NCBI GenBank assembly: GCA_963783375.1 | Contig: CAWANH010000001.1 | Span: 96,001 to 160,000, forward strand | From: Candidatus Eiseniibacteriota bacterium | GTDB taxonomy: Bacteria; Eisenbacteria; RBG-16-71-46; JABDJR01 | DNA length: 64,000 bases | Direction: 5' to 3' | Shown here: piece after piece, positions 1-64,000 of the stretch | How the letters are laid out: every line of letters begins with the position of its first letter | Numbering within the stretch: the first letter of the stretch is position 1 | Notes under the pieces: model-generated | Told to the model about the DNA's origin: nothing | What the model saw: only the letters and a program-made list of their open reading frames with translations | Databases searched by the model: none | Program-made: the position numbers and the translations under genes

Positions 1-1
1 G

Positions 2-373
2 GGGGCGCCGGAAGGACCCGCGGATGGCGGTCGCATAGGCCTCGTTCCCCTCCACCCACCACCCCGACCAACCCTGCCAGAGCAGGAAGGAGGTGTTGTT
101 CTCGAGGCCGTCCCCCACCCCGATCTCCACGAAGGTGCGCGCGTCGACGCCGATCCGCCGGAAGATCTCCGCGATCGCCCCGTCCTCGCCCCCCTGGGAG
201 AAGACCTGCGCCTCGTGCCGGGCCAGCCTCCCCGGTTCCCGGTAGCGCTCCCGGGCGAGCAGGCGGTCCAGGTGATCCTGAACGCGCTCCGCCCGAAGCG
301 TAGCCACGTCCACCTGGAGCCGTTTGAGATCCCGCAGGATCGGAAGCCGTCCACCCAGTTCAGACATCCGCAT
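2..373 (-). CDS. SAM-dependent methyltransferase-like protein (FkbM-related), N-terminal part; runs off the window edge
   Basis: Manual translation from ATG at 373 (GGAGGT RBS upstream): MRMSELGG...FSQGGEDGAIAEIFRRIG...TFVEIGVGDGLENNT...GVWVEG, matching the SQxGEDG / ExGxxDG pattern of FkbM-like proteins. Overlaps the stop of the upstream gene. Confidence 0.65.
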   Translation of the reverse strand, partial: MRMSELGGRLPILRDLKRLQVDVATLRAERVQDHLDRLLARERYREPGRLARHEAQVFSQGGEDGAIAEIFRRIGVDARTFVEIGVGDGLENNTSFLLWQGWSGWWVEGNEAYATAIRGSFRRP

Positions 374-1241
374 CGTGATCACCTCCCGGGGACAAATCGT
401 TCTGGAGAATCCGTTCCACCGCGGCCAGGACCCGCCCCCCCGGCGGGTTCCAGCGGAGCTTGGCCAGGACCAGGGCAGGATACACGGCTCGGGTCAATTT
501 CCAGGTCCGGTCGTAGAGCGAGAGGAACTCGCAGCGGGTGTGGTGGGGGTTCCAGTCCACCAGATAGCGCCGGCGGTTGGTGACCGGGCTCCAGACGACG
601 TGGGGGCACCCGGAGAGCGAAGCCAGGTGCATGGGACCGCTGGAGGGCCCCACCGTCACCGCGGCCTGGGAGAGGGCGCCGGTCAGAGCTTCCAGGGAGA
701 TTCCCCGGAGGTCCCGCGTACCCGGCACCAGGTCGGCCCCGGTCGGAGTGCCGATCGAGGCCACGGAGAGCCCGCGGTCCCGGAGCGCGTGCACCAGGGT
801 CGCCCACTTCGCCACCGGCCAGCCGCGCACCGAGCCGAAGCTCCGGGAGCGCGCGTGAACCAGAACGTCGAAGCGCGGCCCTTCACCGGCGTAGCGGATG
901 AACCGCTGGCGGACGGTCTTCCCGAGAAAGTTCGCCGGATCGACGTGCAGGGTTCCCCGGAGCGGCGGGAGGAAAACGTCCCCCCGATCCCGGTCGGATT
1001 GGCCGAACTCGATGGACCGGGGGTCCACCCCCTCGCAGGCCCATCGATTGGCCCGGTCGCCGGGCACGTCCACCTCGACGTAGCGGGCGGCGAAATCCCG
1101 GTAGAGATGACCGTGGCCGGGGCGGCCGGCGACGATGAACTCGGCCCCGGGAATGCCGTCCTTGAAGGCCCGGAGCATCCCCTGCCAGTGGAAAAGCTCC
1201 CAGCCGAACTCCCCGATCCAGGGACCGGCGAAGATCCTCAT
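360..1241 (-). CDS. Glycosyltransferase family 9 (heptosyltransferase-like) protein
   Basis: C-terminal third of ORF 360..2882; real start MRIFAGPW at 1241 (ATGA overlap with upstream stop). GT9 motifs RGWPVAKW, DLRG.SLE, VGPSSGPMHLASL. Confidence 0.75.
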   Translation of the reverse strand: MRIFAGPWIGEFGWELFHWQGMLRAFKDGIPGAEFIVAGRPGHGHLYRDFAARYVEVDVPGDRANRWACEGVDPRSIEFGQSDRDRGDVFLPPLRGTLHVDPANFLGKTVRQRFIRYAGEGPRFDVLVHARSRSFGSVRGWPVAKWATLVHALRDRGLSVASIGTPTGADLVPGTRDLRGISLEALTGALSQAAVTVGPSSGPMHLASLSGCPHVVWSPVTNRRRYLVDWNPHHTRCEFLSLYDRTWKLTRAVYPALVLAKLRWNPPGGRVLAAVERILQNDLSPGGDHDADV

Positions 1242-2020
1242 CCCCGGTCCCCCACCACGCAGGTCGTGGAGGCCAGCGACCGCACGCAGAACCCCGACCC
1301 GGTGAGGAGCACCACGATCTCGTGCTTGTCCCGGTCGCACCGGCACACCACCCGGCGGGTGCGGGCCAGGGTTCCGGCGGCGCCCCGGAGCGCGGAGAGT
1401 TCGTCCCCCCCGAGGTCGATCTTGAGCACGTCGATCTCCGGGAGATCGCCGGTCAGCCGGTCCAGGGTGGTCCGGGGAACCTCGATGAGCTCGCCGGTTC
1501 CCTCGGTCGCCTCGACCGTCCGCTCCCCCACCGCCGCCGTCTCGAGCCGCCAGGCTCCCTCCAACCCGTTCTGCTCCAGGTTCCGGCGACACTGGGCGGC
1601 GGACCGCGGGTCCGCCTCCACCGCCAGCACGAAGGCCGAGCCCAGCCCGGCGGCCTGGGAGGAGTGGAAGCCGATAGCGGCCCCGGCGTCGACCAGCACC
1701 CTCCCTCGGGCCCGGAGCGGATCGAGGATCGCCCGCTCGGCGTCCTCCTCCCGGCCCGGCAGGACGCTCAGGGGGTCGTCGGTGCCCGCCCGCACCTCGA
1801 ACCGGGTCCCGTTCCGAAGGACGACCAGGAACGGCCGGCGGGCGACGGGAAGGGGGCGTCGGCTGCGCCATCCGTATCGGAGCAGATCGACGAGGGCGGA
1901 TTCCCAGAGTGCGGTTCGCGGGGTGGGGCCGGTCCGCCGGCCCAGCCGCCACCAGAACAACCAGCGCGAAACCGGAGTCGAGCCCGCCACTTTCCGAAGC
2001 GTGTTCCGCGCCAGACCCAT
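1238..2020 (-). CDS. FkbM family methyltransferase
   Basis: VLVDAGAAIGFHS (SAM motif I), AVEADP, TTLD, IDVLKIDLGGDELSALRGA. Confidence 0.75.
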   Translation of the reverse strand: MGLARNTLRKVAGSTPVSRWLFWWRLGRRTGPTPRTALWESALVDLLRYGWRSRRPLPVARRPFLVVLRNGTRFEVRAGTDDPLSVLPGREEDAERAILDPLRARGRVLVDAGAAIGFHSSQAAGLGSAFVLAVEADPRSAAQCRRNLEQNGLEGAWRLETAAVGERTVEATEGTGELIEVPRTTLDRLTGDLPEIDVLKIDLGGDELSALRGAAGTLARTRRVVCRCDRDKHEIVVLLTGSGFCVRSLASTTCVVGDRG

Positions 2021-2062
2021 GTCGTCCCTGCTCTCCCGGGCTCGGTGCCTTGCGTCCCGGCG

Positions 2063-3328
2063 CTACCGGGATTCCCCCTGCGCTCGATCGGAAGACGCGA
2101 GGGCCGGCGCGAGGTCGACCCCGGCCAGCTCCGCCGTCCGCTCCATGACCGCGGCCAGGCGGGTGTCGGGGGTCGAGGCCCCGGCGGTGAACCCGATCCT
2201 GATCGATCCCTCCGCGGGAAGCCACCCCGAGGTCTCCACGAGGTCCAGCGTTCCCACCGGCTGATGGCGGATCCGTCCCCGCTCCAGGTTCCCGGCGTCC
2301 TCGATGTGGTAGGTCGGGATGGCCCGCGCGCCGGCGATCCGGGCCAGGTTCCGGGTGTTGGAGGAGTTGAACCCCCCCACCACCAGCATGAGATCGGGGG
2401 TGCGCCGCTCCACCAGGGCCACCATGGCGTCCTGGTTCTCCTGGGTGGCGTTGCAGATGGTGTCGAAATCGCGGAAGTGCTCGGCCAGGGCAGCGTCGCC
2501 GTGCCGGCGGCGGACCGCATCCTCGATCATCCGCCCGATCTCGCGGCTCTCCGAGGCCATCATCGTGGTCTGGTTGATGAGGGCCACGCGATCCAGGTCG
2601 CGTTCGGGGTCGAACCCCGGGGAGATCCCCCGGCCCAGCCGGGTCACGAGGGTCTCCGCGTCGACCGCGCCCTCGATGAAGTCGCAGACCGTCCGGGCCT
2701 CCTCCGGATCCCGCACCACCAGGTAGCGCCCCCCCTCGTGGACGATCAGCGAGCAGGTGGCCAGGGTCTCGGCGTGGCCGAGGGTGGCGTGGATGACGGT
2801 GGTGAAACCGGCCTCGATGTTCCGCTTGGTGCGGAGGTGCGGCTTCAGCACCCAGGGGCAGGTGGTGTCGATCACCGTGCAACCGATCTCCTGAAGACGC
2901 TCCACGTCCTCCACCTCGGCGCTGAAGGCGGGGATGATGGCCACGTCCTCGGCCGACACCCGCTCGAACCCGCCCGGCTCCGCGTAAGTCCCCTTGATGA
3001 ACCGGGCCCCCCGGGCGATGAAGTCACGGTTCACCCCGGGGTTGTGGATGATCTCGTTCAGGATCCAGATGCGCTTCCCGGGATAGGCGTCGATGGCCTG
3101 CTGGACGATGTCCACCGCCTTGTCCACCCCCCAGCAGAAACCGAACCTCTCCGCCACCTCCAGGGTGAGCCGCCCCACGGTGATCCGGTGGCCGTGGGTA
3201 CGCAGATGGTCCACCAGCGCGCTCCCATAGCTCTGGCGCTCGTCGGCCGACGAGCCGGCGCGCCCTTCGGCGTCGGCTCCCCGCACCAGGGTGGTGCCCT
3301 TGATGATCTCTTTTCGGGGGTGGCTCAT
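2063..3328 (-). CDS. ispH: 4-hydroxy-3-methylbut-2-enyl diphosphate reductase
   Basis: FGFCWGV, NEIIHNP, DTTCPWV, NQTTM, DTICNATQENQ, VGGFNSSNT, TAGASTPD; three Fe-S cysteines present. Confidence 0.95.
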   Translation of the reverse strand: MSHPRKEIIKGTTLVRGADAEGRAGSSADERQSYGSALVDHLRTHGHRITVGRLTLEVAERFGFCWGVDKAVDIVQQAIDAYPGKRIWILNEIIHNPGVNRDFIARGARFIKGTYAEPGGFERVSAEDVAIIPAFSAEVEDVERLQEIGCTVIDTTCPWVLKPHLRTKRNIEAGFTTVIHATLGHAETLATCSLIVHEGGRYLVVRDPEEARTVCDFIEGAVDAETLVTRLGRGISPGFDPERDLDRVALINQTTMMASESREIGRMIEDAVRRRHGDAALAEHFRDFDTICNATQENQDAMVALVERRTPDLMLVVGGFNSSNTRNLARIAGARAIPTYHIEDAGNLERGRIRHQPVGTLDLVETSGWLPAEGSIRIGFTAGASTPDTRLAAVMERTAELAGVDLAPALASSDRAQGESR

Positions 3329-3430
3329 GGTGGTGTTCCGGGAAGGGGCGGCGCCCGGGCCGGGCTCCGGTGCGCGCCCTCCGAGGCCTCGGAAGAGGCC
3401 CCGGAGAGGGCGGGAGGAGCCGCCGGCGCC

Positions 3431-5455
3431 CTACCCCTTCAGAAGCCGATCGAACCAGCCGGTGATCCGCTTCAGCCGCTCCAGACGGTTCTGGGGGCGG
3501 CCGGCCCGGGAGAGCCCGTGGGGCTCACCCTCGAAGCGGACGAACTCCACGTCCTTCTTCAATACCTTGAGAGCGGTGTAGAGTTCCTCGGCCTGGGACA
3601 CCGGACAGCGGTGATCCTCCTCGCTGTGGATGATGAGGAGCGGGGTCTTGACGTTCTTCACGTAGCGGATGGGCGACATGCGCAGGTACTCGAGCGCGCT
3701 CTCGTCGTCGTCCCACGGACGGCCGGTGAACTCCCACTCGAAGTCGTACCCGTAGTCGCTCTCCCCGTAGAAGGAGTAGAGGTTCACCACGCTCCGCTGG
3801 GTGGCCGCGGCCTTGAACCGGTCGGTGTGCCCCACGATCCAGTTGGTCATGTAGCCGCCGTAGGAGCCGCCGGTCACCCCCATCCGGGCCTCGTCCACGT
3901 AATCGAGCCCGGCCAGGTGATCGGTGGCGGCCATCATGTCCACGTAGTCCGCCCCGCCCCAGTCCTTGTGGATGGCCTTGGTGAAGGCCTCGCCGTAGCC
4001 CTGGCTCCCCCGCGGGTTGGTCCACATGACCACGTAGCCGAGGCCGGCCAGGAGCTGGATCTCGTGGAAGAAGGTGTGGCCGTACATCATGTGCGGCCCG
4101 CCGTGGATCTCCAGGATCGCGGGGTACCTTTCCCCGGCCTGGAATCCGTGGGGCTTCAGGATCCAGCCCTGAACCTTGATTCCGTCCTCGCTGGGGATCC
4201 AGACCTCTTCCGGCTCGCCGATCCGGTAGGTCTCCAGGAACTCCCGGTTGTGGGCGGTCAGGACCCGCGGGGCGCCGCTCTCGGACGGATCCAGCACCGC
4301 GACCTCGGCCGGGTTCAGGTGGTCGCTCACCAGGAGCGCGATCCGCCCGCGGCTCTTGTCGGCGGAGAGTCCGCCCAGCTCGCGGCCGGCCGGGGTGATC
4401 CGGTCCACCTTGCCGCCGGCCACCGGCACCCGGCAGATGTAGACGCTCCCGCTGTCGCTCATGAGGAACAGGAGCGACTTGCCGTCGGCGGACCAGATCG
4501 GGGGCTCCTCGCCGTTCCCCGCCTCGCGGGAGTCGGAGATCGAGTAGTTGGCGGCCATCCGCCCGAGGTCGGGGGTGACGTCGGTGGGCTCGCCCCCCGC
4601 CGCCGGGACGGTGAAGACGTGCATGTCCTTCCAGAACGACTCCCCTTTCTCGCCGAAGCGGCCGATGAAGGCCACGGTCTTGGCGTCCGGGGAGAAGGAC
4701 GGGGCCAGGTTGGGCCCGTAGGCGGTGGTGAGCCGCGTGAGGGCGCCGCCGCTCGCCGGCACCAGACAGATGTCGGCATTGTCCAGGTTGTGCTCCGGTT
4801 CGGGGAGCCGGTTGGAGACGAAGAGCACCGTCTTCCCGTCGGGGGAGAAGACCGGGGAAGCGTCGTTGGTCTCGCCGTCGGTGAGCTGGGTCGCCTCGCC
4901 GGTTTCGGCATCGATCAGGTAGAGGTGGAAGTAGGTGCCGAAGAGGAACCCGTCGCCGTCCTCCTTGATATGGAGGGTGGTGTGCACCTTGTACTGGGGG
5001 CGCTTCGCCGCGCGGTCCTCCTTGTTCGCCTGTCGCCGTTCCTTCTCCTCGTCGCTCAGGGGGCGGTAGGCCACCACCAGGCGCTTCCCGTCCGGGGCCC
5101 AGGCCAGAGCCGAGATGGCGCCGTCCAGGTCGGTGAGCCGGCGGGCCTCGCCGCCGTCCAGGGGAAGGAGGTGGACCTGCTGCTTCTTCTCGTGGCGGTT
5201 GGAGACGAAGGCCAGGGTGCGGCCGTCCGGGGACCACCGGGGCATGGCGTCGACGGTGTCGCCGAAGGTGAGCCGCCGGGGCTCCCCGCCGGTGGAGGGA
5301 ACGAGATGGAGGCTCACCCCGTACTTGTTCTCCTCGTAGTTGGCGTTCTTCACGCAGTAGGCAATCTGCTTCCCGTCCGGGGAGAGACGCGGGTCGCCGA
5401 CGAAGGCGAGCTCGAACAGGGACTCCGGGGTGACGGGCCGTTGCTTTTCGGTCAT
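3431..5455 (-). CDS. S9 family (prolyl oligopeptidase/acylaminoacyl) peptidase with PD40/TolB-like propeller
   Basis: Start MTEKQRPV at 5455 with GGAGG RBS; repeated WSPDG/FSPDG units; IHGGP, GGSYGG nucleophile, EDHRC, EPHG triad. Confidence 0.92.
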   Translation of the reverse strand: MTEKQRPVTPESLFELAFVGDPRLSPDGKQIAYCVKNANYEENKYGVSLHLVPSTGGEPRRLTFGDTVDAMPRWSPDGRTLAFVSNRHEKKQQVHLLPLDGGEARRLTDLDGAISALAWAPDGKRLVVAYRPLSDEEKERRQANKEDRAAKRPQYKVHTTLHIKEDGDGFLFGTYFHLYLIDAETGEATQLTDGETNDASPVFSPDGKTVLFVSNRLPEPEHNLDNADICLVPASGGALTRLTTAYGPNLAPSFSPDAKTVAFIGRFGEKGESFWKDMHVFTVPAAGGEPTDVTPDLGRMAANYSISDSREAGNGEEPPIWSADGKSLLFLMSDSGSVYICRVPVAGGKVDRITPAGRELGGLSADKSRGRIALLVSDHLNPAEVAVLDPSESGAPRVLTAHNREFLETYRIGEPEEVWIPSEDGIKVQGWILKPHGFQAGERYPAILEIHGGPHMMYGHTFFHEIQLLAGLGYVVMWTNPRGSQGYGEAFTKAIHKDWGGADYVDMMAATDHLAGLDYVDEARMGVTGGSYGGYMTNWIVGHTDRFKAAATQRSVVNLYSFYGESDYGYDFEWEFTGRPWDDDESALEYLRMSPIRYVKNVKTPLLIIHSEEDHRCPVSQAEELYTALKVLKKDVEFVRFEGEPHGLSRAGRPQNRLERLKRITGWFDRLLKG

Positions 5456-5622
5456 GACTCCTCCACTGGGCGTGGCGGCCGGGCATTCGGACCGCCGCAA
5501 ATCGCCGGGACGGGGTGTAATGCAGACCGACGAGGATACCATGCCGGCCTGGAGAGGGGCGAGCCGGGGGGTACCCGGGTGGAACCCGCTCGGCAGACCC
5601 CGCGCGCCATGGGGCCCCGCGC

Positions 5623-6276
5623 TCAGTGCGCCTTGCTTCGCGGAGGGTCTTTCGAGGCTCCCGGCAGGAAGGGCCATCCGTACCGGTCCGCGAGCCACCT
5701 CGTCCAGTCTCCGGGAGGGTTGCCCAGGTATTCGACTGCCGGACCCAGCCCCTCGCCCAGGGCGCCGGACTCCAGGTCCCCGTTCCAGATGGCGAGACGG
5801 AATTCGCGGCCGGTCCGGACGGCGCCGTACAGGAGGAACCGCTTCGCGGAGATCCACTCGGCCGCCTGGAAGCTCGCGGACAATCCCGGGCTCATGATCA
5901 GCGTAGCCTTGCCGGTCGATCGGTCGACCAGCCAGACGTTCCAGGAATCCTCGTGCTGGATGGACCAGCCGTCGGCCGTCCAGGTGGTGACGTCGGACAG
6001 GTATTGCAGGGCGTGGAGCGAGTCGGGTGAGAACTCGGCCAAGCGCATGAAGGTGCCGGGAAGTTCGGCCGGATCGAGCCGGACCGGCTTCGAGGGAAAC
6101 AGATTCCGGATCCCGGCCGGGGAGAACGTAGCGTCCGCGGGCTGGTTCCAGAGCGCGAGCCAGTGGGAGCGAACGCCCGCCGGTGGTTCAGCCCGGGTCG
6201 TTCCCGGCACCCCGATGAACAGGAGAACTCCCAGAAGCACCGGCACCGATCCCGGCCATCCCTGGATCTGTCTCAT
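5623..6276 (-). CDS. Hypothetical secreted protein
   Basis: ATG at 6276 overlaps the upstream stop (ATGA); hydrophobic signal VPVLLGVLLFIGVPGTTRA; Trp-rich mature region with FSPD motif. Confidence 0.6.
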   Translation of the reverse strand: MRQIQGWPGSVPVLLGVLLFIGVPGTTRAEPPAGVRSHWLALWNQPADATFSPAGIRNLFPSKPVRLDPAELPGTFMRLAEFSPDSLHALQYLSDVTTWTADGWSIQHEDSWNVWLVDRSTGKATLIMSPGLSASFQAAEWISAKRFLLYGAVRTGREFRLAIWNGDLESGALGEGLGPAVEYLGNPPGDWTRWLADRYGWPFLPGASKDPPRSKAH

Positions 6277-6818
6277 TCGTCCTCCCGGCCCCGGTCGGCC
6301 CGGCCAGGTTCCGCGTCGTCGGCATCCGATCCGCCCAGCTCGCCGGCCACCGTCATCAGTTCGTGCAGGCGGTGGATGAACCGGCCGACCGGCGCCCCGT
6401 CGGTGACCGCGTGATCGAACACCACGCTCAAAGCGAGGATGTCCCGCCTCCCATCGACACCCGCCCGCCGCGCGATCCCCCCCACCCCGATCCCCAGCGG
6501 GTGCAGCGCCGGCGGAATCCCCCGGGTCAGGAGACCCGGGACCGCCATTCCCGGAGCGGTCACCACGACCGTGCCCATGGTCTGCTTGACCCGGGTGGGG
6601 TTCCGAAGGAACCGGCGCCAGAACACCAGGTCCCGCAGCCAGGCGGGAAGCCGGAAGAACAAGGGCTGGAGCCGCGCCAGCGCGGCGGTGACGTCGACCT
6701 CGAGCAGGATGGGGACCGCCAGACGCTTCTTGGCCCAGCGAATCGTATCGATGGTGGCGTTCCGTTCGGGACGGAACGGGACGACCTCGTGCGGGCCGAC
6801 CCGGCGGACATCGCGCAT
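6273..6818 (-). CDS. Short 2-oxoacid dehydrogenase E2/CAT-like acyltransferase catalytic-domain protein
   Basis: EVDVT, GTVVVT..GM, LSVVFDHAVTDGAP (DHxxxDG catalytic motif); AGGAG RBS. No lipoyl domain. Confidence 0.7.
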   Translation of the reverse strand: MRDVRRVGPHEVVPFRPERNATIDTIRWAKKRLAVPILLEVDVTAALARLQPLFFRLPAWLRDLVFWRRFLRNPTRVKQTMGTVVVTAPGMAVPGLLTRGIPPALHPLGIGVGGIARRAGVDGRRDILALSVVFDHAVTDGAPVGRFIHRLHELMTVAGELGGSDADDAEPGRADRGREDE

Positions 6819-6835
6819 GTCTCCCCTCCTCCCCC

Positions 6836-6855
6836 GCGTTCACCCGGGTGAACGC
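6836..6855. repeat. Perfect 20-bp palindrome GCGTTCACCCGGGTGAACGC
   Basis: Read directly; intergenic, just upstream of the RBS of 6273..6818. Confidence 0.6.
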
Positions 6856-6898
6856 CCGGCGGTCCCGGTGAGGGCGACGGACATCCGGCGACCGCGGG

Positions 6899-8116
6899 TC
6901 AGCCCAGGGACGCCGCGATCACCTCCACCGCCTCGTCCAGGAGCTTCTCGTCGATGGTCAGCGGCGGCGTGAGGCGGATCACGTGGTCGTGGTGGAGCGT
7001 CCACCCGAGGAGCACGCCGCGCTCGCGGCACCGCTCCACCAGGGCGCGGGCCACCGCCCCCGAGACCAGCTCGATCCCCACGAATAGCCCGAGGCCCCGG
7101 ATGTCGCGCACCGCGGCGTGGGCGCCCACCGCGTCCCGCAACCGGGCACGGAACCGCTCCCCCACCCGTTCCGAGCGGGCGGGGAGCCGATCGGCCAGAA
7201 GCACCCGGAGCGCGGCCCGTCCCGCCGCGCAGGAGACCGGGTGGCCGCCGAAGGTGGTGACGTGGGCGAGGGGCGGGTCGTGGGTCAGGGTGTCGAGGAG
7301 CGCCGAGCTTCCCAGGAACGCGCCCAACGGGTAGCCGCCCCCCAGCGCCTTGGCCAGGACCAGGAGGTCCGGCGTCACCCCCCACCGCTCGCCGGCGAAG
7401 AGGCGACCGGTGCGGCCGAACCCGGTCATCACCTCGTCGAAGATGAGAAGCGCGCCGGTCTCGCGGCAGCGGGCGGCCAACGCGGGGAGGAAGTCGTCAG
7501 GCGGAACGCGCACCCCGCCCTCCCCCTGCACCGGCTCCACGATCGCCGCCGCCGTCGTCTCGTCGATGGCGGTCAGGGCGTCCACGGCGCCGAACGGCAG
7601 CACCGACACGGGCCCCAGAAGCGGCTTGAAGGGATCCTGGTAACTCGCGTTTCCGGCGACGCTAAGCGCTCCGAAGGTGTCGCCGTGATAAGCCCCCTCG
7701 AAGGCCACGAACCCGGCGCGTCCGGTGGCCTTCCGCGCGGTCTTGAGCGCCCCCTCCACCGCCTCGGCCCCGCTGTTCACGAAGTAGGCCCGGTCGAGCC
7801 CGGCGGGGGCGGCGGCGCAGAGTTCCGCCGCATGGAGCGCCTGCTCCTCCTGGACGTACTCCCCGTAAACCATGACGTGATGGTGGCGGCGGTTCTGGCG
7901 CTCCACCGCGGCCACCACCGCGGGGTGGGTGTGACCGAGGTTGGCCACCCCGATCCCGGCCAGGAGGTCCAGGTAGCGGCGGCCGTCGGGGGTGAAGAGC
8001 CAGGGGCCCTCCGCCCGGTCCACCACGATCCCGATCGGCTCGGAGGACGTGGCCGCGAGGTGGTCGTCGAACGCGCGCCGCCACCCCTCGGATCCGCTCG
8101 AAGTCGACCCGCTCAT
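6899..8116 (-). CDS. Class III PLP-dependent aminotransferase (acetylornithine aminotransferase-like)
   Basis: [64 protein letters not shown]. Confidence 0.9.
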
Positions 8117-8121
8117 CCCCT

Positions 8122-9414
8122 TCAATGCCTTCCGGTTGCCCGGTGGATGATGCGGCCGTTTCGAAGCATCTCGGCCAAGCCCGACCGCCCGTCGGCCCGC
8201 CAGCCGGCGGGGGGGTCCTGGAGCCGCTGGAGGAGGGCGGTGAAGGGCACGCCGCCCTTGGTGGCGGTCTCCCGCCAGCCACGCTCATGGGAGCCCAGGA
8301 ACGCCAACCCCATCCCCTGGATCTCACGCCCCTTCGGCGAGCGGAGGAGGGTGGTCATGGACTTCATGGAGAGCCGGCGGGTGATGCGCACGACCCGGGC
8401 CGGCGGGCCGGCGTGGAGCGAGGGCGCGTGGTCCCAGACCACCGTCCAGGCCGTGCCCTTGGGAGCGAGGATCCCCACCGTCTTTCCGTCCCCCATCTGG
8501 TAGCGGGAACGGAAACCGTGGATCTCCGAGGCCTCGGCGGGGGTTCGGGGACGCGCGGGCCATCGCCGCTCCCACAGGGCCAGGGCCTCGGCCAGACGGG
8601 TCGCGAACCGCCGGCAGTCCCCGCCCACGAAGAGGACCCGCGGCGAGAGACAGCCACCCTGGTCCCAGAGTGCGATCTCCCGCGCCGCCTCCTCCCACCA
8701 CACGTCCGAGGCGTTCCGCCAGCCGAGCCCCAGGATGCCGATCGAGTACTTCGGACCGTAGAGGAGCACGGGGCCGGCCACCCGGCGGCGAAGCGAGCCC
8801 ATGGCTCCCTCCCCCCCGCTGGCCACCACGAAGTCCACCTCGCCGAAGACCCGGGACTCCACCGACTCGTCGCCCCCCTTCCAGTTCTGGATCTGGACCG
8901 CGGCCCCCAGGGCCGGCGCCGCCCGATCCAGGCTTTCCTTCATGAGCGGCGCGGTGACCGCCTCCCCCGAGGCCGGCTTCACCACCACCGCGCTCCGGGC
9001 CAACAGCGCCTCGATGATCGCGGGGAGCGCCAAGCCGGTCACGTTGCCGGCCAGGATCTGGGCCACCACCTCGGGGCCGGCGGCCGGCGCGGGATCGGGG
9101 GCGGGAGCGGGAACCGAGGGCCGGCGTCCCCGCCCCGGGGCGGGAGCGGCAAAGGCCGCGGCTTCGGTCCGGGCTTCGGCGAGCCAGCGGGCCAGGGACG
9201 CGCGGTCGTGGGCGGCCAGCATCCGGGCCAGCCCGTAACGGACCATGGCCCGGCTCATGCCGCGGGACTCCGAGAGGTCCAAGGCCGCCCGGTCGGCGTA
9301 GCCATCCCGCTCGGCCCAAAGTGTGAGAGCGGCTTCGATACCCCCCAGCACCTCATCATCCGTCAGGGAAGCCAGGGCGGCCGATGCCGCGCGAAGGCGT
9401 TCCAGCGCACTCAT
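8122..9414 (-). CDS. LuxC-like acyl-CoA reductase
   Basis: ILAGNV, VVKPAS, VASGG, YGPKYS, WDQGGCLSP (catalytic Cys context), LQDPPAGWRADG. Start MSALERL at 9414. Confidence 0.8.
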   Translation of the reverse strand: MSALERLRAASAALASLTDDEVLGGIEAALTLWAERDGYADRAALDLSESRGMSRAMVRYGLARMLAAHDRASLARWLAEARTEAAAFAAPAPGRGRRPSVPAPAPDPAPAAGPEVVAQILAGNVTGLALPAIIEALLARSAVVVKPASGEAVTAPLMKESLDRAAPALGAAVQIQNWKGGDESVESRVFGEVDFVVASGGEGAMGSLRRRVAGPVLLYGPKYSIGILGLGWRNASDVWWEEAAREIALWDQGGCLSPRVLFVGGDCRRFATRLAEALALWERRWPARPRTPAEASEIHGFRSRYQMGDGKTVGILAPKGTAWTVVWDHAPSLHAGPPARVVRITRRLSMKSMTTLLRSPKGREIQGMGLAFLGSHERGWRETATKGGVPFTALLQRLQDPPAGWRADGRSGLAEMLRNGRIIHRATGRH

Positions 9415-9481
9415 GGGGAAGAGATTCCCAGGAAGCGGGCGTGGACGCAAGCGCGGGATTGCCCGCCGGGGCGGGCCGGCG

Positions 9482-10576
9482 TCAGCCGCCCAGGAGTTCC
9501 TCGGTGGCCAACGAGCAGCCGCGAAGTTCCGTCCCCCGGGCCCGGCCGTGGAAGACGAACCCCCCCGGCGCCTCGGCCCCCAGATCCTCGGTCACGATCG
9601 CCGCCACCGTCCAGGCGTTGGCCAGGTCGAAGTGGGCCAGGAGGCCGGTCCGCCCGGGCGGGAGCGGGTCCAGGGTGTCGGGGTCGAACGCCCGGGTGCG
9701 CACCCAGGGGGGCGCCTGGTGGACCCGCTCGACCGGGGCGCGGCCGGTCTCCGCGAACGTCCGGAGCGACGGCTCGTAGAACTGCGAGCTCATCTCGGTC
9801 ATCCCGTACTCCCCCACCACGTACGCCGGGGGGACCCCCAGCGCCGACCGATAGCGGTCGAGGAGATCCTCCCGGGACACCTCCCGCGCGCGGCCCTTGA
9901 ACCCGCCGGTGTCCATGATGCGGCTTCCCGGGGGCAGCGTGAACCGTGTCCCCTGCGCCTCCAGCACCCCCAGGAACTCCGCGAAGCCGAGCGCGGTCCC
10001 CAGGAGCATCACCGGCTCGCCCTCGTCCCCGGCTCGTTCCAGCGCGGCCAGGAGCTCCGCCGCGCAAAGCCCCCCCCGGTCCAGGAACACACCGCTCCCC
10101 GGGGCCCCGAACCGCGCGAGAACCGCGTCGGCCATGTAGGAGAGCGAGCTGTCCGGGAGTTCCCGGCCCTCCGGGATGAGGGAGACGACGCGCATCGCCC
10201 CCCGGTCGGGAAGGAGATGCCGCCGGAACGGCTCCACCCAGGCCGCGTCGTAGAGGGCCAGCTCCGGGAGATGGTGCGCCCCCCGCGCCGCCTCCCCCCG
10301 GGTGGTGCCGCTGGTCTTGAACACGCGCCGCGCCGGGGCGCAGGCCAGCACCGCCTCCTTGAACGCGGCGGTGGGAACCGCGGGCACGTCCTCCCAGCCC
10401 CCGACGGTGCGCGGCGAGATCCCGCGATGCTCGCAGAATCGGCGATAGGGAGCGTTCTCGCGGTACTGGAAGGCGAACACCGCCAGGGCCGCCTCCTCGA
10501 ACCGGTCCGAGGCCGGCTCGCGGATGAGAGCCAGGGCGCGCGCCACCTCGGGGGGGCGGACCGACGCGCCGGTCAC
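9482..10576 (-). CDS. LuxE-like acyl-protein synthetase
   Basis: FAFQY.EN.PYRRFC, FKTSGTT, SSLSYM, MDTGGFKGR, EYGMTEMSSQFY, TEDLG, ELRGCS. Start GTG at 10576 is tentative. Confidence 0.85.
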   Translation of the reverse strand: MTGASVRPPEVARALALIREPASDRFEEAALAVFAFQYRENAPYRRFCEHRGISPRTVGGWEDVPAVPTAAFKEAVLACAPARRVFKTSGTTRGEAARGAHHLPELALYDAAWVEPFRRHLLPDRGAMRVVSLIPEGRELPDSSLSYMADAVLARFGAPGSGVFLDRGGLCAAELLAALERAGDEGEPVMLLGTALGFAEFLGVLEAQGTRFTLPPGSRIMDTGGFKGRAREVSREDLLDRYRSALGVPPAYVVGEYGMTEMSSQFYEPSLRTFAETGRAPVERVHQAPPWVRTRAFDPDTLDPLPPGRTGLLAHFDLANAWTVAAIVTEDLGAEAPGGFVFHGRARGTELRGCSLATEELLGG

Positions 10577-10628
10577 CGCCCGCGCTCCCGGACATCCCAC
10601 CGCGCGAATCTCTCTCCTACGTCCGCCC

Positions 10629-11411
10629 TCACCGGAAGATCCGCCGGCGCATCCGGGCCACCGCCCATACCGAGGCCCCCGTCGCGGCCACCAGGATCCA
10701 CACCACATCCCCCCAGTTCCCCGTGCTCCAGGTTCCGTGCACCGTCCCCTTGGCGAGGTTCACGCAGTGGTAGAGCGGGGTGAACCAGGCGGCGATCCGG
10801 GCCCAGGGGGGAAGCCCGCTCACCGGGAAGAAGATGCCGCTGAACAGGAAGAGCGGGGTGAGCCAGATGGTGTAGTAGAACGAGTAGACGTCGATCACCT
10901 TGACGTAGCTGGTGAAGAGAAGGCCGAAGGCGGCGAAGAGCCACGCCGTCATCACGATCACCGGGACGATGAGGAGACCGGTCCAGCTCCGGGCCAGCCC
11001 CATCGCCGCCACCACCAGGGCGAAGATCCCCCCGTAGGCGACGCCCCGCGTCACCGCCCACAGGAGCTCGCCCACCATGGCGTCCTCCAGGTTCACCGGG
11101 GTGGCGGTGATGGCCTCGTAGTTCTTCCCGAAGTACATCTTCACGAAGATGTTGTAGGTGGTCTCGAAGCTCCCCCCGTTCATGGCGCTGGCCGCGATCA
11201 GCCCGGGGGCGATGTACTGGAGATAGCTGAACCCCTCGATGTTCCGGGTGATGTAGGCGCCGAGACCGACCCCCATGGCCACCAGGTAGATCACCGGCTC
11301 GAAGAAGTTGGGGAGGATGTTGAGCTTCCAGGTGTGCCGGTACACGGTGAAGTTCCGCATCCACACGTGTCCCGCGCCCCGGAACGAGATCAACGGCCCG
11401 GCTCCGGTCAC
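10629..11411 (-). CDS. ABC-2 type transporter permease (NodJ-like)
   Basis: EPVIYLVAMGVGLG, YLQYIAPGLIA, FLFSGIFFPV..LP.W, PLYH; six hydrophobic segments; GTGA overlap with the ATPase stop. Confidence 0.88.
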   Translation of the reverse strand: MTGAGPLISFRGAGHVWMRNFTVYRHTWKLNILPNFFEPVIYLVAMGVGLGAYITRNIEGFSYLQYIAPGLIAASAMNGGSFETTYNIFVKMYFGKNYEAITATPVNLEDAMVGELLWAVTRGVAYGGIFALVVAAMGLARSWTGLLIVPVIVMTAWLFAAFGLLFTSYVKVIDVYSFYYTIWLTPLFLFSGIFFPVSGLPPWARIAAWFTPLYHCVNLAKGTVHGTWSTGNWGDVVWILVAATGASVWAVARMRRRIFR

Positions 11412-12340
11412 TCGGTGAGCCTCCTTCCGGTGAGCTTCAGGAACACGTCCTCCAGGGTGGCCCGGCGGGCGTAGAGCTCCAGGTGGTCCAGCTTCCGGCC
11501 GGTGAGATCGTGAAGAAGGCCCTCGGCGTCGTCGGTGAAGAGAAGCAGGCGCTCCTCCAGCATCTCCGCCCCCGCCACCTTGTCCGCGTAGGCCTCGCGG
11601 ACCCGGCGGCGCACGTCGGGGGGCGCACTGATCTCCACCACGTCCCGGGCCACGTTGGCGCGAATGAGTTCCCGGGGCGTGCCCTGGGCCACGATCTTTC
11701 CCCGCTCCATCACCACCAGCCGGTCGCAGAGCTGCTCCGCCTCGTCCATGTAGTGGGTGGTGAGCAGGAGAGTCCGGTCCTGGCCCTTGAGCTGGCGGAG
11801 CTTCTCCCACACCAGGTGGCGCGCCTGGGGGTCGAGCCCGGTGGTGGGCTCGTCCAGGATCACCGCCCCGGGCTCGTTCATGAGGGCGCGGGCGATGAGG
11901 AGCCGCCGGCGCATCCCCCCCGAGAGCACCCGCACGCTCACGTCGATCTTCTCCCGGAGCTGGATGAACTCCACCAGCTCCGCCGCCCGCCGGCGAACCA
12001 TCGCGCGGGTGAGGTCGAAGTAGCGCCCGTAGATCTCCAGGTTCTCCCGCACGCTCAGGTCCAGATCGAGGTTGTCCTCCTGGGGGACCACCCCCAGCCG
12101 CCGCTTCACCTCCCGGGGGTTCTGCGCCACCTCCATCCCGAGGACCTGAAGCTCCCCGCCCCCGACCGGGGTGGAGCACCCGACCATGCGCATGGTGGTG
12201 GTCTTCCCCGCCCCGTTCGGACCCAGGAACCCGAAGCACTCCCCGGAGCGGGTGTCGAAGTCGATCCCGTCCACCGCGGCGAAGGAGCCGTAGTGCTTGC
12301 TGAGCCCGCGGGCCCGGACGGTGATGTCGCGCGCGTCCAT
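11408..12340 (-). CDS. ABC transporter ATP-binding protein (NodI-like)
   Basis: GPNGAGKTT, LSGGM, ILDEPTTGLD, TTHYMDEAE, ATLEDVFLKLTG. Confidence 0.92.
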   Translation of the reverse strand: MDARDITVRARGLSKHYGSFAAVDGIDFDTRSGECFGFLGPNGAGKTTTMRMVGCSTPVGGGELQVLGMEVAQNPREVKRRLGVVPQEDNLDLDLSVRENLEIYGRYFDLTRAMVRRRAAELVEFIQLREKIDVSVRVLSGGMRRRLLIARALMNEPGAVILDEPTTGLDPQARHLVWEKLRQLKGQDRTLLLTTHYMDEAEQLCDRLVVMERGKIVAQGTPRELIRANVARDVVEISAPPDVRRRVREAYADKVAGAEMLEERLLLFTDDAEGLLHDLTGRKLDHLELYARRATLEDVFLKLTGRRLTE

Positions 12341-12341
12341 G

Positions 12342-12377
12342 GTGATCGGAATCCCCCCCCCGTGATCGGAATCCCCC
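12342..12377. repeat. 16-bp direct repeat GTGATCGGAATCCCCC x2 (period 20)
   Basis: Copies at 12342-12357 and 12362-12377, abutting the start codon of the ABC ATPase. Confidence 0.7.
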
Positions 12378-12513
12378 GGCCGTCCGCGATCCGGGGCGCA
12401 GCCGCCCATGGTATCGCATGGGGGGAGAGCCCGCCGAGGCCTCGACGCCGCCGCCGGGCGTCTCCCGGGGAGGCCCCCGCCGCGCGGGGCGGACCGCCGG
12501 ATCAGCGAGTTCG

Positions 12514-14181
12514 CTAACGGAGGAGCACGAACTTGGCCTGGTAGGGCACCGGAAACCCCTCGAGCCGGGCCACGTAGACGCCGGCGGGCGCCATCCGGCC
12601 GGCCAGATCACGCCCGTTCCAGACCACCGTGCCGTGGCTGAGCCCGCCCGTCACCGGAAGCCGGGAGAGGAGGCGGCCGTCCGTCCCGTAGATCGCCACC
12701 GAGGGGTCCATTCCGGCCAACCCCGTCCACTCCAGCTCCGCCCGCCCCCGGGCCGGGTTTTGAAGAGCGCGGACCAGGTGCCCCATCACTCCCCCGTCGT
12801 CGGGAGGCTGGATCACCTCGTCGCCCCCCCCCGCGGCGGACAGGGCCAGCCGGTCCAGCAGGTTGGCGGTGATCCGGGCCACCGAAGGGTCGGACGCCAG
12901 CCCCTGGGCCCAGTCTATGGTGGCCGCGGTGAACACCGTCCCCCCGTCCGGGTGGACGTAGAGGCCCATGGTGGCGTTTCCCATGCTGGCCGGAGAAAGC
13001 CCCAGGATGGTGAAGCCGGCGGGAGTCCCGTCCCCGCCGGTGGCCACCGGGAGGCCGTTCTCCCAGGTGAACAGCGCCCCGTCGGTCTCGTACCCCACGA
13101 TGGTGGCGGCCCGGCCGAAGGTATCCCCGTCGGAAAGCCCGGTTCCCTCGTAGACCCAGTGGTCCGACCGGTGGACGGTGTAGCCGCCGTGACCCTGGGA
13201 GGCCGGGTAGAACCCGTGATCGTTGACGTAGCCGCCGTTCCGGTAGCTCACCCCGGTCATGGCGTTCTCGGGACGGAAGACCGGGTCGGCGTACCAGTTG
13301 ACGGTGACCCGGGACCGGTCCGTGCGGTAGAACGGATCGCGGTTCTTGTCCTTGTAGCAATAGATCCGGTCCCGCGAGTCCGAGAAGCGGATCTGCCACC
13401 AGGAAACGTTGCCGCTCAGGAAGGCGACGTTCCCGCCGGCGGCGATGCGCTCCTCCAGGTGGTCGCGCATCTCCCTGGACCAGTACTCGTCGTGACCGAC
13501 GCTCAGGAACAAGGGATATCGGGCCGGGAGATCCGGATCGTCGTGGAGGTCGACCCCGGTGCAATAGGCCACCCGATAGCCCGAGCCTTCCAGCCACCGG
13601 ATCATGGGGAGCTCCCAACTCAGGAACTGGCCCCGCCCGTCCTGGCCCTTGAACGGCCGCTGGAACGACACCACGTAGTTGTTCATGCCGCCGGGGGCGA
13701 GCGGGGTGTAGAGGCTGAACCCGCCCCAGTCGTTGTAGGCCTCCCAGGTGAGGAGCGAGGTCTGGAAGAGGATGGTCGCGTCCCGTCCCGGTTTGGCCTC
13801 CCGGACCACGAAGATCGCGTAGGCCGGGGAGGCGCCGGAGGCGTCCAGCCGCACCGTGTAGACCCCGCTCGGCCAATCCGGGGGGATCCGGACGGCGAAG
13901 GAGGGGACCCAGCCGCACCCGTCATCCCAGGGCCGCCCGGGGACCGGCTGGAGCGAGCCGGGAATCCCCGGAAGGGTCAGGTGGACCACGCCGGCCGCCC
14001 CCTCCCGGATGAAGGTCGCGTCGAAGGTGGCGGCGTCGGTGGAGACGTGGATCCGGACCGAATCGCCCGGAGCCACCGAGGTGGGCCACGCGTACCCCTG
14101 GACGGTGGCCGCGCCCGCGGGGTGGCCGAGGAGAAGAACCGCCGCCAGACCGCATCCCGCGAACCCAGCGCGCTTGTCCAT
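12514..14181 (-). CDS. Secreted N,N-dimethylformamidase beta-subunit-like protein with C-terminal FlgD-Ig/T9SS-like tail
   Basis: Signal peptide; WPSGVY, TWEAYNDWGG.SLY, VSFQRP, SVGHDEYWS, VGYETD, VFTAATIDW; tail VVWNGRDLAGR..PAGVYVARL...KFVLLR. Confidence 0.8.
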   Translation of the reverse strand: MDKRAGFAGCGLAAVLLLGHPAGAATVQGYAWPTSVAPGDSVRIHVSTDAATFDATFIREGAAGVVHLTLPGIPGSLQPVPGRPWDDGCGWVPSFAVRIPPDWPSGVYTVRLDASGASPAYAIFVVREAKPGRDATILFQTSLLTWEAYNDWGGFSLYTPLAPGGMNNYVVSFQRPFKGQDGRGQFLSWELPMIRWLEGSGYRVAYCTGVDLHDDPDLPARYPLFLSVGHDEYWSREMRDHLEERIAAGGNVAFLSGNVSWWQIRFSDSRDRIYCYKDKNRDPFYRTDRSRVTVNWYADPVFRPENAMTGVSYRNGGYVNDHGFYPASQGHGGYTVHRSDHWVYEGTGLSDGDTFGRAATIVGYETDGALFTWENGLPVATGGDGTPAGFTILGLSPASMGNATMGLYVHPDGGTVFTAATIDWAQGLASDPSVARITANLLDRLALSAAGGGDEVIQPPDDGGVMGHLVRALQNPARGRAELEWTGLAGMDPSVAIYGTDGRLLSRLPVTGGLSHGTVVWNGRDLAGRMAPAGVYVARLEGFPVPYQAKFVLLR

Positions 14182-14681
14182 CGAATCCCCCCCCCTTTCG
14201 GGGGAAAAGAGCCGCCGCATCCCGGCGGTCCGGCGCCGCCCGGTTCCCGGGGGATCCCGGTGCCGGTCCGGCGCCTCGAAACGGACCCGACCCCCAAAAA
14301 AACGCGGCGCGCACCGTGCGCAACCACGACTCACCAGGGTACTCGGGTTCGGGTGTCCTTCGCTCGGTCACTCCCGGCGCCAGGCGCCCCGGAACCTGCC
14401 GCAGTATACACCCGGGTCTCCTCCCCGGCGCGGCCGGCGGGGGCGGAAGCCCGGGAGCCCCCCGCCGAGGGTATCCGGGCTTCCGGCCGATACCGGCTGA
14501 AATTGACTTATCCAATCTCTCGTCCCCGGTCGGGCTCGCCGTCCATGGAACTGCTCGATTCGCCGGTATACAATCGGGGCCGCACGCAAGGCTCCAGCGG
14601 TTTGCCGGGTCCCCGGTCAAGGGCGGGAGGTGCGATCCAGTCGCCGGCCGCGCCGGCGGCAGCGGACAAGGAGTGTCGGGA

Positions 14682-15965
14682 ATGACCAAGCCGTTCAACT
14701 CGTTCGAGATGGCCCAGGCCCAGTTCGACTCGGTGGCCTCCCTGCTGGAACTGGAGGAGGCCGCGCGGGAGCTGCTCCGCCACCCCATGCGGGAGTACAC
14801 CTTCGCCATTCCGATCCGGCTGGACGACGGCCGGATGAAGGTGTTCCACGGGTTCCGGGTACAGCACAACGACGCCAAGGGACCGTGCAAGGGCGGGATC
14901 CGCTTCCACCCGCTGGAGACCCTGGATACCGTCCGCGCCCTGGCCATGTGGATGACCTGGAAGTGCGCGGTGGTGGACATCCCCCTGGGGGGCGGCAAGG
15001 GCGGGGTGATCTGCGATCCCCACAACCTGAGCGCGCGCGAGCAGGAATCGATCTGCCGCGGCTTCGTGCGCCGCATGGCCTACGAGATGGGGCCCAACCG
15101 GGACGTTCCCGCTCCCGACGTCATGACCTCCTCCCAGCACATGCTGTGGATGTTGGACGAGTTCGAGGCGATCCACGGCTCCAAGCAGCCCGGGTTCATC
15201 ACCGGGAAGCCGGTGGCGGTGGGCGGGTCCCAGGGACGAACCGAGGCCACCGGATTCGGGTTGATCTTCACCCTCCGCGAGGCGATGAAGGAACTGGGGC
15301 TCAGGCCCCAGGACACCGTGGCCAGCGTGCAGGGCTTCGGGAACGTCGCCCAGTACGCCATCCGGCTGTTCGATCAGATCGGCGGCCGGACCCAGGCCGT
15401 CTCCTGCTGGAACCAGGCGGATCAGACGAGCTACACCTACCGGAAGGCCGGAGGGATCGACCTGGACGAGCTCCTGAAGATCACCGACCGGTTCGGGGAG
15501 ATCCACGCCGGCCGGGCCCAGGAACTGGGCTACGAGGCGCTTCCCGCCGACGCATGGCTGGAGGAGGACGTGGACATCCTGATCCCCGCCGCCATGGAGA
15601 ACCAGATCACGGAAGAAAACGTGGGCCTGATCAAGGACCGGGTGAAGATCATCGCGGAAGGGGCCAATGGTCCCACCTCCACCGAGGCGGACGAGACGAT
15701 CCGGGCCCGGGGGATCTTCCTCATCCCCGACCTTCTGGCCAACGCCGGCGGCGTCACCTGCAGCTACTTCGAACAGGTCCAGAGCAACATGAACTACTAC
15801 TGGGACAAGGAAGAGGTCCTGGGAAAACTGGACATGAAGATGACGGCGGCGTTCCACGCGGTAAGCCGGCTGGCCAAGGAGCGCGAGCTCTACATGCGGA
15901 AGGCCGCCTACGTCATCGCCGTCGACCGGGTGGCCCAGGCCTGCCGGGACCGGGGTTGGCTGTAG
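14682..15965 (+). CDS. Glutamate dehydrogenase (Glu/Leu/Phe/Val family, archaeal/Bacillus-like clade)
   Basis: GFRVQHN, GPCKGGIRFHP, MTWKCA, GGGKGG, DVPAPDV, TGKP, GFGNVA, EGANGP, ANAGGVTCSYFE; AAGGAG RBS before ATG 14682. Confidence 0.92.
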   Translation: MTKPFNSFEMAQAQFDSVASLLELEEAARELLRHPMREYTFAIPIRLDDGRMKVFHGFRVQHNDAKGPCKGGIRFHPLETLDTVRALAMWMTWKCAVVDIPLGGGKGGVICDPHNLSAREQESICRGFVRRMAYEMGPNRDVPAPDVMTSSQHMLWMLDEFEAIHGSKQPGFITGKPVAVGGSQGRTEATGFGLIFTLREAMKELGLRPQDTVASVQGFGNVAQYAIRLFDQIGGRTQAVSCWNQADQTSYTYRKAGGIDLDELLKITDRFGEIHAGRAQELGYEALPADAWLEEDVDILIPAAMENQITEENVGLIKDRVKIIAEGANGPTSTEADETIRARGIFLIPDLLANAGGVTCSYFEQVQSNMNYYWDKEEVLGKLDMKMTAAFHAVSRLAKERELYMRKAAYVIAVDRVAQACRDRGWL

Positions 15966-16077
15966 ATCCCGGGGGCGCGCAGCCGGGGGGGAGGATCGAG
16001 TATCCGGAAGAACGGCGAGTAGGCTTCCCCGATGGGAAGACCAGGAACGGGACCGGGGGAAAGGAGGCCGTGAGATC

Positions 16078-17841
16078 ATGAGCGGTGCGGGTACCGGTCG
16101 GCCTTCAGTGCCTTATTTCCGCCGCGGCTTCTTCCGTTCCGGCGAGCCGGTGAGCCGGATCGGGGACGGGGAGATCGGCGGCAAGGCGCGGGGCCTGGTC
16201 CTGGCCCGGGACCTCCTGCGGGAGGAGTTCGCCCCGACCGCATTCCCCAACCTGGAAATCCGCGTCCCCCACCTGGTGGTTCTGGCCACCGACGTCTTCG
16301 ACGCGTTCATGGAACGGAACCACCTTCACGAAACGGCGGTGGCGGACCTCCCCGACGAGCAGATCGCCCAGGCATTCCAGGCCGCATCGCTGCCCACCGA
16401 GATCCTGGGAGATCTCCGGGTCCTGGTGGAGGAGCTTCATCTTCCGATGGCCGTTCGGTCATCCAGCCTCCTCGAGGATGCCCTCTTCCGGCCGTTCGCC
16501 GGGGTCTACGAAACGAAGATGACGCCCAACGACCAGCCGGATCCCAACGCCCGCTTCCAGAAGCTCACCGAAGCCATCAAGTTCGTCTACGCCTCGACGT
16601 TCTTCAAGGCGGCCAAGGATTACATCCGAGCCACGCGGGAGCCGGTGGAGCGGGAGAAGATGGCGGTGATCCTCCAGGAGGTCGTCGGGTCCCGCTACGA
16701 CGTCCGCTTCTACCCCACCCTTTCGGGGGTGGGGCGTTCCTACAACTTCTACCCCGGTCCGGGGGCCAGGCGCGAGGAGGGGGTGGTCGAGCTGGCCCTG
16801 GGGCTGGGCAAGACCATCGTGGACGGCGGGCTCTGCTATTCGTACTCCCCCGCGCGGCCCCAATCCCCTCCTCCCTTCGCCTCTCCCGCCGAGTTCATGC
16901 GGAACACCCAGAAGACGTTCTGGGCGGTGAACATGGGAACCCCCCCCGTCTTCAATCCCATCCTGGAGACCGAGTACCTGGGCGAGGCCGGACTGGCGGA
17001 GGCGGAGTACGACGGGACCCTGCGATTCCTCTGCTCGACCTATCTTCCCGATTCCGGACGCCTGTCCCCCGGCGTCGGCAGCCCGGGTCCGCGCGTCCTC
17101 AACTTCGCCCCGCTGCTCGTGCTCGAGGAGTACCCGTTCAACCCGGCCATCCGGGCCCTCATGGACGCGGCCGGGCGGAAGGTGGGAAAGGCGGTGGAGA
17201 TCGAGTTCGCCATGACCCTTCCCCGGTCGGATTCGTCCCAGCCCGCCCAGCTCGGGTTCCTCCAGGTCCGGCCGATGCTGGTCTCCGACCGGCCGGTCGA
17301 GGTCACCGAGAAGGAACTCGCCCGCCCGGACCTCCTCCTGGCCTCGGACAAGGTGATGGGCAACGGCTCGCTGGACACCATCGAGGACGTGGTGTACGTC
17401 AGGCCCGACACCTTCGACGCCCGGTACACGCGCACCATCTCCGAGGAGCTCGAGCGACTGAACCTCCCGCTTTTCACCGAGGCCCGGCCCTACCTCCTGA
17501 TCGGCTTCGGCCGCTGGGGGAGCTCCGATCCCTGGCTGGGCATCCCCGTCCGCTGGGGACAGATCTCCGGGGCCAAGGTCATCGTGGAGGCGACGCGGCC
17601 CGACATGAACGTGGAGGCCAGTCAGGGCTCGCACTTCTTCCACAACATCTCCAGTTTCGAGGTCGCCTACTTCATGGTGAGCCACTCCCGCTCGCCGGGC
17701 ATCGACTGGGACTGGCTGGGGGGGAACGAGATCGTCACTGAAACCGAGTTCGTCCGCCACGTCAGGCTGGCCGCCCCGCTCCGGGTCAAGGTGGACGGCC
17801 GGACGGGACGGGGGGCGGTCTGGCGCTCCTCGGAGACGTGA
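16078..17841 (+). CDS. PPDK_N/ATP-grasp (PEP synthase N-terminal-like) protein lacking the pyruvate-binding barrel
   Basis: GGKARGL, AVRSSSLLED, FAGVY, MAVILQ, GLGKTIVDG, EIEFA, LQVRP; C-terminal GRWGSSDPWLG...SQGSHFF. Confidence 0.85.
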   Translation: MSGAGTGRPSVPYFRRGFFRSGEPVSRIGDGEIGGKARGLVLARDLLREEFAPTAFPNLEIRVPHLVVLATDVFDAFMERNHLHETAVADLPDEQIAQAFQAASLPTEILGDLRVLVEELHLPMAVRSSSLLEDALFRPFAGVYETKMTPNDQPDPNARFQKLTEAIKFVYASTFFKAAKDYIRATREPVEREKMAVILQEVVGSRYDVRFYPTLSGVGRSYNFYPGPGARREEGVVELALGLGKTIVDGGLCYSYSPARPQSPPPFASPAEFMRNTQKTFWAVNMGTPPVFNPILETEYLGEAGLAEAEYDGTLRFLCSTYLPDSGRLSPGVGSPGPRVLNFAPLLVLEEYPFNPAIRALMDAAGRKVGKAVEIEFAMTLPRSDSSQPAQLGFLQVRPMLVSDRPVEVTEKELARPDLLLASDKVMGNGSLDTIEDVVYVRPDTFDARYTRTISEELERLNLPLFTEARPYLLIGFGRWGSSDPWLGIPVRWGQISGAKVIVEATRPDMNVEASQGSHFFHNISSFEVAYFMVSHSRSPGIDWDWLGGNEIVTETEFVRHVRLAAPLRVKVDGRTGRGAVWRSSET

Positions 17842-17920
17842 TCGCAACTTGCGGCCGGGACGCCGGCCCGCACCGACACGCATTCCACGGGTTCCGAGTC
17901 CCTAACCGAAGTTGGACACG

Positions 17921-20900
17921 ATGACCGACATGGACAAGTCGACCGAGAAGCTCCTGGCCGCGCTCCACGAACGGGCCAAGGAGCTCAACTGCCTGTATCG
18001 GGTGGACGAGATCCTGAGCTGGCAGGACGTCCCCGAGGACACCGTCTACCGGGCCCTGGTGGACGCGCTGCCCCCGGGATGGCAGTACCCCGAGGTCTGC
18101 CAGGCCCGCATCACCATCGGATCCGAGGTCTACCAGAGCGAGGGCTACCGGGAATCCCCCTGGACCATGCGGACCGAGATCGAGGTTCAGAGCGAGGTGG
18201 TGGGTGAGATCACGGTCTCGTACACCGAGGATAAGCCCCCCTCCCACGAGGGACCCTTCCTCAAGGAGGAGTTCCGGCTCATCGACGCCATCAGCGAGCG
18301 GATCGCGCTCTTTCTCATCCAGAAGCGCGTCCGCACCCATCACGAGAGCTGGCAAACCGCGGTGGAAGAACTCTCGTCCACCGAGCGCAAGCCGTGGGCG
18401 GTGCTGCTCGACTTCCTCCAGCAGACCGACCCGAGCCTCCTCCAGCGCATCACCCGGAAGATGATCAATCACCTGTGCTGGAACGGGGTGACCGAGGCCA
18501 ACGCCCTTCTCCAGGAAGGGCCGCCGGACGAGACGCAGCCTTCCTCCGAGGAGAAGGACGAGAACTGGCCCCAGCAGAAGCGCCGGCCCACCGACTCCAA
18601 GGATCTCACCCGTCGCACTTTCGAGATCGCCCTCCGACACCTCCGCGAAGAGGACGTGGTCCGGAGCATCCAGGCCTGGATCAACGAAGAGAACTCGACG
18701 TTCCTCATCAAGTCGCTGGAGAACCCGGGGACCGGTCTGGCCGAGCTGGCGGAGGCGGTCCGTCGTTTCCAGAACGCGGGCATCGAGGAGTCCGAGCTCG
18801 CCCCCGCGGTGGCCATGAGCCTCCGGGTGGCCCTCCTCCGGCGGTTCTTCGTGGACCAGCTCGAGTTCATCAACGTGGCCAAGGTCTACGTGGAGGTGAA
18901 GGACTTCTACGATCTGGTCCAGCGCATCATCTACCCGTCCCGGAGCCAGGGGAAGCTGGGCGGGAAAGGGGCGGGGCTCTTCCTGGCGGTCCAGGTCATC
19001 CGCAAATCGGACGAGTTCGCCGACGTTCTCAAGAACTTCAAGGTTCCCAAGACCTGGTACGTGGCCTCGGACGGGATCCTCGACTTCATCCAGCACAACA
19101 ACCTGAACGAGGTCTACAACCGCAAGTACATGGAGATCGAGCGGGTTCGCCAGGACTATCCGCACATCATCCAGCTGTTCAAGAACTCGGAGTTCACCTC
19201 CGAGCTCGTCAAGGGGTTGGCCGCCGCGCTGGACGACTTCGAGGACCGGCCCCTCATCGTCCGCAGCTCCAGCATGCTGGAGGACCGGGTGGGATCGTCC
19301 TTCTCGGGAAAGTACAAGAGCCTCTTCCTCGCCAATCAGGGGACGAAGAAGGCGCGCCTGGAAGCACTCCTCGACGCCATCGCCGAGGTCTACGCATCGG
19401 TGTTCGGACCCGACCCCATCGAGTACCGGGCCCAGCGGGGACTCCTCGATTTCCGGGAAGAGATGGGAATCATGATCGAGGAGGTCGTGGGCACCCGCGT
19501 CGGCCGGTACTTCTTCCCGGCGTTCTCCGGAGTCGCCTTCTGCAACAACGAATTCCGGTGGTCTCCGCGAATCAAGATGGCGGACGGCCTGGTGCGGATG
19601 GTCCCCGGCCTGGGGACCCGGGCGGTGGATCGGCTGGGGGACGACTACCCGGTGCTGATCTCTCCGGGACAACCCGGATTGCGGATCAACGTGACCCCGG
19701 ACGAGATCCTCCGCTACTCCCCCAAGATGATGGACGTCATCAACCTGGAGAGCGATTCCTTCGAGACCGTGGACGTGAGGGAAGTGCTCCGGGAGTACGG
19801 GGACTCGTACCCGGGGGCGCGCCGGCTGGTCTCCATGGTCGAGGAGGATCGGATCCGGGAGCCGCAGGGCCTGGAGCCGGACTGGGAGAAGGACGATCTC
19901 GTGGTCACCTTCGAGACCCTCCTCTCCCGCACCCCGTTCATCGGTCAGATCCACTCCCTGTTGAAGCTGCTTCGGGAGAAGCTGGGAATGCCGGTGGACA
20001 TCGAGTTCGCCCACGACGGCCAGGACCTCTACCTGCTCCAGTGCCGCAGCCAGAGCGGTTCCGAGGAGCACGCCCCGGCTTCGATCCCCCGCGACCTGCC
20101 GCGGGACAAGATCCTGTTCTCGGCCCGGCGATACGTGAGCAACGGACGCATCTCGAACATCACCCACGTGGTGTACGTGAACCCGGAGACCTACGGGGAC
20201 ATCTCCGACCGGCAGAAGCTCCGGGACGTGGCCCGCGCGGTGGGGAAGCTCAACACCGTCCTTCCCAAGCGGCAGTTCATCCTCATGGGCCCGGGGCGTT
20301 GGGGCAGCCGGGGAGACGTCAAGCTCGGGGTCGGCGTGACCTACTCGGACATCAACAACACCGCGATCCTGATGGAGATCGCCCGCCGGAAGGGGAACTA
20401 CGTTCCCGAACTCTCCTTCGGGACGCACTTCTTCCAGGATCTGGTCGAATCGGACATCCGTTATCTCCCCCTCTACCCGGATGAGGAGGGCATCGACTTC
20501 AACGAGCTGTTCTTCACCCGGTCCCGCAACATCCTGCCCGAGATCCTGCCCCAGTTCGCGCACGTCGCCGATACGGTGCGGGTCATCGACGTGCCCAAGG
20601 AGACCGGCGGAAACGTGATCGAGGTGCTCATGAACTCCGACCTGGACGAGGCGATCGGGGTGCTGGGACGACCGGATCAGGCCGGCGAGGAACCGATGAT
20701 ATCCCACGACGCCTCCACCCCGTCGCCTCAGAATCACTGGCGCTGGCGGATGCGCATGGCCCGGAGAATCGCCCGGCACCTCGACCCCGAACGCTTCGGG
20801 GTCAAGGCCGTCTACATCTTCGGCAGCACGAAGAACGGGACCGCGGGCCCGAAGAGCGACATCGATCTCCTGATCCACGTGGAGGCGAGCGAGGCGCAGT

Positions 20901-21106
20901 CCGAGGCCCTCACCACCTGGCTGGACGGCTGGAGCCGGGCACTGGCCGAGATGAACTACCTGCGGACCGGCTATGCCACCCAGACCCTGCTCGACCCCCA
21001 CTTCGTGACCGACCGGGACATCGCGGACAAGACGAGCTATGCCGCGAAGATCGGGGCGGTGACCGACAGCGCCAAGGCCCTGCCCTTGGGACCGCAGGGG
21101 ACCTGA
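17921..21106 (+). CDS. GAF-like + PPDK_N/ATP-grasp + nucleotidyltransferase-domain protein
   Basis: N-term LHERAKELNCLY...PPGWQYPE...GPFLKEE; GGKGAGL, IVRSSSMLED, FSGKY, GLGTRAVD, DIEFA, LLQCR, GRWGS, SFGTHFF; C-term YIFGS...SDIDLLI (Pol-beta-type GS/DxD). Confidence 0.85.
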   Translation: MTDMDKSTEKLLAALHERAKELNCLYRVDEILSWQDVPEDTVYRALVDALPPGWQYPEVCQARITIGSEVYQSEGYRESPWTMRTEIEVQSEVVGEITVSYTEDKPPSHEGPFLKEEFRLIDAISERIALFLIQKRVRTHHESWQTAVEELSSTERKPWAVLLDFLQQTDPSLLQRITRKMINHLCWNGVTEANALLQEGPPDETQPSSEEKDENWPQQKRRPTDSKDLTRRTFEIALRHLREEDVVRSIQAWINEENSTFLIKSLENPGTGLAELAEAVRRFQNAGIEESELAPAVAMSLRVALLRRFFVDQLEFINVAKVYVEVKDFYDLVQRIIYPSRSQGKLGGKGAGLFLAVQVIRKSDEFADVLKNFKVPKTWYVASDGILDFIQHNNLNEVYNRKYMEIERVRQDYPHIIQLFKNSEFTSELVKGLAAALDDFEDRPLIVRSSSMLEDRVGSSFSGKYKSLFLANQGTKKARLEALLDAIAEVYASVFGPDPIEYRAQRGLLDFREEMGIMIEEVVGTRVGRYFFPAFSGVAFCNNEFRWSPRIKMADGLVRMVPGLGTRAVDRLGDDYPVLISPGQPGLRINVTPDEILRYSPKMMDVINLESDSFETVDVREVLREYGDSYPGARRLVSMVEEDRIREPQGLEPDWEKDDLVVTFETLLSRTPFIGQIHSLLKLLREKLGMPVDIEFAHDGQDLYLLQCRSQSGSEEHAPASIPRDLPRDKILFSARRYVSNGRISNITHVVYVNPETYGDISDRQKLRDVARAVGKLNTVLPKRQFILMGPGRWGSRGDVKLGVGVTYSDINNTAILMEIARRKGNYVPELSFGTHFFQDLVESDIRYLPLYPDEEGIDFNELFFTRSRNILPEILPQFAHVADTVRVIDVPKETGGNVIEVLMNSDLDEAIGVLGRPDQAGEEPMISHDASTPSPQNHWRWRMRMARRIARHLDPERFGVKAVYIFGSTKNGTAGPKSDIDLLIHVEASEAQSEALTTWLDGWSRALAEMNYLRTGYATQTLLDPHFVTDRDIADKTSYAAKIGAVTDSAKALPLGPQGT

Positions 21107-21140
21107 CCCGGCCCGAGCGCGAACCGGGGAGCCGGAGGGG

Positions 21141-22016
21141 CTAGATCAGGATCCGGGAAGCCGCCTCGAGATCCTCCAGGTCGAACCGGACCAGCGCGAG
21201 CTCGGGTCCGTCGTGGGCCGCTCCCATGATGGAGGTCCGGCCCAGCTTCTGCCGCCAAGCCCCGGTCAACCCCGCCGACTCGTGGATGTGACCGTGCAGG
21301 GTGAGAAGCGGCTGGCGCTCATCGATGAAGCGGCGTATGGCCAGACTTCCCACGTGGAGGTCGAGCGGGACGTGGTCCACCATCTTTCCGTCCAGGGCGG
21401 CGCGGTCGAGCGCGGTCTCGTGCGGCGGCGCGTGAAACAGGAATACGGCGTCCTCCAGGGATCGCCCGTCGACGAGCTTCCGCAGGTCCTCCTGGATCGT
21501 GGCGTACCGGACCTCGTTGGCGGGCACCGGAACGGTTCTCCGTCCTTCCTCCGGTGAGACGCATCCGGGAGGGATGTACCGGGAAACGTCGTACTTCTCC
21601 CAGTCCTTGAGCGCGAACGGAGTGGGCGGGACGTAGGCGTATCCGTACACGGTATGACGGCCCATCGGGAAGCGGCCGCCGTGGGCGCAGGTCCACAATC
21701 CCCCGCTCTCCCCCTCCAGGAACGACGGTTCCTCGATCCTCGCGTCGTCGTTCCCGGGGATGAGAAAGACCCGGGGATACCGGGATCCCATCCCTTCCCG
21801 CAACCGCCGGAATTCCGGGAGCAGGAAGTCGTGCAGAAAATCGGGGTATCGCGTCTCCGTGGCGAAACCGGCGCCCTGGCCGAAAGGGAGGAGATCCCCG
21901 CCGAGAAAGACCATCCCCGGCCGATCGGTCTCGATCGCCCGCGAGAGCTTCCGGAATCGGTCGACCCGGCCGTGGACGTCCGACACGAAGAGGCAAAGGC
22001 TGTTCCCGGATTCCAT
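21141..22016 (-). CDS. Metallophosphoesterase (calcineurin-like)
   Basis: SDVHG, GGD, PGNDD, FHAPP, LHGHIHE; GGAG RBS before ATG 22016. Confidence 0.88.
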   Translation of the reverse strand: MESGNSLCLFVSDVHGRVDRFRKLSRAIETDRPGMVFLGGDLLPFGQGAGFATETRYPDFLHDFLLPEFRRLREGMGSRYPRVFLIPGNDDARIEEPSFLEGESGGLWTCAHGGRFPMGRHTVYGYAYVPPTPFALKDWEKYDVSRYIPPGCVSPEEGRRTVPVPANEVRYATIQEDLRKLVDGRSLEDAVFLFHAPPHETALDRAALDGKMVDHVPLDLHVGSLAIRRFIDERQPLLTLHGHIHESAGLTGAWRQKLGRTSIMGAAHDGPELALVRFDLEDLEAASRILI

Positions 22017-22201
22017 TGGCGTCTCCACGTGCGATGTCTCCTGCCGGCTCGACCGGCGATCGCGCCGGTTTCCGGACGCCCCGATGCGCTCGCGTCGAGG
22101 GGCCGCATCATCCTACGCCATCACCCCTCCCGCGCGCCCTCGGCTGCCGGACGCGGCGACATCCCCCTCTTCATTCATGACAAGAACGGGCTGCTATCAC
22201 G

Positions 22202-22230
22202 TTGACACGCCCCACCGCGGGCGCTAGGGT
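22202..22230 (+). promoter_or_regulatory. Putative sigma70 promoter for gdhA
   Basis: TTGACA-17 bp-TAGGGT, about 210 bp upstream of the gdhA start. Confidence 0.55.
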
Positions 22231-22421
22231 TCGCTGGTTCGAAATCGTAGAGTAGTTCCACGAACCGGGCTCCGAGATCCGGAAACGGCGACGGGTGGTT
22301 GGGTACGGGAATCTCCGGACCGCGGTCCACCGGCGGAATCGGATACGAGCTGGGGCCGATTAGCTGGAACTCCGGCCGCCGCGGCCCGGGTGGGGTCCGG
22401 TGGGTACATCAAGGGGCTTAG

Positions 22422-23806
<1,385 letters not shown>

Positions 23807-23831
23807 TCGCCCGGATCTGAGCCTGTATCAT

Positions 23832-23866
23832 CGCGGAGTGCCCATCTGAACGATCGGCACTCCGCG
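23832..23866 (+). terminator. Stem-loop after gdhA (terminator or mRNA stabiliser)
   Basis: CGCGGAGTGCC-13 nt-GGCACTCCGCG, perfect 11-bp stem; weak U-tail. Confidence 0.55.
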
Positions 23867-23887
23867 TTCATATTCGGGGGAAACGAC

Positions 23888-26857
23888 ATGTCGACCGATT
23901 TTCGGGACCCGGAGCAGGTTCACAGCAAGCCCAGGCTGCGACGGTTCCAGGACCTGATGCGCCAACGGGTCCAGAACATCCTCCTGGTCTCGAGCCTCTA
24001 CGACTCATTCATCCTTGCCGAGGACGGACAGCTCAACGAGGCGCTCCTTCGCGAGTACATCGAGCTCAACCTGAGCCAGAACCCGGATCTCACCCGGGTT
24101 TCCACCGGGGCCGAGGCGGTGGCGCTGGCCCGCGCCAACCCGCGATTCGACCTGATCGTCACCACCCTGCGGGTGCAGGACATGAACGCGGTGGACCTCG
24201 CCCGGAACCTCCGGGAGGCCGGCCTCGACATACCCGTCGTGGTGCTGGCCTACAACAATCGCTCCCTCACCGATTTCGTGGCCCGCCACGACATCACCCC
24301 GCTGGAGAGGATCTTCCTCTGGCAGGGCGACGTCCGGGTGCTGCTGGCCATGGTCAAGTACGTGGAGGACCGGCGGAACGTCGCCCACGACTCGGGGAAG
24401 CTGGGGGTCCCGGTGGTCATCGTGGTGGAGGACAACATCCGCTTCTACTCGTCCTTTCTTCCCGTTATCTACTCCGAGCTGCTCAACCACACCCACAACC
24501 TGATCCGCGAGGGGCTGAGCCTGGCCCAGAAGATGATGCGCATCCGGGCGCGTCCCAAGGTCCTCCTCTGCACGACCTACGAGGAAGCCTGGCAGTACTT
24601 CTCCGCCTACGAGGATCAGGTGCTCGGGGTCATTTCCGACATCGAGTTCCCGCACGGCGGAAAGCTCGATCGACGCGCGGGGCTCGACCTGATCACCCGC
24701 ATCTCGGCGCTCCAGCCCGACGTGCCGATCGTCCTGCAATCGAGCATCCCAGGGAACGAGAACCTGGCCCGGTCCGCGGGCGCATCGTTCCTGCTCAAGG
24801 GCTCCCCGGTGCTGCTCCATGATCTGCGCCGGATCCTCAAGGATCATTTCGGATTCGGCGACTTCGTCTTTCGCACCCCGGACGGCCGGGAGATCGACCG
24901 CGCTCACGACCTGGGGTCGTTGATCGAGAAGCTCCGGACCGTGCCCGCGGAATGCCTCGCCTTCCACGGCGAGCGGAATCACATCTCGAACTGGCTCAAG
25001 GCGCGGACCGAGTTCGCGCTGGCCGAGGCCCTCCGCCCCCGCAAGGTCTCGGATTTTCCCGACCTCGAGTCCATGCGCCGGGAAGTGGTGCGGAGCATCA
25101 CCGAGTACCGGCAGGAGTGGGAACGGGTCATCGTGGCCGACTTCGACCGAAACCGGTACGACCCCCTCATCAGCATGGCCCGGATCGGAGGGGGCTCGCT
25201 GGGGGGAAAGGCGCGGGGGCTGGCGTTCGTCAACCGCCTGCTCAGCGAGTCCGACTGGGGCGAGCAATACCCCGGGGTCCGGGTGCTGGTCCCGTTCAGC
25301 GTGGTCCTGGGCACCGACATCTTCGACCAGTTCCTGGAACGGAACGACCTGCGTGACTTCGCCATCGAGGAGGCCTCGGACGAGGCGATCGAACGACGCT
25401 TCCTGGCCGCGTCGTTCCCCGAGGACACCGTGGAGGATCTGACCGCTTTCCTCCGCGGGGTCCGCTGTCCCCTGGCCGTCCGCTCCTCCGGCCTGCTGGA
25501 GGATTCCCCGAACCAGCCTTTCGCCGGCGTATATCGCACGCTCATGATCCCCAACAACGACGAGAGCGAAGAGCGCCGCATGAGTCAGCTGCTGGCGGCG
25601 GTGAAGCTCGTCTACGCCTCGACCTTCTGCGCCACGGCCAAATCGTTCCTGGAGATGACCCCATATCGCCTCGAGGAGGAGAAGATGGCGGTGATCATCC
25701 AGAAACTGGTCGGCTCCCCCCACGGGAACCGTTTCTATCCGGACTTCGCCGGGGTTGGACGCTCGTACAACTTCTACCCGACCGCTCCCCAGACCGCCGA
25801 GGACGGGGTGGTTGCGGTGGCCCTGGGCATGGGAAAGACGGTAGTGGACGGGGGTTCGAGCCTCCGATTCAGCCCCCGCTACCCCCGCCACCTGGTCACC
25901 CAGTCCAACGTGAAGGACGTGCTCAACAACTCCCAGCGCGAATTCTACGCGCTGGACCTGGACGCGCCCGCGGACGGGACCGCGAACCCGGGGTCCGAGC
26001 TGACCGCCTACGATTTGAGGGTGGCCGAGGAGGACGGGACGCTGGCCGCGCTGGCCTCCACCTACTCCCCCGAGAACGACGCGGTGTACGACGGGACCTC
26101 GCGTCCCGGATTCCGAGTGGTCAGCTTCGCGCCCATCCTCAAGCACGAGATCTTCCCCCTGGCCGAGCTCCTGGACGAGCTGCTCCGCCTGGGCGCCCGC
26201 GGGTGCAGCGCGCCGGTGGAGGTGGAGTTCGCGGTCAACCTCACCGTTCCCCCGGGGTCCCCGGTGGAATTCGGGTTCCTCCAGATGCGCCCCCTGGCCC
26301 TGTCCCGGGAACTGGAGGAGCTGGAAATCGGCCACGTGGACTCCTCGGACCTGATCTGCCGGAGCACCAAGGTGATGGGAAACGGCAAGGTCACCGATCT
26401 CAGGGACGTGGTGGTGGTGGACTACCACCGTTTCGAGCGCGCGCGGAGCGTCGAGGTGGCGGAAATCCTCGCCCGCGTCAACTCCCGGCTCCACGCCCAG
26501 GGCCTCCCCTACCTGCTCATCGGCGTGGGCCGCTGGGGCTCCGCCGACCCGTACCTGGGCATTCCGGTCTCCTGGAGCCAGATCGCCGGCGCGCGGATCA
26601 TCGTGGAGGCGGGTTTCAAGGACATTCGCGTCACCCCCTCCCAGGGAACCCACTTCTTCCAGAACATCACCAGCTGCAACGTGGGGTACTTCACCGTGAA
26701 CCCCGAGGCCGGTGACGGAATCCTGGACTGGGACTGGTTGAACGAGCAGCCCGCGCTGGACGAGGAGGACTGCGTCCGCCACGTCCGGCTCCAACGGCCG
26801 CTGGTGGTGAAGATGAGCGGGAAGAAAGGAGAGGGGGTCATCCTGAAGCCGGTGTAG
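23888..26857 (+). CDS. Receiver-domain + PPDK_N/ATP-grasp protein lacking the pyruvate-binding barrel
   Basis: Degenerate REC (ILLVSS...FDLIVTT) and second REC (IVVED...VISDIEFP); GGKARGL, AVRSSGLLED, FAGVY, MAVIIQ, EVEFA, LQMRP, GRWGSADPYLG, SQGTHFF. Confidence 0.87.
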   Translation: MSTDFRDPEQVHSKPRLRRFQDLMRQRVQNILLVSSLYDSFILAEDGQLNEALLREYIELNLSQNPDLTRVSTGAEAVALARANPRFDLIVTTLRVQDMNAVDLARNLREAGLDIPVVVLAYNNRSLTDFVARHDITPLERIFLWQGDVRVLLAMVKYVEDRRNVAHDSGKLGVPVVIVVEDNIRFYSSFLPVIYSELLNHTHNLIREGLSLAQKMMRIRARPKVLLCTTYEEAWQYFSAYEDQVLGVISDIEFPHGGKLDRRAGLDLITRISALQPDVPIVLQSSIPGNENLARSAGASFLLKGSPVLLHDLRRILKDHFGFGDFVFRTPDGREIDRAHDLGSLIEKLRTVPAECLAFHGERNHISNWLKARTEFALAEALRPRKVSDFPDLESMRREVVRSITEYRQEWERVIVADFDRNRYDPLISMARIGGGSLGGKARGLAFVNRLLSESDWGEQYPGVRVLVPFSVVLGTDIFDQFLERNDLRDFAIEEASDEAIERRFLAASFPEDTVEDLTAFLRGVRCPLAVRSSGLLEDSPNQPFAGVYRTLMIPNNDESEERRMSQLLAAVKLVYASTFCATAKSFLEMTPYRLEEEKMAVIIQKLVGSPHGNRFYPDFAGVGRSYNFYPTAPQTAEDGVVAVALGMGKTVVDGGSSLRFSPRYPRHLVTQSNVKDVLNNSQREFYALDLDAPADGTANPGSELTAYDLRVAEEDGTLAALASTYSPENDAVYDGTSRPGFRVVSFAPILKHEIFPLAELLDELLRLGARGCSAPVEVEFAVNLTVPPGSPVEFGFLQMRPLALSRELEELEIGHVDSSDLICRSTKVMGNGKVTDLRDVVVVDYHRFERARSVEVAEILARVNSRLHAQGLPYLLIGVGRWGSADPYLGIPVSWSQIAGARIIVEAGFKDIRVTPSQGTHFFQNITSCNVGYFTVNPEAGDGILDWDWLNEQPALDEEDCVRHVRLQRPLVVKMSGKKGEGVILKPV

Positions 26858-27054
26858 TTCCCGGGCGCCGGCGCTCCGACCCGCGAGGGGCCCGCCCCGG
26901 GTCGCGCGCGGCGGCCTCCTGCCTCTAACCCGATACGCTCTGTCATCTTTGGCCGGGGAATGCTATTCTGGATCCTTGTCAGTAACAGTTTATTCCCCTT
27001 GAAGTTAGGGTCGGATCGCCCGCGCCGCGCCCCGTCCGGCCGCACCGAGGTTCC

Positions 27055-28661
27055 ATGGACGTCCTGGAGACCCACGTCAACACCGCCGATCCCGGCTACC
27101 GGGAGAACCGCGCCCGCATGGAGGCCCTGGTGGCCGAGCTCGGCGAGAACGTGGCCGCCGCCCGCCGGGGCGGCTCGGAGAAGGCCCACCGCCGGCACTC
27201 CGAGCAGGGAAAGCTCTTCGTGCGGGAGCGCCTGAAGCGCCTCCTCGACCCCGAGACCCCGTTCCTCGAGCTCTCCCCCCTCGCCGCCCACGGGCTCTAC
27301 GACGGGGGGGCGCCCGCCGCCGGCCTGGTCACCGGGATCGGCCGGGTGAGCGGACGCGAGGTCATGATCGTGGCCAACGACGCCACCGTCAAAGGCGGGA
27401 CCTACTTCCCGCTCACGGTGAAGAAGCACCTCCGGGCCCAGGAGATCGCCATGGAGAACCGGCTTCCCTGCGTCTACCTCGTGGACTCGGGGGGGGCCTT
27501 TCTCCCCCTCCAGGACGAGGTGTTCCCCGATCGCGACCACTTCGGGCGCATCTTCTACAATCAGGCCCGCATGTCGGCGGCGGGGATCCCCCAGATCGCT
27601 TCGGTCATGGGGTCCTGCACCGCGGGCGGGGCCTACGTCCCCGCCATGAGCGACGAGGTGGTGATCGTCAAGGGCACGGGAACCATCTTTCTGGGCGGGC
27701 CGCCCCTGGTGAAGGCGGCCACCGGGGAGGAGGTCACCGCCGAGGAACTGGGAGGGGCCGACGTCCACGCACGGAAGAGCGGGGTGGCCGATCACTACGC
27801 GGTGGACGACGATCACGCGCTGCACCTGGTGCGCACCATCGTGGCCGATCTCAACCTGAAGCCCCGGGAGCCCGAGGACCGTCTCCCCCCCGAGGATCCC
27901 CTCTACGATCCCCGGGAGATCTACGGCATCATGCCCGCCGACTTCCGCAAACCCTTCGACGTGCGGGAGGTGGTGGCCCGGATGGTCGACGGGAGCCGGT
28001 TCCACGAGTTCAAGGAGCGCTACGGCGGCACCCTGGTCACCGGCTTCGCCCGTATCCACGGATACCTGGTGGGCATCCTGGCCAACAACGGGGTCCTCTT
28101 CTCGGAGAGCGCGCTCAAGGCGGCGCACTTCATCACCATGGCCGACAAGCGGCGCATCCCCCTGGTTTTCCTCCAGAACATCACCGGGTTCATGGTGGGG
28201 AAGGCCTACGAGGAGGGGGGCATCGCCAAGGACGGGGCCAAGATGGTGCACGCGGTGGCCAACGCCACCGTTCCCCGCTTCACCGTGATCATCGGCGGCT
28301 CCTTCGGGGCCGGGAACTACGGGATGTGCGGGCGCGCCTACCAGCCCCGCCAGCTGACCATGTGGCCGGGGGCCCGGATCTCGGTCATGGGGGGGAGCAG
28401 GCGGCCATGGTGCTGGCCCAGGTGAAGGAAGAACAGCTTGCCCGTTCCGGCCGGACCTGGACCGCGGAGGAACGGGACGCGTTCATGGCCCCGACCCTCG
28501 AGAAGTACGAACGGGAGGGGAGCCCCTACTACTCCACCGCCCGGCTCTGGGACGACGGCGTCATCGATCCCGTTGAGACCCGGGGGCACCTGGCCCTGGG
28601 CATCGCCGCCTCCTACAACGGCCCCTGGGAAGAGCCCAGGATGGGCATCTTCCGGATGTGA
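27055..28661 (+). CDS. liuB: Methylcrotonyl-CoA carboxylase carboxyltransferase subunit; frameshift in G-run near 28390
   Basis: [57 protein letters not shown]; C-terminus [11 protein letters not shown]...GIFRM in the adjacent frame. Confidence 0.88.
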
Positions 28662-28671
28662 GGAACCGATC

Positions 28672-29463
28672 ATGCCGGAGCGCGAACCGCTGAGGATCGA
28701 CCGCCGCGGCCCGGTGGCCCGGGTGGTCCTGAACCGGCCCGCCATCCACAACGCCTTCGACGACGTCCTCGTCCGCTCCCTGACCGCGGCCGCTCACGAC
28801 CTGGGGGCCGACCCCGGGGTCCGGGTGGTGGTCCTGGCCGGCGAGGGGAAGTCCTTCTGCGCGGGAGCCGACCTCAACTGGATGAAGCGGATGGTGGACT
28901 ACCGACCCGAAGAGAACCGTCGCGACTCCGAGGCCCTGGCCCGGATGTTCGAAGCGCTGGACGCCCTTCCCCGTCCGGTGGTGGGCCGCATCCATGGGGC
29001 GGCCATCGGCGGAGGGACCGGCCTGGTGGCGGTGTGCGACGTCGCGGTGGCTTCGTCGGAGGCGGTGTTCGGCTTCAGCGAGGTGCGGCTGGGGATCCTC
29101 CCCGCGGTGATCTCCCCGTTCGTGCTGGCCAAGATCGGCGCCGCCGCCGCCCGGGATCTCTTCCTGACCGGCGACCGTTTCGACGCGGCCCGCGCCCACG
29201 AGATCGGCCTCGTCCAGCGGGTAACCGATCCCGAGGCCCTCGATGCCGGCGTGGAGCGGATCGTGGCCTCGCTCCTCCACGGGGGACCGGAAGCCCAGGC
29301 CCGGATCAAGCGGCTCATCCCGGAGGTGGCGGGGCGCTCTCCCGCGAACGCCCGGGAGACGACCGCCGAAGCCATCGCCGAGGCCCGGGCCGGGGCCGAG
29401 GGCCAGGAGGGCATGCGCGCGTTTCTGGAACGCCGCCCCGCGCGCTGGCGGGAGGACGGCTGA
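28672..29463 (+). CDS. liuC: Enoyl-CoA hydratase (methylglutaconyl-CoA hydratase-like)
   Basis: LNRP..HNAF, FCAGADL, GAAIGGG, FSEVRLGILPA, EGQEGMRAFLERR; operon context. Confidence 0.85.
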   Translation: MPEREPLRIDRRGPVARVVLNRPAIHNAFDDVLVRSLTAAAHDLGADPGVRVVVLAGEGKSFCAGADLNWMKRMVDYRPEENRRDSEALARMFEALDALPRPVVGRIHGAAIGGGTGLVAVCDVAVASSEAVFGFSEVRLGILPAVISPFVLAKIGAAAARDLFLTGDRFDAARAHEIGLVQRVTDPEALDAGVERIVASLLHGGPEAQARIKRLIPEVAGRSPANARETTAEAIAEARAGAEGQEGMRAFLERRPARWREDG

Positions 29464-29464
29464 G

Positions 29465-30958
29465 ATGTTCCGCCGGGTGCTGGTGGCCAACCGGGGAGAG
29501 ATCGCGCTTCGCGTGATGCGAACCCTCGAGGAGATGGGGATCGAGTCGGTGGCGGTGGCCTCGGAAGCCGATCGCGACGCCCCCCATGCGCTGGCGGCCA
29601 CGGAAACCCACGTCATCGGCCCCGCCCCCGCCGCCCGCTCCTACCTCTCGATCGACGCCCTGATCGGGGCCGCGCGGAAAGCGGGTTGCGACGCCTTGCA
29701 TCCCGGCTATGGATTCCTCTCCGAGAGCCCCACCCTGGCCGAGGCCTGCGCCGGGGCGGGGATCGCCTTCATCGGGCCGCCCCCCGCGGCCATGCGCGTC
29801 ATGGGCTCGAAGACCGAGAGCCGCGTGGCCATGGAGCGGGCGGGGGTGCCGGTGGTTCCGGGGTTCCAGGAGCCGGGCGCCGACGACCGGGCCCTGGCCG
29901 CGGCGGCGGACCGTCTGGGCTATCCAATCCTGGTCAAGGCCTCGGCGGGGGGGGGCGGAAAGGGGATGCGGACGGTGCGCGAGCCGAAGGAGCTGGCCTC
30001 CGCCCTGGCCATGGCCCGAGGCGAGGCCGGGGCCGCCTTCGGCGACGACCGGGTCTACCTGGAGCGGCTCCTCCTTCGCCCCCGTCACGTGGAGATCCAG
30101 GTGTTCGGCGATCGCGACGGTCGCGTGTTTCACCTCGGCGAGCGCGAGTGCAGCGTGCAGCGCCGGCACCAGAAGATCCTGGAGGAGGCCCCCTCCCCCG
30201 CGATGGATCCGGCCCTCCGGGCGCGCATGGGCGAGGCGGCGGTCGCCGCCGCCCGCGCGGTCGGCTATCGGAACGCGGGCACGGTGGAGTTCCTGCTGGA
30301 CGAGGACGGATCGTTCTACTTCCTGGAAATGAACACCCGGCTCCAGGTCGAGCACCCGGTGACCGAGATGGTGTACGGGGTCGACCTGGTGGCCGCGCAG
30401 GTGCGAACCGCGGCGGGGGACGTCCTCGCCTTCGATCCCGCCGCCCTGGCTCCCCGCGGCCACGCGGTGGAGGCCCGGATCTACGCCGAGGACCCCGCCC
30501 GGGGATTTCTTCCCCAGACCGGGCGGGTGCTCCGGCTCCGCCTCCCCCACCGCCCCGGGGTCCGGGTGGATTCCGGCCTGGCCGGGGGCCGCGAGGTGGG
30601 GGTTCACTACGACCCCCTCCTGGCCAAGGTGATCGCCTGGGGATCCGACCGCGACCGGGCCGTCGACCGGCTCTACGACGCCCTTGGCGAGACGGTGATC
30701 CTCGGCGTCACCACGAACGTGGACTTCCTCATGGACGTCCTCGCCCATCCCGCCTGGAAGGCCGGCCGGCTCCACACCGGTTTCCTGGGAGAGCACCTTC
30801 CGGGGTGGCGGGGCGCGGAGCCGACCCCGCCGGAGGTCGTGGCCCTGGCCGCCGAGGCCTCGGTCATGGGCGCAGGGCGCCGGGGAGACGGCGCCGGCGC
30901 CCCCTCCCCCACCCCCTGGACCACGCTCGGGGGCTGGTCCCCCTGGGGAGGGCGATGA
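29465..30958 (+). CDS. Biotin carboxylase subunit of acyl-CoA carboxylase
   Basis: ANRGEIA, HPGYGFLSE, GGGGKGMR, ERECSVQRRHQK, EMNTRLQVEHPVTE, YDPLLAK. Confidence 0.92.
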   Translation: MFRRVLVANRGEIALRVMRTLEEMGIESVAVASEADRDAPHALAATETHVIGPAPAARSYLSIDALIGAARKAGCDALHPGYGFLSESPTLAEACAGAGIAFIGPPPAAMRVMGSKTESRVAMERAGVPVVPGFQEPGADDRALAAAADRLGYPILVKASAGGGGKGMRTVREPKELASALAMARGEAGAAFGDDRVYLERLLLRPRHVEIQVFGDRDGRVFHLGERECSVQRRHQKILEEAPSPAMDPALRARMGEAAVAAARAVGYRNAGTVEFLLDEDGSFYFLEMNTRLQVEHPVTEMVYGVDLVAAQVRTAAGDVLAFDPAALAPRGHAVEARIYAEDPARGFLPQTGRVLRLRLPHRPGVRVDSGLAGGREVGVHYDPLLAKVIAWGSDRDRAVDRLYDALGETVILGVTTNVDFLMDVLAHPAWKAGRLHTGFLGEHLPGWRGAEPTPPEVVALAAEASVMGAGRRGDGAGAPSPTPWTTLGGWSPWGGR

Positions 30959-30959
30959 C

Positions 30960-31442
30960 GTGGAGGTGAAGCTCAACCGGGAAGGCGAGGTCTTCCGGGC
31001 ACGCCGCGACGCGCCCGGCGAGATCACGGTGCTCGGTCCGGACGAACCTGCGAGGTCGATCACCGTGCTCCGGCTCCCCGACGGGAGCTATGCGGTGGAG
31101 ACCCCGACCGGCCGTCACCACGCCGAAGCGGCCCGGGAAGGCGAGACGATCTGGGTCCGCTGGCGGGGGCGCACCTACTGTTTTCAGATGGACCGCGGGC
31201 GCGGACGGGCCCGGGACTTGGGTGGAGGCCTGGCTTCTCCCATGCCGGGGCAGGTGCAGAAGGTGCTGGTCGCGACGGGAGACGCGGTGGAAACGCACCA
31301 GCCGTTGGTGGTGGTCGAGGCCATGAAGATGCAGCTCGAGATCAAGGCCCCGCGCGCGGGGCGGGTGAAACGGTTGCTCGCCGCCGAGGGGGACCAGGTC
31401 GCGGCGGGAGCGCCCCTGGTGGAGATGGAGGAGACCCCGTGA
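30960..31442 (+). CDS. Biotin carboxyl carrier protein
   Basis: ASPMPG.V, VEAMKMQ biotinylation motif. Confidence 0.85.
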   Translation: MEVKLNREGEVFRARRDAPGEITVLGPDEPARSITVLRLPDGSYAVETPTGRHHAEAAREGETIWVRWRGRTYCFQMDRGRGRARDLGGGLASPMPGQVQKVLVATGDAVETHQPLVVVEAMKMQLEIKAPRAGRVKRLLAAEGDQVAAGAPLVEMEETP

Positions 31443-31452
31443 ACCCCTCGTC

Positions 31453-32387
31453 GTGGCCGGTCGTCGCCCCCCCCCCGGCGGGCTCCCCGAACGCGCGGTC
31501 ATCGTGGAGGTGGGGCCGCGCGACGGACTCCAGAGCCAGGGCACGGTGATCGCGGTGGAGCGGAAGGTGGAGTTCGTGAACCGCCTCGGCCGAACCGGGC
31601 TGCCGGTGATCGAGGCGGGAGCGTTCGTGAGCCCGGAGTGGGTTCCGCAGATGGCCGACTCCGAGGAGGTGCTTCGCCGGATCGAGAGGCGGGAGGGCGT
31701 GCGCTACCCGGTCCTGGTCCCCGATCTCCGGGATTGGAGCGGGCGCTGGCCGCGGGGGCGCGGGAGATCGCCGTATTCACCGCCGCTTCGGAGACCTTCA
31801 ACCGGCGGAACACCAACGCGGGGATCGTCGAGTCCATCGATCGCTTCCGGCCGGTCGCCGGGCGAGCCCGCGCCGGCGGACTGCGGGTGCGGGGCTACGT
31901 CTCCACCTGTTTCGGCTGCCCCTACGAGGGACCGGTGAACCCGGAGAAGGTGGTCGAGGTCGTCGACCGCCTCGACGGGATCGGGGTGGAGGAGTTCTCG
32001 ATCGGGGACACCATCGGGGTCGCCCATCCCGGCCAGATCGAGGCGGTGTTCGGGCGGCTGCTCGATGACCTTCCCCCCGAACGGCTGGCCCTGCACGCCC
32101 ACGACACCCGGGGCGCCGCGCTGGCCAACTGCGTTCGCGCCCTCACCCTGGGCATCACCACCTTCGACACGTCGGCGGGAGGGGTGGGCGGCTGCCCGTT
32201 CGCCCCGGGCGCGGCCGGAAACCTCGCCACCGAGGACCTGGTCTACCTCCTCCACGGCCTGGGAGTGGCCACCGGCGTGGATCTCGCCGCCCTGGTCGAG
32301 GCGTCCGCCTACCTGGAGGACGCGCTGGGGACCGCGCTGCCCGGCCGGGCCTACCAGGCCTTCCGGCGCGCCGCCGCCGCGTCCTGA
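31453..32387 (+). CDS. liuE: Hydroxymethylglutaryl-CoA lyase; frameshift near 31725
   Basis: EVGPRDGLQ, FVSPEWVPQMAD; then FGCPYEG, GDTIG, HAHDTRG, GGCPFAPGAAGNLATED. Confidence 0.88.
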
Positions 32388-32444
32388 CCGGAGCCGGCGT
32401 CGCAGGAGCGCGGCCCGCGGGCGCCGGGGCCTCGGCGGCCTTGA

Positions 32445-35085
32445 TCACCGGAGTCGCACCAGCCTCCGCGCCGCCGTCCCCCGGGGCGTGGCCAACCGGT
32501 AGAAATAGATCCCGGCGGGAACCTGCCGTCCCTCGTCGTCCCGTCCGTCCCAGGTGATCCGGGACTCCCCCGGGGAGGGGGCGCCGTCGAGAAGCGTCCG
32601 CACCACCCTGCCCCGGACATCGAGGATCCGCAGGGTGACCGGCTCGGAGACTCCGGTTCGCAGCGAGATGACGGTGGTCTCCCGGAACGGGTTCGGCCGG
32701 CTCCGGGCCAGCTCCGCCGACGACGGCGCGATCCCGGCCACCTCCCGGGGACCGAGCCAGGAGACTCCCCCCGAGCGATCCAATTCGGTCAGCCAATAGC
32801 GGGCGCGACGGCCGGACGGCCGCAGATCGACAAAGTGATAGGACCGGAGACCGGAAAGGATGGCCGGGGTGAGCCGCTCGCGCTCCCCTCCGCGACCTCG
32901 CGATAGACGTGGAAACCGGCGTGACCGCCCCACGCCGCCCCGGTCTCCCAGTCCAGGGCGACCGCCTCCCCCTCCCACCGGGCGGAGAAGGAAAGGAGGC
33001 GCACCGGAACCATACCTCCCCCCGTCCAGCGTCCGAACCGAGAGGCGCTCACCCCCTCCACTTCGTCGAAGTCCCCCCCGACGTACAGGTCCCGGTCCGC
33101 GCCGGCCAACGCGAGCACGGTCCCGTCGACTCCCGACCCGAAGTGCGCCACTCCGACCCGTCCCAGAGCGCGAGCCCGTTCGCGGCGCGTTCAGCCCCCG
33201 GGTGAACGACCCCCCGATCACGAGGCTGTCGCCGTACGCGGCGATCGCCTCGACCGGGAGCACGTCGGCGCCGGCGGGGACGAGGCCGGACCAGGAGTCG
33301 CCGTCCCAGCGGGCGATCCCCGAGCTCCGATCGATCCGGAGCCGGTGAACTTCCCCCGCGTAGAGTTCGTCCCCCAGGGAAGGAGCCCGGTCACATCGGC
33401 ATCGAGCCCGCCCGAAAGGGGCCGCCAGGTCGACCCGTCCCAGGACGCCACGTTCCTGGCCGACACCCCGCCGATCCCGTCGAACCGCCCTCCGACCACC
33501 AGGTCTCCGTTGAACTCGACGACGGCATCGACATAGAAGGGGGTGTTCACCGCGCTCCCGAGGCTCGACCAGGAAAGCCGTCCCAGCTCGCGATCTTGCT
33601 GGCCGCGGCCTCTCCCGCCTGATTGAAGGATCCGCCGGCGTAGAGCAGACCGTCGCTACCCGCCAGAAGGGCCCGGCACGGACCGTCCGGCCGCCGCCCA
33701 AGGGCACCCATTAGGCGCCGTCCCAGCGGGCCACGTTCCGGGCCTGGCTCGACCCCGAGAACTCGAACTCGCCCCCCGCGTAGACCACCCCGCCGGATAC
33801 CGCCAGGGCGAAGACCGTCCCCCCGAGCCCTTCCCCCATCGCATGCCAGGACGCTCCGTCCCAGAAGGCCACACGCCGGGCCGCGATCCCGGCCACCAAA
33901 CCGAAGTCGCCGCCGATATAGGCTCCCCCGGGTACCGCCACCATCGCCCGCACCATCCCCGCGACCCCCGTCCGAGCACTCCCCACTCGAGCCCGCTCCA
34001 TTCCGCGACCCCATGCACGAAGCGCGGACCCGCCTGGGTGATCTCCCCCCCCACCACCACCCGTCCCTCGCCGTTCGAGGCCGCCGCGAACACCGAACCG
34101 GAGACCCCATCCCCGAGGGATTCCCAACCCGATCCGTTCCAGACGGCGAAGTACGCGCTCCCCGGCGCGGGGAGGTGTAGAAATCGCCGCCGACGTAGAG
34201 CCGGTCTCCGGCGGCGAGCAGGCAGTGAACGGGCCGGTCCGGCCCGGATCGATCCCCACCCAGGCCCCGTCGCGGTAGCGTGCGAAGTAGAATTGATTTC
34301 TCCCCCGGTCTCGATGAAAAAACCGCCCGCGTAGAGATCGCCCCGATACAGGGCCAGCGCCCGGACGGAGGCGTCGACGCCCCCTCCACCTCGGTCCAGC
34401 CCGCACCGTCCCAGCGGGCGAGACGACGCAGGGGGGCGCCTCCCGCGGTGGTGAAATCACCCCCGCGTACAGGGTGTCCCCCACGGCGGCGAGCGCGTAG
34501 ACCGAGAAGTTGTCGCCGGGGTCGCCGAACCCCAAGCCCAGGGCGCTCCACTCGCCCCCGTCCCACCGCGCCACCCGCATCACCGGGATCCCGTTCCCGA
34601 CCGACCGGAAGCGCCGCCCACGTAGAGCGCCCCTCCGGCGGGGGCCACGGCGTAGACCTCGTCCCCGGTGCCCTCACCGATCTCCCGCCAGGCGCCCGTC
34701 CCAGGCGGCCAGGTTGTGGATCTCCTTCCCTCCGGCATGGGTGAAGAACCCGCCGACCACCAAGCTGTCCCCGGACACCGCCAGCACGTCGACGGTCGGA
34801 ATCACCGTCCCCCCCGCGGTGAGACCGCCGCCCACCGCCGCCCACTTCCGGCCGTCCCAACGGGCGAGCCCGGAAGCGGGGTCCCCCGACCTCGGTAAAC
34901 CGGCCCCCGATATAGAGATCCCCCTGGTAGTAGGCGACCGCCAGCACGGGGCCGTCGGTCCCCGGGAAGCCGAAGCGATCGTCCCAGGAAGCGGTCTGGG
35001 CCGCGAGAGGAACCGAGGACGACAGGAGCCCGACGAGAATCAGAGCGATGCCGCCGATCCGGGGCGGTACAGGAATGGGATGCAT
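32445..35085 (-). CDS. Large secreted beta-propeller-like repeat protein with FlgD-Ig/T9SS-like tail; many frameshifts
   Basis: Signal peptide (IALILVGLLSSSVPLAAQ); repeated V.AL....LYxGGxF..xG....(V/I)AxWDG..W units across several frames; tail PNPFRETT...LDVRGRVVRTL...WDGRDDEGR.VPAGIYFYRL...RLVRLR. Confidence 0.7.
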
Positions 35086-35656
35086 GAAAGGGGTCCTCAC
35101 CGGCAAGCCCCGGCCGTGGGAACGCAACCCCGGCGTCCCCGCGGTCCAGGGGCCTTGGGCCGGCCGGACGGGCGGGGCTCTGGGGGGCGCGTTTTCGAGA
35201 GGGGTGCACATAGTCTAGCAGGCCCCGGGGGTCCGCGCCGGGATGTCGGGCTCCCGGGGAACGGCGCGGGGTCGGGCCGGGGGGGAGAACGGCTTCCGCC
35301 CGGCCGCCGCGGTCGTCCCGCGGCGGCGGCGAAACAACCCGTTTCACCGGAAGGGGGCGCTGGACGGGATTCCGGTCCCGCCCGATTCGTGGCCGCCACC
35401 CCACCGAGGCTCCGGCCGCCGTCGCCCTCCCCCATCCCCCACTGGCCAATGCTTTGAAACCACGCGAGTTCGGGCAGTCATAGATCACGTTTATCCTGAG
35501 AATGGATGGTAACAGGACGTTCCAACGTCGATACACTCCAGGCGGAACGGGAATTCATGCTTTGGTCCGCGGCGGACCGTGGGCGCGGAGGGTAACGCCA
35601 CGGCCGCCTCGATTCGCGGACGGCGAAGCGAACCGAAGCGACAAGGAGATGATGGG

Positions 35657-37635
35657 ATGAGGAACTTCAGGCGGTGGACCTGGATCGCGGCCGCGATCTT
35701 CGTGGGGGTTGCGGTCTTCGGAGCGACGACGGGGTCGTTCTCGAGCGCGGCGGAGATCACCAACGAAGACTGCGCCATGTGCCACAACGGCGACGATCCC
35801 GCCGTCCCCAAGGTGACGGCGGAGATGCTGGGGAAGTCCTCCCACGCGACCTTCGCCTGCGTCGATTGCCACGCCGACATCGAAGAGATCCCCCATCCCG
35901 ACACCCTGGCCAAGGTGGATTGCCGGACCTGCCACAGCGAAGAGTCCGACATGTACACCCGGCACGGGCGGGGCGTGGTCGGGGTGACCGAAGACATTCC
36001 GGATTGCGCCGACTGCCACGGTTCCCACGGGATCCTCCCCTCGAGCCAGCGGGACTCCTCGACCAATCCCACCCACCTCTCCTCCACCTGCGGCAGGTGC
36101 CACCAGGACCTCGACCTCGCCAAGAAGCACGACATCATGCTCAAGAGGCCGGTCGAGGTCTACGAGTCCAGCGTGCACGGAAAGGCGGCGCTGGGCGGGG
36201 TCTACGTGGCCGCCACCTGCACCGACTGCCACTCCACCGAGGGCACCGCGCACCAGATCCTCGGCCCCGGGGACTCCCGGTCCAGCATCAATCATTTCAA
36301 CATCCCCAACACCTGCGGCCAGTGCCATCGCGGGATCGAGCAGGACTACTGGGAGGGGATTCACGGCCAGCTCACCGCCCGGGGCGAGACCGACACCCCG
36401 GTGTGCACCGATTGCCACGGCGAGCACGGGATCCTGCCTCCCACCGACCCGCGCTCCAACGTGAGCCCGACCCAGGTGGCCGAAGCCACCTGCGCTCCCT
36501 GCCACGAATCGGCCCGGCTCAACGAGAAGTACGGAATCCCCGCCGGTCGGTTGGCCACGTTCATCGACTCCTTCCACGGACTCAAGAGCCGGGCCGGCGA
36601 CATCACGGTGGCCAACTGCGCGAGCTGCCACGGGGCGCACCGCATCCTGCCCAGCAGCGACCCCACCTCTTCCATCAATCCCGCCAACCTACAGAAGACC
36701 TGTGGTTAGTGCCACCCGGCGATCAGCACCCAGATCGCCCAGACCAAGATTCACGTCAGCAACGCGGGGATGCGGACGGGCTGGGCGGAATTCTTCACCA
36801 AGCTCTACCTGGTGCTCATCGTCCTGATCATCGGCGGACCTGGTCGCCTACGTCATCCTGGACATCCGAAAGAGAACGGGAGATGCTGTCCAAGCCGATG
36901 GCGAGGCGAATGGACGCCAACGCCATCTTCCAGCACAGCCTCCTCACCGTGTCCTTCATCGTTCTGGTGATCACCGGCTTTGCCCTGCGCTACTCCGAGG
37001 GATGGGTCTTCCGGAGCCTGTTCGGTTGGGACGGCGGGTTCCGGGTCCGGGGCCTCATCCATCGCACCGCCGCCGTGGTGCTCATCTTCTCCTCGGTCTG
37101 GCATCTCCTCTATCTCCGGACCAGGAACGGCGCCCGCTTCGGCAAGGGCATGCTCCCCTCGATGAAGGACGTCTTCGAGTTCCTCCACATGGTCTTCTTC
37201 AACCTGGGGAGGCGCAAGTCCCCCCCTCGCTTCGGACGGTTCAGCTTCATCGAGAAGGCGGAATACTGGGCCCTGGTCTGGGGCACGGTGGTCATGACCC
37301 TGACCGGCCTCTCCCTCTGGTTCGACAACGCCGCGGTGAAGATCCTCCACAAGGGTTTCCTGGACGTCATGTTGGTGATCCACTTCTACGAGGCCGTCCT
37401 GGCCACCCTGGCCATCGCCATCTGGCACTTCTACTTCACGGTGTTCCGGCCGGGGGTCTATCCGGGGAACCCCGCGTGGGTCACCGGGAAGATGCCGGCC
37501 GAGCTCTACGAAGAGGAGCACCCGGCGGACATGCCCACCGAGGCGGACATCATCTACGAGGGCGACGACGAGGGACGCCGGCGGCCTCACAAGACCGAGG
37601 AGAAGTCACGGGGCGTCTCCGACCGGGATTCCTAG
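35657..37635 (+). CDS. Multiheme cytochrome c (11 CxxCH including one broken by TAG) fused to a cytochrome b membrane domain (CbcL-like)
   Basis: Signal peptide; 10 intact CxxCH plus C-G-stop-C-H at 36701-36715; frameshifts near 36840-36880; FQH, IHR.AA, FGRFSFIEKAEYWALVWG, IHFYEAVLA.LAI.IWHFY, EEHP. Confidence 0.85.
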
Positions 37636-37917
37636 GCCGGATCATCATCCGGGCCGCATCGCGAGGTGGAGCGTAACCACGTCGGAGCGGACGCCGCCCG
37701 CCCGGCCACCGCGGGTTTCGTGGTTGCCCCGGGCCGTATTGGCTGCTAGCTTTGAGTTTGTCTTCGATCCGGCATTGTGCTGGCCAAGTCGATTGATCCT
37801 CCCTGGAATCCGGTTCAGGCGGTACGAGGCCGCCAACGCTCGTTTCGTTCGCGTTCCGAGCGTAATCGCATCCCGGGCACGTCGCCTTCGCGGTAACCGG
37901 AACACATGGAGTTCAGA

Positions 37918-39725
37918 ATGACTGGCTCGACCTTGCGAAGCGCACACACCTTCCATGTCCCGGTGATGGGCACCGGGTTCACCGTCGACACCCCCCTGCG
38001 GGTGGCGAAGTACGGCATTTCATCCGTGATCTCGCTCATGGACGACACCCTCGTCGAGAAGATGCGGATGTTCCACTGCGACGGACAGGATGAACCCTAC
38101 GAGGAAATCTCCGACCGGGACGAGGATGCGCGGGCCAGGAGGATTACCGCCTACCTGAACCTCATCGACCGCCTGGTCAGGCGCCAGAGAAGGCTCTCCA
38201 GAGCTCTCCCTTCGAGGAAGGCACGGAGATCACCCGCTACTTCGAGTTGCTGCCGGAAACCCCTCTCAAGCGGGCCTACCGCGACATGTTGACCGCCGAC
38301 GATCCGGTCGAAAAAGCCCGGATGCAGGATGAGCTTCGGCGTCGCGCGGTGCCCGGCAGTATCGACGTGAACATCATGGCCAGGATCGACGGCGACCAGT
38401 ACCGCCACGGCCGGACGCTCCCGCCCGACTCGGACGCCGCGGTTTCGGCGTTGCGCGGCTTCGCCAAGAGCACCCTGAGATCCTCGATCATCTTCTCGGC
38501 GGGCATGAACCCCCGCCTCTACAGCTATCTCTGCCGGTTCGCCGACTTCTTCCCGGACGAGACGGCAACCTCCGGCGAAAGAGGATCGTGCTCAAGGTCA
38601 GCGACTTCCACTCCGCCGCCGTTCAGGGCAAGTTCCTGGCCAAGCGGGGCCTTTGGGTCTCGGAATTCCGCATCGAGTCGGGCCTGAACTGCGGGGGCCA
38701 TGCCTTCGCCACGAAGGGCCAGCTGCTGGGGCCGATCCTGGAGGAGTTCCAGCAGAAGAGGCCGAACTGCTCGAGACGCTCCGTGAGATCTATGTCCAGG
38801 CGCTCGAAGCGGCCGGCCATGTCGGCAGCCCCCGCCGCAGCCTGAGACCCGCCCGCATCACCGTCCAGGGTGGCATCGGCACGGCCCGCGAGCAGGAAAG
38901 CCTTCTACAGATTTACTACGAGCTGGATGGCACGGGCTGGGCCACGCCTTTCCTGCTGGTGCCCGAGGTGACCAACGTCGACGATGACCACTTGGCCAAG
39001 CTGGCCGCGGCCACCGAAAACGAGGTCTTTGCTGAGCGACAGTTTGTTCACCATGGGCATCCCCTTCTGGAACCTGCGCACGACGACCAGCGAAGAGCGC
39101 CGCCGGCGCCGCGTCCGGGAGGGTCGTCCGGGGAGCCCCTGTCTGATGGGCTTTCTCGTGTCCAACACCGAATTCACCGACGTTCCGATCTGTCCCGCCT
39201 CGCACAACTACCAGAGACGGAAGATCAAACAGCTTCGCGCCGCGAACCTTCCGGCCGACCGGTTGGCCGGCGATGCTGGAAGGCGTGCTCGCCAAGTCCT
39301 GCCTCTGCCGGGACCTTGCCGGCGGGGCCATGGTCAAGCACGGCATCGATCCGGACGCCACCCCCGCCATGTGTTGCGGCCCGGGCATCGTGAACCTGTC
39401 CAAGGTGGCCACCCTGCAGGAGATGGTCGATCACATCTACGGGCGGAAGTCCCTCAACATCCCGGCCGACCGCCCGCACATGTTCATCCGGGAACTCGGA
39501 CTCTACGTCGACCACTTCCGGAGGGAGATCGACAGGTGCTCGCTGGGGCCCTCCGACCGCGCGATGGAGGATCTCCGGGAGTTCAGGGACAACCTGCTCA
39601 GGGGGATCGAGTACTATCGCCGCCTGACCGACGGGTTCATCGAGGAGGGGCGGAAGCGGTTTCTGGACGACCTGGCCAAGCTTCGCCACACCGTCGAGCT
39701 GCGTCTGCCCCTGACATCGCCATAG
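37918..39725 (+). CDS. Conserved hypothetical protein, probable FMN TIM-barrel/Fe-S oxidoreductase; multiple frameshifts
   Basis: HTFHVPVMGTGFTVDTP, FSAGMNP, ESGLNCGGHAF, ITVQGGIGT, GWATPFLLV, and a Cys-rich C-terminal half (SPC, PICPAS, CLC, MCCGP) stitched from six ORF fragments. Confidence 0.65.
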
Positions 39726-39833
39726 CCGGATCGGTCCGACTTCGGAAGCCGGCGGCCGCTCGGGGACGCCGCCCCGCCGACCCCGGTCCGGTCTTCACCG
39801 GGGAACGCGCCACGCTCCGCCGCCCCGCGGGAA

Positions 39834-41133
39834 TCAGGCCGCCTGCTCCGACCGCCTCGGCCAGGATCGCCAGTCCCCGCTCCAGCTCCGGATCGGTGAT
39901 CACCAACGGCATCAGGGTGCGGATCACGTTTCCGCTCGCCGACATGACGAGGAGGCCGCGCTCCCGGGCCCCATCCAGGATCCTCGCCGTCCTTCCGGGA
40001 TCGGGAGAACCGCTCCCGGGGTCCACGATCTCCAGGGCGCACATCGCCCCCAGCCCGCGGGCGTCGGCCACGTGGGGCAGCGATTCCCGGAGCCCCTCGA
40101 ACCGCGCCATGACCCGGTCCCCGATCGACCTCGCCCGTTCCGGGAGCTTTTCCTCCTCCAGCACGTCCAGCACCGCGTTCCCGGCCGCAGCGCAGGCGAG
40201 GGGATCTGCCGCCGAAGGTGCCGCCGATGCCGCCGACCTGGGGAGCGTCTGAGATCACCGGCGCGGCCGCTCACGGCGCTGAGCGGGAGACCACCGCCCA
40301 GGGACTTGGCGGTGAGCACCAGATCCGGCGCCACCCCGTAGCGCTCGATGGCGAACATGGCCCCGGCCCGCCCCAGGCCGGCCTGGACCTCGTCGGCGAC
40401 GAAGAGGATGCCGTGCTCGCGCAACGGGCACGGAGGCGGCCAGGGCGGCGGGATCGGGGAAGAAGCCGCCCTCGCCCAGCACCGGCTCCAGGATGAGCAG
40501 CGCCACCGACTCCGGCTCCACGTGGTAGTCGAAAGCCGATCCAGGGCGGCCTCCCCCCCGCCCGCACCGGTCCACCGGGGCCTGCCGGCCGGGGGCGAAG
40601 AAGGGCAGATGGGGGAGGCGGTAGACCTCCGGCGCGAACGGGCCGAAGCCAGCCGTGTACGGCCGCACCTTGCCGGTCATGGTCATGGCCAGCAGCGTGC
40701 GGCCGTGGAAGCCGCGCTCGAAGCAGACCACCGCCTTCCGCCCGGTGAAGACCCGGGCGATCTTGACCGCGTTCTCCCCGGCCTCGGCCCCGCTGTTGAA
40801 GAACGCCGTCTTCCGCGCGCCGGTCATGGGCGCCAGGGCGTTCAGCCGCTCGGCCAGACGCACGTACTCCTCGTACATGGCCACGTGCCAGCAGGTGTGC
40901 AGGAACCGCTCGCTCTGGGCACGGATCGCCTCCACGACGCGGGGGTGGTTGTGCCCCACGTTCATGGCCCCGATCCCGCCGGCGAAGTCCAGGTACTCCC
41001 GGCCGTCCACGTCCCAGAGCCGGGCCCCCCGGGCCCGGTCGACGAAGACGGGGAAGGCGTTGAACGGGCCCCGGGGAACGGCGGCGGCCCGGCGCTCCAG
41101 GAGTTGACGACTGACGGAGGTCGGCGTGCTCAT
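39834..41133 (-). CDS. gabT: 4-aminobutyrate aminotransferase-like; frameshifted, 3' end approximate
   Basis: [81 protein letters not shown]. Confidence 0.8.
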
Positions 41134-41236
41134 GACGGTGTCCTTTCCGGTCGGGGCCTCGGATGCGCGGCCACCGAGGCCGGGGCGCGATGCGGGGGGC
41201 GGATCGGCGCGGCGAGGCCCGGCGGTTCACGGAACT

Positions 41237-42561
41237 TCATCGGCGCCTCCTCGGGGCGAGGCCGCACCATCCGGCGACGAAGGTGGAGAGCACCTCGGCC
41301 ACCCGTTGCATGGAGTCGACGCTCACCTTCTCGTCCACCCCGTGGATGGCCACCGCCTTGGGCCCGTAGCAGGTGGCGGGGATGCCGTGGTAGAGGCTCA
41401 TGAACCGGGCATCGGTGGTGGCGGTGGCGGCGAGGGGTTCGGGGGCGCTTCCGCGCCAGGTCCGGTGGGCGGCGACCAGGGCCCGGCCCGCCTCGCTCTC
41501 CGGATCGAAGCTCGCCCCCTCGGCCTGGAAACCCACGTAGGAGACCCGGGGGGGCGACGTCCGGAGCCAGTCGTCGCCGGCGGCGGCCTCGGCCACCCGG
41601 CTCTCGATCCTCCGCTTGAGATCGTCCAGGCGCTGCCCCGGAAAGAGGCCGATCCGGTACCGGACCGTGCACTCCCCGGCCACGGTGCTGGCCCAATCTC
41701 CGCCGCGGATCACCCCCACGTTCAGGTTCAGGGGATGTTCGACGCCGCGGTAGCCCTCGGGAATCACCTCCGGGCGGTTCAGCTCCTCCTCCAGGGCCCG
41801 GAGCGCCCGGAGGATCACCCAGGACTTCTCGATCGCGTTCACCCCCCGGCTCGCGCCCAGCACGTGGGTGGTGCGGCCGAGCACCCGAACGTCGAACCAC
41901 ATCACCCCCACCTGGTGGACGAGTGAGGGTCTCGCCGAACGGCTCGGGGATCACCGCGGCGTCGGCGGTGTGGCCGGCGGCGAGGAGCGCCAGGGTGCCG
42001 TTTCCGGTGCACTCCTCCTCCACCGGGGACTGGAGCACGAAGCCGGGAGCCTGCACACGCAGCCCAGGTCCTGCCAAGGGCGGCCAGGGCCCAGAGGAAT
42101 CGAGCCGCGCCTCCCCTTCATGTCCCCGGCTCCGCGGCCCCGCATCCAGGTCCTCCCGCCCTCCTCCCTCCGCCCCCCAGAGCAGCACCGGCTCGAAGGG
42201 GGGGGAGGACCAGAGCACGGTGGGTTCGGGGCTAGCCACGTCGATGTGGCCGTTCGAGGTATCAGGCCCGGGCCCCGGGGATCCCGGGGGGCTCGTGCAC
42301 CGCGACCAGGTTGGGCTTCCCTCGTCCAGCTCCCAGCCCCGTGGCCCCGAAGCCGGGAAGCCCGCGGATCCGGGCCTCGTCGATGGGCTCGAACCGGGGT
42401 TCGAAGCCGAGCTCCTCGTAGATCGCGGCCACGCGGTCCTGACCGGAGCGCTCGTGTCCGAGCACGGTGGGTTCGCGGACCAGGGCGCGGAGGGCGTCCA
42501 GGGCCCACTCCCGGCGGCCCGCCACCGCGTCGGCGAAGTCGCGCTGCGAAGGTCGTGTCAT
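41237..42561 (-). CDS. ArgE/DapE family (M20) deacylase; frameshifted
   Basis: MTRPSQRDF start; GHIDV fragment, GAGDMKG, VEEECTGNG, PEP, LNVGVIRGGDWASTV, TDAR, YGP, IHGVDE. Confidence 0.82.
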
Positions 42562-42601
42562 GTCCGCTCCTTTCCGGCCGGCGGGGCCCCGGGGAGGCGG
42601 A

Positions 42602-43271
42602 TCAGCCCCAGGGGGTGAGCGAATCCTCCACCTCCACCCCGGCCTCCACCCCTTCCAAGCCGGGGCGGGGAGTGGTCGGGGTGGACGCTCACGCCGCCGC
42701 AGCCGGCCGCGGCGCCGCCAGAAGCGGCACCGTTGGGTGATCAGGGTGCCCACGCAGGCGCGGGCGGTCAGCGGAAGGTCGCACTGCGCCCGGAGCTTGG
42801 CCCGCCCCTTCTTGTCCAGGTGGTGGGAGAGGACGAGGAGGTGGTTGGCCTTCTGGGCCAGCTCCATCCCCCCGCCCATGCCCGGGGTGAGCTTCCCGGG
42901 ATCTTCCAGTTGGCCAGGTCCCCGGTCACGCTGACCTCGAAGGCCCCGAGGACAGGCCAGGTCCAGGTTTCCGCCCCGCACGATGGCGAAGGACAGCAGG
43001 CTGTGGAAGCACGCCGCGCCCGGGACCAGGGTGCAGGACACACCCCGGCGTCGATGACCTCGTGGTCGGGGGTGCCGTTCTCCAGCGGCGGGCCCATCCC
43101 GGTGAAGCCGTTCTCGGAGTGGAAGACCACATCCATTCCCGGGTCCAGGAACCGGGGTAGGTAGGTGGGCATGCCGATGCCCAGGTTCACGGTCATCCCG
43201 GTCCGGAGTTCGCGCACCGCCCGGCGCACGATGATCTCGTCGGCGGGGGAGAGGGCCCGGTCGAAGCTCAT
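42602..43271 (-). CDS. 3-oxoacid CoA-transferase subunit B; frameshifted, 3' end approximate
   Basis: VNLGIGMPT, HSENG (catalytic Glu), GDLANW.IPG, GMGGGMELA, CDLPLTA. Confidence 0.8.
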
Positions 43272-43956
43272 CCGCCTCCTTCCGCAGGTGGGAGGGGGTC
43301 TCCGCCGGCACCACCGCGTCCACGAAGACCGCGGGCAGGTGCACGTCCTCGGGCTCAGGTCGCCCACGGCGACGATCTTCCGGGCCTCCACCACCACCCG
43401 GTCGCAGGCGGTGCCCATGAGCGGGTTCATGTTGCGGTTGGAGCCGCGCCACCAGGCGTTGCCGGCCCGGTCGGCGACGTCGGCGCCGAGGAGGGCCACG
43501 TCCCCCCGGAGGGCACGCTCCAGGAGGTAGCTCCGCCCGTCGGAACCACGGTGGGCTTTCCCCCGGCGACCTCGGTGTCGAGGCCGATGTCGGTGAGGAA
43601 GGCGGGATGCCCGCTCCCCCCGCCCGGATGCGCTCGGCGAAGATCCCCTGGGGAACCAGCTCGCACTCCACCTCGCCGCGGTTCATGCGGGCGATGAAAT
43701 CCGGATTGAGCCCGATGTGGGTGGAGACAAGCTTCCGGACCATGCCGGTGCGCAGGAGCAGGTCCACCCCCAGCCCGGGTTCGCTGGCGTCGTTCTTGAT
43801 CACGGTGAGCCCCGGGTAGCGCCCGGCGCGGCCGGCGAGGATCTCCAGCAGGGTGAAGGGCACGCCCCCCCGGCCGAACCCGCCCACCATCACCGTCTGT
43901 TCCGGAGCGAGATACCGGTCCACCGCCTCCGCCGCCGTGGTGGTGCGTTCGATCAC
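43268..43956 (-). CDS. 3-oxoacid CoA-transferase subunit A; frameshifted
   Basis: VMVGGFG, STHIGLNP, PQGIFAERIRAGGAGIP, ADRAGN, RNMNPLM, HLPAVFVD. Confidence 0.82.
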
Positions 43957-45578
43957 CGGGGGCCGTCCCCGTCCTCGTTCTCGTCCTTCGCCCCCTCCAT
44001 CAGGCCCAGGTTGCCCTGTTCCATGGCCCCGGTCACGTTGGCGTCGGCGGCGGGTTCGATCTCGTCCAGGTTGCCGATGGCGTAGTCGGGGAGCTCCTCC
44101 TGCTGGTGGTAGCGCTCCACCGTGGTGTCCTCGTTGGCGGGAACCTCCGCCTCCACGTGGCGGTGGAGGAGCTTCATGAGGTCGGCGAGGGTGCGGTCGA
44201 AGCGGTCCACCAGCTCGTCCACCCCTTCCCGGTCGATGATCAGCGGGGGGGCGATGAGCACGTGATCCCCGGAGAGGCCGTTGAGGGACCGGCGGGGGTA
44301 GACCAGGAGCCCGTGCCCCCGGGCGATCTCGGTGGTCTCCAGGGCCACGAACCACCCGGCGGGAAAGGGTACCCGGTTGACCCGGTCCCGGACGAACTCC
44401 ACCCCGGCCATGAGGCCGCGGCCGCGAACGTCGCCGATCACCGGATGGCGCTCCTTCAACTAGCGAAGCCGCTGATGGAGATAGGTCCCGGTCACCCGGG
44501 CGTTCTCCATCAGGTTCTCGTCCAGGAGGGTCCGCACCGCTTCCAGGGCGATGGCGGTGGAGAGGGGGTTCCCGGCGTAGGTGTGGCCGTGCATGAACCC
44601 GCCGCTCTCCAGCACCGGCTCCACCACCGCCTCGCTGGCCACGATGGCCCCGATGGGCGCGTAGCCCGCCGACAGCCCCTTGGAGGTGGCCACGATGTCG
44701 GGGGTGATGTCCCAGTGCTCGTAGCCGTAGAAGGTGCCGGTGCGGCCGCACCCGGTCATCACGTCGTCGATGATGAGCAGCACCTCCCGGTCGTGGCAGA
44801 TCCGCTCCACGATGGGGAAGTACTCGTCGGGGGGACCGCGGCCCCGGTGGTGGAGCCGCCGATGGGTTCGGCGATGAAGGCGGCCACGTTCTCCGATCCC
44901 AGGTTGTCGAGGGCCTCCTCCAGCTCCCAGGCGCAGGCGATCCCGCAGTCGGGGTATTCCTTCCCCCAGGGGGCAGTGGTAGCAGAAGGGAGCCGCCACC
45001 TTGGGAGAGTCCACCGTGTTGGCCCGGAAGGGGATGTTGAGGGGCGCGTAAATCGTGAGGGCCAGGGCGCCGAGAGTGGCCCCGTGGAAGGCCGGTCGGC
45101 GGGAGACGATCCGGGTCTTGCCCTGGCGCCCGGTGGCCCACCAGAACTGCCGGGCGAGCTTGATGGCGCTCTCCACCGCCTCGGAGCCGGAGTTGACGAA
45201 GAACACCCGGTTGAGCTCGGGCACGGAGAGCCGGACCAGGAGATCGGCGAGATCGTTGGCGGGTTCGTTCTCGAACTGGAGCCGGTAGGCGAAGGCGATC
45301 TTCTCCATCTGGATCCGGGCCGCTTCCAGCATGCAGGGGGTTGCCATGGCCCAGGTTGGCCGACACCGCACCGCTGCACCCGTCGAGGTAGCGGCTTCCC
45401 CTCGGTGTCGTAGATGTAGATGCCCCGGCCGTGGCTGACCGTGGGGCAGGCGGCCGCGGTTCTGGTAGAAGAGCGCCGAGCGATCGGTTCCCGGGGATGC
45501 CGGTTCCTTCCCCGGGCGCGGGAGGTGAGGCTTTTCGAAGACGTGGGGCGAACGGTGGCCGACTTTCTCGATGGACAC
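43953..45578 (-). CDS. Class III aminotransferase (BioA/omega-amine type) with acidic C-terminal extension; frameshifts and in-frame TAG at 44460
   Basis: YLDGCSGAVSANLGH, NSGSEAVESAIK, FHGATLG, AEPIGG, DDVMTGCGRTG, SKGLSAGY, GHTYAGNP, GDVRGRGL, IAPPLII. Confidence 0.82.
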
Positions 45579-45878
45579 GGATCAGGGGGCTCCCTCGGTC
45601 GCGGGCGGGGGGCGTCGCCCGGGCACCAGGATCGAGGAAAGACGCGCAGGGATACGAGCAGCTTCCGGCGACCAGAACGGCCATCGGGGCGCCGGGCCGC
45701 CGGAGTCCCGCCGGCTAGGGGGCGACCGGAAGGGCCGGGATGAAGCCAGTGTACGGGAATCAGCGGAGGAGGACCAGTTGGGCCGGACTCCGCGCCGCGC
45801 TTCTCCGTCTCCGGCGCCTCCACGCCGGGAGGAGGGACCCGTCGCCGTCGCGCCGAATCCCCCGCCCCCGACCGGCGG

Positions 45879-48658
45879 CTACTTGTAACCGAAGAGCACC
45901 GAATAGATGATCAGCCCCACCAGGATCAGTCCGTGGTCCCGAGAGCCAAATAACCGAACACGCGGATTATGACCGCCCGGCTCTGCTCGCGAGATGCGTG
46001 TGGTGATCACCATCTTACGAAGGTCGCCGCTCTTTCTTGAGGTCTTCGATGGCACGTGGGCGCTCTTGCTTGTAGTCCTTGAACGGCGCGACGCCGGTGA
46101 AGATCACCGGGTCCATCGGGAAGCTCTCCGGGCGCAGGTGGGTGTTGAAGAAGTGGAAAACGAAGATGAACCCGACGGCGAGGAGGGCCTCGTCGCTGTG
46201 GACGATGAAGGCCGCGTTGATGAGCCAGCCGGGTAGCACCCGGGAGAAGACCTTGGGGAACCAGAGCATCAGCCCCGAGGCGCCGATCACGGCGACACCC
46301 CAGAAGACCGCGAAGTAGTCGAACTTCTCCCAGTAGGTCCACCGCCCGTAGGCGGGGCGCGGACCCTGCCCCAGAACCACTTCATGGTCCCGACGAAGTC
46401 GTTCCGATCCTTCACGTTGAACATCAGGGAGTTCTTCCCGAAGACCAGCGGCTGGAAGAAACCCAGGACGCCCGCTTCCAACTCAAGAAATCGTTATGTG
46501 GAAGGCGAAGTACCCGAACGTGATGACGGCCGCCGTCCGGTGGATCAACGCCGGTTCATTCTTCACGCCGCCCAGGAACCCGGCCAATGCCGACGTCCAC
46601 GGCAATCCCGAGAACTTCAGCATCATGCCCGTGAGCGCCAGCGACAAGAAGCTGATGATCACGAACACGTGCGTGTAGCGGTGGCTGCGCGATTGAAGCG
46701 GCGGATGAAGTAGCGGGTTTTCTCTTCGCGGCCGTGCTTGCGCCGCTTGTTGCGCATCGCGCGGAACGACCCGGCAACCACATCAACGTGTGAATACCGA
46801 AGAAGGCGAACACGCCGATGAGCAGCAGCGTCATGGTCCAGTACGTGTAATAAAGGATCGGGTAGTTCACCGGGTCGTGGTGGGTCGCATGGGTGAGGTA
46901 GCCGGTAAAGCGGACGCTGGCATCCGGGTGGCACTTCTGGCACGTACCCACGATGTTGCGGAATCTGACCGACGATCTGGGGTCGTTGTGGCGGGATCGA
47001 GTGGGCGCCGTGGCAGTCCGAGCACTTCGCCGCCTCGAGGTATCCCAACCGGTAGGCCTTTCCGTGCATGGTCTCGAGATAGGTCTTGGCCAGCTCGGGG
47101 TGGCAGGAGCCGCACTGCTGGGTGACCTCGGTCATGAACTGGTCCTTCTCGACCTCCGAGATCGTGTGCGCGGTGTGGCAGTCGGTGCAGGTGGGAAGCT
47201 TCTCCCCGTTCCGGCCGTTGGCCGGAAAGTGCACGCTCTGGGTGAACTGGTTGTAGATCCCGCAATGGCAGGACGCGCAGGTGGCGGGAATGTTCTTCTT
47301 GGAGACCGACGATCGCGGATCGGAATGCTTGAGCACGAAGTGGGCGGTGTGGCAGTCGGTGCAGATGGCGCTGGGGAGGAGCCCTTTCTCGGTCAATCCC
47401 CGCCCGTGCACGCTCTTGGAGTAGTCCGAGTAGGCGTTCACCTCGGCCAGATCCGTGGCTTCCGGCGCCTTCCCGTTCTGGCGGTGGCAGCTCCCGCAGA
47501 GCTTGGGGACGTTGGCCCGATAGGTCCTCGCGTCCTCCTCCTTCACCGCCTTGACCTTGTGATCGCCGTGGCAGGTGGTGCAGTAGGGGGCCTGGGGCTT
47601 CCCGGAAACGAAGGCCTGGCCGTGGCCGCTCGCGAAGTACTCCTCCGACACCTTGGCGTGACAGGCCGAGCAGTCCACCCGACCCGCGGTCTCACAGGGT
47701 CGCTTGAGCCGGGGATCCACGTCCGAGTGGCACTTCACGCAGGGGATGTTCTGGTGGACGGAGGCGGCCAGGTCGTCCTTTCGCACGGTCAACGAGAGGG
47801 TGTCGCCCTCCGCCGAGTGCCGGAGATCGGTCCGCTCGTGACACTTCAGACAGTCCCGGTCGGACATGGTGAGGGAGACGATCTCTTTCCGGACCTTGTG
47901 GGGAATGTGGCAATCGGTGCAGGCGGGAATGGCCCCCGGCTTCTCTTCCCAGAGTTCGCCGCGGATCACCTTCAAGTGGACCTGCTCGATGCGCGAGTGG
48001 CACTGCATGCAGGTGGCGGCGATGTGCTTGGGCGAGATCGAGGCGTTCGGATCGGTGTGAGGAAGGATGTGGTGGCTACCGTGACAATCGATGCAGGTGG
48101 CGGCGACGGTGAGTCCCTTCTTGAACAGCGCCTCGCCGTGGATGCTCTGGCTGTAGTTCTCGACGATGTTGTGCTCGTTGATCTTGTAGGCGCGGGCCAC
48201 CGGCGCCCCTTCCCGGTGGCAGCTTCCGCACAGGTACGGGACGTTCATCTTGTAGGTCTGTGCGGCGGGATCGCTGGGGGGAAGAATGTCGTGGGCGCCG
48301 TGACAGTCCTTGCAGGACGGAGCGTACGGAGCCCCCCGGGCCCAGGCCTGGCCGTGGATGCTTCCCTCGTACTGCGCCTGGGCGTCGTCGTGGCAGGCCC
48401 CGCACTGCACCTGCTCCAGATCCTCGCCGTGGGGCAGGTCGTCGGGATCGACGTCGGCATGGCAGTCGGTGAAGTCGAGACCTTTGTGAACCGACTTCCC
48501 GAAGACTTCCGGGCTCACGAAAAGGGGACGGTGACGTTTCCGCGCCGGGTGGTAAAGGCGGATCGGAATGGCACTCAAGCAGGTTTCGTTGACCGTTGGC
48601 GGGCCCACCCCGGCAAGGCCAGGAAGAGGGAGACGGCAATGGCCACAACTTGTTTCAC
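45879..48658 (-). CDS. Large multiheme cytochrome c (about 18-19 CxxCH) fused to a cytochrome b membrane domain; frameshifted
   Basis: GTG start with signal peptide; 16 CxxCH in ORF 46659..49166 plus CLECH and CQKCH in adjacent frames and one degenerate FTDCH; membrane part [42 protein letters not shown]. Confidence 0.85.
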
Positions 48659-49101
48659 GGCCGTCCCCTCCCGTCGGCAACCTTGTTCTTGTTGCCGCGT
48701 GAGATAATTCTCCGCGGTCCATGTCCCGGGACCCTGCACTCGATGAGACCGGCTCCATTTGCTTCCCTTCAATCCGCAACTTCCGCGTCCGGGCATCCGC
48801 ACGCCGGCTTACCTCAAGAAAGGCGGTAAGTCTAATCATTTCCTGGAGTTGTACCGGAATGGGAATACAATATCCCACAACTGGAATCATGTGACCCATC
48901 CGGTCCGGGCGTATCCTCGGGACGGAAGCGAATCCGGCCGTTTCCGCCCAGGGAGAGCGTGGCGGACGCGCAAACCGCGCCGCGGCCGACCCCCGGTCCA
49001 CCGGGAGGCTCAGCCGCCGACCCCGCTGCGCCGGGGCCATTTGGCACCCCCGATGGGACGGGGAAAACCCCTCCTCCGGGCGGTTGAAGGTGGGGTACGA
49101 G

Positions 49102-50003
49102 ATGAAACGCAGGGAATTTCTCAAGACGGCCGGGGGGATTTGCGCCGCCAGCGTCGTCGCCGACAAGGCCGAAGCCTCCCGGGTGGGGCGGAGGCCCCCG
49201 AGAACGCGTACGGCGTCCTCGTGGACATCTCCAAGTGCATCGGCTGCCGGAAGTGCGAATGGGCCTGCAATCAGGCCAACAATCTTCCCGTTCAGCCGCT
49301 GGAGACGTTCGAGGACAAGTCGGTCTTCAAGGACACCGACGGCCCGACGCCGGGCACTACACGGTGGTCAACCAGTCCCGGGCCCGAGGGCTCGGAACGG
49401 CCTCTGTGGGCCAAGGTCCAGTGCATGCACTGCAACGACCCGGCCTGCTCCTCGGCCTGCATCGTGACCGCCTTCCAGAAGAAGGAAAACGGGGCGGTCA
49501 CCTACGATCCCTGGCGTTGCATGGGCTGCCGGTATTGCATGGTGGCCTGTCCCTTCCAGATCCCCGCCTACGAGTACGACAACGCGTTCACCCCCGAGGT
49601 GCGGAAGTGCACGTTCTGCTTCGAACGCATCAGCAAGGAAGGCGGAGTGCCGGCCTGCGTGGAGATCTGCCCGCCCCAGTGCCTGACCTTCGGCAAGCGA
49701 GAGAAGCTCCTGGCCCTGGCCCACGATAAGATCCAGGGTCATCCCGGCCAGTACGTGGACCACGTCTACGGGGAGCACGAGGTCGGCGGCACCTCCTGGC
49801 TCTACATCTCGAGCCGGCCTTTCACGGACCTCGGTTTTCCCGAGTTGGGCGAGAAGGCGCCGCCCCAGATCACCGAGACCATCCAGCACGGCATTTTCAA
49901 GAACTTCCTCCCCCCCATCGCTCTCTTCGCATTCCTGGGAGGGATCATGAAGTTCTTCAACCGCGAGGACGACGAGGGAAAGGAGGGCAAGGACCATGAG
50001 TAG
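49102..50003 (+). CDS. Tat-exported 4Fe-4S ferredoxin subunit (HybA/HmcB/NrfC-like); frameshift near 49185
   Basis: MKRREFLK twin-arginine leader; CIGCRKCEWAC, CMHCNDPACSSAC, CMGCRYCMVACP, KCTFC...PACVEICP; YGEHEVGGT; C-terminal TM helix. Confidence 0.87.
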
Positions 50004-51234
50004 CCCAGCCCTTGCTCAACCCGTCCACAATGTCCACGCCGGCGCGGTTCCGATGACCAAGCCGATCTTCACCCGGGGGGTGTTCGTCCTCCTGGGGATC
50101 ATGGCCGTGGGATTCTCCTTCGCCCTCTACCGGTTCATCTTCGGAATCGGGTCCATGACCAACCTGAACGATCAGTACCCCTGGGGCATCTGGATCGCGG
50201 TGGACGTGGCCTCGGGAGTGGCGCTGGCTGCCGGCGGGTTCACCACCGCGGCCCTGGCCCACATCTTCCATCGCCACCACTACGAGGCGGTCACCCGGCC
50301 CGCGCTCCTCACCGCCATGCTCGGCTACACCTTCGTGGTGTTGGGCCTCCTGGTCGATCTGGGGCGCTACTACAACGTCTGGCACCCCATGATCCCCTTC
50401 ATGTGGTCCGGGCACTCGGTCCTGTTCGAGGTCGGCATTTGCGTGATGATCTATCTCACCGTGCTCTACCTCGAGTTCGTGCCGATCGTCATCGAGCGGT
50501 TCAAGGGCCGGGTCGATCTCCCCGGAGGCATGGCGGCGTTGAACGGGTTCTTCGAGGGGCTCCTCCGGCTCCTGGACAATACGGTGAACAAGATCATGTT
50601 CGTGTTCATCATCATGGGGGTCGTCCTCTCCTGCCTTCATCAGTCCTCCCTCGGAGGGCTCATGGTGATCGCCCCCTACAAGGAGCACCCGCTCTGGTGG
50701 ACGCCGATCCTCCCCCTGCTCTTCCTCCTATCCGCGATCTCGGTGGGATACCCGATGGTGATCGTCGAGTCGATGATCGCGTCCAAGGTGTTCGGCCGGA
50801 AACCCGAGATGAAGATCCTCGCCCCGCTGGGGAAGATCGTCTCCGCGTTGCTGTTCGTCTATCTGGCCTTCAAGCTCGGGGACATGTCGCTCCGGGGCAC
50901 CGCGCGGTATCTCACCGACGGCAGCGTGCCCTCGCTGATGTTCCTGGCCGAACTGGGTCTGGGAGTGATCCTCCCGTTCCTCTTGTTCTCCTCTCCCCGG
51001 GCCCGGCGCTCCCCCCCGCTCCTCTTCACCGCCGCCCTCCTGGTGGTTCTGGGCGTGATGTTCAACCGGATCAACGTGTTCATCACCGCCTACCATCCGG
51101 TGTACAAGGCGCAGCAGTACTTCCCGAGCATCGGGGAGATCGCGGTGACGGTGGGGCTGATCGCCGCCCTGATGTTCGTGTACCGGGTGCTCGTCACCAT
51201 CTTTCCCATCCTGCCCGCCGAGGAGGAGGAATGA
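49996..51234 (+). CDS. NrfD/PsrC family membrane protein (HybB/HmcC-like)
   Basis: TNLNDQYPWGIWIAVDV..GVALAAGGF, DLGRYYN, SVLFEV, LHQSSLG, NRINV, YFPSIGEI; about 10 TM segments. Confidence 0.9.
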   Translation: MSSPALAQPVHNVHAGAVPMTKPIFTRGVFVLLGIMAVGFSFALYRFIFGIGSMTNLNDQYPWGIWIAVDVASGVALAAGGFTTAALAHIFHRHHYEAVTRPALLTAMLGYTFVVLGLLVDLGRYYNVWHPMIPFMWSGHSVLFEVGICVMIYLTVLYLEFVPIVIERFKGRVDLPGGMAALNGFFEGLLRLLDNTVNKIMFVFIIMGVVLSCLHQSSLGGLMVIAPYKEHPLWWTPILPLLFLLSAISVGYPMVIVESMIASKVFGRKPEMKILAPLGKIVSALLFVYLAFKLGDMSLRGTARYLTDGSVPSLMFLAELGLGVILPFLLFSSPRARRSPPLLFTAALLVVLGVMFNRINVFITAYHPVYKAQQYFPSIGEIAVTVGLIAALMFVYRVLVTIFPILPAEEEE

Positions 51235-51263
51235 TGCGCCGGGACGAGCAAGGGAGGTGGACG

Positions 51264-52389
51264 ATGACGAAGACCCTGGGCGCCGCGCTGGCCGGTGCCG
51301 CACTCCTGATCGCATATCTGGCGGTGAGCGCGGCCGCGCCGGCCCCGAAGCCCCACGCCAAGGGACATGGACTGCCGCCAATGCCACACCTGCGACAACC
51401 CGACCCAGGCGGATCCCTGCCTGACCGCCTGCCCGCGTCACAAGGAAGCGGTGGGCCTATCGCCGTCCCTCGGCCCCGACGTGGTCATCCTGGACAAGCT
51501 GGAGGATCTGTACGTTCCGGTCCGGTTCAACCACAAGGTGCACGCCACCATGGCCGGCATGTCCAAGGGCTGCGACGCCTGCCACCACTACACGCCTCCC
51601 GACTCCCCCCACCCGGCGTGCAAGGATTGCCATCCGGTGGGGATCGTCCACGAGGACATCGCCCAACCCGGGCTCAAGGGCGCCTACCACCGGCAGTGTC
51701 TGGGCTGCCACTCCGAATGGGACCAGGATACCAAGTGTGAGATCTGCCACGAGAAGAAGGCGGGAGGGAGGCTGCAGGGAACGGCCACCGAGGTCTGCGA
51801 CCACAGCCACTACGACCCGGTTCCGCTCCTGGACCTGATCACCTTCTCGACCGATTTCGCGGTCGGCGACAAGGTTCCGTTCCACCACAAGAATCATAGC
51901 GAGAAGTACGAGCGCGACTGCACCGAATGCCACATGCAACAGAGTTGCACCCGTTGTCACATTCAGGGCGGAAACTCCCACCCCATGGGCGACCTGAGCA
52001 AGGTCAATCTCCACGACACCTGCTTCAAGTGCCATGGAGAACAGAATTGCACCGAATGCCATGGCCGGGACCCCGAGGATCTCTTCCAGCACTCCGACAC
52101 CGGATGGCCCCTCAAGGCGTACCACGCCTCGCTCTCCTGCACCGCCTGTCACGGCAAGCAGGGGGCTTTCCAGAAGCCGGACCCCAAGTGCCGAACATGT
52201 CACACCGACGGCTGGTCGGGGGGCGGGTTCAAGCATGCGACGACCGGGGTGAAGCTGAACGAGGTACACGGGGAGCTGGACTGCGACGCGTGCCACGTCA
52301 ACGGCCCCGGGAACGGCAAGGCCTCTTGTGACGGATGTCACGACGACGGGAGGACCTACTCGAAGGCGTCGGGGTTCGGGACCCGCTGA
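51264..52389 (+). CDS. Multiheme cytochrome c3-like protein (13 CxxCH); frameshift near 51360 separates the signal peptide
   Basis: Signal MTKTLGAALAGAALLIAYLAVSAAA; 13 CxxCH counted; class III motifs PVRFNHKVH, LKGAYHRQCLGCH, VPFHHKNH. Confidence 0.87.
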
Positions 52390-52411
52390 CGCGGGGGGAG
52401 GCGGAGCGCGG

Positions 52412-64000: not shown

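Follow-up and report, generated by a model that had tools for sequence, protein, structure and literature searches.

Organization of the locus

The locus occupies positions 14,682 to 26,857 of a 64,000-nucleotide stretch of DNA, here called the window. It comprises six genes, two of which encode glutamate dehydrogenases (GDHs), the enzymes that join carbon and nitrogen metabolism; three others, A, B and C, share a dikinase-like core.

14682-15965, + strand: gdh2, with Pfam ELFV domains; a distinct family-II-like glutamate dehydrogenase subfamily
16078-17841, + strand: A, 587 aa; PPDK_N is the only Pfam match; a bare core of ATP-grasp and swivel-like His domain (His519)
17632..17634, + strand: conserved-His codon of A (SQGSHFFHN); encodes His519, which 90% or more of the 138 rows share
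17912-21106, + strand: B, 1064 aa; Pfam PPDK_N and NTP_transf_2; in order, GAF, helical linker, ATP-grasp, His domain and minimal Pol-beta nucleotidyltransferase (NTase)
20426..20428, + strand: conserved-His codon of B (SFGTHFFQD); invariant in 50/50 rows; His839, or His835 if counting starts at codon 17924
21141-22028, - strand: calcineurin-like metallophosphoesterase (PF00149), of a subfamily that tracks B
22443-23806, + strand: gdhA, family-I glutamate dehydrogenase
23888-26857, + strand: C, 989 aa; Pfam Response_reg and PPDK_N; in order, pseudo-receiver, receiver (Asp251), helical region, ATP-grasp and His domain (His922)
26651..26653, + strand: conserved-His codon of C (SQGTHFFQN); His922, at the motif position

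Genes, order and strands agree with the initial annotation, which had read the block as one interleaved system. That view gives way to two separable modules that are often unlinked: gdh2, A and B facing the phosphoesterase, and gdhA followed by C. The window and genomes G001 and G002 have all six genes in this order; elsewhere the modules are rearranged or apart, so an obligatory six-gene system was rejected. In gdhA, a single inserted base near 22900 and another near 23012 break the gene, which the initial annotation had not noted. Because gdhA is intact in the same-genus G001 and G002, and both sites are covered by a contig of run X1 that is nearly identical (178 bases, with 1 other letter and 2 gaps), these are most likely assembly errors and we do not regard gdhA as a true pseudogene. 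No Rfam RNA family matched within 13500-27500.

A shared dikinase-like core

The ATP-grasp motifs GGK, VRSS..ED, F(A/S)GxY, EFA and LQxR are found in A, B and C as originally described, and K36, R127, Q200, E376, Q396, R398 and H519 (A numbering) are each kept by 90% or more of the 138 rows. In a fold search the model of A (pLDDT 94) matched 5hv1 with Z 25.8 (rmsd 2.7, 285 aligned); the family fold is closer to rifampin phosphotransferase (RPH, Z 25.8) than to PPDK (Z 12.6), with HpeI (9goj) at Z 18.4. The ATP-grasp of A ends near residue 400 and its His domain begins near 412, leaving no substrate-binding domain in cis. Residues 412-586 matched the PPDK phosphoryl-carrier 2fm4 at a middling Z of 6.7 (rmsd 3.9, 117/128 aligned), and the S-H-helix pattern of this tail, matched by eye, appears as GGMTSHAAVVAR in the genome's own full PPDK. 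The His motif is remodelled to SxG[ST]HFF in the family. Row conservation and the fold match of the A tail bear out the proposed swivel-like domain with its conserved His: in A, B and C alike, the core ends with a domain similar to the PPDK swivel. Pfam at E values up to 10 matched neither the His domains nor the B N-terminus.

The C-terminal PEP/pyruvate TIM barrel is missing, as had been noted; PEP-utilizers_C is unmatched, and the modelled structures of A and B have no space left for it. A plain PEP synthase or PPDK was rejected, since NCBIfam PEP synthase scores were 23-51 bits against cut-offs of 598-740 and a full PPDK lies elsewhere in the genome. For the same reasons it is highly improbable that these proteins form a split PEP synthase with its barrel in trans, the gdh neighbourhood reflecting carbon-nitrogen operon logic only. 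The database label of PEP/pyruvate-binding domain proteins would favor such an enzyme, but a barrel-motif scan of the genome returned only two matches, neither near the locus, and no barrel gene recurs in the neighborhood.

Accessory domains of B and C

The GAF-like N-terminus of B is confirmed by a fold match to 3cit (Z 12.8, rmsd 2.2, 123 aligned); Atlas leads to GAF for this region were all below 0.9. The closest solved structure to B reaches at best 21% identity, and none is close. The NTase matches PF01909 (E 2.4e-10), and its GS, DxD and distal D are each shared by 90% or more of the 47 B sequences, in line with the suggested nucleotidylation activity in that the site is intact. The NTase domain was missing among the 50 rows listed in the whole-B fold search.

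C does have the two receiver domains initially assigned; the first, however, is a pseudo-receiver with Thr93 at the phospho-acceptor position. Asp251 and Lys304 are retained only in receiver 2, where both are conserved. Stand-alone receiver-type genes adjoin divergent cores in four loci (L027, L028, L032, L050). HisKA and HATPase_c gave no Pfam matches, which places the proteins outside canonical two-component histidine kinases. Databases label these proteins as PEP/pyruvate-binding domain proteins or, for C homologues, as histidine kinase, and such labels can mislead metabolic models.

Two partnerships with distinct GDHs

Genes were counted by hand in a phylum sample of 125 genomes, where 73 of the 124 other genomes come from two families and are therefore kin rather than independent. 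The gdh2 subfamily was present in all 42 genomes with a full B (41 directly, and G021 as frameshifted pieces), and the two genes share a contig in 40 of these. Only 1 of the 125 genomes has gdh2 alone and 82 have neither. Similarly, 63 of 64 genomes with C have gdhA, in 21 cases not within about 5 kb, and 13 of 76 gdhA genomes are without C. The phosphoesterase subfamily goes with an NTase-bearing B in 37 of 38 genomes, and in G291, G292 and G294 it is present together with B though on another contig.

We also examined named loci, which are the 78 strongest among 608 matches to A and so not a random sample. In these, gdh2 is found in 37/39 loci with B and NTase, the phosphoesterase in 23/30 such loci with room for it, and the NTase in 28/29 phosphoesterase loci. 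A gdh gene occurs in 36/41 named loci of at least 15 kb, compared with about 0.011 expected per random 16-kb window in this genome. The presence of gdh in these loci is not chance. Co-occurrence across genomes and neighborhood counts were among the checks that the initial annotation had named, and both uphold the link to GDH. Altogether, the partnerships are specific to the paralogue: gdh2 goes with B and the phosphoesterase, gdhA with C. Joint gain and loss is expected for any operon.

Among 1435 unclassified ORFs of loci L021-L118, no acceptor-type, barrel, HpeH-like, pathway or regulator gene was recurrent. The commonest other neighbor, a single protein type found in 13 loci, is presumably an NfnA/GltD-like protein.

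The DxH, GGD, GNDD, H and HGHxHE motifs of the phosphoesterase are conserved in 42 locus sequences. It had been proposed as the eraser of the whole system. Its partnership with the NTase-bearing B stands; as it tracks that protein and none of 14 long C-only loci contains it, it does not serve A, B and C as a common eraser, and a role as eraser for C is unsupported.

The best PDB match of gdh2 is 1euz, and a 5-6 residue insertion in its coenzyme loop (SCWNQAD) is subfamily-specific. Residues K70, K94, K106, D146, R186 and S361, which we take to be the catalytic and glutamate-binding positions, are kept in 41-45 of 45 partner rows. His114 and Met148 are present in 45/45 partner GDHs versus 2/21 and 1/21 other GDHs, a comparison set that includes 4 family-I GDHs and 1 degenerate GDH from a cassette. 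Both are missing from the single gdh2-like enzyme found where the genome lacks B, that of G295, which lies at a contig end. At L077, a catalytically degenerate GDH copy that has both residues sits immediately ahead of A.

Predicted docking of B on gdh2

Complex prediction, suggested earlier as a check on the GDH link, points to direct contact between B and gdh2. With a single gdh2 chain and B 490-1060, the prediction passed with a score of 0.65, the best of 3 controls reaching 0.00. The pass mark is a rough one, with own alignments used, and was reached by 116/157 solved pairs and 2/215 mismatched pairs; 7/44 blind neighbor pairs passed the same test according to the tool's text. At least 62% of contacts are common to the runs, and partner pLDDT is at least 77. 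The predicted interface on gdh2 covers 113-119 and 145-152, adjoining the catalytic Asp146, so that B is predicted to span the lip of the active-site cleft. On the B side it consists mostly of ATP-grasp loops (546-549, 583-597, 640-643); the His loop touches gdh2 in the model through Gly833, two residues ahead of the His. The conserved His itself and the NTase are not among the confident contacts. The interface is enriched neither in subfamily-specific GDH residues (3/19 vs 43/427 overall) nor in conserved B residues (mean 0.67 vs 0.70). This predicted patch offers concrete residues to mutate.

A signal relay with no action on GDH itself would leave this predicted contact unexplained. In such a relay, gdh expression or other targets would be controlled by His-to-Asp transfer to receiver domains, or by a nucleotide messenger that the NTase synthesizes and the phosphoesterase degrades. 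The conserved Asp251 and Lys304 of receiver 2, the stand-alone receiver-type genes beside divergent cores and the shared travel of NTase and phosphoesterase are all consistent with it. However, A and B have no receiver, none of the proteins has a Pfam match to a DNA-binding or output domain, and the neighborhood shows no recurrent regulator; we consider a relay of this kind quite unlikely.

Relation to known systems

The closest characterised case for A, B and C is VadK (Rv1127c) of Mycobacterium tuberculosis, which likewise has an ATP-binding and a His domain without a barrel. According to the available text of that study, VadK autophosphorylates its His, associates with methylcitrate-cycle enzymes and is proposed to act by binding on methylcitrate synthase; phosphate transfer to partners is not described in that text (PMC13400623). 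As described there, VadK is PPDK-derived, consists of just those two domains and has the methylcitrate cycle as its target, which sets it apart; A, B and C differ in their SxG[ST]HFF motif, their GAF, receiver and NTase domains and their GDH partner.

The VadK model is one argument for a non-covalent switch, in which phosphorylation of the His (in C also of the receiver Asp) would set the shape of the regulator, B or C seated on the cleft would inhibit or activate GDH, and it would be the regulator itself that the NTase marks and the phosphoesterase clears. An interface made mainly of ATP-grasp loops, rather than of the His or NTase, fits this reading, as does the degenerate GDH with His114 and Met148 directly ahead of A. 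It is nevertheless somewhat unlikely, given the contact of the His-loop Gly833 with GDH and the dedicated phosphoesterase that accompanies B even from another contig.

With RPH (5HV1) and HpeHI (9GOJ), A, B and C share the ATP-grasp fold, the swivel His and the lack of a PEP barrel. In those enzymes, a domain that binds the small molecule is part of the same chain or of a second subunit, whereas A, B and C contain none and no such subunit recurs among the unclassified ORFs of L021-L118; an unlinked one may exist. The acceptor site can lie on a second chain in HpeHI, according to the available text (PMC12167813). This, docking predicted at the substrate cleft and the small-molecule dikinases as nearest folds (5hv1 Z 25.8; HpeI 9goj Z 18.4) would fit dikinases or ligases that activate 2-oxoglutarate, glutamate or a nucleotide, with GDH as the acceptor-binding or channelling subunit. 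We regard this as unlikely: interchangeable GAF and receiver heads with an NTase tail are suited to signalling, the neighborhood has no recurrent HpeH-like or other pathway gene, and the catalytic residues of gdh2 are those of an ordinary GDH. PEP synthase and PPDK also have PPDK_N followed by a swivel-like His domain, but they carry the TIM barrel that A, B and C lack; the family scores of A, B and C are far below cut-offs, and the genome has a separate full PPDK.

GlnE and GlnD tie a Pol-beta-type NTase to a nitrogen-assimilation enzyme, together with a removing activity, and their chains have paired NTase domains, or HD and ACT domains. B resembles them in its Pol-beta NTase, whose site keeps GS and three acidic residues, in its link to a nitrogen enzyme and in its accompanying remover. 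Unlike them, it has one NTase domain of ~125 aa on a dikinase-like protein, a separate calcineurin-like remover and a link to GDH; Pfam finds no paired NTase, HD or ACT domains in B. Since the NTase is outside the confident interface, the analogy to GlnE stays an analogy.

Mammalian GDH is inactivated by AMPylation (SelO on GLUD1) at Tyr464 in the antenna, as given in the available text (PMC12375108). SelO-GLUD1 is therefore a precedent for a nucleotidyl mark that switches off a GDH, with a writer unrelated to B. To our knowledge, bacterial GDHs lack the antenna, and we know of no dedicated covalent GDH regulator in bacteria. Our literature searches found no description of these modules or of a covalent bacterial GDH regulator; the main text of a Prevotella ruminicola paper does not contain the word 'dikinase', and co-regulation data from that study may be relevant to the proposed switch.

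A proposed GDH switch

The reading we favor, at a probability of roughly 0.45, is sensor-gated covalent phosphotransfer onto GDH, reversed by the phosphoesterase. A, B and C belong, as barrel-less members, to the PEP-synthase/rifampin-phosphotransferase dikinases and, from the chemistry of that family, would likely autophosphorylate the conserved His with ATP. Docked on the cognate GDH (predicted for B on gdh2), they would likely hand the phosphate to GDH and switch its activity, and the phosphoesterase would likely remove the mark. His114, Ser117 and Thr149, which are conserved and lie in or beside the docking patch, are candidate acceptors. Family chemistry also suggests gating by the GAF domain in B or by receiver Asp251 in C, and a second, nucleotidyl mark placed by the C-terminal domain of B on GDH or the complex.

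Direct control of GDH, whether covalent or non-covalent, is probable. Each gdh has its own putative sensor enzyme and B is predicted to dock, which points to a likely undescribed GDH switch in many bacteria. More tentatively, the proteins may represent a wide class of protein kinases built from a dikinase ATP-grasp and a swivel His, which would covalently switch bacterial GDHs with the beta-phosphate of ATP, each paralogue having its own sensor and GDH, and one adding a nucleotidyl mark and a dedicated eraser. From the initial interpretation, the GDH link, the His, the NTase site and the predicted B contact are retained; the single system and the general eraser are not. If true, the switch would supply the missing covalent control of GDH, a counterpart to that of glutamine synthetase by GlnE, and could account for old reports of trans-acting GdhA control in gut Bacteroides.

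Distribution

We estimate that the A/B/C family motif occurs in about 13,000 stretches of the species-level genome collection. A family member is present in 74/81 Bacteroidales genomes searched. C lies beside gdh genes in the named gut bacteria Parabacteroides distasonis and Phocaeicola massiliensis, which makes the idea testable in culturable organisms. The link is looser in Bacteroidales, with gdh in 7/20 loci of 9-13 kb. In an ambiguous lead from Bacteroides (G288), gdhA is followed first by a catalase gene and then by C, which lies on the opposite strand.

Gene order and protein architecture

The locus consists of two modules. In one, the glutamate dehydrogenase (GDH) gene gdh2 is followed by A, B and a convergent phosphoesterase gene; in the other, a second GDH gene, gdhA, is followed by C. 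A, B and C encode PPDK_N (dikinase-type ATP-grasp) proteins.

Genes of the locus
14682-15965: gdh2, glutamate dehydrogenase
16078-17841: A, barrel-less PPDK_N protein
17912-21106: B, barrel-less PPDK_N protein with a C-terminal nucleotidyltransferase (NTase)
21141-22028, minus strand: calcineurin-like phosphoesterase, convergent with B
22443-23806: gdhA, glutamate dehydrogenase
23888-26857: C, barrel-less PPDK_N protein with receivers

The initial annotation had placed these six genes correctly, and its reading that A, B and C all carry the ATP-grasp motifs and that none has a barrel was confirmed. Identity between A and C is 43% across 579 residues, and B is 26-30% identical to either. The gdhA frame is interrupted twice by an extra base, near 22900 and near 23012. 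Because gdhA is unbroken in two genomes of the same genus with the identical six-gene order (G001, G002), and because a near-identical 178-base contig from sequencing run X1 covers both breaks and differs by two gaps and one further letter, the breaks are most likely assembly errors.

The structure model of A (pLDDT 94) aligned with rifampin phosphotransferase (Z 25.8, rmsd 2.7, 285 residues aligned), HpeI (Z 18.4) and maize PPDK (Z 12.6). Residues 412-586 gave a middling match to the PPDK phosphoryl-carrier domain 2fm4 (Z 6.7, rmsd 3.9, 117/128), and this carrier-like domain holds the motif SxG[ST]HFF. His519 of A is present in at least 90% of 138 alignment rows, and the conserved His of B (His839 counted from codon 17912, His835 from codon 17924) is invariant in 50. 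The motif occurs in 64/64 C-type ORFs, 50/51 B+NTase ORFs and 66/73 A-type or other core (ATP-grasp plus His domain) ORFs; those without it are fragments or divergent cores, except one B. The GAF-like start claimed for B was borne out by a fold match (Z 12.8, rmsd 2.2, 123 aligned), and its C-terminus is a minimal nucleotidyltransferase with GS, DxD and a third Asp conserved in 47 sequences. In the first receiver of C, Thr occupies the position of the acceptor Asp; the second retains Asp251 and Lys304. The nearest relative of gdh2 is the family-II GDH 1euz; gdh2 retains the catalytic residues, and its coenzyme loop carries an insertion of 5-6 residues.

The modules recur with glutamate dehydrogenase

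Scanning 3/64 parts of a species-level genome collection with an alignment of A yielded 608 confirmed relatives; for the whole collection, the estimate is ~13,000 such stretches. Among the best 78 loci of these 608, gdh was present in 61, and in 36 of the 41 loci of at least 15 kb. Within the same 78, gdh2 accompanied 37 of 39 B+NTase loci, both misses lying at contig starts. The phosphoesterase was found in 23/30 B+NTase loci with room for it, and 28 of 29 phosphoesterase loci had the NTase. Long C-only loci contained gdhA in 9 of 14 cases and the phosphoesterase in 0/14. Records with gdh2 and B were named Planctomycetota, Acidobacteriota, Ignavibacteria, Bacteroidota, Alpha- and Gammaproteobacteria, Eisenbacteria, Krumholzibacteriia, Aminicenantes, Chrysiogenia and Spirochaetaceae; several such loci lack A (L038, L039, L081, L085, L086, L089, L092).

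The same 125 genomes of the phylum were searched five times and tallied by hand. Full B (at least 59% identity) and the gdh2 subfamily were each found in 42 genomes. Both occur together in 41 genomes and neither in 82, and the pair is patchy inside genera (e.g. 2/3 and 3/4 other genomes). In G021, full B adjoins a frameshifted gdh2, and in G295 a gdh2-like gene lies at the end of a contig and B is absent. G013 and G020 were set apart as having only a shorter B-like paralogue (44-47%); the phosphoesterase subfamily is also absent from both. Of the 125 genomes, 64 have C and 76 have gdhA, including 63 of the 64 with C; in these 63, the two lie within ~5 kb in 42 and farther apart or on another contig in 21. 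The close phosphoesterase subfamily (at least 52% identity) occurs in 38 genomes, of which 37 also have B, and is absent from 5 B genomes. Since related genomes are not independent samples, and operons are gained and lost as units, these counts show a tight partnership, not a mechanism. That C and gdhA also occur together when not adjacent, as do the phosphoesterase and B in G291, G292 and G294, speaks against simple hitch-hiking.

Among the other neighbours, the most frequent, present in 13 loci, resembles an NfnA/GltD-type redox protein. NfnA/B-like and NuoE-like redox genes are repeated neighbours of the modules, in 5-13 loci (L028, L066, L070, L074, L088, L090, L104, L106, L107, L111 and others), and may point to a connection with NADPH supply.

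A predicted complex and a possible phosphotransfer mechanism

As the tightest genomic link, gdh2-B was chosen for complex prediction, using one gdh2 chain and the part of B from residue 490 to 1060 (numbered from codon 17924). The contact proposed for B and GDH was predicted with a score of 0.65, the best of three controls scoring 0.00; the pass mark was reached by 116/157 solved complexes and 2/215 mismatched pairs, rates that apply only roughly here because our own alignments were used. Contact agreement between runs was at least 62% and partner pLDDT at least 77. The predicted interface comprises gdh2 residues 48-49, 113-119, 145, 148, 150-152, 177, 179, 187 and 270-271 and B residues 546-549, 583-597, 640-643 and 833. 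B would dock at the cleft lip of gdh2 beside the catalytic Asp146, with Gly833 two residues ahead of the conserved His. His114 and Met148 occur in 45/45 partner GDHs and in 2/21 and 1/21 other GDHs, and both are lost in the G295 GDH, a single case; the interface overall showed no enrichment in subfamily-specific or conserved residues. The model is support for B-gdh2 binding, not proof of it. Docking at the cleft could also serve a non-covalent switch, which we regard as a doubtful but real alternative. The NTase is absent from the confident contacts of the predicted complex. That the proteins form a relay or make a messenger acting elsewhere seems decidedly unlikely.

In PPDK, RPH and HpeHI, the ATP-grasp domain charges a swivel His, and the phosphate must pass on to an acceptor. 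We found no acceptor domain in A, B or C, none nearby, and no recurrent acceptor-type gene among neighbours of the examined loci. RPH is built like these proteins but has a substrate domain, which they lack. That they activate a metabolite as GDH's partner is judged unlikely. A split PEP synthase is highly improbable, and a full-length PPDK is encoded separately on contig C3 of the genome that carries the locus. In mode of working, A, B and C would resemble VadK, for which His autophosphorylation has been shown (PMC13400623).

Since no acceptor was found in cis or nearby, GDH is the constant partner and the His loop is modelled against GDH, we prefer covalent phosphorylation of GDH, with a probability of roughly 0.45. 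The ATP-grasp domain would charge the swivel His, which would hand the phosphate to the partner GDH under gating by the GAF or receiver head; in the gdh2 module only, the phosphoesterase would reverse the mark.

Feature tests rejected membership of A, B and C among PEP synthases, canonical histidine kinases and GlnE/GlnD. The modules are real and widespread, and A, B and C are probably a new form of dikinase-derived regulator; our literature search, which covered subscription and older papers thinly, found no description of a barrel-less dikinase family with GDH.

Bacteroidales

The core is present in 74/81 Bacteroidales genomes and in 61/61 of one genus. We found gdh in 16 of 19 loci mostly from this genus (L190-L208) and in only 7/20 loci of wider Bacteroidales. 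In Parabacteroides distasonis and Phocaeicola massiliensis records, C is divergent from one gdh, and another lies a few kb farther along. In G288, by inference a Bacteroides-like genome, malic enzyme and gdhA are followed by a catalase convergent with C, which diverges from a second gdh (names read from translations). C is therefore a candidate for the trans-acting control of GdhA described in old gut Bacteroides reports, as is the catalase. Bacteroides fragilis GDH is reportedly inactivated reversibly; no paper on this was among those that our literature search covered. Many Bacteroidales genomes, G089, G101 and G106 among them, encode another C paralogue of greater length (open frames ~1150-1550 aa), whose additional N-terminal region is GAF-like, judging from its similarity to B in L127 and L164.

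Variant forms and flanking genes

At L067:2415-2789, a stand-alone 125-aa nucleotidyltransferase, which may be real or a misassembly, takes B's place between A and the phosphoesterase. L077 has a degenerate GDH copy (6700-7965) immediately 5' of A, having lost K94, K106 and D146 and retained His114, Met148 and the coenzyme-loop insertion; intact gdh2 lies beyond the phosphoesterase. Four loci (L027, L028, L032, L050) show a split form, with a stand-alone receiver-type gene adjoining a divergent core of 555 aa in which the standard His motif is missing. Short B-like paralogues, which have a GAF-type start and the core but no NTase, occur in L035, L036, L088, L095 and L026:13837-16266, adjoining gdhA in the first three. 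P0121, P0123 and P0125 (1523-1654 aa, two core matches apiece) are probably fusions of A and B, or read-throughs. The genome of the window has a fourth PPDK_N region (G000:C29:1167536-1169754, L120), which is divergent, appears frameshifted, follows an ORF with a His-domain-like motif and has no gdh match alongside.

On the minus strand of the window, 8122-10708 holds two ORFs, presumably a LuxC-like acyl-CoA reductase and a LuxE-like acyl-protein synthetase, without obvious luciferase neighbours, and 12514-14334 encodes a secreted-looking DMFA2_C (N,N-dimethylformamidase beta-like) protein divergent from gdh2. Straight after C, a leucine-catabolism-type cluster (27055-32387) encodes carboxyltransferase, enoyl-CoA hydratase, biotin carboxylase, biotin carrier and HMG-CoA lyase; at least two of these genes seem to be frameshifted, consistent with errors in the assembly.
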